This document shows positions 1-64,000 of a stretch of DNA of 64,000 nucleotides, piece after piece. The stretch's first letter is position 1; each line of letters begins with the position of its first letter. The notes under the pieces are model-generated. The model saw nothing but the letters and a program-made list of their open reading frames with translations. It was not told the origin of the DNA and did not search any database. The position numbers and the translations under genes were made by a program. Origin of the DNA: Rhodothermales bacterium (GTDB taxonomy: Bacteria > Bacteroidota > Rhodothermia > Rhodothermales > Bin80); contig OZ244823.1 in the NCBI GenBank assembly GCA_965220365.1, positions 1,300,361 through 1,364,360 on the forward strand. Reading direction: 5' to 3'.

Positions 1-144
1 GTCAATAGCCAAGCGCAACGCCTCAATGTGCGTCTCATTCACGTTTGCCTGACGGGCATGTTTCACGACGAAATTTCGCACCTTCGCCAGTTGTCGTGTT
101 TCGCTGGGTACAACGAGTGTATGAGTAATGGACGCGCGGCCCAT
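1..144 (-). CDS. Anti-sigma regulatory factor / serine kinase (RsbW/SpoIIAB-like); N-terminal part only, the gene runs off the left edge
   Basis: Not in the ORF track. A minus-strand ATG at 144, 2 nt past the STAS gene stop, translates MGRASITHTLVVPSETRQLAKVRNFVVKHARQANVNETHIEALRLAID. This is the typical N-terminus of partner-switching HATPase kinases, and it sits directly downstream of a STAS gene. Confidence 0.55.
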   Translation of the reverse strand, partial: MGRASITHTLVVPSETRQLAKVRNFVVKHARQANVNETHIEALRLAID

Positions 145-146
145 GG

Positions 147-524
147 CTAGTTCCCCTGTATTGGTTGAATCCCTTGTTTGAAGAGGGACAGGGCCTCTTC
201 CTCTGTTTCGACGATATGGTAGATCTTGGGGAATCCCAGAAGGTCAAATACATCGAAAATTTTCGGTTTCAGGGCGCATATTTTGATGTCCCCGCCTAAA
301 GTGCGGATTTCTTCAATAAATGCCATAAATACGCCGAGCCCTGCACTGGAGATGTAGTCAAGTTCACTCCCATTTACGATGAGGTTCGACTTTCCCTCAT
401 CCCGACATTTTTTAATGGCAGACTCCAGTTCGGGGGCTGTATGGGCATCTAGCTCTCCACATACAGCCAATATGGTGGCAGTACCAGCATCCCGGAATGC
501 AACAGAAAAATTACTCATAGGCAA
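147..524 (-). CDS. STAS-domain anti-sigma-factor antagonist (SpoIIAA/RsbV-like)
   Basis: 125 aa. It has the ...LDYISSAGLGVF... phosphorylatable-serine motif and typical STAS length and layout. Confidence 0.85.
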   Translation of the reverse strand: MPMSNFSVAFRDAGTATILAVCGELDAHTAPELESAIKKCRDEGKSNLIVNGSELDYISSAGLGVFMAFIEEIRTLGGDIKICALKPKIFDVFDLLGFPKIYHIVETEEEALSLFKQGIQPIQGN

Positions 525-554
525 TTGCAGTCAATAGTAGGTAATGGTCTTAAG

Positions 555-2705
555 TTAAAGCAAGGGGTTGTCTTCGGCATCATGCATTACAGGTTCAGAG
601 CCATGCCACTTGATGATCAATAAGGTGAGATCATCAACATACTTTTTTTCTGGTCCTATGAATTCGTCTACCGTTTGACGTACAGCATCATGTACTCCCT
701 GCGCACGCTCGTATCGGGCAGACTGAATACTTTGCAGGAGGCGGTCATATCCAAACTCTTCCCCTTCAGGGTTTCGGCTTTCGGTCACGCCATCGGTATA
801 CAGGGCAACCAAGTCGCCAGGATTGAATACGTGCTGCTTAACCTCCAGTGTCTGAGCAAATAATTCACTGCGATCCAACCCGATTCCTAATCCGCCGGAT
901 CGTAAAAGCGTTGTACGGCCGGTCACATCTACAAATGCCGCAGGGGAGTGCCCCGCACGTGCAATGGAGATCGCGCCGGAGTTGCAGTCAAGGATCCCAT
1001 AAATCGCGGTTACGAAAACATTTTTTTCCAGTGATCGCCCCAATGCTTTGTTCACATGACAGAGAAAATCATGAGGATCTGGAGCAATTTGGGCTACCGC
1101 TTGAAAAATCCCTTGCATTTCAGCCATGTAGAATGCTGCCGAGGTACCCTTACCTGAGACATCTGCAATAATAAAGGCTAATTTTTCCTCACCCAATTCA
1201 AAGAGATCATAATAGTCCCCGCCAACTTCCTGGGCTGGGGTACTAGAGGCCGCCAGACTCAGGGTAGAGAATTTGGGCATTGCCTGAGGTAGCAGGCGTC
1301 GCTGCACATCACGTGCAATAGCAAGCTCACTTGCCAGGCGTTCACGCTCAAATTTTGCTTCCAAAAGACGGACATTTTCGAGTACGAGCGTTGCCTGTGA
1401 TGCAAAGACACCAATGGATTCAATGTCTTCATTCTCGAAAGCATGGGCAACATCGCGAGAAACAAACAGGGTTCCAAGCACCTCGGTGCGAGTTACGAGT
1501 GGAACCGCTAACAAGCTCATGATTCCGCCTGATTTACCTCTCTGGGTTCTGCGGTCAGAGGATGTATTTTGAATGGAAACCAAAGCACATCTTCTTGCAG
1601 CTTCACCGTGGATAGCATCCACGTCACATACGTCATCCGCAAGCGATGCATCGATGTTTTGTGCAGCTACAATTTGGGATTTCAGGGACCCGGACTCCAA
1701 TTCCTGTATGGTCAGCCATGCTGCTTTTCCATGCCCCGAGTCGACGGGTGTTGAGACAACCCAGTGGTAGAGTTTTTCAGGATCTGTGACTTCACGCACC
1801 AAAACCGTGAGTGCCTGCATAGCAGCCATCTCATCCACACTTCGCTGATAGTCTCCAATAGTGGGCAAATGGAAAATTAGGGAGAGCACGGAGGTCAGCG
1901 CGTAGACAAACCCAAAGGTGATGCAGAGAACAATGATAGCCGTGAGTGGGAGGCTGTAAAAAATCAGGTATTCAATGGGAGGGGACAACTCAGTGATTGA
2001 ACTCAGGGCCAAATCAGGTCTGAACAGAAGTAGTAAAGTGGCGGCAGTCAAACAAACCACGGCAATGCCTAAGCCGAGTGCTCCCATCTTCTGCTTCACA
2101 GGCAGGCGGATAATCCATGCAAGACGGATCGTATTCAAAAAAATGAATAGGATTGAAGCAATGGTTGTCAGGCCTAAAAGAATAGCCAAGGGGGCATCGA
2201 CGGGGGAGGATGAGACATCAAAATGATGATGGAATGGGGCGATAACCACGGAAGTGAGACCGACAGAAAGGATCAGTAGATACCAATTGCGCTCACTTCG
2301 TCGGGTGCGTCGAAACCGGACCAAGCGTCCGAATCGCTGGACCAAAATGAAGCTCAGTCCAGCGAGGACCATACTTAAAAGAGCACCCTTAACATGGACG
2401 ATCGGGGCGGCAGGGATATTGGCTTCTAAAAAATCCCCCGGAATCTGTAAGATCAGAACGACCAAAACACAGACAGGCAGGATGGTTAGAATTATGTGCC
2501 AGAATATTTGAGCGGGTGTTGGGCGTGAGTTCCGAGTCGCATGTGCAATGGTAATCCACAAGCAAAGAAAACAGACTGCCAATGCTGCCTGATAGAGAAT
2601 TTTCGTGCTCACCAGAGCCGCGTCGCCGACACCGTCCATAAAGGCAAAGATGATCGTGCCGCAGAAAAACAGAGCAAATGTAATAGGGGGAATCCAGCGC
2701 CACAA
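555..2705 (-). CDS. Multi-pass membrane sensor with GAF-like region and C-terminal PP2C/SpoIIE-type serine phosphatase (RsbU-like)
   Basis: 716 aa. The N-terminal ~290 aa is strongly hydrophobic with multiple TM segments. The C-terminus has the SpoIIE motifs GGDYYDLF, IADVSGKGTSAAFYMA and YTDGVTE. Confidence 0.85.
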   Translation of the reverse strand: MWRWIPPITFALFFCGTIIFAFMDGVGDAALVSTKILYQAALAVCFLCLWITIAHATRNSRPTPAQIFWHIILTILPVCVLVVLILQIPGDFLEANIPAAPIVHVKGALLSMVLAGLSFILVQRFGRLVRFRRTRRSERNWYLLILSVGLTSVVIAPFHHHFDVSSSPVDAPLAILLGLTTIASILFIFLNTIRLAWIIRLPVKQKMGALGLGIAVVCLTAATLLLLFRPDLALSSITELSPPIEYLIFYSLPLTAIIVLCITFGFVYALTSVLSLIFHLPTIGDYQRSVDEMAAMQALTVLVREVTDPEKLYHWVVSTPVDSGHGKAAWLTIQELESGSLKSQIVAAQNIDASLADDVCDVDAIHGEAARRCALVSIQNTSSDRRTQRGKSGGIMSLLAVPLVTRTEVLGTLFVSRDVAHAFENEDIESIGVFASQATLVLENVRLLEAKFERERLASELAIARDVQRRLLPQAMPKFSTLSLAASSTPAQEVGGDYYDLFELGEEKLAFIIADVSGKGTSAAFYMAEMQGIFQAVAQIAPDPHDFLCHVNKALGRSLEKNVFVTAIYGILDCNSGAISIARAGHSPAAFVDVTGRTTLLRSGGLGIGLDRSELFAQTLEVKQHVFNPGDLVALYTDGVTESRNPEGEEFGYDRLLQSIQSARYERAQGVHDAVRQTVDEFIGPEKKYVDDLTLLIIKWHGSEPVMHDAEDNPLL

Positions 2706-2893
2706 ACGCTTGAACAGTACAACGAGGGCTTTTCTTGAAAGAACTCTGGAAAAACTGATTTGGGTACCCCGTTAATAAAGTGCCTGGAACAAGTTATTAC
2801 CTAACTTGGAAAAAATTGTTACAGACAGGTAGAGAGAGCAACTTTGCTACGGGAGTTACCGTAAGGGCCTGTATGTAGTCATACTTCACGATC

Positions 2894-4236
2894 ATGAGTA
2901 ATTGGAGTCGGTTTCAGGTCATCTTATTAGTGTTCTTGGGTTTCCTGATAGTCGTGAGGCTCTTTTCTGAGTCCCCACCACCGCATGGAGCGATCATGCT
3001 CTCCGACCTTGATGTTCGTGAACTAAAACAGCAGGCTTTTCAGGTCTCAGGACCTTTGCAGGTTGTTATTGATGCAGTTGGCTCCATTGATGAACGTCAA
3101 GGAGCAACTGGGCTGGCAGCATATTCCTGGATCATTCGTGCTCATACGGGAGAAGTTATGTGGTCCATGAATGCCGCGAATACGAGACAGGACGGGTCTA
3201 TCGCTTATGTGGATGAAGAGGAATTGGTGCTGGACTCAGGTTCGTACATTTTAAATTTTGCCTCGTACGGTCAGCTTCAACGTCGTTCAAATTTGACGTT
3301 TCGAAAGGATCGCCGAAAGTGGCGCGTGATCATTCATTCACCGGATAATAAAGATGCGCTACGAACGATCACACGTCCGTTAGGAGGCAACTCTGACAAT
3401 AAGACATGGGATGCCGTATCTCTGCGCGGTGAAGAAAGAGAGAGATTCTTTTTGAAGTTCATCGTCCTGCAGAATTTGAGATTCATGCGATCGGCCAACT
3501 AGGCAGCCAGGACGAGGTGCAGCCGGTAGATTACTCACGCATTGAGGATGCAGTGAGTGGGCACATAGTATGGCAGCTTTCCCGAGATAATACAGACTGG
3601 GCAGGAGGGATACAAGAAAATCGAGTTTTTCAAGGCCAACGTGTTTTCTCCCCGGGTGTCTATCGTGCCATTGCAGTGACAAACAGCGCGCATCACTACG
3701 GTAGTTGGGTGGGGAATCCTCCGTTTTATCCTCAGGGATGGGGGTTACACATAAGCACCTCCGATACAGAAGATGTTTCTACGTTTGATCCCTGGATGCA
3801 GCGTGATCCGATCATCCGTATCACCCAGGTTGGGGATGATGAGCAGCATGTACAGCCTTTCATCGTGGAGGATACGGCGGCGGTGGTACTCTATGCTTTA
3901 GGAGAGATTACAGGTCCTGATAATGGATATGATATCGCATGGCTGGAAAAGCAGGAAAGTACAGGAGAATCAAGAATACAGTGGCAGATGTCCTATGACA
4001 GTTCTGTACATGCAGGTGGGGCTTCAAAGAATCGAAAGGAGATTGAATTTCTCAGGCTGGCGCCTGGAGTCTACAGACTGCATTATGAATCGGACGGTTC
4101 TCACGCGTACGATGACTGGAATTCAGGTGAGCCTGACTATCCTGAGCGATGGGGAGTTGCAATGTTTCCAGTCCAGAGGCAAGGTGCTGCAATCACAGTT
4201 GGGGCGTCCTCTGGGGTTTCCACTGTCTCCCAATAA
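2894..4236 (+). pseudogene. Membrane-anchored or secreted protein of unknown function built from three ~140-aa internal repeats, split by a frameshift into ORFs 2894..3502 and 3517..4236
   Basis: The N-terminal hydrophobic segment is MSNWSRFQVILLVFLGFLIVV. The repeat motif F-x-V..(I/Y)xA(V/I/L)G recurs as FQVSGPLQVVIDAVG, FEVHRPAEFEIHAIG and FIVEDTAAVVLYALG. The motif GxYxL..S.G..Y..W....P..WG also recurs. The second copy of the first motif lies in frame 1 upstream of the ORF2 start, and frame 1 is open from 3433. Confidence 0.6.
3437..3444. repeat. (AG)4 dinucleotide run at the frameshift site
   Basis: The sequence gaagaaAGAGAGAGattc lies where the reading frame must change from frame 2 to frame 1. 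Loss of one AG unit would fuse the two ORFs. Confidence 0.6.
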
Positions 4237-4323
4237 CAACCGATCTTCAGAGGTTTTGTACCTTTGTGGTGGCTCAGAATCGTGAGTATTCGTCTATTTG
4301 GAAGATCATTATTGAGGTAGAGC

Positions 4324-5298
4324 TTGAAGCTTGCAACTATTGACGTCGGGACAAACGCTGCAAAGCTTCTGATCTCTGAGTTGACTTCCAGTGGCAAATT
4401 GAAACCACTTGTGGAAGAGCGGCGAATGATTCGGCTTGGAGAAGGGGTAGATGCGCACGGCATTCTAAGAGAAGCGGCCGTCGAACGTCTTGTTCAGGCA
4501 TTACAGAGATTTCGTTCCACAGCGGGGCATTGGCAAGTGGAGAGGTGCGTTGTAGCAGGAACCAGTGCTTCTCGGGATACGGGCGATAAAATTGTTGCGA
4601 TCGTAAGAGAACGAACGGGATTGCACTATGAGATACTCTCGGGAGATCAGGAAGCAGATTTGAGCTATGAAGGGGCAGTTTCGGGGCTGCCCAATGTTGT
4701 GGATAGGATCGTCACATGTGATATAGGTGGTGGCTCGACAGAAATTGTTGAAGGAATGCCGGATGGTCACATCCTTCAGCGATTCAGTTTGGATATCGGC
4801 TCCGTACGTATTAAAGAACGATATTTTTCTTCGCAGCCGCCTGATCCCAAGGAACTGAAAGGGGCCACAGAATTCATTAAAAAATCGTTGGCTGAGCTAC
4901 CTTTTTCGGGAAGTCAAACAGGGCTCCTCGTCGGTGCATCAGATGTACATCGCCTTTTACTGGAGTTGCAACATGAATTAACTTCGGGAGAACTTCCGAT
5001 AAAATTTGACAGATCGAACCCGAATTGGAAACAGCTCCAGGTGAAAGAGGAGCACCCGGATAAACTCTCATGTATTCAGGTTCAGTGTTGGCTGGAGCTC
5101 TTGACTCCTATGACAACGTATGATGTTCTAGCTCTGAACCCGGAAAAGCTCCGAGGCAGGGCTGATGTATTCCCTGCTGCGATCTTGATTTTCCTGGAAG
5201 TGATGAACGCGCTGAGACAAGAATCAATCACAGTAAGTCCGTGGGGGCTATGTCATGGTATGGCATTGAGAATTTTCAAGACGGGTGTAGTAAAGTAG
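4324..5298 (+). CDS. Ppx/GppA-family phosphatase (exopolyphosphatase / guanosine pentaphosphate phosphohydrolase)
   Basis: 324 aa. The N-terminus KLATIDVGTNAAKLLISE is the ASKHA phosphate-1 motif. The internal DIGGGSTE motif is typical of Ppx/GppA. TTG start. Confidence 0.8.
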   Translation: MKLATIDVGTNAAKLLISELTSSGKLKPLVEERRMIRLGEGVDAHGILREAAVERLVQALQRFRSTAGHWQVERCVVAGTSASRDTGDKIVAIVRERTGLHYEILSGDQEADLSYEGAVSGLPNVVDRIVTCDIGGGSTEIVEGMPDGHILQRFSLDIGSVRIKERYFSSQPPDPKELKGATEFIKKSLAELPFSGSQTGLLVGASDVHRLLLELQHELTSGELPIKFDRSNPNWKQLQVKEEHPDKLSCIQVQCWLELLTPMTTYDVLALNPEKLRGRADVFPAAILIFLEVMNALRQESITVSPWGLCHGMALRIFKTGVVK

Positions 5299-5476
5299 CC
5301 GCAGACATGAAAGAGTGATCAAACTTGAAGCTGTGTTGACTACTACATGGGAAAATGCACATAGCGAATCAGGACAGTATGCCCGGTATCAACAGGAATC
5401 GGATTTCCCTATTTTTGTGGAGAGAAGACGTTAGAAATGCAAATCAACTCATCGAATCATTGATGTATGGAGAGGA

Positions 5477-6556
5477 ATGAATCGAAAAGCGATCAGACGT
5501 AAGGCTGTTTATCAGACCTTGAGCAGGATACGTGACCCGGAGCGGGACAGCGACATTACCCGGCTTGGCTCTGTAAAGGATGTCGTGATTGATGGCCGAT
5601 CCATCGCATTCAAGCTTTCTATTTCCCAGCCGGAGAATACATTTTCCAAAACGGTTGCCCAGCAGTGTAGAGAAGCGATTCGGTCTGAGTTTGGGGAGGA
5701 TGTGGAGGTTCAAATTGAGTTGACCTATTCCAAGGGGCGTGCAAAGCAGGTAAAGCTCGGAGCCCGGCATATGATCGCCATTGCTTCAGGTAAGGGGGGC
5801 GTTGGCAAAAGTACTGTAGCAACGAATATCGCCGTAGCTCTTGCAGCGGAAGGTTATCGGACGGGACTGGTAGACACAGATATCTACGGCCCAAGTGTTC
5901 CGGTGATGTTTGGGCTGGAGGGAGAAAAACCGCGTGTCAATGATCAACGAAAAATCGTTCCAATCATCAAACACGGTGTGCATGTACTTTCAATGGGGTT
6001 ATTAGTGGATGATTCTGAAGCCGTGATTTGGCGTGGCCCAATGGTCTCCGGGGCTGTTCGACAGTTTCTGAATGATGCGGAGTGGGGAGATCTTGATTTT
6101 CTTTTGCTGGATTTGCCGCCGGGTACGGGGGATATTCAGCTTACGATTGTGCAGACTGTTAAGTTAGCCGGTGCCGTCATTGTCTCAACGCCACAGAAAG
6201 TGGCTCTGACGGATGCAAGGAAAGGCTTGGTGATGTTTTCGAAGGTAAATGTGCCCGTTCTTGGGATTATTGAGAACATGGCTTGGTTTACCCCAGCAGA
6301 TCTTCCCGAGCGCAAGTATTTTCTTTTTGGAGATGGTGGAGCTGACCGTCTTGCAACCGAAACCGGTATTCCACTGCTCGGTAAGATTCCTTTGGAAGAA
6401 CCTCTGCGGGTTTCAGGTGACGAGGGACGCCCGATTGTGTTATCAGCGCCTTCTAGTGGAGCTGCCCAGGCGTTCCGATCTATTGCAGATAGGATCGTCA
6501 CGTCATTGGCAGAGAGGGAAACTTCTCCTGTATCTCCACTTATTGAGTATCAATAG
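5477..6556 (+). CDS. apbC: Mrp/ApbC/NBP35-family Fe-S cluster carrier ATPase
   Basis: 359 aa. It has an N-terminal DUF59-like segment, the deviant Walker A IASGKGGVGKSTVATNIA, and the ENM...CxxC-region layout of the family. Confidence 0.9.
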   Translation: MNRKAIRRKAVYQTLSRIRDPERDSDITRLGSVKDVVIDGRSIAFKLSISQPENTFSKTVAQQCREAIRSEFGEDVEVQIELTYSKGRAKQVKLGARHMIAIASGKGGVGKSTVATNIAVALAAEGYRTGLVDTDIYGPSVPVMFGLEGEKPRVNDQRKIVPIIKHGVHVLSMGLLVDDSEAVIWRGPMVSGAVRQFLNDAEWGDLDFLLLDLPPGTGDIQLTIVQTVKLAGAVIVSTPQKVALTDARKGLVMFSKVNVPVLGIIENMAWFTPADLPERKYFLFGDGGADRLATETGIPLLGKIPLEEPLRVSGDEGRPIVLSAPSSGAAQAFRSIADRIVTSLAERETSPVSPLIEYQ

Positions 6557-6573
6557 ACTCAAAAATTCGTGCT

Positions 6574-6831
6574 GTGATGTCCAGATATGATCCAAATATG
6601 GATGCCGACCTTCGCCAGAAAATAGAAGATGGACTTGATTCAATTCGTCCTTATCTTGTTGCTGATGGTGGGGAGGTTCAGCTACACAGAATCACAGATG
6701 ACATGGTTGTGGAACTTAAGTTACTCGGTGCCTGTGGTACATGTCCGATGAGTACCATGACATTACGTGCGGGGATTGAGCAGGCATTGCGGCATGCTGT
6801 GCCACAAATTTCACGAGTGGATGCAGTGTAA
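6574..6831 (+). CDS. NifU C-terminal-domain (Nfu-like) Fe-S scaffold protein
   Basis: 85 aa with the LLGACGTCPMSTMTL CxxC motif of the NifU/Nfu C-terminal domain. It lies adjacent to apbC. Confidence 0.85.
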   Translation: MMSRYDPNMDADLRQKIEDGLDSIRPYLVADGGEVQLHRITDDMVVELKLLGACGTCPMSTMTLRAGIEQALRHAVPQISRVDAV

Positions 6832-6876
6832 GGTGCTAACATAGTAGGACATCAGAAAACACAAACTCAGAATAAG

Positions 6877-7650
6877 ATGAATCAAAAAGGACTTTTGGCA
6901 GGCATTCTAGCCCTGACCGTTTTTATTGGACTGCAGCCTTTGTCTGCTTCCGCACAGATGGAATTTCAATATCAGAGGGGTAGCCTGTTGAATCCATTCT
7001 CAGGACGTCATCATGCAACGAACATCCTAACGTTCCAGCACGCAGGTAGCTGGAAGCTGGGGCGGACTTTTTTCTTCATTGACTTTTTGGATGATGACTC
7101 GGATGATGGATTTAACGATAGAGATTTTTATGGAGAGTGGTATCCATCGTTGAGTTTCAGCAAGCTCTTTGGTCAGGACATCAAGATAGGCCCCATCGTA
7201 GACGTTTCCGCGGTTGGTGGCTTGAACTTTGATGGAGATGTCAACGTTCTCAAGTTTTTGCCAGGTGTGCAGCTTTCGTGGAATATCCCTGGATTTATCT
7301 TCGTGAATACGGATTTCGCCGCAATCGTGGATCACAGTGACGGAACACAACATGATACTGGATTCATGTTTGATATCAGTTGGCTCAAGGTAATCAATAT
7401 TGGGAGCCAGTCTTTTTCATTCATGGGCCATGCCGAGTACATCAGTGCAGTAGAGCGCAAGGACAACGGGGGAACGATTGAAGCATGGATCTTGGCGCAG
7501 CCACAGCTGGTATGGGATGTGGGCAATCTATTCAAGTCACCAAACTGGCTTCATGTGGGAGTCGAGCTTCAGTATTGGTCGAACAAACTGGGAGTTGATG
7601 GGCAGGATGAATTTCGCCCCGAGCTTCTGGTTATCTGGCGGATGCAGTGA
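6877..7650 (+). CDS. Outer-membrane beta-barrel protein, Tsx/OmpK-like (possible nucleoside channel family)
   Basis: 257 aa with the signal peptide MNQKGLLAGILALTVFIGLQPLSASAQ. Alternating aromatic/hydrophilic beta-strand patterning and DFYGEWYP/..YWSNKLG motifs recall the Tsx family. No search was run. Confidence 0.5.
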   Translation: MNQKGLLAGILALTVFIGLQPLSASAQMEFQYQRGSLLNPFSGRHHATNILTFQHAGSWKLGRTFFFIDFLDDDSDDGFNDRDFYGEWYPSLSFSKLFGQDIKIGPIVDVSAVGGLNFDGDVNVLKFLPGVQLSWNIPGFIFVNTDFAAIVDHSDGTQHDTGFMFDISWLKVINIGSQSFSFMGHAEYISAVERKDNGGTIEAWILAQPQLVWDVGNLFKSPNWLHVGVELQYWSNKLGVDGQDEFRPELLVIWRMQ

Positions 7651-8120
7651 GCTTTCTCGTGGTGAAGGAGAGCTTCTGATTTCGTTGACCCCGATCGAAT
7701 AAATTCCGTTTGACGCTCTTGACCAACTCGGTGACGATTTCACCTGTTATTTGCTGATATCGGCTGATCTAAACGCGGAACGTGGACTCGAATCTTGGGA
7801 GTTCCTTGATGTCGATGCACTGTCATTATGGTGATGTTCTAAAGTGTCATTTTCCTCCGGCTCATGTTTTTGAGCATGTCCATGCGTGACCTGTAGGGAT
7901 CATTGATTTTGACATGGCACAGCGATACAGTCCCAGATTTTGTTGCAGTGCTGGGCTGTTTTGGCTATCATATGTGGAGGTGACGCCCACCCGGATGATT
8001 CGTAGCTGGATTGGGTTGCGTATCTGGTTTGGGAGATGATGTTTTTGTGGCTGTATCCGTGATTGTGGTCTACGATGCCCTAAAGTCGGTGGGCATGCAC
8101 GCTTACTGATGTAGTACTCT

Positions 8121-8859
8121 GGCTCCTCCCCTTTATCAGTCGGTATAATCATCTCCGAACGTCTTCGGGATATAGATCAAGTCCTCCCAGATGGAAGTAA
8201 ATAGCGTTGGCAAATCGTTTTTTTTTGTTGCGAAAGCCTCGACTGCGCATTTTGACGGTTTTGATTCGACTGTTGATGCCTTCCGCGGGCCCATTGCTCA
8301 CCTTCAGGATGATCGTATCAATCGCGTTCCAACTCACACCCATCAGACGCGCCACCGCCAACACACTCGGCTCCTGCAGCCAATCCATTACCAGAGACTC
8401 AAACTCCACCGCAAACCGAGCGTTCGGTTCTGCCCATGGAATCGATACCGAACACATTCCATGCTCAGGAAACTCTACACATGGAAGACCTGCAACCACC
8501 ATCGTGCGGTACGCACACATATCCAGATGGCCCATTGCCGACGACGCTTATCATAATCTGGACATATGGCATCATACTCAGGGCACCTCAATGGGTGGAC
8601 TGCTTTGCAGGTTACCTGGATCTGCACTTCCCGCGCCTTATGCGCAATTGTCACATCGGGAACCTCCCACGGAGAATGAATGCCGAACAGGCGGCTGATA
8701 CCCTTCGGTCGTACTGACAGATAGTTGATGAGAATGTAGTGGAAAATAAAATCGTGATGAAATACCCGGAACAAGCAAGAAATGGGCGTGAATTCCACTC
8801 ACATTCCTTACATGTACAACAGGCCCCAACATTCTACCCATGCAAATGGGGGAAGAGCC
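8121..8859 (-). mobile_element. ISL3-family element, internally deleted and frameshifted derivative (non-autonomous)
   Basis: The terminal sequences are GGCTCCTCCCCTTTATCAGTCGG (8121-8143) and, inverted, ...ggggaagagcc (ends 8859), matching the GGCTCTTC-type ISL3 inverted repeats. The element encloses transposase remnants. Confidence 0.7.
8149..8798 (-). pseudogene. ISL3 transposase pseudogene: N-terminal zinc-finger/HTH region joined to the extreme C-terminus, with the DDE core missing and one frameshift
   Basis: ORF 8475..8798 gives ...CPEYDAICPDYDKRRRQW. ORF 8149..8535 gives GHLDMCAYRT..VEFPEHG..VPWAEPNARF..SWNAIDTII then jumps straight to SNGPAEGINSRIKTVKMRSRGFRN...GGLDLYP, the ISL3 C-terminal signature. 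Confidence 0.7.
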
Positions 8860-8952
8860 ATATTTTGAGACTTGGCAGCATTTTTTACGCCTTTTTTGTG
8901 CCAATTCCCATTTTTATTTTGTATAATTCCAGAATCACTTCAATTTTTCAAA

Positions 8953-10233
8953 ATGGTACCTGAGACACAATTTGTTCTTAATACGTTTGCTTTCCTTATC
9001 TGGGGGGCCCTTGTAATGTGGATGGCGGCCGGCTTCACGATGTTGGAGTCTGGGTCGGTCCGCACCAAAAACGCATCCGTGATTTGCCTGAAAAATCTGG
9101 GTTTATATGCGATTGCAGGCTTAGCCTACTATATCATCGGTTATAATCTGATGTATACGGATGTCTCCGGCTTCATTGGGAGTTTTAAGCTGTTTTTCAA
9201 TGCTACCCCGGAAGAAGTCGCTCTGGTCGGTGGGGATACAAGTGTACAAGAGGCGGTCGTAGACAGTGGGTATTCCCAAATGTCGGGTTGGTTTTTTCAG
9301 ATGGTGTTTGTGGCTACTACCGCATCGATCGTGTCTGGTGCGTTGGCGGAACGGATCCGATTATGGGCATTTTTCTCGTTCGTACTTGTTTTGACTGCCA
9401 TTATATATCCGATCGTTGGTGCATGGACTTGGGGAGAGGGTTGGCTGTATGAGCTAGGCTTTTCGGATTTTGCTGGCTCAACGATTGTTCATGGTACAGG
9501 AGGATGGGCTGCACTTGCGGGGGCAATCATACTGGGGCCTCGTTTGGGAAAATTCAAGAAGGATGGTAGTGTAAATCCCACTCCACCCTCCAGTATCCCG
9601 ATCGTAACTTTGGGCGTGTTCATTTTATGGTTTGGCTGGTTCGGATTCAACGGCGGATCTCAATTGGCTTTGGCAGGAACCGTTGATGCGATCAGTATTG
9701 CAGGAATTCTTGCCAATACAAATCTCGCGGGTGCTGCCGGACTCTTTGCTGCGATCGTCGTTTCGCGTCCAATATTGGGTCGATTTGACATGTTTGCGAT
9801 CCTGAACGGTGCGCTGGCTGGATTGGTATCCATTACAGCTGCCCCCACCATGCATCACCATGGGATTGCCATTCTCATTGGTTTTGTCGGTGGTGTAGTT
9901 TGTGTCTTGGCAATCAAGTTGTTGGACAAGATGAAGATAGATGATGTTGTTGGTGCAGTACCCGTGCATCTCTTTGCAGGGATTTGGGGAACGGTTGCGG
10001 TTGCATTTACTGTAGATGGGACAAGCTTTGGAGTCCAGCTTTTGGGGATTGTGGTAATTGGAGCTTTTGTGTTCTCTGTTTCATTTGCAGTGTGGAAGCT
10101 GATAGATGTTCTTATTGGAACCCGTGTTTCAAAATCTGTTGAGCGTCTTGGACAGGATGCCGCCGAGTTGGGCGTGGATGCGTATCCTGAATTTGTATTG
10201 ATGCCAGAGGACTATGATGATGACGAAGGATAG
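8953..10233 (+). CDS. amt: Ammonium transporter (Amt family)
   Basis: The ORF-track start is 8872. The ATG at 8953 (MVPETQFVLNTFAFLIWGALVMWMAAGFTMLESG) matches the usual Amt N-terminus. There are about 11 TM segments and the conserved HG.GG and FGWFGFNGGS motifs. Confidence 0.9.
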   Translation: MVPETQFVLNTFAFLIWGALVMWMAAGFTMLESGSVRTKNASVICLKNLGLYAIAGLAYYIIGYNLMYTDVSGFIGSFKLFFNATPEEVALVGGDTSVQEAVVDSGYSQMSGWFFQMVFVATTASIVSGALAERIRLWAFFSFVLVLTAIIYPIVGAWTWGEGWLYELGFSDFAGSTIVHGTGGWAALAGAIILGPRLGKFKKDGSVNPTPPSSIPIVTLGVFILWFGWFGFNGGSQLALAGTVDAISIAGILANTNLAGAAGLFAAIVVSRPILGRFDMFAILNGALAGLVSITAAPTMHHHGIAILIGFVGGVVCVLAIKLLDKMKIDDVVGAVPVHLFAGIWGTVAVAFTVDGTSFGVQLLGIVVIGAFVFSVSFAVWKLIDVLIGTRVSKSVERLGQDAAELGVDAYPEFVLMPEDYDDDEG

Positions 10234-10585
10234 ATGAGACTATCGTAGTTCCTCCGATTCCCTTTAGACTTCCAGATCCATGGGGATGGCAGACATCATT
10301 TCTTCTTATGTCGGTGTGAATCTAGCAAACAGGCGCTTGAATTGCACAAATTAAGAGTGGGGCGGGATAAGCTGGGGGAATTATGTACATCAACTCACAG
10401 TAATAGCTGGAGAGCCATAAAATTTGAACTCCTTTTTCCAACAGTCTCAGCTTGTCAATGCTCCAGTCGTCATTTAATCACAAACTGGTTCTGATCAAAT
10501 CAGCCACAATGATATCTCCCTCCATGCAAGTCCTCGGTTGATTCAGTGAGAAACCAAAATTGAATCATCCCATACAAATGCCGAT

Positions 10586-12706
10586 ACGCGAATTCGCCAT
10601 TTCTCTCCGACCCTACTGAATTTCCCGGGTTAATTTTCGATTTTTTAGCCCCAACCCCCCTGATTTCGGCCTAAAACCGCCTGATTCAGGGCAAAATACG
10701 TGTTTTTGGACGATGTTTTGTCTAATCCCCCCAATGTAGTGGATTTTTTGCGAAACATTGCCGCAGCCCACGCATTCAACCCTCCCAAACAACCCCGCTC
10801 CTGATGTATATCCGTACCAAACCCCGGACCCTTAAATCCGGCAAAAAAGCCTGTACCTATTCCCTGGTTGAATCCCATCGTGTCCAGGGGAGTCCCAAGC
10901 AGCGGACGATTCTCAATCTCGGCAAAGACTTTCCCCTCCCCAAAGAACAATGGTCAGCGCTGATGCAATTTGTCATGGACGAATTACGCGGATACGCACG
11001 CCTGCCCATGGAGGATGAAGCCCTGCTCCAGACCGGTCAGGATATCCTTCGCCGACTCAAGAACAAGGGCTACAATATCCACGCTCCGCGCGATGATCGG
11101 GATGCAATCCTGACTCATGAGATCCATCATACCGACACGCGAACCATTGGCGGCGAGCGCGTGGCGCTGCGTGCCCTGCGCACGCTGGGGTTTCCACAGA
11201 TTCTGCAATCCTTGAAGTTCAACCAGGATCAGATCAACTGGGCCCTCGCGCTGGTGGTGGGGCGGATGCTGTCTCCGGGCAGTGAGCGGCAAACCTATGA
11301 ATGGATGTGTGAACGCTCCAGTATCATCGAATTACTCCACGGCAAGCTTCCAGGAGATCGCACCCTTTATCGCATCGCAGCCCGCCTTTACAAGCATCGA
11401 AAAACGGTGATGGACGAACTCTTTGGTAACACCAAGGCATTGTTCGGCTTTACCGAATCCATTGCCTTCTTTGATTTGACGAACACCTACTATACGGGGC
11501 GCAAAAAGGGAGCTCTCTTACGCCATGGTCGCAGCAAGGAAAAGCGTAGAGATTGTCCGCTGGTCACCTTAGCCTTGACGATGGATGCTTCGGGGTTTCC
11601 GCGTACAGCGGAAATTCTGCCCGGCAATGCCAGTGAACCCAAGACCTTGCGCACGGCGATTGAACAGCTCAATGGCAGCACCCCCACGGTCATTATGGAC
11701 GCAGGGATCGCTACCGAAGCAAATTTGACGTATTTGAAGGATGCGGGATTGAACTGGATCTGTGTGCAGCGCACAAAGACGCCCCCGGTGCCGGACCGGG
11801 AACCGGATCAGGTTTTTCAGACGACCAGCGAGATGCAGGTACGTGCATGGGAACTTGAGCAGGAAGATGGAGAACGACGCGTGTATCTGCACAGCGCGGC
11901 CCGGCAGGCACTCGGCGATCAGATCATGACCACGAAGCGTACCAGATTTGAGGCCGCCATCACGCACTTAAACGAAGGACTGACCGTGCCCGGGCGTCCG
12001 AAGAACCATGAAGTGATCCAACGGAAGGTTGGTCGACTCCTTGAGAAATACAAGCAGGTTGGATATCAGTATGAGGTCAAGGTGATTCCGAAAAAAGACA
12101 GCGCACATGCCGAAAAGATTCTTCTTACCCGTCGGTCTGCCTATGATGCCTGTACGGAAGCGTTTGGAGGCTATGTGCTGCGTACCAGTCACACAGCATG
12201 GCCCTGTGAGGAGCTTGCACGGACCTATTGGCAATTGGGCGAGATTGAACGCACGTTCCGAACGATGAAATCCGATCTCGGATTCCGTCCAATCTATCAT
12301 AGCCAGGATGAGCAGATTGAAGCACATCTGTTCCTGTCCATTCTGGCCTTTCATGCCGTTCATCTCATTCGAAGCAAATTGGGCGCGAAACAGATCCACA
12401 AAAGCTGGGGAACGCTCAAAACCAAACTCAATGAGCACAGGCGCGTGACAACCGTACTGCCACAGAATAAAACCCACTGTATCCTGCTCAAACAAGATCA
12501 GGACCTCAAACCATTCCAGCGCCAAATCTTCCAGATCATGGAACTCCCGCTCGGAAATAATACGCGGCGAATCAAGGCCAAACGCAAAAAAAAAGAAGAC
12601 GCCAAAGTGTAGAATAAGCTCCCAAATTCAACCCCTCTAACAACCCCTGAAAAATGGGGGACAGAAAATCTCAACAAAAAATTCCACTACAATGGCGAAC
12701 TTGCGG
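10586..12706 (+). mobile_element. IS1634-like (IS4 superfamily) insertion sequence, apparently intact
   Basis: The left end is acgcgaattcgccatttctctcc. An imperfect inverted copy, aatggcgaacttgcg, lies near 12691-12706. A single 602-aa transposase ORF is enclosed. The boundaries are approximate. Confidence 0.7.
10804..12612 (+). CDS. IS1634/IS4-superfamily DDE transposase
   Basis: 602 aa. The N-terminus MYIRTKPRTLKSG..YSLVESHRVQGSPKQRTILNLG is typical of IS1634-type transposases. The candidate DDE blocks are FFDLTNTYYTG, VIMDAGIATEANL and YWQLGEIERTFRTMKSDLGFRPIYH. Confidence 0.85.
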   Translation: MYIRTKPRTLKSGKKACTYSLVESHRVQGSPKQRTILNLGKDFPLPKEQWSALMQFVMDELRGYARLPMEDEALLQTGQDILRRLKNKGYNIHAPRDDRDAILTHEIHHTDTRTIGGERVALRALRTLGFPQILQSLKFNQDQINWALALVVGRMLSPGSERQTYEWMCERSSIIELLHGKLPGDRTLYRIAARLYKHRKTVMDELFGNTKALFGFTESIAFFDLTNTYYTGRKKGALLRHGRSKEKRRDCPLVTLALTMDASGFPRTAEILPGNASEPKTLRTAIEQLNGSTPTVIMDAGIATEANLTYLKDAGLNWICVQRTKTPPVPDREPDQVFQTTSEMQVRAWELEQEDGERRVYLHSAARQALGDQIMTTKRTRFEAAITHLNEGLTVPGRPKNHEVIQRKVGRLLEKYKQVGYQYEVKVIPKKDSAHAEKILLTRRSAYDACTEAFGGYVLRTSHTAWPCEELARTYWQLGEIERTFRTMKSDLGFRPIYHSQDEQIEAHLFLSILAFHAVHLIRSKLGAKQIHKSWGTLKTKLNEHRRVTTVLPQNKTHCILLKQDQDLKPFQRQIFQIMELPLGNNTRRIKAKRKKKEDAKV

Positions 12707-12835
12707 ATAGAACCGTTAGTGTAGGAACAGGTCCAGCACAAAAGATTTTCTCAGACATAACCATAACAAGTTTCTTTCCCAAAAAATTTTCTGCTTTCCG
12801 CTTACGGATGAGTGCAGGCAGGTGGCATTTCTTTT

Positions 12836-12859
12836 GGGAATTATAGTGAATAGTTGAAA
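12836..12859. repeat. Left terminal inverted repeat of the IS1595-family transposon
   Basis: Exact reverse complement of 15566-15589. Confidence 0.9.
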
Positions 12860-12917
12860 CAACTTCGATTCTTCTACGTATAAGATAATAGACAAAACAA
12901 ATTTGAGGTTGTATATT

Positions 12918-13862
12918 ATGGCTAGCCCAGGACGTTCCTACCGAGAAGGAATCACGTTTTTAGAATTGGCTGAAAGATTCCCCGATGAAGCATCTGCTCA
13001 AAAATGGTTCGAGAAAGTGCATTGGCTAGACGGTAATTTGTGCTGCCTGCGCTGTGGCAGTGAGAACGTATACCGGTGCAAACACAAGACCATGCCATTC
13101 CGGTGCCGGGATTGCAAGAAGTATTTCAGCGTCAAGACCGGAACGGCGATGGAATCTTCTAATCTGCCATTAAGGAAATGGGTATGGGCTCTCTACTTGG
13201 AGAACACAAACCTGAAAGGGGTATCCTCTATGAAGCTGCATAGAGATATTGGTGTTGCACAGTCCAATACGTGGCATATGCTACACCGTATCCGCGAAGG
13301 CTTGTTACCGGAAATGATTAATGAGTTTGAAGGGCCGGTAGAGGTAGACGAAGCATACATAGGTGGCAAGGAAGCCAACAAGCATGAGGACAAGAAACTC
13401 AATGCTGGGCGGGGTACTGTTGGCAAGAGTGCTGTATTGGGCGTGAAAGATCGTAAGACCAATCAGATTACCGCGAAGGTGATTGAGGATACCACCAAGC
13501 CAACGGTGCAGGAGTTCATCAATGATAACCGCTCCAAAGATGCTTCAGTATTCACCGATGAGCATAGCAGTTATGAAGGCTTGACCAACCATGCATCTGT
13601 AAATCACAGCCAGAAACAGTGGGCAGTATCTACTGTGCTGGGAGAATACGCTCACACAAATGGCATCGAATCATTCTGGGCGGTTCTGAAGCGTGCCTAT
13701 CATGGCACCTACCATCACCTAAGCAAGAAACACCTTAACCGCTACGTAACTCAGTTTGCCGGCAAGCACAATCTACGAGAACTGGATACCATTGACCAAA
13801 TGGCAACGGTTGTCAGGGGCATGGCCGGGAAGCGGTTGAAGTATAAAGACCTAGTCGCATAA
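12918..13862 (+). CDS. IS1595-family (ISXO2-like) DDE transposase
   Basis: The ATG at 12918 (MASPGRSYREG...) is preferred over the TTG at 12903. It has the N-terminal zinc ribbon CCLRCGSENVYRCKHKTMPFRCRDCKKYF and the motifs VEVDEAYIGGK, FTDEHSSY and HTNGIESFWAVLKR, which are characteristic of the family. Confidence 0.9.
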   Translation: MASPGRSYREGITFLELAERFPDEASAQKWFEKVHWLDGNLCCLRCGSENVYRCKHKTMPFRCRDCKKYFSVKTGTAMESSNLPLRKWVWALYLENTNLKGVSSMKLHRDIGVAQSNTWHMLHRIREGLLPEMINEFEGPVEVDEAYIGGKEANKHEDKKLNAGRGTVGKSAVLGVKDRKTNQITAKVIEDTTKPTVQEFINDNRSKDASVFTDEHSSYEGLTNHASVNHSQKQWAVSTVLGEYAHTNGIESFWAVLKRAYHGTYHHLSKKHLNRYVTQFAGKHNLRELDTIDQMATVVRGMAGKRLKYKDLVA

Positions 13863-13871
13863 TGACGCCCG

Positions 13872-13883
13872 CCCCCCCCCCCC
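13872..13883. repeat. Poly-C homopolymer (12 C) between the transposase stop and the methyltransferase body
   Basis: Counted directly in gcccgCCCCCCCCCCCCgaaaaat. It lies inside the conserved-looking upstream extension of the methyltransferase reading frame. Confidence 0.9.
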
Positions 13884-13950
13884 GAAAAATCGTGCCAACT
13901 GGAAAAATCGGACGCTATTCATCCATGACAACCTTCCAATTCTCCGTGGC

Positions 13951-15366
13951 ATGAACAGTGACTCTGTTGATCTGATTGCAACGGATCCCCCGTTCAACAA
14001 AAAGAGGCAGTTCAATGCTCCATTAAAATCCAAAGCATCTGGGCAGAAGTTTGAAGATCGTTGGAGATGGGATGAAGTAACCAAAGAATGGCATGATTTG
14101 ATCGCGACCGACTATCCAGCAATCAAAGAGTTAATTGAGGCTGCGGTGGTGATTGAAGGCGGAAGTATTGACAGGCAGACAGGGAAAGTAGACACGGGGA
14201 AAACAAAAAACAGTGTTGCTGCTTTTCTTGTGTGGATGGCACCGAGATTGATTGAAATGAAACGGGTATTAAAACTCACTGGGTCAATCTATCTGCATTG
14301 TGATCCAACTGCAAGCCATTATCTAAAGCTGTTGATGGATGCAGTATTTGGCAAAAATAATTTCAGGAATGAAATTGTGTGGCGCAGAACAACGGGTAAC
14401 AAAAGTTCAACGAAGGGGCTATCTAAGAATTCAGATATTATTTTGCGATACTCCAAGTCAGGTAAGTTTATCTGGAACCAAGACGCAGTGACAGTACCAT
14501 ATGATCTGAACAACTTGGACAAAAAAAAAACGCTAAAGCAGTACTCCAAAACTGATTCAGATGGCAGGCGGTATGCCTTGACTGATCTCACCGATCCTAC
14601 ACAAAATCCAGAATCAAATTGCACGTATGAAGTAATGGGCGTAACTCGGACATGGAGGTGGATTAAAGAACGGATGGATCAAGAAATTGCAAATGGTCGG
14701 GTGGTGCAGACTAAACGAGGGAATGTGCCAAGATTCAAAAGATACTTGGATGAGCAAGAAGGAAAGAAAATGGATTCCATTTGGACGGACATACCAAGAG
14801 TTGAGGGAAAGTCGAAAGAAAGCACAGGTTGGAAAACCCAAAAGCCAATAGCCCTCTATCAGAGGATCATACAGGCATCAAGCAACAAAGAAGATTTGGT
14901 ATTGGATCCTTTTGCTGGATGTGCAACAACATGTGTAGCTGCGGAATCTCTGCAACGTCGCTGGATCGGCATTGATATTGATGAAGTAGCTGCTACCGTT
15001 ACGCGAGACCAGTTGTTTAAATATGCAGGACTGAATCAGTCGCTCGACGATACGTTTGTGCAGGTGAAGACCCAACCCCCGAAGCGTACGGATTCCCCCT
15101 CTATGAGTGACGCCCGTATGCGATTGGTACTCTGGAAAAAACAGGGTCACAGGTGTGCCAATCCTTACTGCTCTTCTAAAAGTGACCTTCGAAAAGAAGA
15201 TTTACATTTAGATCATGTCATCCCTAAATCCCGAGGTGGTCCAGATGATATATCCAACCGGAATGCACTCTGCGGAAACTGCAATTTGCGCAAAGGCAAG
15301 AAGGCTTGGGGAATGTTTCTTGACGAAGAGCGAAGCAGACAGCCACATCCATCTTTACCCTGCTGA
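13951..15366 (+). CDS. Beta-class (Mod-like, PF01555-type) N6-adenine/N4-cytosine DNA methyltransferase fused to a C-terminal HNH nuclease domain. The N-terminus is probably truncated in the present frame.
   Basis: Motif IV is SVDLIATDPPFN at the N-terminus. The block YLHCDPTASHYLKLLMDAVFGKNNFRNEIVW follows. Motif I is LVLDPFAGCATTCVAAESLQRRWIGIDID near residue 320. The C-terminal HNH is HLDHVIPKSRGGPDDISNRNALCGNCNLRKGKK. The frame stays open upstream to 13855 and encodes NRTLFIHDNLPILRG, a typical methylase N-terminus. Confidence 0.85.
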   Translation: MNSDSVDLIATDPPFNKKRQFNAPLKSKASGQKFEDRWRWDEVTKEWHDLIATDYPAIKELIEAAVVIEGGSIDRQTGKVDTGKTKNSVAAFLVWMAPRLIEMKRVLKLTGSIYLHCDPTASHYLKLLMDAVFGKNNFRNEIVWRRTTGNKSSTKGLSKNSDIILRYSKSGKFIWNQDAVTVPYDLNNLDKKKTLKQYSKTDSDGRRYALTDLTDPTQNPESNCTYEVMGVTRTWRWIKERMDQEIANGRVVQTKRGNVPRFKRYLDEQEGKKMDSIWTDIPRVEGKSKESTGWKTQKPIALYQRIIQASSNKEDLVLDPFAGCATTCVAAESLQRRWIGIDIDEVAATVTRDQLFKYAGLNQSLDDTFVQVKTQPPKRTDSPSMSDARMRLVLWKKQGHRCANPYCSSKSDLRKEDLHLDHVIPKSRGGPDDISNRNALCGNCNLRKGKKAWGMFLDEERSRQPHPSLPC

Positions 15367-15373
15367 TAATCTC

Positions 15374-15556
15374 ATGAAAAACATGCCACCCGAGAAACAA
15401 TCCAAGTCGAATCCGAAAGACCGTTTAGACGCAATGCTAGACGAGCCATGCCGGAACGAGCGTTACGGGGGAATGACGATGCGTGAGATGGTACGGAAAG
15501 TGGTGCTGCGCAGGGATGACCAGGTAGAGAAACGGCAGAAAACCGACCTGAAATGA
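15374..15556 (+). CDS. Small hypothetical protein (60 aa) inside the transposon
   Basis: The ATG at 15374 lies just after the methylase stop (MKNMPPEKQSKSNPKDRLDAMLDEP...). It is the downstream part of ORF 15215..15556. No recognisable motif. Confidence 0.3.
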   Translation: MKNMPPEKQSKSNPKDRLDAMLDEPCRNERYGGMTMREMVRKVVLRRDDQVEKRQKTDLK

Positions 15557-15565
15557 GCGGAGCCT

Positions 15566-15589
15566 TTTCAACTATTCACTATAATTCCC
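15566..15589. repeat. Right terminal inverted repeat of the IS1595-family transposon
   Basis: Exact reverse complement of 12836-12859. Confidence 0.9.
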
Positions 15590-15759
15590 TTTCTTTTTAC
15601 TGTATCTTTGAGGAAAATGAGACGGGACGAAAAGAGAACGCTTAAAATTCGTCTGGTTACTGCGGAGAGTATGTTTTTAAAATTACGGGTGTATCCGTGA
15701 ATGCTTCGGTTCCTGATGACTGTCCGTCACTCTTCCTCTAAATTTCCCTTGTTTAGGTT

Positions 15760-15764
15760 AGGAG
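15760..15764 (+). promoter_or_regulatory. Shine-Dalgarno-like AGGAG upstream of the giant ORF
   Basis: In taGGAGactctcGTGATG the AGGAG lies 6 nt before GTG 15771 and 9 nt before ATG 15774. An in-frame TAG at 15759-15761 fixes the 5' limit of the ORF. Confidence 0.4.
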
Positions 15765-15770
15765 ACTCTC

Positions 15771-18700
15771 GTGATGTTTAGGTTACTACTTTGTGTCCTC
15801 CCCTTAATCGTCCTTGACCTAGAAGATGCCAAACACCATCGAATTCAAGCGGCGCTCCATATTGATCAAGTTGCCCCGTCAGAAACTTCCCGTAAGAATG
15901 AGATACAGAGGGGAAAATATGAGGATTTTGCGGAGTTGAGTTTGATGGAAGCTAGCCGGAAGTTCGCGGGTGTATATGTCGAGCAGGCCGGGATAGCCCA
16001 TCGTGTGGCAGCAGATGACAAAGGGCAGGTTGTAAGCCCTAATATGGGGTGGACATCTGGATTTGAGTTGACCACCGCCAGGGTTGGAGAGCTTGATGAT
16101 CATATATCTGGATTCGGCATAGATACAAATGTTTTTGATACGGGCCGGGGAATATCGGTGAGGATAGGGCCGGATGACTCATTTACAAAGGTGGGAATGT
16201 TTTCCCTGATGGGTAATGCATCAGACAATAGTGGATTTACGATGGCTACAGAGCCCCAGAGTGATGTAGGAGACAAGGATGCAAAGGTATTGGATAGGCA
16301 TGGTGTGAGAGCGATCCCAGATGTTATTATAGAGGGCGGATTAACTATCCAAGCCACAATCCATTCATCTTCAATTGCTATGATGGAAGATTACAACATA
16401 CCTAGATGGGAACCCCTTCAATCAGATATAAATGACCATTTTTGGAATTTTCAATTTCCAAAGAGTGCGAAAATTTCCAGTACCCGAATCGGGATGGATA
16501 ATGGGGATACTGATCATGGGACGGAAAGATTATTTCTCCCCGGCATTACACATTTAAGTTCTGCAGTTGAGGAATTGAGAAAATTTGGGTGTCGACCTTC
16601 AAACTGCTCACTCCCAATCACAATCCACACGAAGAGGCCAACACTTAAAATCAGCGATATCCCCAACAAGATCAACTCCAAGACCATGTTCACGGCCATC
16701 TTCACCTTCAGTGAGGATGTAGCAGGCTTTGATATTATAGATGTGACGGTAACTGGTGGTTCTAAGGGGAATCTTTCGGGAGGCGGGACGACCTATAAGC
16801 TGCCGATCGCACCGGATGGTGATGCTGATGTAACGGTGGGAGTAAGGGCGAATTCAGTGACAAATGCCATTGGCAGTACTGGGCCAATCTCGGCGATTTC
16901 GGCCACGGCTATTTGGGATGCAACACCCCTAGACGTGACCATATCGGTGCCCAATGCGATCAATCCCTCGGCCGAGTTCACAACTACCTTTACCTTCGGT
17001 GAGACGGTGACAGGCTTTGAGACCGAGGATATAAGTGTAGCCGGTGACATGAAGAGAGTACTGAGTAGAAGCAACTCCACCTATACGATGCCGATTACAC
17101 CGACCGCATCCGAGAAGGTGGTAGTGAAAGTCGCACGCAATTCAGAAATAGATGATGTTGATAATACGGGTCCGCCGCACGAGATTGGGATAGAGGCGAT
17201 GATATGGAATACGCCTACGGTGGATTTAAAGTCACCTTCAGACCTGATTGTAGAGGGGGAGGATGTCACGATGGCAGCCATACTTTCCTCTACACTGTCA
17301 GGCGATGTGACGATTCCGGCAACGATAGATTATAAATGTAGTGATGTATGTATAGAAGATAGGCACAGCGGCGCATCTGTTTCAACGGCAATAACGATTT
17401 CTGCAGGTGATCTAGGGGGGACGAGTACTATTTCAACGACTGCAGATTCGAATAATGGTGATGAAAGGCCTAGGGTGGTGATGGATACGGGTAACCTGTC
17501 ATCCGGCGTTCGTGCAGATGTACCGAATCAGGTTGCGGTGACAGCATATGAGCCGAAGAAAGTGGAATTTGATATATCTCCAGAGACGGTGTACGAAGGC
17601 GAAGATGTCACCGTGACGGTAAGGTTTTTGAATTCACAGACTTTATCAAGTGATGTGACGATCCCTTTTCTAATGTATGATCAGAATTGGAATTCCGGCA
17701 AAAACCCCGTTGTTCGTCCACAGGCTCCAAAAAAACTTGAGGTTGAGATCAAGGCGGGGACTGTGGAGGCATCTGGTACACTTGAGACGATCATAGATGG
17801 CAGCGGGAGAGATGAAGAAGTCAGCGTGGTGTTTGGAACATTGCCGCCGGAGGTAAAGCGTGTGACGGCTGGTCGCCGATTAATCATTAAGGGGAGTAAG
17901 CGGACTGTAACATTGTCTGCGAGCCCGAATCCGGTTTTCGAGGGTTCACCAGGTGGGGTAGCGGTGACCGCCGAACTTTCTTATGCACATTCACAGGAGG
18001 TCCGTATTCCGTTGACGTATCGTGACAAGACGGCACCTGGAACATCTTTGACAGCAGAGCCAACGGATTATGACGATGTTGATTTCATCACGATCTCAGC
18101 AGATAGTACGACAGGGACCGAAACAATAGCCATTCCTGATGAGGCTCCTATACCCAAGGATAGTGAGGATGAAACATTCATGGTCGTAATTGATGAGTCC
18201 ACTCTCCAGTCAGACTTGATCGCAGGGCTTCCAAAAGATGTGGAGATTACCATCAGGGACAATGATAAGGTGGAGGTAAATTTAGAGTTGCTTTCACCGG
18301 GAATTGTGCTTGAAGGCGAAAACCCTGCAGCAAGAATAGAGGTGAAAATCTCAGAGATACTGCCGAATACTGTTGCAATTCCATTGTTAATGACTCAGGA
18401 CCTTCCGACATCTGGACAATCAGCAGTGTTATGCCCCGCCGTAATCAAAGCGGGAGAAAAAAGCACGGAATATGAGATTTTACGTGCAGTGGATGATGAT
18501 GATAAGGATGAGCAGTATACGGTCACGTTGGATCCGTCCCCGCCTCTAGGCACTCCTTCTTCTTGCTCCGCCCATGTCAATTCCTGGCCAGTTGAGGTAC
18601 TTGAGGGATCGGATAACTCTGTCACGTTTACGATTCAGGATAGGCCTGTGGTGAAATTAACTGCTTCGCCAACAACGCAAAATGAGGGGGATTCGGTGGA

Positions 18701-21700
18701 GGTCAAACTGGAGCTTTCGTATGCATTGGAGAAAGATGTGAGTATCGATGTCAATGCGGCACCAAGGTCCGACCCACTTTTTGCTTATACGTCGTGGGAT
18801 GATTTTGAGACGCTGTGGGTTGGAGGGATTCTGATTCCCAAAGGAACAACAATCGCTAGAGATACGGTCGTCATCAAGACAGATTTTGAGGCCGAACCAG
18901 ATGAGGTCTTTAATGTAGGGTATCCGAAGTCACGATTGCCGGATGCGGTGCGACATGCTGAACAACAAACAAGAATCTCGCTTCCTGGCATTCCCTGTGA
19001 CGACGTTACTTGTGCCATTACGATCAAGGATGTTGAGCCAGAGCAGATTGTAACCTTATCGGCATCCCCAAACCCGGTTTTTGAGGGAAATTCAACAACG
19101 CTGACGATGACGCTGACTAAGCCGTTGCCAAAAAGCGAGGTGAGAGAGTTTCAGATCCTTAGCAACGACCCTGATTCCGATGCCAATGAACACGACATTG
19201 CTTTGCCTCTGAGGCATGCGGGACCTTGGAATGTTAGGTGGTTTAGGTTTGGCGAGGACAAACTTAAGTCCGAGGTCGTAATTGAAATAAAAGATGATGG
19301 CATAGACGACGAAGGGGACGAGAAGTTAATCTGGCAAATTGTAGGTTTTACGAATACCGAAGTGAAGCATGCGTGTTCGCATGTGTATTCTAAAAAGTCC
19401 CTCTGCAAGAGTGCCATTGTAATCAAAGATCCGGTCAAGATCACAGTGACTCCGTCAGCGGCGATCACGATGGCGGAGGGAGGTACTGCGACCTTTGGGG
19501 TATCGCTAAGTTCAGCGCCGTCTTCAGATGTGACCGTGGCGATGAGTGGGCTTGTAGGCACGGATCTGACAGCTCCGCGGGCGGGTGGATCGAGCTTAAT
19601 ATTTACGCCTACGAACTACAGCACACCGCAGGAGATAACGCTGGTTGCGGCGAATGATGATGATGACGTTAAGGATGATGACGTTACCCTGACCTTAACG
19701 GGTTCGGATGCGGAATATGACGGGGTAACTACGGATGTGACGGTGACGATTGAAGATAACGATGTCGGAGCGATCATAGCGAATCCATCAGATGTTAAGA
19801 TAACGGAAGGTAGTACTGCGACCTTTGATGTGTCGCTAAGTGCTAGACCATCAACAAACGTGACAGTGGAACTGAGTGGTCATGCAGGTACGGATCTGGG
19901 TACTACTCCACCGGACCCGCAGACGATAATATTTACGCCTCATAATTACACTATAGCGCAGTCAGTGACCTTGACGGCAGACGAGGACACTGATTTTTTA
20001 GATCGATTTGAGTGGTTATCCTTAGATGCCTCTAATGCGGAATACGATGGTGTACAGACATATGTAGGGATACTCATTGATGATAACGATGCTTTAAAAA
20101 TCACGATTGACGAGGGAAGTTCGGTAGAGGCCCTTGTTCTATCCCTGCCTACTAAACCGACATCAGATGTGACGGCAACGATTACCGGATATATAGGCAC
20201 AGCTCTGGGTACTATCCCACCGGACCCGCAGACGATAATATTTACGCCTCATAATTACACTATAGCGCAGTCGGTGACCTTGACCGCAGATGAGGATGAT
20301 GATATACAGAATGATGTAGTGATGTTGGTTGCGGAGTATTCTGGCGGCGACTATGGCGGGCAGGACGTGAATATCGAGGTAACGATTAGGGATAATGATG
20401 CGGTGCCGCCGATCGTAGATATTGACATGCCGGCCCGGATCAACAGTGCGGCGCCGCTGACGGCAAGCTTTACGTTTGATAAATCGGTGACTGGGTTTGT
20501 GTTGGCGGATGATGTAACGGTCACCGGTGGCACGGCGGGGGCGCTCAGCGGCAGCGGCTCCAGCTACAGTCTGCCAATCACGCCGTCGGGGGGAAGTGAT
20601 GTGGTGGTGACGGTCGCGGCGAACAGCGTCACGGACGACCTTGGCAATTCCGGTCCGGCGACGGCAGTGTCGAAAACGGCGACCTGGGATGCGGCGGTTC
20701 CGACGCTGGCGATCGGTGGGGTTCCGGGGAAAATCAACAGTACGACGGCGTTCACGGCGAGCTTTACCTTCAGTGAGGATGTGACGGGGTTTGTGGCGGC
20801 GGATGTGGGTGTGACGGGCGGAGCGGCGAGCGGCTTCACGGGCAGTGGGGCGAGCTACAGCGCGACGATCACGCCGACGGGGAATGCGGATGTGGTGGTG
20901 AGTGTGGATGCGAACAGTGCGACGGACGGGGTGAACCTGGCGCCGGCGAGCGAGGTGTCGAAAACGGCTACCTGGGATGTGGCGGCGCCAAGGGTAACGA
21001 TGGTCGTGCCGCCCTGGATTAACAGCGCGGGCAAATTCACGGTAAATTTTACGTTTAATAAAATAGTGACGGGCTTTGAGGCCGCGGATATAAGGGTTAT
21101 CGGTGGCACGGCGGGGGCGCTGATCGGCAGCGGGGCGATCTACAGAATGCAGATCACGACGCCGGGCGGGAGTGATGTGTTGGTAACGGTCAAGGCCAAC
21201 AGCGTCACAGACAACATTGGCAATTCCGGTCCGGCGACGGAAGTAACGGCAATAGTCATGTGGGATGCGGCGCCGCCGACCGTAGATATTGACATGCCGA
21301 CCCGGATTAACAGCACGACCGCATTCACGGCAAACTTCATGTTCGATAGAACAGTGAGGGGCTTTGTGGCGAGGGATGTGAGTGTGAGTGGCGGCACGAG
21401 GGGGGCGCTCAGCGGCAGCGGCTCCAGATACAGAATGTCGGTCACGCCGTCAGGGGGAAGTAATGTAGTAGTGACCGTGGGTGCGAACCGTGTCTTCGAC
21501 AATGATTTCCGTAATGGTCCGGCGACGGCAGTGTCGAAAACGGCGGTCTGGGATGCGGCGGTTCCGACCGTAGATATTGCCATGCCGACCCGGATTAACA
21601 GCACGGCGCCGCTGACGGCAAGCTTCACGTTTGATAAAGCGGTAACCGGGTTTGTGTTGGCGGATGATGTGACGGTCAGTGGTGGCACGGCGGGCGCACT

Positions 21701-24700
21701 GACCGGCAGCGGTTCCAGCTACAGTCTGCCGATCACGCCGACAGGTGGGAGTAATGTAGTAGTGACGGTCGCGTCGAACAGCGTCACGGACGACCTTGGC
21801 AATTCCGGTCCGGTGACAGATATTTCCGAGACAGCCACCTGGGATGCGGCGCCGCCAAGGGTAAGGCTCATCATTCCAGACTGGATTAACAACACGGACG
21901 CATTCACGGTATACTTCATGTTTAATAAAATGGTAACCGGCTTTGCGGCGGCGGATATAACGGTGACCGGTGGCACGGCGGGGGCACTGACGGGCAGCGG
22001 AGCGAGCTACACGCTGCCGATCACGCCGGCGGGAGGTGAAGATGTGGTGGTAACGGTCGCGGCCAACAGCGTCACGGACAATATCGGCAATTCCGGTCCG
22101 TCTCCGGCGGTTACGAAAACGGCCACCTGGGATGCGGCGCCGCCGACGGTAGATATTTCCATGCCGGCCCGGATTAACTCTGCGGCGGCGTTCACGGCGA
22201 GCTTTATGTTCGATAGAACAGTGGGGGGATTTGAGGCCGCGGATATAACGGTGACCGGTGGCACGGCGGGCGCATTGAGCGGCAGCGGGGCGAGCTACAC
22301 GCTGCCGATCACGCCGGCGGGGGGAAGTGATGTGGTGGTGACGGTGGGTGCGAACCGTGTTTTCGACTATAGTTTCCGTCTCGGTCCGTCCACGGCAGTA
22401 ACGGCGACGGCCATCTGGGATGCGTCAGCACCGACCGTAGATATTTCTGTGCCGGCCCGGATTAACTCTGCGGTGGCCTTCACGGCGACCTTTACGTTTG
22501 ACAAAGCGGTGACGGGGTTTGAGGCCGCGGATATAACGGTGACCGGCGGCACGGCGGGGGCACTGAGCGGCAGCGGGGCGAGCTACACGCTGCCGATCAC
22601 ACCGGCGGGGGGAAGTGATGTAGTGGTAACGGTCGCGGCCAACAGCGTGACCGACCAGGTGGGCAATCTCGGTCCGGTGACGGCAGTAACGGCAACGGCG
22701 ACCTGGGACGCAGCGGCGCCGACGCTGGCGATCACGGGAGTTCCTTCAAAGATCAACAGTACGACGGCGTTCACGGCGACCTTTACGTTTGACAAAGCGG
22801 TGACGGGGTTTGTGTTGGCGGATGATGTGACGGTGACCGGCGGCACGGCGGGGGCACTGAGCGGCAGCGGGGCGAGCTACACGCTACCGATCACGCCGTC
22901 GGGGGGTGCAGATGTGGTGGTAACGGTCGCGGCGAACAGCGTGACCGACCAGGTGGGCAATCTCGGTCCGTCCACGGCAGTAACGGCAACGGCGGTGTGG
23001 GACGCATCGCCGCCGACGGTAGATATTTCCATGCCGGCCCGGATCAACAGTACGGCGCCGCTGACGGCGACCTTTACGTTTGACAAAGCGGTGACGGGGT
23101 TTGAGGCCGCGGATATAACGGTGACCGGTGGCACGGCGGGCGCACTGACGGGCAGCGGGGCGAGCTACACGCTACCGATCACGCCGTCGGGGGGTGCAGA
23201 TGTGGTGGTAACGGTGAGTGCGAACAGCGTGACCGACCAGGTGGGCAATCTCGGTCCGTCCACGGCAGTAACGGCAACGGCGGTGTGGGACGCATCGCCG
23301 CCGACGGTAGATATTTCCATGCCGGCCCGGATCAACAGTACGGCGCCGCTGACGGCGACCTTTACGTTTGACAAAGCGGTGACGGGGTTTGAGGCCGCGG
23401 ATATAACGGTGACCGGTGGCACGGCGGGCGCACTGACGGGCAGCGGAGCGAGCTACACGCTGCCGATCACACCGGCGGGGGGAAGTGATGTAGTGGTAAC
23501 GGTCGCGGCCAACAGCGTGACCGACCAGGTGGGCAATCTCGGTCCGGTGACGGCAGTAACGGCAACGGCGACCTGGGACGCATTGGCGCCGACGCTGGCG
23601 ATCACGGGAGTTCCTTCAAAGATCAACAGTACGGCGCCGCTGACGGCGACCTTTACGTTTGACAAAGCGGTGACGGGGTTTGAGGCCGCGGATATAACGG
23701 TGACCGGTGGCACGGCGGGCGCACTGACGGGCAGCGGGGCGAGCTACACGCTACCGATCACGCCGTCGGGGGGTGCAGATGTGGTGGTAACGGTGAGTGC
23801 GAACAGCGTCACGGACGATCTTGGCAATTCCGGTCCGGTGACGGCAGTAACGGCAACGGCGGTGTGGGACGCATCGCCGCCGACGGTAGATATTTCCATG
23901 CCGGCCCGGATCAACAGTACGGCGCCGCTGACGGCGACCTTTACGTTTGACAAAGCGGTGACGGGGTTTGAGGCCGCGGATATAACGGTGACCGGTGGCA
24001 CGGCGGGCGCACTGACGGGCAGCGGAGCGAGCTACACGCTGCCGATCACACCGGCGGGGGGAAGTGATGTAGTGGTAACGGTCGCGGCCAACAGCGTGAC
24101 CGACCAGGTGGGCAATCTCGGTCCGGTGACGGCAGTAACGGCAACGGCGACCTGGGACGCATTGGCGCCGACGCTGGCGATCACGGGAGTTCCTTCAAAG
24201 ATCAACAGTACGGCGCCGCTGACGGCGACCTTTACGTTTGACAAAGCGGTGACGGGGTTTGAGGCCGCGGATATAACGGTGACCGGTGGCACGGCGGGCG
24301 CACTGACGGGCAGCGGGGCGAGCTACACGCTACCGATCACGCCGTCGGGGGGTGCAGATGTGGTGGTAACGGTGAGTGCGAACAGCGTCACGGACGATCT
24401 TGGCAATTCCGGTCCGGTGACGGCAGTAACGGCAACGGCGGTGTGGGACGCATCGCCGCCGACGGTAGATATTTCCATGCCGGCCCGGATCAACAGTACG
24501 GCGCCGCTGACGGCGACCTTTACGTTTGACAAAGCGGTGACGGGGTTTGAGGCCGCGGATATAACGGTGACCGGTGGCACGGCGGGCGCACTGACGGGCA
24601 GCGGAGCGAGCTACACGCTGCCGATCACACCGGCGGGGGGAAGTGATGTAGTGGTAACGGTCGCGGCCAACAGCGTGACCGACCAGGTGGGCAATCTCGG

Positions 24701-27700
24701 TCCGGTGACGGCAGTAACGGCAACGGCGACCTGGGACGCATTGGCGCCGACGCTGGCGATCACGGGAGTTCCTTCAAAGATCAACAGTACGACGGCGTTC
24801 ACGGCGACCTTTACGTTTGACAAAGCGGTGACGGGGTTTGTGTTGGCGGATGATGTGACGGTGATCGGCGGCACGGCGGGGGCACTGAGCGGCAGCGGGG
24901 CGAGCTACACGCTACCGATCACGCCGTCGGGGGGTGCAGATGTGGTGGTAACGGTCGCGGCCAACAGCGTGACCGACCAGGTGGGCAATCTCGGTCCGTC
25001 CACGGCAGTAACGGCAACGGCGGTGTGGGACGCATCGCCGCCGACGGTAGATATTTCCATGCCGGCCCGGATCAACAGTACGGCGCCGCTGACGGCGACC
25101 TTTACGTTTGACAAAGCGGTGACGGGGTTTGAGGCCGCGGATATAACGGTGACCGGTGGCACGGCGGGCGCACTGACGGGCAGCGGGGCGAGCTACACGC
25201 TACCGATCACGCCGTCGGGGGGTGCAGATGTGGTGGTAACGGTGAGTGCGAACAGCGTGACCGACCAGGTGGGCAATCTCGGTCCGTCCACGGCAGTAAC
25301 GGCAACGGCGGTGTGGGACGCATCGCCGCCGACGGTAGATATTTCCATGCCGGCCCGGATCAACAGTACGGCGCCGCTGACGGCGACCTTTACGTTTGAC
25401 AAAGCGGTGACGGGGTTTGAGGCCGCGGATATAACGGTGACCGGTGGCACGGCGGGCGCACTGACGGGCAGCGGAGCGAGCTACACGCTGCCGATCACAC
25501 CGGCGGGGGGAAGTGATGTAGTGGTAACGGTCGCGGCCAACAGCGTGACCGACCAGGTGGGCAATCTCGGTCCGGTGACGGCAGTAACGGCAACGGCGAC
25601 CTGGGACGCATTGGCGCCGACGCTGGCGATCACGGGAGTTCCTTCAAAGATCAACAGTACGACGGCGTTCACGGCGACCTTTACGTTTGACAAAGCGGTG
25701 ACGGGGTTTGTGTTGGCGGATGATGTGACGGTGATCGGCGGCACGGCGGGGGCACTGAGCGGCAGCGGGGCGAGCTACACGCTACCGATCACGCCGTCGG
25801 GGGGTGCAGATGTGGTGGTAACGGTGAGTGCGAACAGCGTCACGGACGATCTTGGCAATTCCGGTCCGGTGACGGCAGTAACGGCAACGGCGGTGTGGGA
25901 CGCATCGCCGCCGACGGTAGATATTTCCATGCCGGCCCGGATCAACAGTACGGCGCCGCTGACGGCGACCTTTACGTTTGACAAAGCGGTGACGGGGTTT
26001 GTGTTGGCGGATGATGTGACGGTGACCGGTGGCACGGCGGGCGCACTGACGGGCAGCGGAGCGAGCTACACGCTGCCGATCACACCGGCGGGGGGAAGTG
26101 ATGTAGTGGTAACGGTCGCGGCCAACAGCGTGACCGACCAGGTGGGCAATCTCGGTCCGGTGACGGCAGTAACGGCAACGGCGACCTGGGACGCATTGGC
26201 GCCGACGCTGGCGATCACGGGAGTTCCTTCAAAGATCAACAGTACGACGGCGTTCACGGCGACCTTTACGTTTAACAAAGCGGTGACGGGGTTTGTGTTG
26301 GCGGATGATGTGACGGTGATCGGCGGCACGGCGGGGGCACTGAGCGGCAGCGGGGCGAGCTACACGCTACCGATCACGCCGTCGGGGGGTGCAGATGTGG
26401 TGGTAACGGTGAGTGCGAACAGCGTCACGGACGATCTTGGCAATTCCGGTCCGGTGACGGCAGTAACGGCAACGGCGACCTGGGACGCATCGCCGCCGAC
26501 GGTAGATATTTCCATGCCGGCCCGGATCAACAGTACGGCGCCGCTGACGGCGACCTTTACGTTTGACAAAGCGGTGACGGGGTTTGAGGCCGCGGATATA
26601 ACGGTGACCGGTGGCACGGCGGGCGCACTGACGGGCAGCGGAGCGAGCTACACGCTGCCGATCACACCGGCGGGGGGAAGTGATGTAGTGGTAACGGTCG
26701 CGGCCAACAGCGTGACCGACCAGGTGGGCAATCTCGGTCCGGTGACGGCAGTAACGGCAACGGCGGTGTGGGACGCATCGCCGCCGACGGTAGATATTTC
26801 CATGCCGGCCCGGATCAACAGTACGGCGCCGCTGACGGCGACCTTTACGTTTGACAAAGCGGTGACGGGGTTTGAGGCCGCGGATATAACGGTGACCGGT
26901 GGCACGGCGGGCGCACTGACGGGCAGCGGAGCGAGCTACACGCTACCGATCACGCCGTCGGGGGGTGCAGATGTGGTGGTAACGGTGAGTGCGAACAGCG
27001 TCACGGACGATCTTGGCAATTCCGGTCCGGTGACGGCAGTAACGGCAACGGCGACCTGGGACGCAGCGGCGCCGACGCTGGCGATCACGGGAGTTCCTTC
27101 AAAGATCAACAGTACGACGGCGTTCACGGCGACCTTTACATTTGACAAAGCGGTGACGGGGTTTGAGGCCGCGGATATAACGGTGACCGGTGGCACGGCG
27201 GGCGCACTGACGGGCAGCGGAGCGAGCTACACGCTGCCGATCACACCGGCGGGGGGAAGTGATGTAGTGGTAACGGTCGCGGCCAACAGCGTGACCGACC
27301 AGGTGGGCAATCTCGGTCCGGTGACGGCAGTAACGGCAACGGCGACCTGGGACGCATTGGCGCCGACGCTGGCGATCACGGGAGTTCCTTCAAAGATCAA
27401 CAGTACGACGGCGTTCACGGCGACCTTTACGTTTGACAAAGCGGTGACGGGGTTTGTGTTGGCGGATGATGTGACGGTGATCGGCGGCACGGCGGGGGCA
27501 CTGAGCGGCAGCGGGGCGAGCTACACGCTACCGATCACGCCGTCGGGGGGTGCAGATGTGGTGGTAACGGTGAGTGCGAACAGCGTCACGGACGATCTTG
27601 GCAATTCCGGTCCGGTGACGGCAGTAACGGCAACGGCGGTGTGGGACGCATCGCCGCCGACGGTAGATATTTCCATGCCGGCCCGGATCAACAGTACGGC

Positions 27701-30700
27701 GCCGCTGACGGCGACCTTTACGTTTGACAAAGCGGTGACGGGGTTTGTGTTGGCGGATGATGTGACGGTGACCGGTGGCACGGCGGGCGCACTGACGGGC
27801 AGCGGAGCGAGCTACACGCTGCCGATCACACCGGCGGGGGGAAGTGATGTAGTGGTAACGGTCGCGGCCAACAGCGTGACCGACCAGGTGGGCAATCTCG
27901 GTCCGGTGACGGCAGTAACGGCAACGGCGACCTGGGACGCATTGGCGCCGACGCTGGCGATCACGGGAGTTCCTTCAAAGATCAACAGTACGACGGCGTT
28001 CACGGCGACCTTTACGTTTGACAAAGCGGTGACGGGGTTTGAGGCCGCGGATATAACGGTGACCGGTGGCACGGCGGGCGCACTGACGGGCAGCGGGGCG
28101 AGCTACACGCTACCGATCACGCCGTCGGGGGGTGCAGATGTGGTGGTAACGGTGAGTGCGAACAGCGTCACGGACGATCTTGGCAATTCCGGTCCGGTGA
28201 CGGCAGTAACGGCAACGGCGACCTGGGACGCATTGGCGCCGACGCTGGCGATCACGGGAGTTCCTTCAAAGATCAACAGTACGACGGCGTTCACGGCGAC
28301 CTTTACGTTTGACAAAGCGGTGACGGGGTTTGTGTTGGCGGATGATGTGACGGTGACCGGCGGCACGGCGGGGGCACTGAGCGGCAGCGGGGCGAGCTAC
28401 ACGCTACCGATCACGCCGTCGGGGGGTGCAGATGTGGTGGTAACGGTGAGTGCGAACAGCGTCACGGACGATCTTGGCAATCTCGGTCCGGTGACGGCAG
28501 TAACGGCAACGGCGGTGTGGGACGCATCGCCGCCGACGGTAGATATTGCCGTGCCGGCCCGGATTAACAGCACGGCCGCATTCACGGCAAGCTTCACGTT
28601 CGATAGAACAGTGAGGGGCTTTTTGGCGTCGGATGTGACGGTGACCGGCGGCGCGAAGGGGGCGCTGAGCGGCAGCGGGGCGAGCTACACGCTACCGATC
28701 ACACCGGCGGGAGGTGCAGATGTGGTGGTAACGGTGAGTGCGAACAGCGTCACGGACGATCTTGGCAATTACGGTCCGGTGACGGCAGTAACGGCAACGG
28801 CCACCTGGGACGATGATGAGATACCGGTTCGGGTGAGTTTGTCGGCGTCTCTGGACGAGGTTGAGGAGGGGAACCCGGTCACGATCACCGTCACGATGAC
28901 CGGCCCCCGCAATACGGATGTAATTATCCCTCTGGCGTATACTTCTGTGGGGGACGATCCAGCGGAGGAGGAGGATTATACCAAGCTGGAAAGTATCACG
29001 ATTCCGAGGGGGGAGCTGGGGGCATCGGAGAATCTGGCCACGACTGACGATGAGACGGCGGAGAATGATGAGACCTTTACGGTGGCGATTGATGCGGATC
29101 AGTTACCGGATCGGGTCGAGGCGGGCATCAATGTTTCGGCAGAGATTACCATTCTGGACAATGATTCGCCACCACCGGCGGAAGTGCATCTGTCGGTGCC
29201 GCCCGGTGCTGTGGAAGAGGGCGGGGAGGTCACGGTGACCGTGGCCTTGCCGGAGGATAAAGAGATTACGAGCGATCTGACGATCCCATTAGTCGTAAAA
29301 GATGTCAGTGCGGGGGCACAGGATTATGAGGCACCGGTGCCCGTGGAAGTGCGGATCAAGATGGGAGAGGAGCAGGGCACCTATCGGATCACGATCACGG
29401 ACGATGATATTGCCGAGGAAGACGAAACCTTCACGGTAGCGTTCGGAGAGTTGCCCTCCGAAGTAGAGGGCGGGGATCCGGAGTCGGTCACCGTGACGAT
29501 CCGTGATAATGATCAGGCGGGGATTGCGGTGCCGCCATCGGCATCGGTCGTGGAGGGAGGCGAGGACGGGTTTGCATTCTCGCTGACCTCGGAGCCGGAG
29601 GGTGAGGTGACGGTCAATCTGACAGGGCATGCGGGCACGGATCTGACACTGGATCCTGTCCGGCGAACCTTCACGCCGGAGAACTGGCGGGAGCCGCAGC
29701 CGGTGACACTCCGTGCTGCCGAGGATCTGGATCGGGAGGATGATCCGGTAGTGGTGGTGATGCTGAATGCGATCGGAGGAGGCTACACCGGCATCACCGA
29801 AACGATCCAGATCACGATCCTTGAAAATGATCACCCGGGGATCAAGGCACCGGTTGGGACAACGGTTCCAGAAGGGGAGTCGACCACCATTGGCCTTGCA
29901 CTGGTGACGCCGCCTTCCGGTTCGGTGACGCTGACGGTTCCGAACGCCGTGGAGGACCTGACCGTTTCGGTGACCCAACTGACCTTTACGCCCGACACCT
30001 GGGATACGGAGCAGACGATCACGCTGACCGCCGGCGAGGACGATGATTTTGCGGACGACCCCGTGACGCTCACCCTGAGTACTATCGGAGGAGAATATAC
30101 GGGGATCACCCGTGACGTCAGGGTGACGATCATCGACAATGATGAGGCGCAGATTGTGGCCGCGGATGCGATTGAGATTGAAGAGGGAGAGGCGGAAGTG
30201 CTTATGGTAGGCCTGTCGGCAGAGCCATCGGGCGAAGTGACGGTCGATCTTGGTGGGCACGTGGGGACGGATCTGCGTCTGGACCGGACCTCGCTGACCT
30301 TTACCCCGGACACCTGGAAAGCGCCGCAGACGGTCATGCTGACCGCTGCGGAAGAGGATACGGACTATGACAATGATGAAGTGGCGCTGACTCTCACGGC
30401 CACCGGAGGGGGCTACGACGCGACCCATACGACTCAGGTCACCATCCTTGACAACGATGAAGCGCCGCTGAGCATCTCCATCTTTAATGATGCCGGACTT
30501 GAAAACGAAGGGCGTCTCCAGTTGCGCATTCAGTTGAACCGGTCTGCCGAGGAGGCGGTCACGGTACGGTACGCGACGTCCGATCAAACGGCAGTGGAGG
30601 GGGATGATTATACGGCATCCCAGGGGATTGTAATCTTTGATCCTGGTGCCACCCGGGGCGTGGTTGAAATCGAAATCATGGATGATGATATTCCAGAAGA

Positions 30701-32369
30701 GCAGGAGACATTCAGCGTCACGCTGTCGAATCCAACGAATGCAGAAATTGACCGCGGCGTTGGCATCGGCACGATTCAGGACGATGACGGGAGCGCCAAA
30801 CTTCGCGTTGACGATGCACGGGTCAGCGAGGAGGAGGGCCGTGTCCAGTTCCGGGTCGTGTTGTCGCATCCGCAGCCTGCGATGGTGTCGGCAGAATACC
30901 GGACGCAGGACGGAACCGCCCGGGCGGGCGAAGACTATGAGGCCATGTCCGGTGTGGTCATTCTGGCTCCGGGAGTGATGGAAGCCATGATTGCGGTGCC
31001 CATCCTGAAGGATGGACTGGACTGGCGGGAAGAGACCTTCCATCTGCATCTGGTGTCTGCAAAGAATGCGGAGATTACCAAAGCGGTGGGGGTGGCGACC
31101 ATTGAGGAGTCCACGACGGTCAGTGAGGGAGTTCTGCAAGCGTATGCGGCGCGGTTTGTGCGGACGGTCTCGGCACAGATCACAGAGGCGCTCGGCGACC
31201 GGTTCCGCTCCCCCGCCGACGGGGCTGCATGCGGTGCGGTGCAGCGGGCAGAGACCACCTACCTCTGGCATTCGAGATGGGATCCATCTCTGGGCGAGTT
31301 GTTGTCGGGATGCCGCGTGTCGCAGAGCAGGCCGCTGGCTCGTGGCTCGTTCGGTGTATGGGGTCGTGGCGCATTCCGTCAGTTCAATAGTCGTAGTCCA
31401 TTGACGCTCTCTGGAGAAGTCACCACCGGAATGTTCGGGGCGGACTATCGATGGAGAACCGGGTGGCTGGCCGGTGTGCTTCTGGCCCATAGTCAGGGAG
31501 AGGGATCGTTTGAGGTCCATCAGCAGTCCGGCGAGATCACGGCGGCGTTGACGGGGGTCTATCCGTATGTATCATATACACGTCGGGGGATGGATGTATG
31601 GCTGAGTGCGGGAGCCGGGCGTGGCACGGCCGAAGTATTGGAGCTCAAAGGCGACTTGGTGTCCAGATTTGGTTCGATGGGGGTTCGGGGGGATCTGGCA
31701 TCAAGGGGGTCGATAGGGCTGAGCTATCAGGGTGATGTTCTGGTGACGGATGCCACGATTGCAGAGCATGACATTACTGCAGAGGTGTATCGGGTCAGGG
31801 CAGGTCTGGAAGCCAGTGCACGGATCACGAGCGATCTGCGTCCCTATATTGAGGCGAATGTGCGGCAGGATGGAGGCAGTGCAGAGACCGGCATCGGGCT
31901 GGAGCTCGGCGGTGGCCTGCGCGTGGCCTATCCGGCATGGCGCCTGCGGGCAGAGGTGCACACCCAGCGGCTGGTCCTGCATACCGCAGACGGGTTCACC
32001 GAGTGGGGGTTGTCCGGGTCGCTGCAGGTGGGAGGTGGATCCCAAGGACTGATGATGCGGCTGCGTCCGTCATGGGGGCGGGCTCAGGGGATGTCCATGT
32101 ATCGGCAGCAGACGATCCTGGATGCAGTGCAGAGTGGAGCAAATCCGCGTCGGACCGAACTGGAACTGGGCTATGGGATTCCCTGGAAAGAGGGCACGTT
32201 CCGGTCTGTTGTGGGGATGACCCAGCTACAGCAGGGCATGATGTACCGGGTAGGAGGGGAATTCCATCCGTGGGAGCAGGTGAGATTCTCTTTATCTGGC
32301 CTGGCACAGGTTCGGGATGCGGCACTCGGAAATGTTGGTGTGAATGTGCAGGGATCGCTGAGATATTAG
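15771..32369 (+). CDS. Giant (5,532 aa) surface adhesin-like protein: signal-like N-terminus, unique head, Ig-like and Calx-beta-type modules, 29 tandem Ig-like repeats, C-terminal autotransporter-type beta-barrel
   Basis: A single uninterrupted ORF. The N-terminus is MMFRLLLCVLPLIVL. There are many modules ending in ..DETFxVxL....(I/T)I(R/L/I)DND. The repeat array spans 20.4-28.8 kb. The C-terminal ~415 aa have alternating beta-strand patterning, the motifs GVWGRGAFRQF and GADYRW..GWLAGVLLAHSQGEG, and a terminal ...GSLRY. Confidence 0.9.
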   Translation: MMFRLLLCVLPLIVLDLEDAKHHRIQAALHIDQVAPSETSRKNEIQRGKYEDFAELSLMEASRKFAGVYVEQAGIAHRVAADDKGQVVSPNMGWTSGFELTTARVGELDDHISGFGIDTNVFDTGRGISVRIGPDDSFTKVGMFSLMGNASDNSGFTMATEPQSDVGDKDAKVLDRHGVRAIPDVIIEGGLTIQATIHSSSIAMMEDYNIPRWEPLQSDINDHFWNFQFPKSAKISSTRIGMDNGDTDHGTERLFLPGITHLSSAVEELRKFGCRPSNCSLPITIHTKRPTLKISDIPNKINSKTMFTAIFTFSEDVAGFDIIDVTVTGGSKGNLSGGGTTYKLPIAPDGDADVTVGVRANSVTNAIGSTGPISAISATAIWDATPLDVTISVPNAINPSAEFTTTFTFGETVTGFETEDISVAGDMKRVLSRSNSTYTMPITPTASEKVVVKVARNSEIDDVDNTGPPHEIGIEAMIWNTPTVDLKSPSDLIVEGEDVTMAAILSSTLSGDVTIPATIDYKCSDVCIEDRHSGASVSTAITISAGDLGGTSTISTTADSNNGDERPRVVMDTGNLSSGVRADVPNQVAVTAYEPKKVEFDISPETVYEGEDVTVTVRFLNSQTLSSDVTIPFLMYDQNWNSGKNPVVRPQAPKKLEVEIKAGTVEASGTLETIIDGSGRDEEVSVVFGTLPPEVKRVTAGRRLIIKGSKRTVTLSASPNPVFEGSPGGVAVTAELSYAHSQEVRIPLTYRDKTAPGTSLTAEPTDYDDVDFITISADSTTGTETIAIPDEAPIPKDSEDETFMVVIDESTLQSDLIAGLPKDVEITIRDNDKVEVNLELLSPGIVLEGENPAARIEVKISEILPNTVAIPLLMTQDLPTSGQSAVLCPAVIKAGEKSTEYEILRAVDDDDKDEQYTVTLDPSPPLGTPSSCSAHVNSWPVEVLEGSDNSVTFTIQDRPVVKLTASPTTQNEGDSVEVKLELSYALEKDVSIDVNAAPRSDPLFAYTSWDDFETLWVGGILIPKGTTIARDTVVIKTDFEAEPDEVFNVGYPKSRLPDAVRHAEQQTRISLPGIPCDDVTCAITIKDVEPEQIVTLSASPNPVFEGNSTTLTMTLTKPLPKSEVREFQILSNDPDSDANEHDIALPLRHAGPWNVRWFRFGEDKLKSEVVIEIKDDGIDDEGDEKLIWQIVGFTNTEVKHACSHVYSKKSLCKSAIVIKDPVKITVTPSAAITMAEGGTATFGVSLSSAPSSDVTVAMSGLVGTDLTAPRAGGSSLIFTPTNYSTPQEITLVAANDDDDVKDDDVTLTLTGSDAEYDGVTTDVTVTIEDNDVGAIIANPSDVKITEGSTATFDVSLSARPSTNVTVELSGHAGTDLGTTPPDPQTIIFTPHNYTIAQSVTLTADEDTDFLDRFEWLSLDASNAEYDGVQTYVGILIDDNDALKITIDEGSSVEALVLSLPTKPTSDVTATITGYIGTALGTIPPDPQTIIFTPHNYTIAQSVTLTADEDDDIQNDVVMLVAEYSGGDYGGQDVNIEVTIRDNDAVPPIVDIDMPARINSAAPLTASFTFDKSVTGFVLADDVTVTGGTAGALSGSGSSYSLPITPSGGSDVVVTVAANSVTDDLGNSGPATAVSKTATWDAAVPTLAIGGVPGKINSTTAFTASFTFSEDVTGFVAADVGVTGGAASGFTGSGASYSATITPTGNADVVVSVDANSATDGVNLAPASEVSKTATWDVAAPRVTMVVPPWINSAGKFTVNFTFNKIVTGFEAADIRVIGGTAGALIGSGAIYRMQITTPGGSDVLVTVKANSVTDNIGNSGPATEVTAIVMWDAAPPTVDIDMPTRINSTTAFTANFMFDRTVRGFVARDVSVSGGTRGALSGSGSRYRMSVTPSGGSNVVVTVGANRVFDNDFRNGPATAVSKTAVWDAAVPTVDIAMPTRINSTAPLTASFTFDKAVTGFVLADDVTVSGGTAGALTGSGSSYSLPITPTGGSNVVVTVASNSVTDDLGNSGPVTDISETATWDAAPPRVRLIIPDWINNTDAFTVYFMFNKMVTGFAAADITVTGGTAGALTGSGASYTLPITPAGGEDVVVTVAANSVTDNIGNSGPSPAVTKTATWDAAPPTVDISMPARINSAAAFTASFMFDRTVGGFEAADITVTGGTAGALSGSGASYTLPITPAGGSDVVVTVGANRVFDYSFRLGPSTAVTATAIWDASAPTVDISVPARINSAVAFTATFTFDKAVTGFEAADITVTGGTAGALSGSGASYTLPITPAGGSDVVVTVAANSVTDQVGNLGPVTAVTATATWDAAAPTLAITGVPSKINSTTAFTATFTFDKAVTGFVLADDVTVTGGTAGALSGSGASYTLPITPSGGADVVVTVAANSVTDQVGNLGPSTAVTATAVWDASPPTVDISMPARINSTAPLTATFTFDKAVTGFEAADITVTGGTAGALTGSGASYTLPITPSGGADVVVTVSANSVTDQVGNLGPSTAVTATAVWDASPPTVDISMPARINSTAPLTATFTFDKAVTGFEAADITVTGGTAGALTGSGASYTLPITPAGGSDVVVTVAANSVTDQVGNLGPVTAVTATATWDALAPTLAITGVPSKINSTAPLTATFTFDKAVTGFEAADITVTGGTAGALTGSGASYTLPITPSGGADVVVTVSANSVTDDLGNSGPVTAVTATAVWDASPPTVDISMPARINSTAPLTATFTFDKAVTGFEAADITVTGGTAGALTGSGASYTLPITPAGGSDVVVTVAANSVTDQVGNLGPVTAVTATATWDALAPTLAITGVPSKINSTAPLTATFTFDKAVTGFEAADITVTGGTAGALTGSGASYTLPITPSGGADVVVTVSANSVTDDLGNSGPVTAVTATAVWDASPPTVDISMPARINSTAPLTATFTFDKAVTGFEAADITVTGGTAGALTGSGASYTLPITPAGGSDVVVTVAANSVTDQVGNLGPVTAVTATATWDALAPTLAITGVPSKINSTTAFTATFTFDKAVTGFVLADDVTVIGGTAGALSGSGASYTLPITPSGGADVVVTVAANSVTDQVGNLGPSTAVTATAVWDASPPTVDISMPARINSTAPLTATFTFDKAVTGFEAADITVTGGTAGALTGSGASYTLPITPSGGADVVVTVSANSVTDQVGNLGPSTAVTATAVWDASPPTVDISMPARINSTAPLTATFTFDKAVTGFEAADITVTGGTAGALTGSGASYTLPITPAGGSDVVVTVAANSVTDQVGNLGPVTAVTATATWDALAPTLAITGVPSKINSTTAFTATFTFDKAVTGFVLADDVTVIGGTAGALSGSGASYTLPITPSGGADVVVTVSANSVTDDLGNSGPVTAVTATAVWDASPPTVDISMPARINSTAPLTATFTFDKAVTGFVLADDVTVTGGTAGALTGSGASYTLPITPAGGSDVVVTVAANSVTDQVGNLGPVTAVTATATWDALAPTLAITGVPSKINSTTAFTATFTFNKAVTGFVLADDVTVIGGTAGALSGSGASYTLPITPSGGADVVVTVSANSVTDDLGNSGPVTAVTATATWDASPPTVDISMPARINSTAPLTATFTFDKAVTGFEAADITVTGGTAGALTGSGASYTLPITPAGGSDVVVTVAANSVTDQVGNLGPVTAVTATAVWDASPPTVDISMPARINSTAPLTATFTFDKAVTGFEAADITVTGGTAGALTGSGASYTLPITPSGGADVVVTVSANSVTDDLGNSGPVTAVTATATWDAAAPTLAITGVPSKINSTTAFTATFTFDKAVTGFEAADITVTGGTAGALTGSGASYTLPITPAGGSDVVVTVAANSVTDQVGNLGPVTAVTATATWDALAPTLAITGVPSKINSTTAFTATFTFDKAVTGFVLADDVTVIGGTAGALSGSGASYTLPITPSGGADVVVTVSANSVTDDLGNSGPVTAVTATAVWDASPPTVDISMPARINSTAPLTATFTFDKAVTGFVLADDVTVTGGTAGALTGSGASYTLPITPAGGSDVVVTVAANSVTDQVGNLGPVTAVTATATWDALAPTLAITGVPSKINSTTAFTATFTFDKAVTGFEAADITVTGGTAGALTGSGASYTLPITPSGGADVVVTVSANSVTDDLGNSGPVTAVTATATWDALAPTLAITGVPSKINSTTAFTATFTFDKAVTGFVLADDVTVTGGTAGALSGSGASYTLPITPSGGADVVVTVSANSVTDDLGNLGPVTAVTATAVWDASPPTVDIAVPARINSTAAFTASFTFDRTVRGFLASDVTVTGGAKGALSGSGASYTLPITPAGGADVVVTVSANSVTDDLGNYGPVTAVTATATWDDDEIPVRVSLSASLDEVEEGNPVTITVTMTGPRNTDVIIPLAYTSVGDDPAEEEDYTKLESITIPRGELGASENLATTDDETAENDETFTVAIDADQLPDRVEAGINVSAEITILDNDSPPPAEVHLSVPPGAVEEGGEVTVTVALPEDKEITSDLTIPLVVKDVSAGAQDYEAPVPVEVRIKMGEEQGTYRITITDDDIAEEDETFTVAFGELPSEVEGGDPESVTVTIRDNDQAGIAVPPSASVVEGGEDGFAFSLTSEPEGEVTVNLTGHAGTDLTLDPVRRTFTPENWREPQPVTLRAAEDLDREDDPVVVVMLNAIGGGYTGITETIQITILENDHPGIKAPVGTTVPEGESTTIGLALVTPPSGSVTLTVPNAVEDLTVSVTQLTFTPDTWDTEQTITLTAGEDDDFADDPVTLTLSTIGGEYTGITRDVRVTIIDNDEAQIVAADAIEIEEGEAEVLMVGLSAEPSGEVTVDLGGHVGTDLRLDRTSLTFTPDTWKAPQTVMLTAAEEDTDYDNDEVALTLTATGGGYDATHTTQVTILDNDEAPLSISIFNDAGLENEGRLQLRIQLNRSAEEAVTVRYATSDQTAVEGDDYTASQGIVIFDPGATRGVVEIEIMDDDIPEEQETFSVTLSNPTNAEIDRGVGIGTIQDDDGSAKLRVDDARVSEEEGRVQFRVVLSHPQPAMVSAEYRTQDGTARAGEDYEAMSGVVILAPGVMEAMIAVPILKDGLDWREETFHLHLVSAKNAEITKAVGVATIEESTTVSEGVLQAYAARFVRTVSAQITEALGDRFRSPADGAACGAVQRAETTYLWHSRWDPSLGELLSGCRVSQSRPLARGSFGVWGRGAFRQFNSRSPLTLSGEVTTGMFGADYRWRTGWLAGVLLAHSQGEGSFEVHQQSGEITAALTGVYPYVSYTRRGMDVWLSAGAGRGTAEVLELKGDLVSRFGSMGVRGDLASRGSIGLSYQGDVLVTDATIAEHDITAEVYRVRAGLEASARITSDLRPYIEANVRQDGGSAETGIGLELGGGLRVAYPAWRLRAEVHTQRLVLHTADGFTEWGLSGSLQVGGGSQGLMMRLRPSWGRAQGMSMYRQQTILDAVQSGANPRRTELELGYGIPWKEGTFRSVVGMTQLQQGMMYRVGGEFHPWEQVRFSLSGLAQVRDAALGNVGVNVQGSLRY
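16630..17220 (+). other. Two diverged Ig-like units of the same type as the main array (domain region of the giant protein)
   Basis: The two units read KINSKTMFTAIFTFSEDVAGFDIIDVTVTGGSKGNLSGGGTTYKLPIAPDG... and AINPSAEFTTTFTFGETVTGFETEDISVAG... Confidence 0.6.
17220..20395 (+). other. Calx-beta-like / cadherin-like module region of the giant protein
   Basis: Modules of ~100-110 aa recur, such as VTLSASPNPVFEG...DYD...DETFMVVIDES...ITIRDND. Three modules at 19435-20395 carry (I/L)IFTP.NY..(P/A)Q..TL.A..D.D ... V.(I/L)(E/D/R)DND. Confidence 0.55.
20400..28810 (+). repeat. Tandem array of 29 Ig-like repeat units (288-294 bp, 96-98 aa each) inside the giant ORF
   Basis: I counted 29 successive units ending in ..(T/V/I/M)WD(A/V/D). 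The consensus is INSTAPLTATFTFDKAVTGFEAADITVTGGTAGALTGSGASYTLPITPSGGADVVVTVSANSVTDQVGNLGPSTAVTATAVWDASPPTVDISMPAR. The central units are nucleotide-identical over hundreds of bp. Confidence 0.95.
28810..31100 (+). other. Post-array Calx-beta and related modules of the giant protein
   Basis: The region has modules ending ITILDND, VTIRDND, ITILEND, VTIIDND and VTILDND. Two canonical Calx-beta units follow: VTVRYATSDQTAVEGDDYTASQGIVIFDPG...DDDIPEEQETFSVTLSNP and SAEYRTQDGTARAGEDYEAMSGVVILAPG. Confidence 0.65.
31110..32366 (+). other. Predicted linker helix plus autotransporter-type outer-membrane beta-barrel domain
   Basis: A helical segment (VLQAYAARFVRTVSAQITEALGDRF) is followed by amphipathic beta-strands with G/S/aromatic periodicity. 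The protein ends in an aromatic residue (LRY). Confidence 0.6.
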
Positions 32370-33023
32370 CCTGCCCTGCAAGTCATGCCCCGCACGGAAC
32401 GCTGGATACCTCAGCTGGAGCCCGGCAAATCCATCGACAATGGAGACCTTTCTGCAAATCAACGTTCTCTGGTCACAGTCAGTGATCGACCGGTTACCGT
32501 AGCACAGAATAATGTATTCGACATGGTGGGACGCGGGATTTTTGGCAGTACTCAGGATACATTTGCCGGATGGCCGGCCTCCTGGAAAAGTGTCAGAAAA
32601 AGCCTGCTAGGGAGCCAGCACAGATAAGGATGCAGTCGCAGAAATTGGAGAACTTCGCCATCGAAGCTCGCCTGCACGGAAGCTGAACAACGAAAATCCG
32701 AATGCCTCAGTCATACCCCCCGATATCCAAAGGTGGACGGGCGACAGGAATTCCCTGTAACTGAGAGGAATTGAGTATTTAGTGTCTGACCATAAACCCG
32801 AAATCGGGGCTATGGTTTGTTGGGTTATGGGGTTTTGGGTACTTCTTTTCGGGTTTTGTTTTCATATTTTTGTATTGGGGTCTGTCCGTGGGAGGTTGAA
32901 GATTTTCGGGGAATGTTCGCAAAAGCGGGAATTCTTGTTGTGGTTCTGCGTTTAAGGGACTGTAGGGCCGGTTTTGATAAGCCGCCGGTCTGGTTTCGGA
33001 AAAATCTTCAACTATTTTTGATC

Positions 33024-34462
33024 ATGCGAAATACCATAAACCGGTCTCCCACCCTTGGAGTGGTTCCGATTGAGGAGATTGAACTTGATGTGGATTCCCG
33101 GGATGATATTCCCCGTATTCTCCGTGCATTGCAAGAGATCTGGCAGCGCCCGGGTTCGCGAGACCAGATCTTGCAGGTGATCCAGGACCAGGTGGGGGAC
33201 GGGGTGCGTCAGGATACGGGCCGTCCCGGGATGAGTTACTGGATGATCTTTGTTTTGTTGCTCATGAAACAGGCACTGAACATTGACTTTGACCGATTGA
33301 CGGAGTTGGCGAATCAGCACCAGAGCTTGCGGCAGATGCTGCAACTGGATCTGTTGGATGGGCACACGGTCCGTTTGAAGCGGCAGGCCATCATCAAGAA
33401 TGTGTCTTTGGTGAGTGCGTCCAGCTGGCAACGCATTAATGCGATGATCCTTGAGTTCGGGTACGCGGTGATGGCGCCCTCTGAGGCGGGGCCCGAACAG
33501 GTCAGCTGTGATTCGTATGTGGTGGAAACCGAAGTTCGCTTTCCCATGGATGTGCGGTTGCTCTATGATGCCACGCAGACGTGGATGAAGCGGTCTGCCA
33601 AGGCATGGGCCGCCCTGATACCGTCGCGGATGTGTCCGCTGACGGGCTGGCGGCAACTGAGCTATCTGACACAGTCCCTGTATATCGCCTACCGGCGGGT
33701 TGGATCTGCCAAGCAATATCGATCCAACCCCGAAGCGGTCAAGGCGTATCTGAACCTCTGTACGCTGCGCATCAACAAGTGTCTAGCGTTGGAGGCCTTC
33801 GTCCGAGAGCACTTTCCTGATTCGGGATGGGTGCAACGACTGCAACCCATCTCTGCACAGGCCCAGAAGCTTCATGAGCAGGTTCGATTGCGTTTGGTGG
33901 AGAAAGAGGAGATCCCGAATGAGGAGAAGATCTATTCTCTTCACGCACCTCATACTCGTTGGATCCGCAAATGCGCCCCAAAGAAGTGGAACTGGGCGTT
34001 CCGGTCACGATCAGTCAATGCACACTCGGCCTGATTTTGTGGTGGAAGATCATGTGGGAGGACCTTGATGTCAACATTACCAAGGAAGTCGTGGAACAGA
34101 TCACGGCCCGGTTTCCGAGCGTCCACACCATCAGCTTTGATCGTGGCTTTTCCTCCCAGCAAAACCTGGAAGCCATCCAGCCTCTGGTGGAACACCCGGT
34201 TCTTCCCAAGAAAGGCCGTCGCAATCAAGCGGATCGTGCGCGTGAATCCATGCCCGAATTCAAGAAGGCCCGGAAGCAACATGCTCTCATTGAATCGCGA
34301 ATGAACTGTCTGGAGCATCATGGAGGAGATCGGGTGCGAACCAAAGGAGGCAAGGACGGATTTGCACGAACCGTCGCCGCAAGTATGGTCGCGACCAACC
34401 TGTGCCAGATCGGGAAGTTCTTGATGAAGCGTGATCAGAAACGCTTGCGAAGAGCCGCGTAA
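33024..34462 (+). pseudogene. ISNCY-like (IS5-superfamily) DDE transposase, interrupted by one frameshift near 33972-33979
   Basis: The likely start is the ATG at 33024 (MRNTINRSPTLGVVPIEEIELDVDSRDDIPRILRALQEIW). ORF 1 ends ...YSLHAPHTRWIRK then goes out of frame. ORF 33959..34462 continues PKEVELGVPVTISQC...ISFDRGFSS...ALIESRMNCLEHHGGDRVRTKG. The family assignment is from memory of similar proteins. Confidence 0.6.
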
Positions 34463-34702
34463 CCGAGTCCTACCACAATCCTTGAACGCGCCATTGGATT
34501 CCATTGATTGGAGAGGCCGAGGTAGGTCAAATGGTCGTGGAAACCAGAACCAAATTGCTCCATCGAGCCCTTGAAAAGGGAAAACTTCTTGATGTCCAGG
34601 CACACCCGTGCGTTCGGCAGCGAAAGTGCATCACCAAAAAAAAAAATCGCCGAGCATCCGTACCGCAAATTTTCCAAAATTACGTAGTTTATAGCCACGC
34701 AC

Positions 34703-34925
34703 TACATAAGCAGAGGGGATGTTTGGGAGGGTTGAATGCGCGAGTTGGGGATAGATTTCGCAAAAAATCCACTACATTGGGGGGATTTGACAAAACATCG
34801 CCCCAAAGCACGTATTTTGCCCTGAATCAGGCGGCTTTAGGCCAAAATCGGGGGGATTTGGGCCTGAAAATCGAAAATGAATCCGGGAAATTCATTGGGG
34901 GAGGAGAGAAATGGCGAATTCGCGT
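34703..34925 (-). mobile_element. Decayed 5' end (left IR plus 5' UTR) of a second IS1634-like copy, inverted relative to the element at 10586
   Basis: The reverse complement of 10586-10806 aligns by eye with 34703-34925 at roughly 80 percent identity, including ggagagaaatggcgaattcgcgt. The transposase ATG is kept (34707) but codon 2 is TAG. Weak similarity may continue down to about 34470. Confidence 0.7.
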
Positions 34926-35584
34926 TTGGACAATCTGGAAGAATAATGTAAGCTACCAACCCAACTTTTTTTTCACCACCTACATCCGCGGGGATCGCGC
35001 AGACTGTGGCGAATCCATAGTGCGCTGCGACGAATGCTTGCGGATCCGGGTAGCCGGGATATGCTCCAGCGACAATTTACGCTCCACAATGTGGAAGCTC
35101 GAAATTAGGATAGCAACCCGGCCTTCTTGCCCCATAAGACATTAGAGCCCAACCAAGGGACTCTCCAAAACGAGTATGGCAGCTGGATAGACGCTTGTTC
35201 CATCGTCTCGCTGATCCGCGTCGAAAGCAGATCAAAGCACCGCACAGAACTGGATTCCCGGAATAGTCTACGGATCTATTCCCCTGGCTGTAGCCATGCA
35301 CCTGTAAAATTTCGTGCGTTTTGCAGGATGGGGGAGGTGCGCTTGAAACTTACCTTTTCAAACGGGTCGTTAGACACCACTACTCTTGATCCTAACTTCT
35401 GAATCTCACTATCCGGCGATATTCCGTCTACGAATTATACATAGACCACCCCTGCTATAAATGACGAGTTGGGCAGTGACGGGTTGATCTGCGCAAATAC
35501 TTCCACGACCACACCGATACTCAGAATCAGAACGATTACAACCCTTGTCTCATAGTTTTAGACTGTTTTGCAAAACAACTCTTC

Positions 35585-35647
35585 CCCTTGATCTATATCT
35601 CCAAGGCGTCCGTAGATGAGTCTATCCACTGATAACGGGGAAGAGCC
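35585..35647 (+). mobile_element. Terminal fragment of an ISL3-family element (last ~10 transposase codons plus inverted repeat)
   Basis: The sequence ccccttgatctatatctccaaggcgtccgtagatga encodes PLDLYLQGVRR*, compared with GGLDLYPEDVRR* at 8149-8190. It is followed by ccactgataacggggaagagcc, compared with the reverse complement ccgactgataaaggggaggagcc of 8121-8143. Confidence 0.65.
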
Positions 35648-35966
35648 ATCTGAATTAGGGACCAGTGTTATATGATTCGCCAGAGCCCCAGAGGCACCTT
35701 GACGCTTCCCAAGCAAAATGGTCTCGGTGCATTTAAGCGTCGCACGGGCTCAAGGTCAAGTCACGTTGCCTGCCGGATAACAAGAATTCCTTAACAGGTA
35801 CAAGTTTCAAATAGGCACGCAAATCCAGACACGCAACGGAACATAGCATCTACGACGGAGCACGATTCCATCAGGCTACCACAGAACACCTGATGAGTGG
35901 GGAATTCCTCCTCAAAATGAACGTAGAAAAATTTTTATAGCTGCTGAGTCTCACAGACGCGGAAGC

Positions 35967-36317
35967 CTAGGCTGGGCTAGCGTCAATAGCTGCAATACGA
36001 TCTTTTACTACGGGAATGATGGTATCAAATCCGCTGATACTAAATATTTCCCGGATACTGTCACGCATGCTGCAAAGGACAAGCTTCCCCTGATTTGATC
36101 GAATACTTTTTGCTCCGATCAGTAATACGCGCATGCCAGAACTGCTGATAAACGATAGCTTGGTAAAGTCAACAACAATATGCATCTCTCCATCGTCGAT
36201 GCGGTCCTTGATCATGCGCTCAAATAGGGGAGCGTTAGAACTATCAACACGTCCCACTGGGGTCAGTATGAGTACATCTCCTTCGTGCTCTTCAAGCACT
36301 TCAATATTATTAGCCAC
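35967..36317 (-). CDS. STAS-domain anti-sigma-factor antagonist
   Basis: 116 aa with ...VDFTKLSFISSSGMRVLL... (STAS serine motif). Confidence 0.85.
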   Translation of the reverse strand: MANNIEVLEEHEGDVLILTPVGRVDSSNAPLFERMIKDRIDDGEMHIVVDFTKLSFISSSGMRVLLIGAKSIRSNQGKLVLCSMRDSIREIFSISGFDTIIPVVKDRIAAIDASPA

Positions 36318-36388
36318 TGTTGGTCCCTCCGTAAATTTTTTGGTTAGTCAGCATTACAATGTCTCAGGAATCTGAGAATTTCCAGGCA

Positions 36389-36811
36389 CTAAGTTAAGTT
36401 ATACTCCAGAATCAGGCGGTTGATGCCATCAACAAACTCATAGGAGAAGTTATCCGCCTGAGTTTTTACGAGATGGATTCCAAGCCCGCCAATTGGCCGA
36501 GCATCCAGTTCACTCGTCAGATCAGGATCGGTGTCTTCTGTGGGGTCAAACTTGCCACCATTCGATTCAACCACTACGTGCACACGATTATCGCGAATAC
36601 TGAGATCAATGGCAATTTCTGGCTCAACACCCTCTTCAAATGCACCGTGTACAAGTGTGTTGGTAACGAGTTCTTCCAGAGCAAGATTTACAATAAAGAT
36701 AGTCCTATGAGGAAGGTCATTCGTCTCACCGAAGGTTTCTACCATTGCGGCAAGATCGCGCAACTCTGATACACGTGCAGCAACCTGGACATGAAAATCG
36801 GTCGCAATCAT
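36389..36811 (-). CDS. Anti-sigma regulatory factor / serine kinase (RsbW/SpoIIAB-like HATPase)
   Basis: The ATG at 36811 overlaps the upstream gene stop (ATGA). It has LALEELVTNTLVHG (N-box-like) and PIGGLGIHLVK (G-box). The ORF-track start at 36859 is probably too far upstream. Confidence 0.8.
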   Translation of the reverse strand: MIATDFHVQVAARVSELRDLAAMVETFGETNDLPHRTIFIVNLALEELVTNTLVHGAFEEGVEPEIAIDLSIRDNRVHVVVESNGGKFDPTEDTDPDLTSELDARPIGGLGIHLVKTQADNFSYEFVDGINRLILEYNLT

Positions 36812-39375
36812 GTTGTTTCTGTTTTTTTTGAAATGGTTTTTCTGTGAAGCACTAAACAAGTTCGATCATCTGCAGCTGCGGTCCCGTGGGAAAATTTATT
36901 GATATCATCCCATACATGGTTCATGATCTCTGTGGGGCCGGAATTTGGAGCATCATCTAAAGATAGCTCAAGCCGGGTTTTCCCATAAATCTCTCCAGCA
37001 AGGTTAACCATGTCCGTCAGGCCATCCGTGTAGCAGAATAAAATTTCCCCGGGCTGCATTTGAATCACGCTCGAGTTATAGTCGATTCCGTCCATTACTC
37101 CCATGGCAATCCCTCCAGTTCCAGATACGGTCGAACGCTGTGATTTGTTCAGTAGATAGGGAGGTTCATGACCTGCAGAAACATAGGTCACTTCTCCAGT
37201 ATCTAGATCCACCTTAGCCACAAGCACGGTCACGAAGAGTCCCATTGGGTTTTGCTGGCAGAGCCGGTTGTTTGCATTCTGGCAAATCTGGGCTACATCT
37301 TTACTTTCGCTGGTTGCAAACCGAATTGCTGCCTGTGAAGCCGCCATGAAAAGAGCAGCAGCCACTCCTTTTCCAGATACATCTCCGACCACGCAGATTA
37401 GGGAGTTCCCATCTTCAAAGAAATCCACAAAATCCCCGCCGACCTGCAATGCAGGCTCCATCCGCGCAGAAGCGCTGAAGTTGTGGAGATCCACACTTCC
37501 GTCTCTCACTAGGGCGGCTTGCACAACCATTGCCATTTCTAGGTCTTGATTGATGGCTTCTTGGGCGAGTCGGAGTTCATTATTCGCAGAGACAAGTTCA
37601 GAGGTGCGCTCAGCTACTAGAGTTTCGAGCACTTCTTCACGACTGAAGACCTGGACCGTCATGTCCTGGAAGACCCGAGCCAAAGACCCAATCTCGTCCG
37701 CACGATCCAGAACGTTTCCAAGCAGCTCTTCATCAGGTTGTTCACCGCTCTCAACAAAACGTGCAGATTCCGCAATTTTTTCAATGGGACGCGTAATTAG
37801 GCGTGCTCCGACAAAGCTGCCAATTGCAGTAAATACCAACAGTAGTAGCGTGACAAGCAGTCCCTGGCGGATACCACTCCAGATATCGGCCGCGGTATCG
37901 TCCAGATTAATGAAAGCTAAGACAGTGCCGATCCGATTTTCTCCAATTGCAACGGGTGAGGCAACCCAGAGCCCTCGTTGATCACGATCAATTAGCCCAA
38001 GTCGTGCGGCACTACTGGAGCGGCCACTTTCGGTGGCGGCTTCAATGACCTGGATGGCAGTACTTGAACGCAGATCATAGGGATTACGCCAAGCTCCCTC
38101 CATTTCGGTTATATCATTTGTCTCGGAGTATTCGGCTGCCGCTGCCGTATTGCCGTCCGAATCAATAAACCAAAGTGCTTCGGGACGCCCTTCGCTAACA
38201 AGTACCTCCGCCTGCTCCTGATACACAGTATTCAAGATGCTGGCACTATTTCCTCGGACAAGCGGAAGACCGACCTGAACTATGTATGGACTATTGGGAC
38301 GAGCAACGGTGACGTACTTGTACTGTGACGAATCGCCACGATGGATTTTTGCTCCGCTGTGGTCCACCCATTGATGCGTCAATAAATCGTCCAGTTCCTC
38401 TTGATATTCAAGAGAAATCAGTCGTGATCCACCAGAGATATTTTCGGAAAACAATACCTGGCTTTCACGGTCAGCTATCGTGATTTCGCCGATGGCAGTG
38501 TGCTGTATAATTCTACGTAAGTTTTCTTCCAGAGCATCAACACCGCGACTTGCAGCGATAGAAGCAACGACAAAGTGATCAAGAATGACACCGACTACCC
38601 GCATATTGGCGGATAGATTACCCTCAATTACGGCAGATACGTCAGCAGTTTCATCTGCATGTGTCTGACTGAGCAACTCATCGTTGCCGAAATCCAATAA
38701 ATTTCCGACCTGTACGATTCGTTCGTGGTCTACGCCGTTGGTGCCGACATATTTATACACAGCTCGATCTACTTCACGCACTTGGGCGGGTTGCGTAACA
38801 ACACCAAATGAATCAGGTGGTATGCTCAATAGAGAGTAGAACTTGTATGCCTGCGGTTGTTCAACCGGACTTTCTGCGAATCGGAAAGGGATCAGAGCGC
38901 CATCTGGCCCGCGAACATTGGTGAGGTAGGACAGGGCTTCCCTGTCGGTAATCCAGAATTCATCCAATACCGTTTCCTCGGTAATGGAGGTCAAAATTTG
39001 AATCACGTAGGAGGTATCGTAATTGGCTTCAGCGGCAGAACTGACTAGAAAAGCAGCCACAAATGCTTGGGCGGTCATCGGTGCGTTCAGGGACGCATCG
39101 GCCGTCCGTGCCACGCTTGCAATAGAAATTTCGCCAATATCTGCAAAAACTTCGGAGTATTGGGTTGCATTCTTTTCTGCAGTGCTACGGGCTTCTTCTC
39201 GAACCCCGTTCATATAGTTAGTAATGTATGTCGCCGATAAAGCCAAACCAGTGATCACAAGCAATCCCACATTCGCAATAAAAATCACCGTGGCTAGGCG
39301 ATTCACTCGTGGAATGAATGGTCGGCTCAGTTTACCGAGAAACGAAAGGATATTAGAGCTTGAGATTTGATCCAT
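36808..39375 (-). CDS. Membrane sensor with large periplasmic domain, HAMP domain and C-terminal PP2C/SpoIIE phosphatase (RsbU-like)
   Basis: 855 aa with two TM segments flanking a ~480-aa extracytoplasmic region. The HAMP region is RLITRPIEKIAESARFV...IGSLARVFQDM. The SpoIIE motifs are GGDFVDFF, VGDVSGKGVAAALFMA and YTDGLTD. Confidence 0.85.
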   Translation of the reverse strand: MDQISSSNILSFLGKLSRPFIPRVNRLATVIFIANVGLLVITGLALSATYITNYMNGVREEARSTAEKNATQYSEVFADIGEISIASVARTADASLNAPMTAQAFVAAFLVSSAAEANYDTSYVIQILTSITEETVLDEFWITDREALSYLTNVRGPDGALIPFRFAESPVEQPQAYKFYSLLSIPPDSFGVVTQPAQVREVDRAVYKYVGTNGVDHERIVQVGNLLDFGNDELLSQTHADETADVSAVIEGNLSANMRVVGVILDHFVVASIAASRGVDALEENLRRIIQHTAIGEITIADRESQVLFSENISGGSRLISLEYQEELDDLLTHQWVDHSGAKIHRGDSSQYKYVTVARPNSPYIVQVGLPLVRGNSASILNTVYQEQAEVLVSEGRPEALWFIDSDGNTAAAAEYSETNDITEMEGAWRNPYDLRSSTAIQVIEAATESGRSSSAARLGLIDRDQRGLWVASPVAIGENRIGTVLAFINLDDTAADIWSGIRQGLLVTLLLLVFTAIGSFVGARLITRPIEKIAESARFVESGEQPDEELLGNVLDRADEIGSLARVFQDMTVQVFSREEVLETLVAERTSELVSANNELRLAQEAINQDLEMAMVVQAALVRDGSVDLHNFSASARMEPALQVGGDFVDFFEDGNSLICVVGDVSGKGVAAALFMAASQAAIRFATSESKDVAQICQNANNRLCQQNPMGLFVTVLVAKVDLDTGEVTYVSAGHEPPYLLNKSQRSTVSGTGGIAMGVMDGIDYNSSVIQMQPGEILFCYTDGLTDMVNLAGEIYGKTRLELSLDDAPNSGPTEIMNHVWDDINKFSHGTAAADDRTCLVLHRKTISKKTETT

Positions 39376-40003
39376 AAATCACTCAACTTGCTGCTGAAGT
39401 CTGCGCCCAATAAAGGTAAGGAAATGTTTTATTGAAAAAAATCTAGGGGAATATAGGGAGAAAATACCCAGATTAGCTTATTTAACGACTTCCTAATGTT
39501 TGGAAGCGAACAAATCTTAAATCGGTGACAATCCAAAATTTCGCCGGAGGGAGGTGCACACAACAATTTTGCTACGCAGTCCGCTTCTACTCTTCATCGG
39601 CGCAGTGTATCATAGGAAGTTCGTCTATACCTGCACCGACGGGTCGGCAGTTGGAGATGGACTTGAATCAGCTGCGGTAGGGGCGAATTTGCTCTCGAGA
39701 GATTCATCAATCCAAGGTGCATTTTGCATTCATGAGGGTATGGTTTCAGAGGGGCCTTCCTACATATTTTCACTGTTGTACAGCTTCGAGTCGGTGGCCC
39801 GACAGGCTGAATTCAAGAATTATACTGTACTGCAATTATAAACCACGCGTTCAATACTCACGAAGGACACGAAATATGTCCTAAAGTTGACGGTTGGATT
39901 CTGCTCCTTCGGATAAATGAAAGTTAGAGGGTGTGTTCTCCGAAGGACCGCCCGAGATAGACAGGGGTTTCCCATCTTCTAGCAGGACTTCCATCCATTT
40001 CGC

Positions 40004-40942
40004 CTAATGCAGGGTCCTACGCTTATTCAAGTACGCTACAAGTGCTTTGTCGTACGTAATGCCTGTATCAAGTTCAACGTAATCAATGGCGTGTTTTAGG
40101 CATTGACGTTTGAGCATCTCGGTAAGTGAATTCATACGCTTTATGTAGGCCTCACGCAACTGTCCGGGGTGAAGAGAGAGTTCTGAGCCGGATTCCATGT
40201 CTTCTAGAATCATGGGGTGGTCGGGAAGATTAAACAATTTTTCGGTTTCTCTTTCAAGTATGCGAAAGATGAGCACCTCGTGCCCCCTGTGGCGCAAGTG
40301 TCTCAATGCACGGACGATATTTTCCTGAGAGTCAGATTCTTCAATCAGATCTGAAATCACAACAATCAGGGATCGTCGCCGAACCCGTTCTGCAACTTGA
40401 TGAAGCGCACGTGCGGTTCCGGTATAGGTCTCTGTGCTTCTGGTTTTTACTAGGCGTTCCAGATGTAACAGAATTTCTCGTAAATAGCGCATCGTACTTC
40501 TCGGCCTGAGAAACGTCCGAAGTTCAGAGTCAAAGGATAAAAGTCCCGTCGCATCTCGTTGCAGGATCATCAGAAAATGTAATGCTGCCGCCAGATATGC
40601 CCCATATTCCAGCTTTGACAACTGCCCAGTGTGGCGGTACTGCATGGAAGCTGATGTGTCCAGAACGACGTAGTGATGCAGATTGGTTTCCTCCTCGTAT
40701 TGCTTAACATAGTGACGGTCTGTTTTTGCATAGACCTTCCAGTCCACATGCCTCAACTCATCTCCCGGATTATAAAGTCGGTGTTCTGCGAACTCAACCG
40801 AGAATCCGTGGTAAGGGCTCTTATGCAGGCCAGTAATAAATCCTTCAACAACTAGGCGGGCTCGCATCTCCATGTTCTTTAGCCGGGAGACCGTGACAGG
40901 GTCCAAGTATTTGAGTGAGTTGACTGAATTAGTATTTTCCAT
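40004..40942 (-). CDS. DUF58-domain protein (vWA-like; usually MoxR-associated)
   Basis: 312 aa with G..KSPYHGFSVEFAEHRLYNPGDELRHVDWKVYAKTDRHYVKQYEEE, the DUF58 signature. Confidence 0.8.
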   Translation of the reverse strand: MENTNSVNSLKYLDPVTVSRLKNMEMRARLVVEGFITGLHKSPYHGFSVEFAEHRLYNPGDELRHVDWKVYAKTDRHYVKQYEEETNLHHYVVLDTSASMQYRHTGQLSKLEYGAYLAAALHFLMILQRDATGLLSFDSELRTFLRPRSTMRYLREILLHLERLVKTRSTETYTGTARALHQVAERVRRRSLIVVISDLIEESDSQENIVRALRHLRHRGHEVLIFRILERETEKLFNLPDHPMILEDMESGSELSLHPGQLREAYIKRMNSLTEMLKRQCLKHAIDYVELDTGITYDKALVAYLNKRRTLH

Positions 40943-40988
40943 CGGGTGAAGACGTTGAAAGATGCATGTCAGTGCTTAGATTATACGC

Positions 40989-41546
40989 ATGAAAGCTTCA
41001 GATATCGTCAAAGCGCGTTTGATGGACGCGCAAGATGTACAGCGGACAATCATCCGGCTGGCTAGAGAGGTAATTGAATCGTGGGATCCCGATAGCGGGA
41101 TTGCAATCATTGGTCTGCATCGGCGTGGTGTCTATCTTGCATCAAGGCTACAGGCACTTATACGTGACCTAGAGGGTGTAATAGTTCCTACCGGGACACT
41201 GGATGTAACGATGTATCGCGATGATTTTCGTAAGAGGCCCCGCATGGCACAAATGCGAACGACCGATATTCCGTTTGACGTAGGGAACCAACACCTGGTT
41301 TTAGTGGATGATGTATTGTACACCGGACGTACCGTACGCGCAGCGATGGATGCAATCACAGATTTAGGGAGGCCATCGAGAATACAATTTCTCACGCTTA
41401 TTGATCGAGGGCATTACGAGTTGCCTATTCGTGCAGATATGGTTGGGCGTGTTGTCCCCACGATTTTCAGGGAAGAGGTGCGTGTACAGTTTCGTGAAGT
41501 CGATGATCGTGATGGTGTCTGGTTAGTTGAACGGGGGGAAGACTGA
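40989..41546 (+). CDS. pyrR: Bifunctional pyrimidine operon regulator / uracil phosphoribosyltransferase PyrR
   Basis: 185 aa with the PRTase motif [19 protein letters not shown], the PyrR N-terminal pattern, and position directly upstream of pyrB. Confidence 0.85.
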
Positions 41547-42496
41547 TGGAAGGTGCAAGCTCACAAATCGATTCAAAGATTCTCCAGCATAAGCATCTAC
41601 TTGGCCTATCAACGTACAGTGCCGGCGAAATATATCTGATCCTTGAGACAGCGAAAGAGTTCCGTCAGGTCTTGGAACGCCCGATCAAGCGGGTTCCGAC
41701 CTTGCGCGGATTCACGATTGCAAACCTGTTTTTTGAGCCATCTACACGAACGCGTATCTCTTTTGAACTCGCTGCGAAACGGCTATCTGCAGATCTGGTC
41801 AACTTTGGCGGATCAGGATCCAGTTTGTCCAAAGGCGAGACCTTACGTGATACAGCTCAAAATATTGAGGCGATGAAGGTAGATATGGCAGTGATTCGCC
41901 ATAATTCACCTGGCGCAGCCCATTTTCTTACACGTTGTATCCAGGGATGTGTCATCAATGCAGGGGATGGAGCTCATGAGCACCCGACTCAGGCGCTTCT
42001 TGACTTGCTGACAATTTCAGAGCACTATGAGTCCTTTTCGAATCTGCGTGTATCAATCATCGGGGATATTGCACATAGCCGTGTTGCACGATCAAATATT
42101 TTTGCACTCACGACACTGGGTGCCCACGTCACAGTCTGTGGCCCTCAGACCCTCATGCCCGTTCATATAGACAAATTGGGAGTTAGAGTCGTACATCATC
42201 TCGACGACGCACTCCAAGACTGTGATGTAGCGATAACACTGCGTATGCAGCGTGAAAGATTTGGGGCGAGTCTAGTCCCGTCTCTGCGCGAATATCATGC
42301 CCTTTATGGGCTAAGGGCAGATCATATGGACCGGAGTCCGAATATGATCGTGCTACACCCGGGTCCGGTAAATCGAGGAGTTGAGTTAGATGATGAAGTT
42401 GTAGAGCATGAACGGGCTGTGATCCTTGATCAGGTCACGAACGGTGTTGCCGTACGAATGGCTGTCATTTATCTACTTGCCTCTAGTGCGAAGTGA
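41546..42496 (+). CDS. pyrB: Aspartate carbamoyltransferase catalytic subunit
   Basis: 316 aa with the motifs [21 protein letters not shown] and HPGP. Its start overlaps the pyrR stop (TGATG). Confidence 0.9.
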
Positions 42497-42626
42497 TGAA
42501 TTAGGACGGATATATGGGGCGCCCAGCGTATTCATGTTCTCTTTTGCCGCCACGCGTTGTGTTATCTTGATGAGTAGAAAGATCAGCTATTCTGGACATC
42601 CCTGACAAGAAGCCCGATTCAACACC

Positions 42627-42896
42627 ATGGTAGCAGATGACGAGTCAGCGCCGTGGATACGGCTCAGTCCAGAGGGTGTGACTCAGAGTGAGTGGCTGAT
42701 TGTTGAAGCTTTAGCCGGGGATGCTGTGCTGGTGTTACCTCCGGTATGGTTGTTGCGTCTGGCTGTTGAAAAGTTTGAATCGGGAATGTTGCTGCCAATG
42801 ATGGTCAAAATCATGCCTGTTCACCGGGAAAGAGCTTATGGTATCCTAGATGAAGAGGAGAATATGGTAGCGGTAGGGAAGATTGGTCACCCATGA
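42627..42896 (+). CDS. Hypothetical protein (89 aa)
   Basis: ORF only; no motif recognised. Confidence 0.3.
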   Translation: MVADDESAPWIRLSPEGVTQSEWLIVEALAGDAVLVLPPVWLLRLAVEKFESGMLLPMMVKIMPVHRERAYGILDEEENMVAVGKIGHP

Positions 42897-42909
42897 TCCT
42901 GGCTCCAAA

Positions 42910-45282
42910 ATGATTGATCTGCACAAGATCCCGATCTTGCTGGTAATCATAGGTCTTGGTCTATGCCTGCCAGTTGTGTCTGCTCAGGAGAGCCCCATTA
43001 CGGTTAGTGGAACCGTAACAGATTTTGAAACCGGAGAGCTGGTCGTCGGAGCGGCGTTGTATGTGCCTGCTCAAGACATAGGAGTCACGACCAATCAATA
43101 CGGCTATTACAGCCTGACACTGCTTGGTGACAGCGTAAGCATGGTCGTCAGTCACGTCGCATACACCACACAACGGTTGACCTATTCGTCTCAGGAGGAC
43201 CTTGTCCTGGACATCTCGCTTGTACCTGCTACACTATCTCTGGAGGAACTGGAAGTAACTGCACCTGCCGAATCTGCACTGCAGACAACACAGATGAGTG
43301 GAATAACGATCCCGGTCCAAGATGTTGAGAATCTTCCATCGCTCCTGGGGGAGTCGGATGTTTTACGTATCATCCAACTTCTGCCTGGAGTTCAGTCCGG
43401 CGTAGAGGGTTCAACGGGTCTTTACGTGCGCGGGGGAGGACCAGACCAGAATCTATATCTCCTCGACGGGACCCAAGTCTATAATCCGAGTCACCTATTT
43501 GGATTTTTGGGCACGTTCAACTCCGATGCCATCAAGGATGTCCGTGTGCTCAAGGGGGGATTCCCGGCACGTTACGGTGGGCGACTATCTTCAGTGATTG
43601 ATATCACCATGAAAGAGGGGAATATGAAGCGGTTTTCAGGAACGGGGGGCATTGGACTTCTGGCATCCCGCATGACACTTGAGGGGCCAATAAAGCGTGA
43701 TCGTGCCTCTTTTTTAATCTCCGCACGTCGATCCTATGCCGACCTAGTCGTCCGCCCCTTCCTCAATCGCGATGAAGAAGACTTTGGGTACTATTTCTAT
43801 GATTTTAATGTAAAGACCAACGTGATTCTCTCAGCTAATGACCGAATTTATTTAAGCGGCTATGCAGGGAGTGATCGTCTGTACTCTTATTACAAGTATG
43901 AAGGGAGTGACGATGAGGATCGAAGCGGGTTAAGCTGGAGCAATCTGACGGCGACCATCCGATGGAATCACATCTTCGGAGCACGACTGTTTTCAAATGT
44001 TTTGGTAGGCTATACCGATTACGCGCTGCTTGCTGACAGCGAATACCGATACGATATAGGGGAAACCTACTCTTCTCAATATAAAGACTCGTACGAGTCT
44101 GGCATTCGCGATCTGCATGCACGTGTGAACTTGGAATTTATCCCGAGTGCCAATCACAGTATCCGTTTCGGGGTGGGCGCACTGCAGCATTACTTCCTCA
44201 CGGGTGCCTATGAGGAGATCTTCAGGGTTGGTGGTACCATCAGGGATTCGACATCTTCCTCAAATCGCCGCTTCCGGGCGGGAGAGTTCCAGGCGTATAT
44301 CGAAGATGATTGGCGTCTTAGTTCTCGGATCCGTTTGAATACTGGCGTGCATGCATCGAGCTTCTTGATTGAAGAGCGAAGCTATGTTTCAATAGAACCT
44401 CGGATTGCAGCGCTGTGGCGTTTGAGTGCACAAACCAGTCTGAAAGCCTCTCTGGCATACATGCAACAGTATATTCATCTGTTAGCAACGACCAGTGGAT
44501 TGTCTCTGCCTACAGACCTATGGGTCCCTGCAACGGCAAAAGTCCTGCCTCAAAAATCATGGCAGGTTGCAGGGGGAGCTGTTCAGGTACTCGGGGACGG
44601 AAAGTTCGAACTATCATTGGAAGGATATTACAAGAAGATGGATAACCTGATCGAATATGAAGATGGTGCCAATTATTTCGATGCCACCTATGGGATCTGG
44701 GAAGATCGTGTGGTGTCGGGGTATGGCGTTGCTTATGGTGGAGAGGTCTTTTTTCGGAAGCGATCAGGGCGAACGACAGGCTGGATCGGTTATACTTTAT
44801 CTTGGAGTCGCCGGAAGTTCGATGAAATTAATGATGGCCGTTGGTTCCCGTACCGTTATGACCGCCGTCATGATGTCGCGCTGGTAATCAGCCACAAACT
44901 CAACGCCCGGTTTGATATCAGTGGAACATGGGTTTATGGTACAGGTCAGGCGGTTACGCTGCCGGTCGGACATCTTGTTGCTGAATCTTCCGCTCCGACT
45001 GTTTTTCCATTGACAAGAGGTGAGGGGACGGCACTGTATCGTGTGCAGAGCCCCCGCAACGGCGCACGGATGCCAGCCTATCATCGGCTGGACATTGGGA
45101 TGCGTATTCATCGAACAATGACACGCGTAAAGCGCACTCTGACCTTGGGCACCCATAACACGTACAGCCGAAGGAATGCGATAAGTATTTTTGCTGATCG
45201 TGATGATAATGGTGATGTGATCTTCAAGAAGTTTTCGATACTCCCAATCGTGCCTTCCATCAGCTATCAGTTGTCTTTCTAG
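42910..45282 (+). CDS. TonB-dependent outer-membrane receptor with N-terminal CarboxypepD_reg-like domain (copy 1)
   Basis: The ATG at 42910 gives the signal peptide MIDLHKIPILLVIIGLGLCLPVVSAQE. The protein has VSGTVTDFETGELVVGAALYV...TNQYGYYSL (CarboxypepD_reg), a plug region (LPGVQSG..GSTGLYVRGGGPDQNLYLLDG) and a C-terminal ...SISYQLSF. Confidence 0.85.
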   Translation: MIDLHKIPILLVIIGLGLCLPVVSAQESPITVSGTVTDFETGELVVGAALYVPAQDIGVTTNQYGYYSLTLLGDSVSMVVSHVAYTTQRLTYSSQEDLVLDISLVPATLSLEELEVTAPAESALQTTQMSGITIPVQDVENLPSLLGESDVLRIIQLLPGVQSGVEGSTGLYVRGGGPDQNLYLLDGTQVYNPSHLFGFLGTFNSDAIKDVRVLKGGFPARYGGRLSSVIDITMKEGNMKRFSGTGGIGLLASRMTLEGPIKRDRASFLISARRSYADLVVRPFLNRDEEDFGYYFYDFNVKTNVILSANDRIYLSGYAGSDRLYSYYKYEGSDDEDRSGLSWSNLTATIRWNHIFGARLFSNVLVGYTDYALLADSEYRYDIGETYSSQYKDSYESGIRDLHARVNLEFIPSANHSIRFGVGALQHYFLTGAYEEIFRVGGTIRDSTSSSNRRFRAGEFQAYIEDDWRLSSRIRLNTGVHASSFLIEERSYVSIEPRIAALWRLSAQTSLKASLAYMQQYIHLLATTSGLSLPTDLWVPATAKVLPQKSWQVAGGAVQVLGDGKFELSLEGYYKKMDNLIEYEDGANYFDATYGIWEDRVVSGYGVAYGGEVFFRKRSGRTTGWIGYTLSWSRRKFDEINDGRWFPYRYDRRHDVALVISHKLNARFDISGTWVYGTGQAVTLPVGHLVAESSAPTVFPLTRGEGTALYRVQSPRNGARMPAYHRLDIGMRIHRTMTRVKRTLTLGTHNTYSRRNAISIFADRDDNGDVIFKKFSILPIVPSISYQLSF

Positions 45283-45403
45283 CTATGTCAAAATACAAAG
45301 TGCTGCTTTCTGAGATAATATTGGCGGTTAGTTGCTTCAGGCAAGAAAAAGGCTCCTTTACCTTCTTTGGCGGACTCGGACCCAATTTAGCAGAAAATCA
45401 AAG

Positions 45404-46354
45404 ATGACCTCTTTCCGATTAATCTGGCCGATTGTGGTGAGTATGGTCCTGTTGTCGGCCTGTGAAACGGTGATCGAAGTTGATCCGCCGGATTACGATT
45501 CCGAACTCGCCATCATCAGTAAATTCTCTCCAGATTCGGTCTGGTCAGCACGAGTCACAAAAACTCTTCCGATCGGGAGTTTGCGTGATACATCCGACGC
45601 GTTTTTAGCCGATGCTACGGTAATGGTATACAGGAGAGAGACGCTTGTTGCCCGATTGGTCCATGATGGAGGAGAGGATGGCTGGTATGTCTCATCACAG
45701 TTACGCAAGCCGAAAGCAAATGTCTCCTACCGCATCGTAGTCGAAGCTCCAGGACTTCGTCCCATATCTGCCATTTCGATGGCCCCTACACCTCCAATCA
45801 TTCCGGATGCAGGGATCTCGAGACTGGACGCTACTGACATTTTCGGGGGTTCAGGGTATGTAGTCAGTTTTAGTTTGGAGAATCGCCCGGGTCTCAACTA
45901 TTACAGTTTTGGCATTTTTCTTGGATTCCCTGAGGAGAGTTTTCTGGGCAGGACAACATATTCGGTTTATGGTCTACCCATGCGGCATGACAGTCCACGC
46001 TGGTTCTGTTCATTTAGCGATGTCCTGAACCCCGTATCCGTAGCGTTTGGCGATAACTTTGATTGTATCCTTGGAGTCTTTTCTGATCGTTTTGTCGATG
46101 ATCCAGTCCTTGATTTTGATATCAAGGTGCAAATATCACCAGACCTGGGAGATCTTGAGGAAGCGACTCTGATCCTCTTCGTTACAGCCTTGAGTCCTGA
46201 ATATGTGGAATACCATAGCTCAATTGAAGAACAGGAGGATTTCGACGGATTTGGAGAGCCGGCCAATGTATATACAAACCTTGAAGGCGGGCGCGGCATC
46301 TTCGCCGGTTATTCCTCAAGTCATCGTCTTTTCGATCTAACAGTGATTGAGTAA
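45404..46354 (+). CDS. DUF4249-family lipoprotein (copy 1)
   Basis: The ATG at 45404 gives MTSFRLIWPIVVSMVLLSAC (lipobox). The C-terminal NLEGGRGIFAGYSS motif is typical of DUF4249. It lies immediately downstream of a CarboxypepD_reg TBDR. Confidence 0.7.
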   Translation: MTSFRLIWPIVVSMVLLSACETVIEVDPPDYDSELAIISKFSPDSVWSARVTKTLPIGSLRDTSDAFLADATVMVYRRETLVARLVHDGGEDGWYVSSQLRKPKANVSYRIVVEAPGLRPISAISMAPTPPIIPDAGISRLDATDIFGGSGYVVSFSLENRPGLNYYSFGIFLGFPEESFLGRTTYSVYGLPMRHDSPRWFCSFSDVLNPVSVAFGDNFDCILGVFSDRFVDDPVLDFDIKVQISPDLGDLEEATLILFVTALSPEYVEYHSSIEEQEDFDGFGEPANVYTNLEGGRGIFAGYSSSHRLFDLTVIE

Positions 46355-46574
46355 TCGGTGAGAGGCCCATAAGCGCAAACTTGTTTAAATAGTTCTGCTG
46401 GAATTTACGAGGAACCCAGATCCATCGAACTTTTGTATAGTCTGCGCATCGCTCACGTTTTGCACCTTCTTCTAGAAGCAGGCAGAATAGCGTGAAACAT
46501 TCACTTGAAAAATTCGGTCAACAAATGCAATATATTGCCCTCCGGTTTTTTCTCATTTCTTCATCTCACGGATC

Positions 46575-47564
46575 ATGGTCACTGCTTCCGTTCTGGGATT
46601 TCTGGCCTTGATAGCTGGATGTGATTCTACTGGCGTAATCACCGAGCCAGTGGCTCAACAGTCCAAAGAAAACATCATCCCACATGGAATTATTCCACCA
46701 TCAGTTATTGATAACCGGATTGTTTTCGACGACACCGATGAATTTCGAGTTTTCATGGAATCCATCATTAACAGAGAAGATAGTTATCTGGATTCTGTAC
46801 AGGCAGCGATCAATTTCATATCTCTGAGGTCTGACACTGAGAGACTTACGGAAGAACTAGGGAGAGATATCGACGAACTAGAGGTCGTAGAAGATCCATT
46901 TTTCGCGACTGTATTAAATCCAGAAGGAGAATTCCAGGTTGGAGATATGGTCTATAAGATTACGCGAAACTATGTATATCAAGTGCTCGAAGCCAATGCC
47001 GATTACTTGAGTTCCATCTCCCTGAGGAATCACGATAACACTGTCTTAACCCAGAAAACATCCCACGATCCTAGTGTTCAAGTCTTTGAAGTAGAGAGAT
47101 CAAGTATAGAATTAGTAAACAAATCTTCCTCATCCGATAAAAGGGACGAATGTGAATCAGAGTTTAATGGCCGGAGGCGTGTTAAAGGACAGGCATGGAT
47201 TAATCATTGGCGTATATTCTCGTCGGCGACTTCGGAAATTGAGAGTCAGAGAAAAGCATGGTTTCGATGGTGGCGTACGTCCATAAATTGGGTGCGCTTA
47301 GACATGGATTATAATTTGGAGCAAGTCGTGACGACTGAAGCAGCGTGGGGGAGATTTACGTTTGTGGTTGGTGTAACTCAAGGGAGTTACACCAAAACGA
47401 AATACAACGCTTCAGAAGTGAGGAAGACATTGGACTGGAACATAGGTATAAACCGAAAGGCGAACAAAATAAGAGGCTGGATATCTAGCAGCTATTCAGG
47501 AAACGGTACGTATGATGGTGTGGCTAGAACCCGCTCATGCTCAACCTATGTTTCTAGACAATGA
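46575..47564 (+). CDS. Hypothetical lipoprotein (329 aa), Trp/Arg-rich C-terminal half
   Basis: It has the lipobox MVTASVLGFLALIAGC. No recognisable domain. Confidence 0.55.
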   Translation: MVTASVLGFLALIAGCDSTGVITEPVAQQSKENIIPHGIIPPSVIDNRIVFDDTDEFRVFMESIINREDSYLDSVQAAINFISLRSDTERLTEELGRDIDELEVVEDPFFATVLNPEGEFQVGDMVYKITRNYVYQVLEANADYLSSISLRNHDNTVLTQKTSHDPSVQVFEVERSSIELVNKSSSSDKRDECESEFNGRRRVKGQAWINHWRIFSSATSEIESQRKAWFRWWRTSINWVRLDMDYNLEQVVTTEAAWGRFTFVVGVTQGSYTKTKYNASEVRKTLDWNIGINRKANKIRGWISSSYSGNGTYDGVARTRSCSTYVSRQ

Positions 47565-47636
47565 AATTAGACCAAGCGGTTGTTGGGTAATGGTCTGGAC
47601 GTTTTACTCATTATTGCATATTAACGTGAGGCAAGC

Positions 47637-48179
47637 ATGGTAGAATTACATTGTGTGCTTTCCAAAATTTTTGACAGAGGGGTATTTGTCGGCCTGCTCC
47701 TTGTTGCTTTGCTGATCATTGGCTGTTTCGTAAAGCCTTCGCATGCTCAGTCTGGCATCGGTGTGGGACTTGTATTCTCACAACCACATACCGGGGGATT
47801 AAGTGTCCGCTATGGGGCCATTCAGGCTATGGTTGATGCAGATATCGGCGGTGGTGTCGGTACTGATGGCCGCGATCGCACTGATATTAATATCCGTCGT
47901 ATCGCTGTTCGGTATAACCATCCTGTTAGGGGTCAGAAGAGGGTGAGGTTCAAAGTCTTCGGGCAAGTAGGTCGACATAAATTCCCTGTAGTAGACCAAG
48001 AACCAATTTTGCCGACGCTATATCAGTTTACGGGAGGTGGTAGTGCGGAACTTCAAATCGGTAGAAAGACCTCCTCAAAGGGGTTATTTCTAACCGTGGA
48101 TGTTGGGTTATCTATAGATCATATGGGCCATTTTGGTGCTATTCCTGCACGGGGGATAGCACTGCATGTCTTTTTCTGA
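47637..48179 (+). CDS. Small hypothetical outer-membrane beta-barrel-like protein (180 aa)
   Basis: It has an N-terminal hydrophobic signal ending ...PSHAQS, is Gly-rich with alternating strands, and ends C-terminally in ..IALHVFF. Confidence 0.5.
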   Translation: MVELHCVLSKIFDRGVFVGLLLVALLIIGCFVKPSHAQSGIGVGLVFSQPHTGGLSVRYGAIQAMVDADIGGGVGTDGRDRTDINIRRIAVRYNHPVRGQKRVRFKVFGQVGRHKFPVVDQEPILPTLYQFTGGGSAELQIGRKTSSKGLFLTVDVGLSIDHMGHFGAIPARGIALHVFF

Positions 48180-48264
48180 TTTCTTGTCAAAAAATACGAT
48201 GGGGCCGGTTTGGGTGTTGCGCCACATCTCTGCCTTAAATTGTTGGAGTTACAGTATAGTGACG

Positions 48265-50595
48265 ATGAGATGGTTGTACCGGGGCCTACTGGTATTACTA
48301 TTGTGGAGCACCCAATTCGGCTTGGTAACTGCCCAGTCTGTAACGATTAGCGGTTATTTGGAGGACATAGCGAGTCGAGAGCGAATTCTTGGCGCGAGCG
48401 TGTATATTCCGGCACTCCAGATCGGTACTACCACAAATCAGTATGGATTCTATAGTCTGACCACAGCCCCAGGGTCCCTTTTGCTGTTGGTTTCACATGT
48501 TGGATATGAACCGGCCTGGCATCGCCTTGAACTTAATGCAGATACCACATTGACCATTACACTCGCACCTCGTGTCGTGAGAATGGAAGATGTAGAAGTC
48601 ATCGCCGAACGGGAAAATGATCTTGATGATGTGCAGATGAGTCGCCACGAGATAACAATAGAAGAAATTGAGACACTGCCGGTGATTCTCGGAGAAATTG
48701 ATATTCAGAAAACGCTCCAACTATTGCCCAGTGTTCAGTCAGGCGTAGAAGGTAGCAGTGGACTGTATGTGCGAGGCGGGCGTGCGGATCAGAATCTTAT
48801 TTTACTAGACGGACTTCCGCTTTACAATCCCAATCATCTGTTTGGATTTTTCAGTGTGTTCAACTCTGCAGTAATGAAACGTGTTGAGTTGATCAAAGGG
48901 GGGTTCCCAGCGCGATACGGTGGACGTCTCTCGTCGGTGGTCAGCTACACGATGAAAGAGGGAAACTTGAAACGTTTCGAGGGGGAGGGTGCAATTGGCC
49001 TTGTTTCCTCACGTATCATGTTTGAAGGGCCCATCGTGAAGGACTATGTCTCTTTCCTAGTAGCTGGCCGACGTACATACATAGATCAGTTATTGCGCCC
49101 ATTTCAACGCAAACGTACCCGATATGGTGCAGCATTCTATGACTTAAACTTTAAGGCGAACTATATTTTATCGGAGCGAGATCGGATCTATCTAAGCACG
49201 TATGCCGGTCAGGATAAATTCTCCTACGAAAAGCGGTCAACTCCTCCTAATCTGGGTTCGGATGACCAGCTTAATTATGATTTAGGTTGGCACAATCGTT
49301 TAGCTTCTCTTCGGTGGAACCGGCTCATTAGTGATCGCTTGTTTGCCAATACGCTTATAGGTGTCATACAGTATCGCTTTTCTTCAGGTACGCGTTCTTT
49401 GGACGATAGCGATAACAGTATCATCAAATATGAGGGATCGTGGCATTCTGAAATAATTGATTGGATAGCAAAGATTGATTTTGAGTATGTTCCAAATCCT
49501 CGGCATTACATGCGTTTTGGAACAGAGGGCATTTTGCATAGCTTTAGCCCAGGAACTACTCAGACGAGACTGGAAGAGTCGGGTCGGCTGCCCGTCAGCT
49601 TGCTGCAGACACCGTCAGGAGTGATTAACTCCCGGGAAATGGCACTGTACGCTGAAGATGAGATACAACTGTCTCATGCTCTAAGAATGACTGCGGGGCT
49701 CCGATTTTCAGGTTATGCTGCCCAGTATTCACGGTTCCGTTCCATTGAGCCACGGTTGGGCGTCAATGTGCGAGTTACGGAGACGACCGCAATCAAGGCT
49801 TCTTTTGCGCGGTCAAAGCAATACATACATTTACTGACGGGGGGAGGCACCGCATTGCCTAAGGATTTATGGATTCCGAGTATGGATCGTATTCCCCCTC
49901 AGAGTGGATATCAGGTGGCGGCAGGGGTTCTAAAAAGTTTCCAAGACGGGCGCTATCAGCTTTCAGTTGAAGGCTATCTCAAGCGTATGAAGGGATACCT
50001 TGAATATACGACTGGAGCAGACATATATAGGTCCGCATTCCTGGATTGGCCGGATATTTTAGAGATTGGCACAGGAGCATCTCACGGAGCGGAAATCTTT
50101 CTTCAAAAGAAAAGGGGATACCTGACAGGATGGGCAGGCTATACCTGGGCAAAGACTACAAGACGTTTTGAGGCTCTCAATGAGGGGCATCCCTTTCCTG
50201 ATGGGTATGATCGTCGCCACGATGTTTCGGTGGTAATGCGGTATCAACTCTCAAATACGAGACAGGTATCAGCTGTGTGGGTGTACGGCAGCGGTTATCC
50301 AGTTTGGGTTCCTATAGGTCGCTATGTAAGTGGTCATCATGATTTGTTAGACACTGGCCCAGTTAATTCAGCCCGAGCACCGGCTTATCACCGCCTTGAC
50401 ATCAGCGTGAACTTCAACAAGCAAAGGTCTTGGGGAGAACGCACGATTAGTGTGGGGGTGTACAATGCCTACAATCGGAAAAACCCCATGTTCGTCTATC
50501 CAAGAAAAAACCTGACCGGTGAAACTCTTATTTCCTATAGGCAGCTGAGCTTTTTGCAGTTAGTTCCCGCCATTTCTTGGCAATGGAGGTTTTAG
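48265..50595 (+). CDS. TonB-dependent outer-membrane receptor with CarboxypepD_reg-like domain (copy 2, paralog of 42910..45282)
   Basis: The ATG at 48265 gives MRWLYRGLLVLLLWSTQFGLVTAQS. The motif order matches copy 1 (ISGYLEDIASRERILGASVYI..TNQYGFYSL; LPSVQSGVEGSSGLYVRGGRADQNLILLDG). The C-terminus is ..ISWQWRF. Confidence 0.85.
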   Translation: MRWLYRGLLVLLLWSTQFGLVTAQSVTISGYLEDIASRERILGASVYIPALQIGTTTNQYGFYSLTTAPGSLLLLVSHVGYEPAWHRLELNADTTLTITLAPRVVRMEDVEVIAERENDLDDVQMSRHEITIEEIETLPVILGEIDIQKTLQLLPSVQSGVEGSSGLYVRGGRADQNLILLDGLPLYNPNHLFGFFSVFNSAVMKRVELIKGGFPARYGGRLSSVVSYTMKEGNLKRFEGEGAIGLVSSRIMFEGPIVKDYVSFLVAGRRTYIDQLLRPFQRKRTRYGAAFYDLNFKANYILSERDRIYLSTYAGQDKFSYEKRSTPPNLGSDDQLNYDLGWHNRLASLRWNRLISDRLFANTLIGVIQYRFSSGTRSLDDSDNSIIKYEGSWHSEIIDWIAKIDFEYVPNPRHYMRFGTEGILHSFSPGTTQTRLEESGRLPVSLLQTPSGVINSREMALYAEDEIQLSHALRMTAGLRFSGYAAQYSRFRSIEPRLGVNVRVTETTAIKASFARSKQYIHLLTGGGTALPKDLWIPSMDRIPPQSGYQVAAGVLKSFQDGRYQLSVEGYLKRMKGYLEYTTGADIYRSAFLDWPDILEIGTGASHGAEIFLQKKRGYLTGWAGYTWAKTTRRFEALNEGHPFPDGYDRRHDVSVVMRYQLSNTRQVSAVWVYGSGYPVWVPIGRYVSGHHDLLDTGPVNSARAPAYHRLDISVNFNKQRSWGERTISVGVYNAYNRKNPMFVYPRKNLTGETLISYRQLSFLQLVPAISWQWRF

Positions 50596-51624
50596 GTGAT
50601 GCGCGAGTGGATAGGAATTCTTCTCTTCATATTATTGTGTGGGTGCGAAACGATCGTTGATTTGGATATTCCTGGCGGTTACCAGCCTAAGCTTGTAGTA
50701 ACAGCACATTTTTCTCCCGATAGCTTATGGAAGTTGCATGTGGGCAAGAGTGTTCCTCTAACAGATATTTCAAAGCCAAGCGAGCTGATGGTACCGGATG
50801 CCAGTGTTATCATCTTCGGAGAAGATGGCTTTCGTGATACATTACAGCACATTGATCGCGGAGTTTATCGGACGATACATAATCATCACCCGATAAGTGA
50901 TGAGACGTACAAGGTACATGTGAATGTAGACGGTTTTCCGTTGGTCGAGGCTTCTTCTCGTGCGCCGTCTCTGGAAAGCGAACTTCTGGAAATGGAAAAT
51001 ATATCGAGGATAGATTCTTCCGCCGCAGAGCATTACAGGCTGCGTCTCAGGTTAGCCGATCAGCCAGGCAAGAATTATTATCGTCTCAATCTTTACCAGG
51101 TTATGCCATTTTGCAAGGACGATACCGGGGGGCTAAGAATCGAAGATGACCCTGGCTATTCGGTTGGTTATGACTGGCTTTCCTTCCAGGGTAACTCGCC
51201 CTCGTTCTATGCCTACATAGAGGCTGTTGATGATCCGACCATCCCTGATCTAGAAGAAGATTATGAGACTGCTTTCTTTTCCGATCAACTCTTTGAGGCT
51301 ACGACAAAAGAATTTGAAATCACATTTGAGCCGATAATCTTTGAATCAATCAGTCCTCATTTTATGCTTGTGCTCACGGCGCTCAGTGAGGAATTGTTCG
51401 CATACGAGCGATCACTTGAACTGCATGACATTTTCTTGCACACCCCAAACATTTTCCAAAGTAGTAACCGTCTCGCTGTATACGCCAATGTGCTGAACGG
51501 ACTCGGAATCTTTGCAGGTTATACAAGCCACAGGTATCGGTTTGATACAGAGGGAAATGAATGGCAGGAGGATGTATTGGGTATTGGTACCGGGGAACTA
51601 CAGCCTTGTCGAGAGCAATTATGA
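50596..51624 (+). CDS. DUF4249-family lipoprotein (copy 2)
   Basis: It begins MMREWIGILLFILLCGC (lipobox). HFSPDSLW and NGLGIFAGYTS match copy 1. Confidence 0.7.
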   Translation: MMREWIGILLFILLCGCETIVDLDIPGGYQPKLVVTAHFSPDSLWKLHVGKSVPLTDISKPSELMVPDASVIIFGEDGFRDTLQHIDRGVYRTIHNHHPISDETYKVHVNVDGFPLVEASSRAPSLESELLEMENISRIDSSAAEHYRLRLRLADQPGKNYYRLNLYQVMPFCKDDTGGLRIEDDPGYSVGYDWLSFQGNSPSFYAYIEAVDDPTIPDLEEDYETAFFSDQLFEATTKEFEITFEPIIFESISPHFMLVLTALSEELFAYERSLELHDIFLHTPNIFQSSNRLAVYANVLNGLGIFAGYTSHRYRFDTEGNEWQEDVLGIGTGELQPCREQL

Positions 51625-51933
51625 TGGCAGGTGACTGGATATCCCCCTTTTGCAAGGCTCAGGACAAGATAGTCTCTGCGATATATGCCGGATGATACTT
51701 ACTTGCTTCACGGGTGTAACCCAAAATTTTCACAGGGAAGTGTGAGCATGGGGCGTGACAGAGAGCTTCACAGTTCAACCGAAATCCCTTATTGCCTCCC
51801 CGCCGAATCTGTAGCATCTAAGAAATCCCGGTAGAACCAACGAAGTAAGCCGTGTTTTCAGAACACAGCAATTCCCGAGTGGATGCAGCGTGCCATGGGA
51901 TCATCTGCTTTGGGAGAAATGCACCTCCGAGCT

Positions 51934-53508
51934 CTAATTACTCAGGGGACCAGCAGACTGAACCTCGGGGGAGCATTTGCTGATGTACTGAGCAAAATTA
52001 TCAGTAAAGAGGATTGCCAGGCGCTGGGCTGCTTCCTGGTAAGCACCTGGATCAGACCATGCCTTCTCGGGAAACAAGAGATTTTTTGGCAGACCGGGGC
52101 ATGTCGTAGGAATTGCCAACCCAAAAACAGGTTCGCGCACCGTGGGTACATCAAGCAGGTCTCCGTTATGGATGGCATCAATGATTGCGCGGGTATATCG
52201 AAGCTGAATTCGTTTATTTCGATCCCCAACCATGCCGGTATTGATAAGCCAGACATTTACATCGTGTTTTTCAATGTTTGATGCCAGTAACTCGGAATAC
52301 TTTGCGGGGTGCCATACCAGAAATGCCGCGCCAAAGCACGCAGAAAAGGTTGCCACCGGTTCATTTACCCCTATTTCAGTTCCCGCAACCTTGGCGGTAT
52401 AGCCGCTGATAAAGTGATACATTGCCTGTTCGGGGGTCAGGCGTGCAATCGGCGGTAGAATCCCAAAAGCGTCAAATGTGAGAAAAATGATATTTGACGG
52501 ATGCCGCCCTACACAGGGAATCTGTGCGTTCTGCATAAACTCAATGGGAAAACAGGCACGGGTATTTTGAGTCAGAGTCGTGTCTGCGTAGTCCACGGCA
52601 TGTGTGACCGAATCAAAAACAACGTTTTCCAGAACGGTACCAAAGCGGATTGCATTGAAAATCTCCGGCTCCTGGTCAGCCGCCAGATTGATGGCCTTGG
52701 CATAACAGCCACCCTCGATATTGAAAATCCCATTTTCTGTCCAGCAGTGCTCATCATCACCGATCAATGCACGGGCAGGATCCGCAGACAGCGTGGTTTT
52801 TCCTGTTCCCGAGAGCCCGAAAAAAAGAGAGACATCCCCGTCCTTTCCCTGATTGGCCGAACAATGCATAGACAATACTCCCCTACGGGGCATGATATAA
52901 TTCATGATCGTAAAGATGCCTTTTTTCATCTCTCCGGCATACTGTGTACCTAGGATGACCATCTCTTGATCTTCGAAAGAAAGGTCAATGCTGGTTTTGG
53001 AGGACATATAGGTCGTGTGGCGATTGGCTGGAAACATGCCGGCATTATAGACGACATAGTCTGGTTCGCCAAAGGCTTTCAACTCCTCATCGCTGAGCCG
53101 AATCAGCATATTTCGCATAAAGAGGGCATGGTACGCCCGCTCACAAATGATGCGCACCTTGATACGGTAGCGGGGATCCCATCCGGCATAGCCATCCACA
53201 ACATAGAGTCGTTCGCGGGTATTGAGATAATCGCGAGCTCGCTCCCGGTTGATTTCGAAGGTATGCTGATCAATGGGTAGATTTACAGAGCCCCACCAGA
53301 TATCGCTTGCGCTTGGAGGCATCTTAACGATACGCTTATCCCGAGGGCTGCGGCCCGTCCGTTTTCCACTTGTAATGGCCAGTGCACCGCTTTGTGTGAT
53401 TGCTGCGGTGGCTTCATTACGCAGAGCATCTTCATACAGCACCGCCGGAACTACATTCCGTCGGATGTCCTTGACTTCAATGCCGAAAGGAGTCAGGTCA
53501 AGTTTCAT
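51934..53508 (-). CDS. pckA: Phosphoenolpyruvate carboxykinase (ATP)
   Basis: 524 aa with FFGLSGTGKTTLSADP (kinase-1a), GGCYAK and the overall ATP-PEPCK pattern. Confidence 0.9.
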   Translation of the reverse strand: MKLDLTPFGIEVKDIRRNVVPAVLYEDALRNEATAAITQSGALAITSGKRTGRSPRDKRIVKMPPSASDIWWGSVNLPIDQHTFEINRERARDYLNTRERLYVVDGYAGWDPRYRIKVRIICERAYHALFMRNMLIRLSDEELKAFGEPDYVVYNAGMFPANRHTTYMSSKTSIDLSFEDQEMVILGTQYAGEMKKGIFTIMNYIMPRRGVLSMHCSANQGKDGDVSLFFGLSGTGKTTLSADPARALIGDDEHCWTENGIFNIEGGCYAKAINLAADQEPEIFNAIRFGTVLENVVFDSVTHAVDYADTTLTQNTRACFPIEFMQNAQIPCVGRHPSNIIFLTFDAFGILPPIARLTPEQAMYHFISGYTAKVAGTEIGVNEPVATFSACFGAAFLVWHPAKYSELLASNIEKHDVNVWLINTGMVGDRNKRIQLRYTRAIIDAIHNGDLLDVPTVREPVFGLAIPTTCPGLPKNLLFPEKAWSDPGAYQEAAQRLAILFTDNFAQYISKCSPEVQSAGPLSN

Positions 53509-53588
53509 AATCGGGGAAGAAATATCACGGCCGTGGCATACGGCGATGCTCCGTATCCGTTGCGCGGGAAAGTGATGAATACCGCTGA

Positions 53589-55358
53589 CTAGGACGAGTA
53601 CAGCTCGTCAATTTCTTTTTGGTATTTCGCAAACACATTTTTCCGCCTCACTTTCAGCGTGGGTGTGAGTTCACCCGCATCAATGGTGAATGGATCAAGG
53701 ATCAAATGAAACTTCTTCACCTGCTCCCAGGGCGGCAGATCTTGATTCACTTTATCGATTACGGTTTGGACTGCGTCATTCAGGATTTTTACATCCGGCT
53801 CAGGTCCGTAAGCATTTGCTACATAGGCGGCATCTAAGACGATGAGGGCAGCACAGAACTTGAAATCAGGGCCAATCACGACGGCATGCTCAATGAGGGG
53901 ATCCGAGGCCAGTTTTACTTCAATCGGTACGGGAGCAATGTATTTTCCGGTAGAAAGTTTAAAGAGCTGTTTTTTTCGATCAGTAATATACAGGTGGCCA
54001 TCTTCATCAAGCTTCCCAATATCGCCGGTGTGCAACCATCCGTCATCGGTAATCGTCTCTGCAGTTTCTTCTGGCATGTTGTAGTATCCACGCATCACAT
54101 GTGGCCCCTTGGTCAAAATCTCTCCATCTTCAGCAATCTTCACTTCTACATCTCGAATCGCAGTTCCGACCGAGCCTGGACGAAGTTTCTTGCGCTCGTA
54201 GAGGGTAATTACGGGAGAGGTTTCAGTTAGACCATATCCCTGGCCACAATAAATGCCCAAGCCATTGATAAAAGCCTGCACCTGCGTTGACAGCGCAGCA
54301 CCCCCGCTGGTCAGTGCCTGCAGATTTCCACCGAAGAGTGTATTCCGTACTTTACTGTAGACGAGCTTGTCTGCAAGCTTGTCCTGCAAACCTGAACTGG
54401 GGTTTTCAAGGTCAAACCGTTCCGCGTGTCCAAAGGCCCACCGGGCAATCATTCCTGGGATTCCTTTCTCGGCTACGGCTTTGGCCATGACACCTGCGTG
54501 AACCTTTTCAAGCAATCTAGGCACCGTCGTCATGTGTGCCGGGCGCACATGTTGCATATCCTCCATCAGCTCATCGGTCGTTTCAATGAAGTAGATGGGA
54601 CAAGATTGAGAGAGATAGAAGGTAGAGGCAACGCGTTCCAGTGAGTGAGAAAGAGGGAGAAAAGACAGGACACGTGCAGGAACGTCAAACGGCAATCGCT
54701 CGGCCAATGCAAGCGCATTGGTCGTCAGATTCCCATGCGTGAGCATAACCCCCTTGGGCTGACCAGTAGTACCAGACGTGTAGCAAAGTGTGGCGAGATC
54801 GTCACTGCTCACCGCCGCTCTGGTCTCATTGAGCAGATCTGGTGTCTCGGAAAGCTGTTTTTTGCCACGCTCAATCAGATCCTCCATGGTGAGCATATCA
54901 TCGGTATATCTACCGAGGACTCCCATTACCCATTTCAAGTCCGAATTGAGCATCATCTCACCAGGACACCGATCATACAATTCCTTGGACGATACGATAT
55001 ATCCATGCACGCCAGCATCACGAACGATGTGTAAGATTTGTCCTTCGGGTTGGGTGGTATAGATAGGCACGCTGACTGCTCCCAGTGATAACAGTGCCTG
55101 ATCAGCAATGAGCCATTCGGTGCTGTTTTCCGAGTGGAGAGCAACCCGGTCCCCTTTTCGTATGCCCAGGCTGTAAAAACCTGCAGCACAGGCGTCCATA
55201 CGCTCTCGAAATGAAGCCACATCCGTATCGGTCCATGTCCCCTCTCGTTTGGTAGAGGCAACAATGCCAGAGTTATGGGCTAGGCCAAAATCAAGTAAGT
55301 CACAGAGAGTTGAAATTTCAGTCATATCATCGGTGGAATTATTGCGATATCGCTTCAC
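53589..55358 (-). CDS. Long-chain-fatty-acid--CoA ligase (AMP-binding family)
   Basis: 589 aa with YTSGTTGQPKGVMLTHGN (AMP-binding motif), GYGLTETS and TGDIG.LDEDGHLYITDRKK. Confidence 0.85.
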   Translation of the reverse strand: MKRYRNNSTDDMTEISTLCDLLDFGLAHNSGIVASTKREGTWTDTDVASFRERMDACAAGFYSLGIRKGDRVALHSENSTEWLIADQALLSLGAVSVPIYTTQPEGQILHIVRDAGVHGYIVSSKELYDRCPGEMMLNSDLKWVMGVLGRYTDDMLTMEDLIERGKKQLSETPDLLNETRAAVSSDDLATLCYTSGTTGQPKGVMLTHGNLTTNALALAERLPFDVPARVLSFLPLSHSLERVASTFYLSQSCPIYFIETTDELMEDMQHVRPAHMTTVPRLLEKVHAGVMAKAVAEKGIPGMIARWAFGHAERFDLENPSSGLQDKLADKLVYSKVRNTLFGGNLQALTSGGAALSTQVQAFINGLGIYCGQGYGLTETSPVITLYERKKLRPGSVGTAIRDVEVKIAEDGEILTKGPHVMRGYYNMPEETAETITDDGWLHTGDIGKLDEDGHLYITDRKKQLFKLSTGKYIAPVPIEVKLASDPLIEHAVVIGPDFKFCAALIVLDAAYVANAYGPEPDVKILNDAVQTVIDKVNQDLPPWEQVKKFHLILDPFTIDAGELTPTLKVRRKNVFAKYQKEIDELYSS

Positions 55359-55490
55359 ATTCAGAAGTATCCTACCATTTGGGAGATACTTCAGGCGTGA
55401 TTACGTTACATTAGAGTGAATTGTACGAAAATTTTGGGACAGGGACAAAAGAACCCCTGTCAGGTATCAGGTAAATCATACGATTCTATA

Positions 55491-55976
55491 ATGCCGGAAT
55501 TTACTCATCTGGAGGATGAAGGTGGCATCCACATGGTAGATGTTTCAAGGAAGCCTTCTTCAACACGCAGTGCCTCCGCGGAGGGGGTTGTACAACTAGG
55601 TGTTGATGCATACACGGCACTGACGCAGAAGCGTGTTGCTAAAGGGGATGTACTGACCACAGCGCAGCTGGCCGGGATCATGGGAGCGAAAGATACTGCT
55701 CGACTGATTCCACTATGCCATCCGATTCCATTGGATTCAGTCGCACTTTCGTTTTCATTTGATGAAAAGATGCATGCTGTGAAGATTCAAGCCAAGGTTA
55801 TTTCATGTGGACGCACCGGAGTGGAGATGGAGGCATTGACGGCTGTATCCATTGCTTCGTTATCCATCTACGACATGTGCAAATCTATTTCGAAGGCAAT
55901 ACGTATCACTGACATACGACTGGTATCCAAGGATGGTGGTGTGCATGGTCGGTATTCAGTCGACAGCATTCCGTAA
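55491..55976 (+). CDS. moaC: Cyclic pyranopterin monophosphate synthase MoaC
   Basis: The ATG at 55491 gives MPEFTHLEDEGGIHMVDVS.K. The protein has KGDVLTTAQLAGIMGAK.T..LIPLCHP and EMEALTAVS.A.L.IYDM. Confidence 0.85.
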   Translation: MPEFTHLEDEGGIHMVDVSRKPSSTRSASAEGVVQLGVDAYTALTQKRVAKGDVLTTAQLAGIMGAKDTARLIPLCHPIPLDSVALSFSFDEKMHAVKIQAKVISCGRTGVEMEALTAVSIASLSIYDMCKSISKAIRITDIRLVSKDGGVHGRYSVDSIP

Positions 55977-56001
55977 CAGAAAAAACCTGTAGACGAAACA
56001 A

Positions 56002-57006
56002 ATGGAGAATTTATTGAACTTAGGCAGCTTTATTATCATTCTGCTGATCCTTTTTGGTGTCATCCTGTTGTTGTACTTCGTTCCGGTACGACTCTGGATC
56101 ACAGCAATCTTCTCAGGTGTTCATCTGAAACTCTTTCGCGATTTGGTCGGAATGCGACTCCGACGGGTTCCCCCGGATCGGATTGTGAAGCCACTCATCA
56201 CGGCACACAAGGCTGGAATTCCCTCTGAGACTCCAAAACTGGAGGCACATTTTTTGGCTGGGGGCAACGTTCAACAGGTCATTAATGCATTGATTTCGGC
56301 GGATAAAGCAGACATTGACCTGCCGTTTGAGCGTGCAACGGCAATAGATCTCGCCGGTCGGGATGTATTTGAGGCGGTTCAGGTTTCCGTGAACCCGAAG
56401 GTCATCGAAACCCCACCCATTTCCGCAATCGCGAAAGATGGGATACAACTTCGTGCCATTGCGCGCGTCACTGTACGTGCCAATATCGAGAGGCTCGTAG
56501 GGGGAGCCGGCGAGGAAACCATCATTGCCCGGGTGGGGGAGGGAATTGTTTCTACTATCGGGTCATCCGACTCGCATGCTGCAGTACTGGAAAACCCTGA
56601 TATTATCTCGAAGACCGTACTAGCGAAGGGACTAGATTCAGGGACTGCGTTCGAAATCCTTTCCATTGATATTGCAGATGTAGATGTTGGCGAGAATATT
56701 GGTGCAAAGCTGCAGACTGACCAGGCGGAGGCGGATCTACAGGTCGCGCGAGCCAAGGCGGAGGAGCGGCGTGCGGCCGCCGTTGCGCTCGAGCAGGAGA
56801 TGATCGCCCGTGTACAGGAAGCTCGTGCTCGGGTTGTGGAAGCCGAGGCAATGGTTCCTGAAGCAATTGCGGAGGCGTTCCGCAAAGGCCAATTGGGAGT
56901 GATGGATTATTATAATCTGCGCAATATTGAGGCGGATACAGATATGCGATCAGCAATTGGTGGAGATACGGAGTCTTCCGGTGAGGGCAAGCCCCCATCA
57001 TCCTAA
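56002..57006 (+). CDS. floA: Flotillin-like SPFH protein FloA (UPF0365/YqfA family)
   Basis: 334 aa. An N-terminal hairpin TM is followed by [30 protein letters not shown] and ...[29 protein letters not shown], as I remember the FloA family. Confidence 0.8.
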
Positions 57007-58241
57007 TCAATAGGGGAGAGCTGGACGAGTTCAATCCGGTTGCGTGAGGCTTTGAGAATCTCGATTCGGAAGGCGCCGATGACCAAGCGGTCGTTCGGGG
57101 AGGGAATTGCGCCGCTATGATCAAGAATAAACCCGGCGATGGTTTCAAAATCTCCCGTGGGGATCGCTAGATCAAAGCGTTCATTGATCTCATCGATTTC
57201 GGCTTTCCCGCTGAACCTGTAAGTATGGGGGGCTATTTCGCTCATGGTCACCTTTTCCGTATCAAACTCATCCTGAATATCACCGAAGAGTTCTTCCAGG
57301 AGGTCTTCGCGTGTGATCAAGCCGGCAGTTCCACCGTACTCATCAATGACAATCACAATGGATCGGTGACTGTCCCTGAATTCTCGAAGAAGCTCTTTGG
57401 CGGGCTTTGATTCTGGAACGAATCGGGCGGGGCGCACGACCTGCTGCAAAGTCTCGGGGCTCTCAAATAAATCGTAGGCAAAGGCAATGCCCACAATCGT
57501 ATCAATGTTTTCCCGGTAGACCGGTATTTTGGAATACCCGCTTTCAACACAGAGTTGCCGAAATTTTTCGAGAGAAGTGTCTTCAGAAATAGATACGATC
57601 TCCGTCCGCGGTGTCATGCATACTTTCGCCCGTTTTGCGTGCAGCCCAAAGACATTGGTGAGCATCTCTGTTTCCTCGGCATCAAGGTCAAGAGATCCGC
57701 GCTCTACATTCTCTTCGATCATTTTTTCAAACGAACGGCGGGAAAAGCGGGTAAGCTGATCAGATGCACCACCGAGTCCCTTGAGAAGTAGCTGCGATGT
57801 CCAGCCAACCAGGAGAATGAGGGGCAGGAGTACGATGTAGGTTACAGCAAGCGGGATCGCAAGAAAAAAAACTGCTCGATTTGCAGTCTCCCGCATGATG
57901 GTTTTAGGAAGTATCTCGCCAATCAGCAGCACCACAATCGCAGCGATGAGTGTCTGAACAATCAACTGAGGGCTCTCGCCGGCCACATAGCGGGATAGTG
58001 GCTCGGCCAGAACGAGTGCCATGACCGTAGAAAAAATGACCAGTGCGATATTATTGCCGACCAAGGTGGTGGTCAGTAATCGTGTAGGTGATTCGAAGAA
58101 AAAAGTGACCAAGTGCCCGAGAACGCCGCGGCGACGTGCACGCATCTCGACGCGTAGGCGATTCGCAGCGACGAATGCGATTTCTGTGCCAGAGAAGAAC
58201 GCACTCAAAAAGAGAGTACTAATTATTACGGACAGGGCCAT
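57003..58241 (-). CDS. CNNM/DUF21 - CBS pair - CorC_HlyC family membrane protein (hemolysin/Mg-Co efflux-like)
   Basis: 412 aa. The N-terminus has four TM segments ([11 protein letters not shown]...). The central M.PR.....I motif is followed by a CBS region and a C-terminal [28 protein letters not shown]. Confidence 0.85.
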
Positions 58242-58256
58242 GCGTGAAGCAGGCGA

Positions 58257-59099
58257 TCAGGTACGGGATCTGGACTGCAGTGCCCGAGCTTCCCAATCAT
58301 TCTCACTTTCCTCCGGTCCAAAGACAGATTCAATTTGAGAAACAGAAGCTTCGGTTTCTTCAACCTCGGAGAGAAGAAGGTCAAGCTGGTAGGTGATTTC
58401 TTCGGGGTTATTCAGGGTCAACGACTGTTCATGGATGTACTTCACGACATCTTCAATTGTAGCGACCTGCGCCTCAATCATTTCCAGTTGCTCTTGGGTT
58501 TGTTTGAAGCGTTCTTTACGCTGCTCCAATACCTTCAGTCGTCGAAGTTTGATATTGCGAACAGGTTCAGAGGCATTTTCCAAATCTAACTCAACGGCGG
58601 CAATTGCTGTGGTAAGCTCCTGCTCACGTTTGTGTTGACCAAAAGAGGTATAGCGTTCCTGTTGAAACATGAGTTTCAGGCAGGAAGTCATGAGTCCTTC
58701 GATCTTGGCGGTATGGCTCTCAAGGATCCCCTGAGATGCGAAACTGAACTTGCGGTAATTCGCCTGCAATTCTTTTTCCAGATCTTTTAACCGAATGTAA
58801 CGACGCTGATTTGCCCGGTTGAGCTGCCGATACATTTCGCGTTGAGAGGGAGGTCTGGCAGCGATTGCTGCGTGTTTGGCACGGATAAGGTTTCGAAATC
58901 GTTTGTGACGGGGCATATATCCTAGGGCCAATAGTTCAAAGGCAATGATTGCCGTCAGTATGGATTGAAAGAGTGTATCTCCCACTGGGCCTCCAATGAA
59001 GCTGAGTCCAAGTGCAGCCCCCGCCCCAATGGTGAGGAAGGATAAATTCCACGGATGCAGGAAGGTCTCGCGGGTATAGTTGATCTCTCCCTCTTTCAT
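58257..59099 (-). CDS. Hypothetical membrane protein with long C-terminal coiled coil (280 aa)
   Basis: Two predicted TM helices near the N-terminus are followed by heptad-rich sequence. Its start overlaps the upstream ORF stop (ATGA). Confidence 0.6.
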   Translation of the reverse strand: MKEGEINYTRETFLHPWNLSFLTIGAGAALGLSFIGGPVGDTLFQSILTAIIAFELLALGYMPRHKRFRNLIRAKHAAIAARPPSQREMYRQLNRANQRRYIRLKDLEKELQANYRKFSFASQGILESHTAKIEGLMTSCLKLMFQQERYTSFGQHKREQELTTAIAAVELDLENASEPVRNIKLRRLKVLEQRKERFKQTQEQLEMIEAQVATIEDVVKYIHEQSLTLNNPEEITYQLDLLLSEVEETEASVSQIESVFGPEESENDWEARALQSRSRT

Positions 59100-59449
59100 G
59101 CGTCTTTGTCGGGGGTATCAGCCTTTAGTATAGGACCGATGGTCTTGGCGGGAGGTTCGGGGGGTTGAGGGACTGCATCCAAATCAGTGGCCGATTTTTT
59201 CTCTGGTGGCAGCTCGTCTTCTAACGCAACTTCGAGACGGGCCTCATTCAAAGCTGTCTCAGCATCCAGTCGTGCTGTAAATTCGTCTGCAGTATCCCCT
59301 GCGCTAGCCAGAGTATCTACCATGGCACCCAGAGCATCGTTGATGGCCTGTGTTTTCTTGGCGGACTCAATCGTACGACGGATCTGCTTACGCTCTCGAA
59401 GCTCTTTGATATATTGTTCTTTAAGACGTGCGCGTTCCTCTTCAGGCAT
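59096..59449 (-). CDS. Hypothetical acidic coiled-coil protein (117 aa)
   Basis: ORF tightly packed between pspA and the 280-aa gene. No motif recognised. Confidence 0.5.
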   Translation of the reverse strand: MPEEERARLKEQYIKELRERKQIRRTIESAKKTQAINDALGAMVDTLASAGDTADEFTARLDAETALNEARLEVALEDELPPEKKSATDLDAVPQPPEPPAKTIGPILKADTPDKDA

Positions 59450-59451
59450 CG

Positions 59452-60207
59452 CTACGATTCCCGGTTGCGTGTACGCCCCATGGTCTTTTCCTCGGAGCTC
59501 TCCACGTCAATACGTCCAGAATCCGTTGTTGGTTCAGAGAGCAGCCCCATTTCGCGTTTCATCTGGTTCACCAGTTCGGCGGCTCGCAAATCTTCAGCTT
59601 CTTCATCCAGGCGGATCGCCTGCAGATCCACGGCATCCATGGCAACTTCGATACGTGCTTCATTTTTGGCCGTTTCCTGATCCAAACGTTGGATCATTTC
59701 ATCGTGCGTCTGATCAATCCCGCCTACTTCGAATTTCTCAAGTGCATCGGCAACATTTGCTTGCCATTTCGCACGCTCGCTTGCACGCAGGGCTTCCTGA
59801 GCAGCATCAATCTTTCTCTGCCGCTCGCGCATGAACGCCTTTTTGACCTGTTGTGCTTTATCATAGGCTGCAGTTGCATGAGCGAGCTGTTCCTGGGTTT
59901 TTACTAGATTTGCCTGGGCGGTTTCGAATCGAACTGCATGCTGTTGTGCAAGGTCGTCACGCCCACCTTGGATTGCGGACTGGATCTTTGACCTTAATGT
60001 GTGTACTTCGGACTGGACACGTTTGAGTTCTTTTTGCAGGAGGATTACATTGGCCTTTACGGTCGCAATGTTCTCGTTCATTTTCGGGACCTGATCATTC
60101 AGTTCCCGGATATTCTGCTCCAGAATTAGCTTGGGGTTTTCTAGGGAAGAGATGGCACCCCCAAAAATTGATCGAATCGCACGTTTGAATCGGGTCCAGA
60201 GAGACAT
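59452..60207 (-). CDS. pspA: PspA/IM30 (Vipp1) family membrane-stress protein
   Basis: 251 aa. The N-terminus MSLWTRFKRAIRSIFGGAISSLENPKLILEQNIRELNDQV is typical of PspA/IM30, and the remainder is coiled coil. Confidence 0.85.
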   Translation of the reverse strand: MSLWTRFKRAIRSIFGGAISSLENPKLILEQNIRELNDQVPKMNENIATVKANVILLQKELKRVQSEVHTLRSKIQSAIQGGRDDLAQQHAVRFETAQANLVKTQEQLAHATAAYDKAQQVKKAFMRERQRKIDAAQEALRASERAKWQANVADALEKFEVGGIDQTHDEMIQRLDQETAKNEARIEVAMDAVDLQAIRLDEEAEDLRAAELVNQMKREMGLLSEPTTDSGRIDVESSEEKTMGRTRNRES

Positions 60208-60240
60208 GTTAAAAAGAAAATTAGCTAAACCGTAAGATAC

Positions 60241-61602
60241 CTAACTCTGCGAGATTAAATTATGTTCTCGTGAATTAGATGCCCATCCTTCAAAAGTGAG
60301 GCGATCAATAAGGATGTTTGGTTTAGCGACAGGTTTTTTCGAGAACGTAAAGGTGTCAAAGATACTACGTGCCACCTGCTCAGGTTGATCAGCCTTTCGG
60401 GTATAGAAACTTGCCAGTGGTTGACCGGGTGCGGCTCTTTCGCCTGGACGCAGGTGTAATACGATTCCTGCTTCAGGATCGATTTTGTCATCAATCACCA
60501 GTCTTCCGACTCCAAGGCTGTTTCCGATTTCAGCAAGTGTGAATGCGTCTACATCACTCACATATCCGCTGATATCCAGCGGGACCGTGACGGTTTGAGG
60601 CTCCAGGGTACGCATACGAAGTGCAGGATCATGGATGACAGCAGGGTCTCCACCCTGGGCTTCTACAATCTTCGCCAGAAAATTCAATGCGTGGCCGGAT
60701 TGCACTGCAGCGTGTGCCGTTTCCTCACCTTCCTCAGGTGACCCGGCCAGACCTGCGAGCGCAATCATTTCACCACTCAGCTTCAGTGACAACTCAAGCA
60801 CATCTTTGGGACCTTCCCCACGTAGACAGCTGATAGACTCTTCAACCTCGAGCCAATTCCCAATTGCGTGCCCGAGGGGAATGTTCATATTGGTAAGCCA
60901 GGCAATCGTGTTCATCCCAAAGTGTTCTCCAACATTTACCAGGGTCTCGGCGAGCTCTCGTGCCTCTTCGCTCTTTCTCATAAAAGCGCCGCGACCGAGT
61001 TTCACATCAAGCACCAATCCATCAATGCCTTCAGCCAGTTTCTTACTCAGGATTGAGGCGGTAATGAAGGGGATAAAGTCGACACTCGCAGTTACATCCC
61101 GCAGGGCATACAACTGGCGGTCAGCCGGAGCGATTTCCTTGGTTGCTCCAATCATTGCGACGCCAAGTTCACGGATCTGGCGGTAGATGTCGTGGATTTG
61201 CAGGTTTGTACGAAACCCGGGGATAGATTCCAACTTATCAAGTGTCCCTCCTGTATGTCCTAGAGCTCGACCTGAGATCATGGGTACACGAACTCCGCAC
61301 GCTCCAACAATTGGAGTGAGCACGAGGGAAATCTTATCCCCAACTCCACCCGTTGAATGCTTATCAACTACGGGAGTAGAAATGGCAGAGAAGTCCAGGA
61401 TCCTCCCCGAATTCAGCATGCACTGGGTCAGTGTGGTCGTCTCATTCAGGGCCATGCCACGTAGCTGCGCAGCCATCAGAAACGCTGCCATCTGGTAATC
61501 AGGTATACGCCCTGCAGTGTACCCTTCAATCAGATACTGAATCTCAGTGGATGAAAGCTCTAAGCCCTCACGCTTCTTCTTAATGATATGGATGGCGTCC
61601 AT
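60241..61602 (-). CDS. deoA: Thymidine / pyrimidine-nucleoside phosphorylase
   Basis: The ATG at 61602 gives MDAIHIIKKKREG..LS..EI. The protein has DKHSTGGVGDK and SGRALGHTGGTLDKLESIPGF. Confidence 0.85.
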   Translation of the reverse strand: MDAIHIIKKKREGLELSSTEIQYLIEGYTAGRIPDYQMAAFLMAAQLRGMALNETTTLTQCMLNSGRILDFSAISTPVVDKHSTGGVGDKISLVLTPIVGACGVRVPMISGRALGHTGGTLDKLESIPGFRTNLQIHDIYRQIRELGVAMIGATKEIAPADRQLYALRDVTASVDFIPFITASILSKKLAEGIDGLVLDVKLGRGAFMRKSEEARELAETLVNVGEHFGMNTIAWLTNMNIPLGHAIGNWLEVEESISCLRGEGPKDVLELSLKLSGEMIALAGLAGSPEEGEETAHAAVQSGHALNFLAKIVEAQGGDPAVIHDPALRMRTLEPQTVTVPLDISGYVSDVDAFTLAEIGNSLGVGRLVIDDKIDPEAGIVLHLRPGERAAPGQPLASFYTRKADQPEQVARSIFDTFTFSKKPVAKPNILIDRLTFEGWASNSREHNLISQS

Positions 61603-61673
61603 GACTGTACGAAACACAAAAGGCGAACCAGATTACGGTCCGCCCCCTAAAATATTCAAATACACAAAGATTT

Positions 61674-61892
61674 CTATTTGCTGGCACTTTTTTTGCCGTA
61701 CCTGCGATGAAATTTTTCGACGCGACCCGCGGTGTCTACGTATTGCCGACGTCCCGTATAAAACGGATGATTCGTACTGTCGACGTCAGACACATATTGC
61801 TCGGACGGCATTGTTGACCGCGTCTCAAATTCGGTTCCATCGGCGAGGCGCACCTTGGTCGGGCTGTAGTCTGGATGGATTCCTTTCTTCAT
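61674..61892 (-). CDS. rpmE: 50S ribosomal protein L31, type B (no CxxC zinc motif)
   Basis: 72 aa with MKKGIHPDY....V.......FETRST......VD..S..HPFYTG and no cysteines. Confidence 0.85.
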   Translation of the reverse strand: MKKGIHPDYSPTKVRLADGTEFETRSTMPSEQYVSDVDSTNHPFYTGRRQYVDTAGRVEKFHRRYGKKSASK

Positions 61893-61942
61893 TGATCTGA
61901 TATCAGGTTATATACAACCCCGCTGTAATCATCCTGCTTCGG

Positions 61943-64000
61943 CTATGTTCCATCTTTGAGAAGAGCTTCGGTACGGATGATCGTGTCTCGAAGTCTTGCG
62001 GCCTTTTCAAACTCCATTTTCTCGGCAGCTTCAAGCATTTCTATATTCATTTGCTTAATCAGATCTCGCTTCTCCGCTTCGGTGAGCATTTTGATTAAGG
62101 GATCATCCAGTTCTTGTGGTATTTCAGAGATTTCCGAGGGATGGACGAGTGGTGTTTGTCCTCCAGGCTCGCGTTCTTCAGCGACCACGGTTCCGCGTAG
62201 TACATCACGGCGGTCCTTGTGCACCGTCTGCGGGACAATACCATGTTTTTCATTATAGGCCAGCTGTTTTGTTCGGCGGCGGTTGGTCTCATCAAGCATT
62301 CGCTGCATACTTCCGGTGATCTTATCTGCATAAAGGATAATCTTGCTATTGGTGTTGCGTGCGGCACGACCAGCTGTCTGGATGAGCGCACGGTCACTTC
62401 GGAGAAAGCCTTCTTTATCAGCATCTATGATTGCTACCAGAGATACCTCTGGGAGATCAAGTCCTTCTCGAAGCAGATTCACCCCCACCAGTACATCGTA
62501 TGCGCCAAGTCGAAGGTCCCGCAATAACTCAACCCTTGTGAGTGCATCGATGTCTGAGTGGAGATAGCGGCACTGGATTCCAAATGATTCCAGATAGTCC
62601 GTCAAATCTTCTGCCATGCGTTTTGTCAGCGTCGTAACCAGGGTTCGTTCACCGCGTCGGTTCACACTACGGATCTCTTCCAGGAGGTCATCAATCTGAT
62701 GTTCACTGGGTCGGATCAAGACAGGCGGATCGGGGATGCCGGTGGGACGAATGACTTGCTCAACAAATTCTCCCTCTGATTTGATGAGCTCATAGTCTCC
62801 CGGGGTTGCACTCATGAAGATCGTTTGGTGTTGCCGCTCTTCATACTCTTCAAACGTCATTGGTCGATTGTCCAGCGCAGAGGGCAACCGAAAGCCATGC
62901 TCAACCAGCGTGAGTTTGCGGGCTCGATCACCATTGTACATTGCACGTACCTGCGGAATCGTCGTATGGCTCTCATCAACCACAAGAAGGAAATCATCCG
63001 GGAAGTAATCCATGAGGCAATATGGACGCTGTCCCTCAGGTAATCCGGTCATATGACGGCTATAATTCTCAATCCCTGAGCAATAGCCCAGCTCACGAAT
63101 CATCTCAAGATCAAAAAGTGTACGTTGCTCCAAGCGCTGGGCCTCCAGCATTTGACTTCTTTGTCGGAGCACTGCCAGGCGCCATTGCAACTCATCTTCA
63201 ATGGCAGCGACTGCACGATTGATCTGTTCCTTTGGTGTCACGAAAATGCGGGCGGGATAGATGGTCAGCGCTGCGTGTTCCTGTTCAAGGGTCTCTCCTG
63301 TGAGTGGATGGATCATGGTGATTTGTTCAATCTCATCTCCCCAGAAGAGGACACGGTATGCAATATCTTCCGCATAAGTGGGATAAATATCTACTGTGTC
63401 TCCGCGTACCCTGAATGTCCCGGGTTGGAGTTCTATGTCATTGCGCTTATAAAAAATTCCAATCAACTGCAGGAGCAGGTCCCCGCGTTCTATTTCCTGG
63501 CCGGGTACGAGTTGGACAATCTGGGATTGATACTCCTTGGGGGAGCCCAAGCCGTAAATACAGGAAACACTTGCCACTACGATCACATCTGAGCGCCCGG
63601 ATACCAGGGCACTGGTTGCCCTTAACCGAAGTCGATCAATTCGATCATTAATGGACAGATCTTTTTCTATATAGGTATCGGAACGAACGATGTAGGCCTC
63701 GGGCTGATAGTAATCGTAGTAGGAGATAAAGAATTCAACAGCATTGTTCGGGAAAAACTGCCGAAACTCGGCGTAGAGCTGAGCAGCCAGCGTTTTGTTA
63801 TGGCTCATAACAAGGGTTGGCTTTCCGATATTCTGGATCACGTTACTGATCGTGAATGTTTTCCCGGATCCCGTCACACCAAGCAGCGTCTGGTGTTCTT
63901 TTCCTTGAATCAGTCCCTCAGTGAGCGCCTTGATCGCACCTGGCTGATCTCCATACGGCGAGAATGGAGCACATAATTCGAATGTGCGCTGGGAAAGTGG
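61943..64000 (-). CDS. uvrB: Excinuclease ABC subunit B (partial; the N-terminus runs off the right edge)
   Basis: It has [10 protein letters not shown] (Walker A), helicase motifs, and the C-terminal UVR domain [13 protein letters not shown]. The frame remains open from 63877 to the window end (..[24 protein letters not shown]..). Confidence 0.9.

Follow-up and report, generated by a model that had tools for sequence, protein, structure and literature searches.

The segment between positions 12836 and 15589 of the 64-kb stretch of Rhodothermaceae DNA analysed here (the window) is an autonomous passenger-carrying insertion sequence of the IS1595 family (tIS). Its cargo, a Mod-like DNA methylase fused to an HNH nuclease, is most likely restriction-modification (RM)-like and controlled by a poly-C switch, which appears to be in the OFF state in this copy (C12). 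The element is probably still mobile, and it belongs to a transposon lineage that carries different methylase-nuclease genes among marine sponge-associated bacteria. The routes by which RM and methyltransferase genes spread from one genome to another are known only in part, and earlier surveys, which came across RM genes in transposon-like units, could not name a transposase. In this lineage, the full chain can be followed, from an IS1595 backbone that also exists without cargo, through a single slot coupled to the transposase gene tnp and the several cargoes it accepts, to independent insertions with target duplications.

Anatomy and family assignment

The unit measures 2,754 bp between the outer ends of its inverted repeats (IRs) and contains, in this order, the left repeat IRL, tnp, the Mod-like beta-class methylase-HNH fusion, a 60-aa ORF and the right repeat IRR (Table 1). 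The terminal IRs match over 24 of 24 bp, positions 12836-12859 being the exact reverse complement of 15566-15589, and 100 dinucleotide-preserving shuffles yielded no IR match with three or fewer mismatches. These shuffles and the sister elements rule out a chance or composite origin of the IRs; the IRL 24-mer is identical in the related locus L104 and near-identical in L100-L103. Both copies of TTTCTTTT directly abut the IRs and are exact over 8 bp; the duplication extends no further, with an A at 12827 before the left copy and a T after the right copy. All eight bases would agree at two such fixed positions by chance with a probability of about 1.5e-5. An 8-bp target duplication is the hallmark of IS1595-family transposition.

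Table 1. Features of the element and its target site (window coordinates).
Feature	Position	Strand	Basis or remark
Left target-site duplication TTTCTTTT	12828..12835	.	Letters read directly; identical to 15590-15597
IRL GGGAATTATAGTGAATAGTTGAAA	12836..12859	+	24/24 complementary to 15566-15589
IS1595-family transposase gene (tnp), 314 aa	12918..13862	+	Stop TAA 13860-13862; PF12762 and NF033547 matches
Cargo start codon ATG	13862..13864	+	Overlaps tnp stop (TAATG); currently out of methylase frame
Poly-C tract C12, candidate slipped-strand switch, OFF frame	13872..13883	+	Between coupled ATG and conserved methylase N-terminus
Mod-like beta-class N6/N4 DNA methyltransferase with C-terminal HNH nuclease	13885..15366	+	PF01555, PF01844
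Variable target-recognition region of the methylase, including A10 run 14521-14530	14352..14813	+	DNA and protein comparison with L100/L101
HNH nuclease motif (CxxxxC ... DH ... N ... CxxC N)	15166..15303	+	PF01844, residues 406-451 of the 471-aa ORF
60-aa ORF of the IS backbone, core RNERYGGMTMREMVRKVVLRR	15374..15556	+	Conserved in L001, L100/L101 and L102
IRR	15566..15589	-	Exact reverse complement of IRL
Right target-site duplication TTTCTTTT	15590..15597	.	Letters read directly

The transposase possesses an N-terminal zinc ribbon and a DDE_Tnp_IS1595 domain (PF12762, E=1e-36, profile positions 3-149 of 153); PF12760 matches below threshold (E=4e-4, 20.7 bits, cut-off 25.4). The NCBIfam model NF033547, 'IS1595 family transposase', is matched with E=9.5e-48 and 162.9 bits (cut-off 75). 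A GAGG motif is located around 10 nt upstream of the tnp ATG, and intact relatives of the transposase share 95, 89, 88 and 80% identity with it. The end GGGAATTAT agrees with ggnnatTAT, the consensus with which IRs of the ISNwi1 subgroup begin; ISfinder defines this subgroup by that consensus together with the clustering of its transposases. The unit thus has the transposase, the short terminal IRs and the 8-bp duplication of the IS1595 family, and, as in a tIS, its IRs enclose a passenger in what otherwise resembles an IS. The original prediction, which assigned the unit to this family and described perfect 24-bp IRs, an 8-bp duplication and a length of 2,754 bp, was borne out on all of these points. 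An exact-sequence look-up returned no identical record for the window transposase or the 471-aa ORF discussed below.

Rfam and tRNA scans of the window detected no RNA genes, and a promoter and terminator scan found no more sites than in shuffles. An IS4/IS1634-like element is located upstream both in the window and in L005. Shared synteny or target preference was rejected as an explanation: the similarity is confined to the transposase coding regions (45% aa) and does not continue into the flanks, and the neighbour is therefore treated as IS clustering.

Mobility as a unit and the cargo slot

Ten further IR-bounded elements with methylase cargo, each with its own 8-bp duplication, were identified (L005, L012, L018, L039, L049, L051, L100, L101, L103 and L104). 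L100 and L101 are 99.8% identical and occupy different sites in two samples, with the duplications TTTGATAA and AAGATTTA, respectively. As one sister element is present at two sites in two samples, whole units transpose, and the predicted movement as one piece is supported by this pair and the other elements of the ten. The DDE transposase would recognise the GGGAATTATA... ends and insert the 2,754-bp unit at AT-rich sites, thereby generating the 8-bp duplication. L001 and L107 are clearly decayed copies. For the window unit, neither an empty site nor a second copy within its genome came to light.

The backbone consists of IRL, tnp, the small ORF and IRR, with a cargo slot immediately 3' of tnp. 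It exists without cargo in L105/L106, where it comprises 1,406 bp, and was found with four other cargoes; L102 and L103 share only positions 12835-13860 and about 15415-15590 with the window. The slot of L100/L101 holds a methylase-HNH protein with a different recognition domain, that of L104 a Type IIG-like HSDR_N + N6_Mtase + Eco57I fusion, and other sister elements carry a beta-methylase with a borderline, weak Mrr_cat tail or a methylase with a 199-aa unknown protein; the methylase in the slot of L102 is a plain protein of 288 aa. PADLOC matched the L104 protein best with Type I methyltransferase models, REase_MTase_IIG being weaker, whereas the additional ORFs in L100 and L102 had no PADLOC match. 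Whatever the cargo, its start overlaps the tnp stop (ATGA/TAATG) in L100, L101, L102, L103 and L104. The same overlap in the window indicates that translation of the cargo is coupled to that of the transposase.

The methylase-HNH gene had been predicted to be cargo, and this is supported: the backbone exists empty (L105/L106) or with other cargoes (L102-L104), and whole units have inserted independently at different sites. The 60-aa ORF, which had also been counted as cargo, turned out to be a backbone gene, since it is retained in the cargo-less L105/L106, there as 65 aa. It has no match in Pfam, NCBIfam or PADLOC.

It is quite improbable that the methylase-HNH cassette itself is the mobile entity, for instance through HNH-promoted homing or recombination, and that IS1595 elements are a frequent landing site with which the association was acquired repeatedly. 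Such a history could account for L003, in which around 45 bp of the tnp 3' end (3070-3117) recur immediately behind the stop codon of the methylase (4640-4690), for the inverted orientation of the cassette relative to tnp within the single IR-bounded unit of L018, for the cassette on a conjugative element in L004, and for the approximately 61 of 80 related loci (representative genomes) that have no IS1595 transposase within 6 kb. However, neither the window nor L107 contains an L003-type duplication of the tnp end, the slots of L102 and L104 hold cargoes lacking HNH, which argues that HNH is not needed to fill the slot, and L100 and L101 directly show transposition of the whole unit.

The methylase-HNH protein

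The cargo combines nuclease and methyltransferase domains in one polypeptide (PF01555, E=1e-46; PF01844, E=8e-12), and its catalytic residues are conserved. The methylase is of the beta class, with motif IV preceding motif I, and a structure search placed its fold nearest to the Type III Mod proteins of EcoP15I and Mbo45V and to the H. pylori Mod-like adenine methyltransferase 6k0w. The structure model is of moderate quality (pLDDT 68; 40-55 in the poorly modelled HNH part) and was relied on for two points only, the Mod-like fold and the N-terminal part of the core, where residues 9-22 make up a core strand and a helix that are absent from the 471-aa form. The methylase frame is open from 13855, but the ORF finder begins at an internal ATG at 13951, which gives the 471-aa protein (13951-15366). 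Homologues extend around 25 residues further at the N-terminus, and the sequence NWxNRTLFxxDNxxxLRG is encoded at 13885-13950; the 471-aa ORF is therefore a 5'-truncated reading. In three-frame translations, the ATG at 13862 is out of frame with the methylase owing to the C12 tract. Of the methylase-HNH fusion of 471 aa in the original prediction, the fusion was thus confirmed, whereas an intact 471-aa gene was not, as the true start is ATG 13862 and C12 breaks the frame. A fusion of transposase and methylase by frameshifting was rejected, the methylase frame opening only two codons before the tnp stop.

The window element and L100/L101 are 82% identical at the DNA level over 12836-14351 and 72% over 14814-15560; between 14351 and 14814, there is no DNA similarity and the encoded proteins are unrelated. 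The HNH region thus keeps around 72% nucleotide identity beside an unrelated recognition region. The Cys4, D-H and N residues of HNH are invariant in 20 homologues. An RNA-guided system was considered and rejected, since the IscB/Cas9 NCBIfam matches of the HNH region score far below the cut-off and reflect nothing more than the HNH fold that these proteins have in common. For the methylase, PADLOC gave none but generic Type II/III methyltransferase models, and despite the Mod-like fold, no res gene is present inside the element, which speaks against a Type III RM system. The methylase-HNH fusion is a large family, widespread across many phyla in sponge microbiomes; a metagenome scan with the window methylase retrieved nothing closer than 38% and hence added neither copies nor tract lengths. 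Among annotated records, the nearest relatives are nuclease-free orphan methyltransferases of phages and plasmids, which share 40-47% identity with residues 1-380.

Most likely, the cargo is a single-chain RM-like module. The slot holds a single polypeptide made up of a beta-class methyltransferase, whose target-recognition domain can be replaced, and an HNH nuclease domain at the C-terminus; one recognition domain may direct both methylation and cutting or nicking, and the enzyme could act as a selfish or defensive module. This reading is favoured by the varied methylase and nuclease-methylase contents of the slot, by the invariant HNH residues and by the similar HNH beside an unrelated recognition region. 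The nuclease-free phage and plasmid methyltransferases among its nearest annotated relatives count against it, as does the joint decay of both activities in a fused enzyme, which would make it ill-suited to post-segregational killing. In canonical single-chain RM enzymes, gamma-class methylases are combined with PD-(D/E)XK nucleases, unlike the pairing of beta class and HNH.

Somewhat unlikely, in our view, is a role as a solitary (orphan) methyltransferase, which would pre-methylate vehicle and host DNA against foreign restriction or serve an epigenetic function, the HNH being an accessory binding or nicking domain. The resemblance to nuclease-free Streptomyces and Mycobacterium phage and plasmid methyltransferases (40-47% over the methylase part) fits this possibility, and so do the plain 288-aa methylase of L102 and a 66%-identical homologue (L004), which is located on a conjugative element beside a relaxase, type IV secretion genes and a second methylase. 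On the other hand, the HNH catalytic residues are invariant across 20 diverse homologues, the same slot holds other nuclease-methylase fusions in sister elements (HSDR_N, weak Mrr_cat), and an ON/OFF tract is more easily reconciled with a costly or toxic activity.

A candidate poly-C switch

The C12 tract at 13872-13883 is the sole C/G run of at least 8 nt in the 64-kb window, and the length of this simple-sequence repeat, which separates the ATG from the conserved N-terminus near the 5' end of the coding sequence, sets the frame of the methylase; C13 or C10 would restore it and yield MTPAPPPPKNRANWKNRTLF.... Homologous tracts are C13 in L100, C11 in L101, C10 in L001/L002, C14 in L003, C9 in L004 and C11 in L015, L039 and L107; L005 has C5TC5. 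The lengths in relatives span 9-14 and include in-frame and out-of-frame states. The 99.8% identical L100 and L101 differ in this tract (C13 versus C11), although a homopolymer assembly error is possible. In 1.18 Mb of related loci, 11 of the 23 C/G runs of at least 9 nt mark the 5' end of these genes. The variation of tract length among relatives suggests a phase-variable switch, and the cargo of the window copy appears to be switched off by C12. The hypermutable poly-C after the start codon would most likely toggle the cargo on and off, C12 corresponding to full-length protein OFF, and the tract may also vary within populations.

Homopolymer lengths are error-prone in assemblies, and tract differences and OFF states may therefore partly be artefacts or decay. 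An unlikely but sizeable possibility is that the cargo is simply broken, C12 being a frameshift or a homopolymer sequencing error, the differences among relatives assembly noise or neutral decay, and a switch non-existent. In L001, the transposase is deleted, one more nucleotide is missing and the right IR is absent. The transposase of L107, a contig of 4x coverage, has decayed, a second homopolymer differs between L100 and L101 as well (G9 versus G10), and five of nine distinct tract-bearing loci, namely the window, L100, L101, L039 and L107, do not read in frame, which is near the random expectation of two-thirds. Yet the tract lies at the same codon position across methylases of 41-70% identity and encodes poly-Pro in intact proteins, one position accounts for 11 of the 23 long C/G runs, the window ORF is otherwise undamaged and retains every catalytic motif, and one relative carries an interrupted, fixed in-frame version (C5TC5). 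A switch remains the preferred reading.

If the poly-C does act as a switch, restriction and the specificity of methylation could travel between genomes and also be silenced reversibly. This would bear on epigenetic heterogeneity, gene-flow barriers and defence where symbionts live in dense communities, as in sponge microbiomes. It is conceivable, albeit doubtful, that this IS1595 tIS lineage is a dedicated shuttle of single-chain methylase-nuclease (mini-RM) genes across sponge-symbiont phyla, i.e., a tnp-coupled, poly-C-gated 'jumping phasevarion' whose specificity is re-assorted by swaps of recognition domains and cargoes. For enzymology, the lineage is a source of compact single-chain methylase-nuclease proteins with naturally swapped recognition domains.

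Comparison with known systems

Passenger-carrying IS1595 elements were reportedly catalogued by Siguier et al. in 2009. They are an established class, the tIS (ISfinder/TnCentral), with which the window element shares the DDE_Tnp_IS1595 transposase, the zinc ribbon, short IRs, the 8-bp duplication and a passenger 3' of tnp inside the IRs. Unlike the tIS described in the searchable literature, it carries a methylase-HNH cargo behind a poly-C tract and translationally coupled to tnp, and its lineage has a conserved second small ORF and nuclease-methylase cargoes that are swapped in one slot. Furuta, Abe and Kobayashi (2010; PMC2853133) described RM and solitary methylase genes in IR-flanked units with a short target duplication, mostly without an identifiable transposase and with an unknown means of movement, and the IS1595 family paper is already cited there on the association of RM or solitary methylase genes with IS. 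In contrast to those units, the window lineage has an identified transposase, a sibling without cargo and insertions that arose independently. The novelty originally claimed for the element was thus too strong, since the tIS class, IS-linked methylases and a large methylase-HNH family are known; for the exact combination of a tnp-coupled methylase-HNH cargo, poly-C tract, small ORF and cargo swapping, the searchable literature, with ISfinder and Siguier 2009 outside it, contains no account.

Like phage and plasmid orphan N6/N4 methyltransferases, the cargo has a methylase part of this type (40-47% identity), but the orphans have no HNH domain, poly-C tract or link to a transposase. With Type IIC/IIG enzymes such as Eco57I and MmeI, it shares nuclease and methylase in one polypeptide and apparently one recognition region; however, the window protein is of the beta class with a C-terminal HNH and putative cleavage, whereas Type IIG enzymes are of the gamma class with an N-terminal PD-(D/E)XK nuclease. 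Type III Mod proteins and phasevarion mod genes resemble it in the beta-class fold with an inserted recognition domain, the 5' simple-sequence tract and the ON/OFF frames, and in phase-variable mod genes, recognition domains are likewise exchanged between alleles. The window protein differs from Type III Mod in its fused HNH and the lack of a Res subunit, its gene is carried by an IS and not by a chromosomal locus, and its switching within a population is putative.

Ends of the element and evidence for mobility

The unit predicted from the sequence to be an IS1595-family transposon with a methylase-HNH passenger spans 2,754 bp between the outer ends of perfect 24-bp inverted repeats and is directly flanked by an 8-bp duplication that extends no further; all three features were borne out by direct reading, and shuffles of the window yielded no match to the 24-mer, even when three mismatches were allowed. 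The predicted pre-insertion (empty) form of the site is GCAGGCAGGTGGCATTTCTTTTTACTGTATCTTTGAGG. The transposase matches DDE_Tnp_IS1595 (PF12762, E=1e-36) and the NCBIfam model 'IS1595 family transposase' (163 bits, cut-off 75), and its match to the IS1595 zinc ribbon PF12760 lies below the cut-off. The host belongs to the Rhodothermaceae; its UvrB shares 97% identity with the protein from a MAG of this family.

Features of the window in and around the passenger-carrying IS (tIS)
Feature	Position	Description
Lone IR-like sequence	10376-10396	GGGAATTATGTACATCAACTC
IS4/IS1634-like element	10731-12695	19-nt imperfect IRs
IS4/IS1634-like transposase	10804-12612	602 aa, PF01609
Target duplication	12828-12835 and 15590-15597	TTTCTTTT
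Left inverted repeat	12836-12859	GGGAATTATAGTGAATAGTTGAAA
tnp (IS1595 transposase gene)	12918-13862	314 aa
30-aa ORF in the C12 frame	13862-13954	ATG 13862 to a TGA overlapping ATG 13951 (ATGA)
Poly-C tract	13872-13883	C12
Family N-terminus	13885-13950	NWxNRTLFxxDNxxxLRG
Methylase-HNH ORF as called	13951-15366	471 aa; PF01555 (N6/N4 methylase), E=1e-46; C-terminal HNH PF01844, E=8e-12
Recognition region	14352-14813	no DNA similarity to L100/L101
A10 run in recognition region	14521-14530	encodes KKK
Small ORF	15374-15556	60 aa, without family match
Right inverted repeat	15566-15589	perfect reverse complement of left repeat
Large ORF	15771-32369	5,532 aa

Ten further elements bounded by GGGAATTATA-like inverted repeats each carry their own 8-bp duplication. 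The sister elements L100 and L101 encode an identical transposase (95% identity to that of the window) and are 99.8% identical overall, but they occupy different insertion sites in two samples, direct evidence for the transposition of whole units. The core of the original prediction, a mobile IS1595 unit with cargo, is supported, subject to three corrections.

Backbone and cargo slot

The transposases of the related loci L102 and L103 are 89% and 88% identical to that of the window, and the DNA common to them and the window comprises only the left repeat with tnp (12835-13860) and the right end (approximately 15415-15590). The cargo-less form found at L105 and L106 (transposase 77% identical) is an IS of 1,406 bp, in which a homologue of the 60-aa ORF of the window, 65 aa long, comes after tnp. 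Since this homologue is kept in an element without cargo, the small ORF is a gene of the IS backbone and not a passenger. Family searches with the small ORF gave nothing; its core RNERYGGMTMREMVRKVVLRR does not vary among four elements.

The interval between the tnp stop and the small ORF forms a cargo slot with exchangeable contents. The left repeat of L104, which carries a different fusion in this slot, equals that of the window at 24 of 24 positions. In every element compared, the cargo start codon and the stop of tnp overlap, as ATGA or TAATG, and translational coupling thus appears to be a conserved property of the slot.

Related elements in other genomes (L numbers denote loci)
Locus	Duplication	Length	Cargo slot	Poly-C tract
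Window	TTTCTTTT	2,754 bp	methylase-HNH	C12, out of frame
L001/L002			methylase-HNH (L001)	C10, in frame at tract; rest of gene decayed
L003				C14, in frame
L004				C9, in frame
L005	TTAAATAT	2,872 bp		C5TC5, interrupted, in frame
L012	CATCCTTG	5,285 bp
L015				C11, in frame
L018	AATCGAGA	2,859 bp
L039	TAATTTAT	2,881 bp		C11, out of frame
L049	AAAAATTA	3,154 bp
L051	CTTCAAAA	3,277 bp
L100	TTTGATAA	4,177 bp	methylase-HNH, middle region unrelated to window's	C13, out of frame
L101	AAGATTTA	4,187 bp	methylase-HNH, middle region unrelated to window's	C11, out of frame
L102			288-aa methylase and 199-aa protein without assigned function
L103	TAATCATA	2,864 bp	467-aa beta-methylase, borderline Mrr_cat tail (E=4e-4)
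L104	TTCTTAAA	3,604 bp	673-aa HSDR_N + N6_Mtase + Eco57I fusion
L105/L106			empty
L107				C11, out of frame; contig coverage 4x

In L100, two more ORFs (241 and 142 aa; 7797-8947), neither with a family match above the cut-off, fill a second position for cargo, ahead of the right repeat. Defence-gene neighbourhoods surround two of the elements: that of L103 is located between an MmeI-like RM gene (8-3892) and an SNF2 helicase gene (6636-10016), and that of L107 adjoins QatB and TatD genes (1-2862).

Reading frame of the cargo gene and the poly-C tract

The 471-aa ORF with its methylase and HNH domains is present, but it is a truncated reading of the gene, as an alignment with 19 homologues revealed that the family N-terminus is encoded upstream of ATG 13951. 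The methylase frame is open back to TAG 13852, a stretch that contains no start codon; the sole suitable start, ATG 13862, shares its A with the tnp stop (TAATG), lies in another frame and is separated from the methylase N-terminus by the poly-C tract. With 13 or 10 C, the cargo gene would read MTPAPPPPKNRANWKNRTLFIHDNLPILRGM..., whereas with the 12 C found here the full-length cargo appears to be OFF as sequenced. Re-initiation at ATG 13951, where the short ORF of the C12 frame terminates, into an N-terminally truncated methylase is conceivable and would mean three expression states instead of two; however, residues 9-22, which the 471-aa form lacks, make up a core strand and helix in the structure model. 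The same ATGA overlap is present in L101 with its C11 tract. The A10 run of the window corresponds to A7 in L001, a 95%-identical copy, a 3-nt and hence in-frame difference.

Homologous C tracts are found at the identical codon position in relatives and encode a short poly-Pro stretch in the intact proteins. The window has no further C or G run of at least 8, and 11 of the 23 such runs of at least 9 in 1.18 Mb of related loci are located at the 5' end of methylase genes. Only seven SNPs, an 11-bp indel and the lengths of two homopolymers distinguish L100 from L101. This pattern resembles that of a contingency locus and suggests the tract as a candidate phase switch. Homopolymer assembly error or plain decay is a possible source of the length differences, and L001 and L107 are clearly decayed copies. 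A second variable homopolymer follows the small ORF directly (G9 at L100 7659-7667, G10 at L101 2828-2837), and one Rhodothermales contig, L015, has two methylase homologues, each with its own tract (C10 at 3389-3398, C11 at 5987-5997).

Nature of the cargo protein

Motif IV (DPPF) precedes motif I, which assigns the methylase to the beta class. The closest solved structures are M.MboIIA, M.RsrI and DpnA by sequence, and by fold the Type III Mod subunits of EcoP15I and Mbo45V and an H. pylori Mod-like adenine methyltransferase (6k0w), so that the label 'Mod-like' was fair. The HNH region, whose Cys4, D-H and N residues do not vary among homologues, comprises only about 70 residues and keeps approximately 72% nucleotide identity when the recognition region is exchanged; it probably lacks a specificity of its own and relies on the recognition domain of the methylase. 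Together with the nuclease-methylase fusions in the same slot of sister elements, these features favour a compact single-chain restriction-modification-like module, a reading to which we give about an even chance. The strongest competing reading takes the cargo for an orphan methylase, anti-restriction or epigenetic in role, for which speak nuclease-free phage and plasmid methylases that are 40-47% identical to the methylase part, and one homologue that sits on a conjugative element. A third idea is that the methylase-HNH cassette is mobile in its own right, for which the chief support comes from two loci: in L003, the last 45 bp or so of tnp are repeated directly after the methylase-HNH stop, thereby bracketing the cassette (3070-3117 and 4640-4690), and the L018 cassette is inverted; however, the repeat is absent from L107 and the window. 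A weaker echo of it is found in L005.

Surroundings of the element

About 140 bp separate the IS4/IS1634-like element from the tIS, which lies downstream of it. In L005, a 45%-identical transposase has a matching position relative to the tIS there, but no relationship is seen between the non-coding flanks, and the arrangement therefore resembles a clustering of IS more than synteny. Further upstream, the first 12 bases of the lone IR-like sequence are identical to the IR of L049; neither a partner copy nor a nearby transposase remnant was found, which points either to the leftover end of a different IS1595-related element or to chance. The large ORF consists of numerous near-identical repeats, each about 100 aa long, and its C-terminus is probably beta-barrel-like. 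It begins 173 bp beyond the right end of the tIS, and the insertion may cut it off from signals further upstream or provide transcription directed outwards.

Distribution and comparison with known systems

The family of methylase-HNH fusions is large, with over 8,000 matches. Among the best 80 loci from representative genomes (L006-L085, e.g., L060), most are MAGs of lineages known as marine-sponge symbionts, a link based on MAG and sample names, and approximately 19 have an IS1595 transposase within 6 kb. They cover many phyla, including Dehalococcoidia, Poribacteria, Rhodothermales, Alpha- and Gammaproteobacteria, Nitrospinota and one Nitrosopumilaceae archaeon, which would imply wide horizontal spread within the sponge habitat.

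No description of a methylase-HNH cargo, a coupled slot with exchangeable nuclease-methylase cargoes or the poly-C tract was found in the searchable literature, which did not cover ISfinder and Siguier 2009. The novelty originally claimed for the cargo was nevertheless overstated: passenger-carrying IS are an accepted class, said to be limited to the IS1595 and IS66 families, and IS-linked RM and methylase genes are already known. Furuta et al. 2010 (PMC2853133) described RM genes in transposon-like units with inverted repeats and short duplications and, for RM genes or solitary methylases associated with IS, cite the IS1595 family paper as one of their examples. The element itself is ordinary; it is at the level of the lineage that the defined cargo slot, the exchanged recognition domains and cargoes, the candidate phase switch and the spread among sponge symbionts are noteworthy and merit specialist follow-up.

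Follow-up and report, generated by a model that had tools for sequence, protein, structure and literature searches.

The window, by which we mean the whole 64-kb stretch of DNA analysed here, contains an intact 2,754-bp transposon of the IS1595 family at positions 12836–15589. Its left terminal inverted repeat, GGGAATTATAGTGAATAGTTGAAA (12836–12859, forward strand), is complementary at 24 out of 24 positions to the right one (15566–15589, reverse strand). These 24-bp repeats give two matches only in the window, where none is expected by chance. The same 8-mer, TTTCTTTT, lies immediately outside both repeats (12828–12835 and 15590–15597) as the two copies of the target-site duplication. The perfect inverted repeats together with the intact target duplication indicate recent transposition, and the placement of the methylase gene on a transposon in the preliminary description is borne out by these boundaries.

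The transposase gene (12903–13862, forward strand) has 319 codons from a TTG at 12903, with an ATG at 12918. Its product matches Pfam DDE_Tnp_IS1595 (PF12762, 1e-36) and NCBIfam transpos_IS1595 (NF033547, 1e-47), and its N terminus matches Zn_ribbon_IS1595 (PF12760) at 4e-4, which is under the gathering score of that model. It is 52%–64% identical to the transposases of related elements. Two passengers lie inside the inverted repeats: a gene for a methylase-HNH fusion, and a small conserved open reading frame of 60 amino acids (15374–15556, forward strand), which is 85% identical in L001, the closest relative, and 32% identical in L098. It shares the motif RYGG.T.RE with these relatives and has no match in Pfam, NCBIfam, or PADLOC. 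With its DDE transposase of the IS1595 type, including the Zn ribbon, its paired terminal repeats, its duplicated 8-bp target, and its passengers, the element is an intact "transporter IS" (tIS). Scanning the element for promoters and terminators gave site counts not above those of shuffled sequences, and Rfam found no RNA family in the entire window.

The methylase-HNH gene and its N-terminal segment

The annotated methylase-HNH gene is an open reading frame of 471 codons (13951–15366, forward strand) that encodes a beta-class N6/N4 DNA methyltransferase with a C-terminal HNH nuclease (Pfam N6_N4_Mtase, 1e-46; HNH, 8e-12; PADLOC MTase_II/MTase_III). The matches in NCBIfam and PADLOC are generic methylase and HNH ones only, with no named defence system. 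Both signature motifs, DPPF and DPFAGCAT, are invariant in the alignments, and the whole gene has a dN/dS of 0.14 when compared with L001. Its nearest solved structures in the PDB are Type III Mod subunits (EcoP15I Mod and the H. pylori Mod 6k0w), and these relatives and the two motifs place it among the Mod-type enzymes, a class marked by a DPPY/F motif IV, an FxGxG motif I, and a central target-recognition domain; the methylase had been likened to this class before, and the structural relatives agree.

Directly 5′ of the annotated start lies a segment in the methylase frame, KNRANWKNRTLFIHDNLPILRG (13885–13950, forward strand), which has no in-frame start codon in the assembled allele. Its 22 codons are conserved in more than 100 homologues, and most of the 120 best homologues begin with the pattern M-(3-10 aa)-N(W)xNRTLFxxDNxxxLRGMNS. 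Compared with L001, the final 15 codons of the segment show six synonymous differences and one nonsynonymous difference. Structure prediction places a strand (10–13) and a helix (16–22) in the segment with a block-mean pLDDT of 89–97, and the segment aligns with the stretch that precedes DPPY in a Type III Mod structure. Judged by homologues, codon changes, alignment, and structure model, the upstream 22 codons are real coding sequence of the methylase core, and the region 5′ of 13951 is, by the same codon comparison, under purifying selection. The view that the upstream peptide is the conserved N terminus of this methylase family is thereby upheld. The annotation changes accordingly: the 471-amino-acid product from ATG 13951, deposited as such in a public protein collection (P0121), is missing 30 codons at its start and, with them, part of the catalytic fold. 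In that collection we found no in-frame 501-amino-acid product from the sub-clade of the window.

A run of 10 A lies within the gene (14521–14530, forward strand), exactly where it had been described, and is in frame (Asp-Lys-Lys-Lys-Thr). Its counterpart is A7 in L001, with one Lys codon less, and is interrupted by GAA/GAG or absent in all other relatives. The run is therefore unconserved, and its suggested role as a second switch does not stand; we regard it as a lineage-specific, in-frame expansion of Lys codons.

A C12 tract at the start of the gene

At the end of the transposase gene lies a TAATG (13860–13864, forward strand), in which the stop codon TAA (13860–13862) overlaps an ATG (13862–13864). 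A tract of 12 C follows at 13872–13883 on the same strand, and at this length the ATG opens a reading frame of only 30 codons, MTPAPPPRKIVPTGKIGRYSSMTTFQFSVA (13862–13954, forward strand), whose TGA (13952–13954) overlaps the annotated methylase ATG at 13951 as ATGA. The assembled allele is thus one nucleotide out of frame. With 13 C or 10 C, introduced in silico, ATG 13862 is in the methylase frame and the product begins MTPAPPP(P)KNRANWKNRTLFIHDNLPILRGMNSDS. All of these details of the preliminary description are correct as sequence. The TAATG coupling to which it drew attention is present in the window, but is limited to the window's sub-clade. L001 has TAAATG at this position, and other elements have gaps of 31–96 nt or a GTGA overlap at the junction of the two genes.

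The tract is the sole run of C or G longer than 6 nt in the window, the next longest being 6 nt. Base composition predicts 0.012 C or G runs of 12 nt or longer per 64 kb and about 0.65 per 3.58-Mb genome, so the tract exceeds chance. Hypermutability of G:C runs of at least 9 nt is well established for contingency loci, and the tract lies above the hypermutable length (about 8–9 nt or more).

We consider the tract probably an unstable on/off switch, that is, a hypermutable contingency tract, by the evidence of sequence comparison. The true start would be ATG 13862, abutting the transposase stop, and codons 4–8 of the full-length gene would be pure poly-C. The tract separates the conserved enzyme core from its only usable start codon, so that gaining or losing nucleotides in any number other than a multiple of three would toggle the gene. 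Alleles with 13 or 10 C would be ON and yield the full-length protein; the OFF state would yield the 30-codon dead-end peptide and, at best, re-initiation at ATG 13951, the product of which would be missing the strand and helix with which the methylase fold begins. Slipped-strand mispairing during replication would change the length of the tract, and such changes may well be frequent within populations.

The tract across the element family

Near-identical DNA was absent from the plasmid collection, in which every tblastn match was a methylase that lacks HNH, at no more than 45% identity. The genome contigs searched yielded distant relatives only (25%–52% identity), and the viral contigs gave a single weak match. 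A metagenome search returned 80 relatives, mostly at 37%–47% identity (one at 61%) and none with a long pure tract, which we used solely as a tract-less control set.

An uninterrupted G:C run occupies the corresponding position in 10 independent related loci: C9, C10 (twice), C11 (twice), C12, C13, C14, C15, and G12. Five of these long tracts are in frame and five are out of frame, in a comparison that includes some loci from low-coverage assemblies. By contrast with the long pure tracts, the short or interrupted ones are all in frame (three out of three: C5TC5 in L005, C6 in L103–105, and CCCTCCCTCCCT in L106). Among the 89 homologous genes with no tract, 85 have a normal start. The remaining four tract-less genes have no in-frame start. 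Frame state thus follows the tract (P = 4e-4, Fisher's exact test).

The loci with C9–C15 encode proteins that are only 50%–95% identical, and their leader peptides differ. In L098 the tract is G12, encoding poly-Gly, preceded by the same CATATA context, and L004 has retained the tract outside an IS1595 context. The tract is, on this comparison, conserved as DNA and not as protein; we reject poly-proline as the selected feature because a G12/poly-Gly variant exists and the leaders vary. The same gene order, GGGAAYTATA termini, and 8-bp duplications recur in L005, L099/L100, L044, L018, and L103–105, the duplications flanking L005, L100, and both elements of a nested insertion in L099. In-silico excision of this insertion restores the target open reading frame. 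The outer L099 copy, already disrupted by the insertion, has C10, as do L001 and the independent Logan assembly L002; assemblies that are apparently from the same sample agree with one another (L001/L002, from run SRR13587053, and L099/L100/L101, from run SRR16351685).

Comparing tract length among homologous copies had been put forward as a check on the switch, and the copies differ, with both in-frame and out-of-frame alleles. Neither a fixed tract in homologues nor an unconserved upstream peptide, the two outcomes named beforehand as speaking against the switch, was therefore found when the homologues were examined.

Could the frameshift simply be fixed, having killed the gene, with the tract incidental? 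The closest relatives are out of frame as well, and decay is plain to see in the L001 element, whose transposase gene has an internal deletion and whose leader has lost one further nucleotide downstream of the tract. However, 486 codons of the gene in the window are still open under the purifying selection described above, its catalytic motifs are invariant, and the element has kept its perfect inverted repeats and target duplication. A neutral, pure 12-nt run would also not be kept across a family diverged to 50% protein identity, and we consider decay of the cargo highly improbable.

The out-of-frame alleles are uniform. All six that are out of frame with their tract-proximal ATG are exactly one C short (P = 0.03, binomial test), a pattern that fits homopolymer under-calling or −1 frameshifting as well. 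Several of the out-of-frame comparators are weak: L096 and L097 are long-read contigs at 4x, the L001 element is the decaying one described above, and the outer L099 copy is the one disrupted by an insertion.

If the tract has been miscounted, the true genome would have 13 C, the gene would be intact, and the run would encode a poly-proline linker with no switching role. A deficit of one is the classic signature of homopolymer compression, and it is what systematic under-calling would give. Contig names (ctgN_4x_l etc.) and coverages suggest long-read metagenome assemblies for several of the loci, the 3.58-Mb contig of the window is probably another, and outside the tract the gene is undamaged and shows purifying selection. 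Against this, seemingly short-read assemblies, judged from scaffold and contig names only, are also out of frame (L001, L002, and the outer L099 copy). The assembly of the window is of good quality: it holds the A10 run in frame, an A9 run in an IS1634 transposase gene whose 602-amino-acid product recurs in the same genome, and an uninterrupted open reading frame of 5,532 codons (16.6 kb). We regard a miscount as unlikely, and the range of 9–15 nt across loci, the existence of a G12 form, and the interrupted, "locked" forms favour an unstable tract selected as DNA even if the count in the window is wrong.

Alternatively, the one-short allele may be the working state, with full-length enzyme made at a set, low ratio when ribosomes shift by −1 on C_CCC_CCC or when RNA polymerase slips and adds a C. 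This heptamer is among the most efficient −1 motifs in Escherichia coli, and C_CC.C_CC.A and C_CC.C_CC.G give shifts of >0.1% without stimulators (PMC4066793). The zero frame of the window reads GCC CCC CCC CCC CGA, which contains C_CCC_CCC, and the methylase is read in the −1 frame. All out-of-frame alleles need exactly −1, including all three in the window's closest sub-clade; stalling on poly-proline is a possible helper, and a hairpin begins 7 nt 3′ of the tract in both the window (z = −1.8) and L001 (z = −2.5). However, five of the 10 loci with long tracts need no shift to be in frame, a length of 9–15 nt is unlike the conserved length of a programmed site, and with all short-tract or tract-less relatives taken as in frame, the need for a shift is not conserved among orthologues. 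The other one-short loci share no downstream structure (z from −1.2 to +1.9), and the hairpin shows no covariation because its stem is identical in the window and L001. Being restricted to these two, it is rejected as a conserved frameshift stimulator. We judge recoding as the working state to be distinctly unlikely.

The two ideas can also be combined. Here a widespread IS1595 family would carry a methylase-HNH gene gated by a G:C homopolymer (9–15 nt, C or G) that is selected at the nucleotide level, encoding a self-contained, single-chain enzyme of a restriction-modification-like kind in uncultured bacteria. The one-short length would prevail and be a state of low-level decoding, not an OFF state, through −1 frameshifting on poly-C (with self-stalling on poly-proline) or RNA polymerase slippage. 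Phase variation and recoding together would then dose a potentially toxic cargo during transposition, including transposition into rival copies of the gene, as in L099. To this elaborate scheme we give little credence.

The best explanation overall, to which we assign a probability of just under 0.6 on the strength of the sequence comparisons, is that the element is a tIS whose methylase-HNH gene is gated by a slippage-prone poly-C tract. Such a switch, if in use, may serve the stochastic ON/OFF expression of a costly or toxic cargo that resembles restriction-modification.

Comparison with known systems

Phase-variable methyltransferases are, to our knowledge, known almost solely from chromosomal Type I and Type III systems of host-adapted pathogens. 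The phase-variation-like device described here is carried as cargo by a small transposon, and it is seen again in diverged members of the element family from environmental and symbiont metagenomes. If the proposed switch is real, stochastic switching of DNA modification and restriction would be able to move with the element, spreading horizontally in a unit of 2.7 kb. The family is tractable: its ends are clear, its cargo is small, and ON, OFF, locked, and G-tract variants occur naturally. It thus offers a means of testing how a selfish element controls a methylase-nuclease fusion. The recurrent deficit of one C is in addition a cheap test case for distinguishing sequencing artefact, deletion-biased slippage, and recoding on poly-C. 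In the literature, we found no report of a methylase-HNH cargo, nor of any IS1595 element with a gene switched by a repeat.

One close parallel is with the phase-variable Type III mod genes of Helicobacter, Neisseria, Haemophilus, and Moraxella, which vary through poly-G/C or tetranucleotide repeats. Phase variation through poly-C or poly-G runs is established for the genes of Type III methyltransferases (PMC3711429). As in those genes, a G:C homopolymer in the 5′ coding region sets the frame of a beta-class, Mod-like methyltransferase. Unlike them, the gene is cargo of a DDE transposon, the HNH nuclease is fused in one chain, and the 2.75-kb element holds no res gene or remnant of one, only the transposase gene, the methylase-HNH gene, and the 60-amino-acid open reading frame. 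The hosts also differ, being uncultured environmental or symbiont bacteria, probably Bacteroidota in the case of the window, and not host-adapted pathogens. An HNH-fused enzyme on a selfish element, with no res partner, does not bear out the earlier suggestion of a phasevarion, that is, of control over a regulon.

A homopolymeric slippery run in an IS-borne gene that needs a −1 correction also recalls the programmed −1 frameshifting or transcriptional slippage of the IS1 and IS3 families, in which the shift joins two transposase open reading frames at a conserved site of fixed length. Here, by contrast, it is the cargo gene that contains the run, whose length ranges from 9 to 15 nt and leaves half of the loci in frame.

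Mobile restriction-modification units made up of restriction-modification or orphan methylase genes with inverted repeats and 8-bp target duplications have been described, one of them, in Neisseria, with 26-bp inverted repeats and a COG3677 transposase-like gene (Furuta, Abe & Kobayashi 2010; PMC2853133). Unlike the element described here, these units hold conventional Type II/IIG genes, and no simple-repeat switch was reported for them.

In its anatomy the element agrees with known tIS: a gene for an IS1595 DDE transposase with a Zn ribbon and the passenger genes are enclosed by inverted repeats of some 25 bp, and the target site is duplicated over 8 bp. Siguier and colleagues reportedly described tIS of the IS1595 family in 2009; ISNha5, tISCpe8, and MTnSag1 are examples. 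The concept and examples from this family are documented (PMC11891212; PMC5704250). Whereas the passengers of described tIS are regulators, resistance genes, and mobilisation genes, this element carries a methylase-HNH fusion whose tract is conserved and probably hypermutable.

Start region of the methylase-HNH gene

The start of the methylase-HNH gene reads as the preliminary description had set it out. An ATG at 13862-13864 overlaps the TAA (13860-13862) that closes a 319-codon ORF, and a run of exactly 12 C follows at 13872-13883. At this length the frame of the ATG gives MTPAPPPRKIVPTGKIGRYSSMTTFQFSVA and ends at a TGA (13952-13954) overlapping the annotated ATG at 13951. The annotated frame is open in the 5′ direction as far as a TAG at 13852 and reads SHNDARPPPPKNRANWKNRTLFIHDNLPILRG-MNSDSVDLIATDPPFN, with no ATG, GTG, or TTG between that TAG and 13951; editing the tract in silico to 10 or 13 C makes the ATG at 13862 continuous with the annotated gene. 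Since the other C or G runs in the 64-kb window are at most 6 nt long and only 0.012 runs of ≥12 nt are expected per window, the C12 tract is not a chance feature.

The 22 codons upstream of 13951 are coding. They had been proposed to encode the conserved N terminus that precedes the DPPF motif, and the homologues bear this out: most of the best 120 start M-(3-10 residues)-N(W)xNRTLF(V/I)xDNxxxLRGMNS...DPPF. Over 15 of these codons (NRTLFIHDNLPILRG), the window and its closest relative, L001, differ by six synonymous changes and one conservative nonsynonymous change, against a background of 91% nucleotide identity and a whole-gene dN/dS of 0.14; that the gene is simply dead seems very improbable. 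The segment also aligns with the stretch 5′ of DPPY in Type III Mod proteins, and in the structural model TLFI forms a strand and NLPILRG a helix (block-mean pLDDT 89-97). The deposited 471-aa product (P0121) is therefore N-terminally truncated. According to the model, two secondary-structure elements of the core would be missing from a protein begun at Met 13951, and we infer that such a protein would be inactive.

The ORF ending at 13862 encodes an IS1595-family DDE transposase (Pfam PF12762, 1e-36; NCBIfam NF033547, 1e-47). In the methylase-HNH ORF, an N6/N4 DNA methyltransferase domain (1e-46) is followed at the C terminus by an HNH nuclease domain (8e-12). By family profile, the nearest solved structures are Type III Mod subunits (Helicobacter pylori 6k0w, EcoP15I 4zcf, and Mbo45V), followed by beta-class Type II methylases, and at the C terminus the matches are to McrA and Cas9 HNH domains. 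Fold comparison of an AlphaFold model, itself of high confidence (mean pLDDT 87, pTM 0.86), agrees with the profile result. Homologues are numerous (at least 8,000 scored candidates, all passing E = 1e-3); profile and fold comparison to structures and a literature search found no solved or described methylase-HNH fusion.

The transposon, its relatives, and its surroundings

The gene had been placed on a transposon, and the boundaries confirm this. A perfect 24-bp inverted repeat, GGGAATTATAGTGAATAGTTGAAA, occupies 12836-12859 and 15566-15589, its only two matches in the window, and a direct repeat, TTTCTTTT, lies outside both copies (12828-12835 and 15590-15597). Within the 2,754-bp unit lie the genes for the transposase and the methylase-HNH protein and, 3′ of the latter, a conserved 60-codon ORF (15374-15556) with the motif RYGG.T.RE and no family match; the identity of this ORF to its counterparts is 85% for L001 and 32% for L098.

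Related elements (L005, L099/L100, L044, L018, L098, and L103-105) share the gene order, GGGAAYTATA ends, and 8-bp duplications, and their transposases are 52%-64% identical to that of the window. The L005 element spans 3851-6722 (duplication TTAAATAT); L044 is a 2,587-bp contig consisting of exactly one element, in which the methylase GTG overlaps the transposase stop; and the 6.9-kb L098 element (1593-8496) carries extra cargo and adjoins CBASS genes (SMODS, E2-CBASS, and patatin). At L099 (GCA_022825385.1, JAJDWX010000012.1; 1284-6146) two elements are nested. An IS1595-methylase-HNH element at 2214-5483, sharing the duplication AATCCAGA with L100, interrupts the methylase-HNH gene of a related element that lacks a transposase gene and has inverted repeats at 1284 and 6146 and duplication TATTTCAT; removing the insert and one duplication copy in silico restores an intact ORF. 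The same genome holds another transposase-less copy, L106, with the inverted repeat and methylase-HNH.

Just upstream of the transposon lies a separate, multicopy IS1634-family IS (10731-12695; 602-aa transposase, 19-nt imperfect inverted repeats), whose transposase has identical or near-identical copies elsewhere in the 3.58-Mb genome; its 90%-identity cluster includes one member that NCBI assigns to a Bacteroidota MAG. A transposase gene of the same Pfam family (DDE_Tnp_1) lies upstream of the L005 element. Downstream, the transposon ends about 180 bp before a 5,532-codon ORF (15771-32369) with about 31 Big_12 Ig-like repeats and Calx-beta domains; its center (about 22-31 kb) is 64% GC versus about 47% in the flanks. 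The second-longest homopolymer of the window, A11 at 34636-34646, is within an ORF (34504-35145) with no Pfam match, and two SusC-like TonB-dependent receptors with CarboxypepD_reg-like N-terminal domains occupy 42883-50595. In combination with the Bacteroidota MAG member of the IS1634 transposase cluster, these receptors are suggestive of a host in the Bacteroidota.

Tract length and frame among relatives

We read the DNA 5′ of every locatable close homologue and computed the frame joining the conserved N terminus to the upstream start. The tract is not fixed at 12 or 13 C: it ranges from C9 to C15, with one G12, and both frames occur. The window (C12), L001 and L002 (two assemblies, 95% protein identity; C10, plus a 1-nt deletion in a downstream A run), L096 (C15), L097 (C11), and the outer copy at L099 (C10) are out of frame. 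L003 (C14), L099/L100/L101 (C11), and L098, with G12 encoding Gly at the homologous position (4026-4037, after a shared CATATA), are in frame, as are L004 (C9; plasmid-like context, no IS1595) and L102 (C13) with alternative upstream ATGs. Shorter or interrupted versions are in frame in L005 (C5TC5), L103-105 (C6; one element in several samples), and L106 (CCCTCCCTCCCT). A distant Rhodothermaceae MAG (L006, 38% identity) has C4TC6 at the methylase-HNH N terminus (4010-4021), and its nearest ATG is in the opposite out-of-frame phase, needing −1 nt. None of 80 relatives from a metagenome scan (mostly 37%-47% identity) has a long pure tract.

At tract-less loci, 85 of 89 homologous genes have an in-frame start 5′ of the conserved strand. 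The N-terminal frame is thus lost in four of 89 tract-less genes versus five of 10 with long pure tracts (P = 4e-4, Fisher's test), so that frame loss is tied to such tracts, although the out-of-frame comparators are imperfect: two are 4× long-read contigs, one is a decaying element, and one is a gene already split by insertion. The leader peptides vary (MTPA-, MATA-, MLHI-, MLAI-, MTIA-, and MNVYDNHIR-). We rejected poly-proline as the conserved feature, as leaders differ and the run may be C or G; conservation lies in the homopolymer itself.

The proposed coupling to the transposase stop stands only in part: TAATG in the window corresponds to TAAATG in L001, but gaps of 31-96 nt in other loci show that it is not a family feature. 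Within the window's subclade, the overlap may couple cargo translation to that of the transposase.

Probable slippage and its alternatives

Compared across loci, the tract shows the features that mark a contingency locus: it is a putatively hypermutable repeat in the 5′ coding region, its length varies from one homologous locus to another, both frames are found, and some variants are "locked" by interruptions. One well-documented case of such a locus is the poly-C/G run in genes for Type III methyltransferases (PMC3711429). We put the probability that this is a real slippage switch at roughly 0.6. Slipped-strand mispairing would then be the most likely mechanism; through it the cargo gene would alternate between a full-length and an off state, and the window allele would be in the latter.

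All six alleles out of frame with the proximal ATG (window, L001, L096, L097, L099, and L102) are exactly one C short (P = 0.03). They include all three members of the window's subclade, for which the protein collection records no 501-aa product. Under-calling of a homopolymer with no switching role would produce this pattern, but C10 also comes from apparently short-read assemblies, and A9, A10, and a 16.6-kb ORF stay in frame in the window; we consider a plain miscount unlikely. Deletion-biased slippage in long runs, a bias familiar from Campylobacter poly-G tracts, fits the one-short pattern as well.

So would decoding of the one-short allele by −1 frameshifting or transcript slippage. In E. 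coli, C_CCC_CCC is one of the most efficient −1 motifs (PMC4066793), and a hairpin (13891-13953; stem CGUGCCA/UGGCAUG) is predicted to begin 7 nt past the tract and enclose AUG 13951 (z = −1.8 in the window, −2.5 in L001). However, the hairpin is absent from the other, more distant loci and shows no covariation, which leaves such recoding quite improbable here; half of the loci need no shift to be in frame, which makes programmed shifting an unlikely general rule.

The proposal of a homopolymer-switched Mod-like methylase is supported in part, by the length-variable tract and its two frames, while the stricter term "phasevarion" is unsupported, because the element lacks a res gene and its nuclease is fused to the methylase. 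Nor is the A10 run, pointed out as a second slippage-prone site, a conserved switch: L001 has A7 at this place and the other relatives have no such run, so that it is an in-frame gain of a Lys codon. The locus is best regarded as a Mod-like methylase-HNH gene that is carried by a transposon and whose true 5′ end contains a conserved, putatively hypermutable G:C tract, here assembled one C short of the in-frame length.

RM-bearing transposon-like units with 8-bp duplications have been reported (Furuta et al. 2010; PMC2853133). The anatomy of the element is that of an IS1595-family "transporter IS," an IS with passenger genes, as outlined in summaries (PMC11891212, PMC5704250) of Siguier et al. 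(2009). The locus is a variant on two themes already known, namely methyltransferase genes switched by homopolymers and transporter IS of the IS1595 family.
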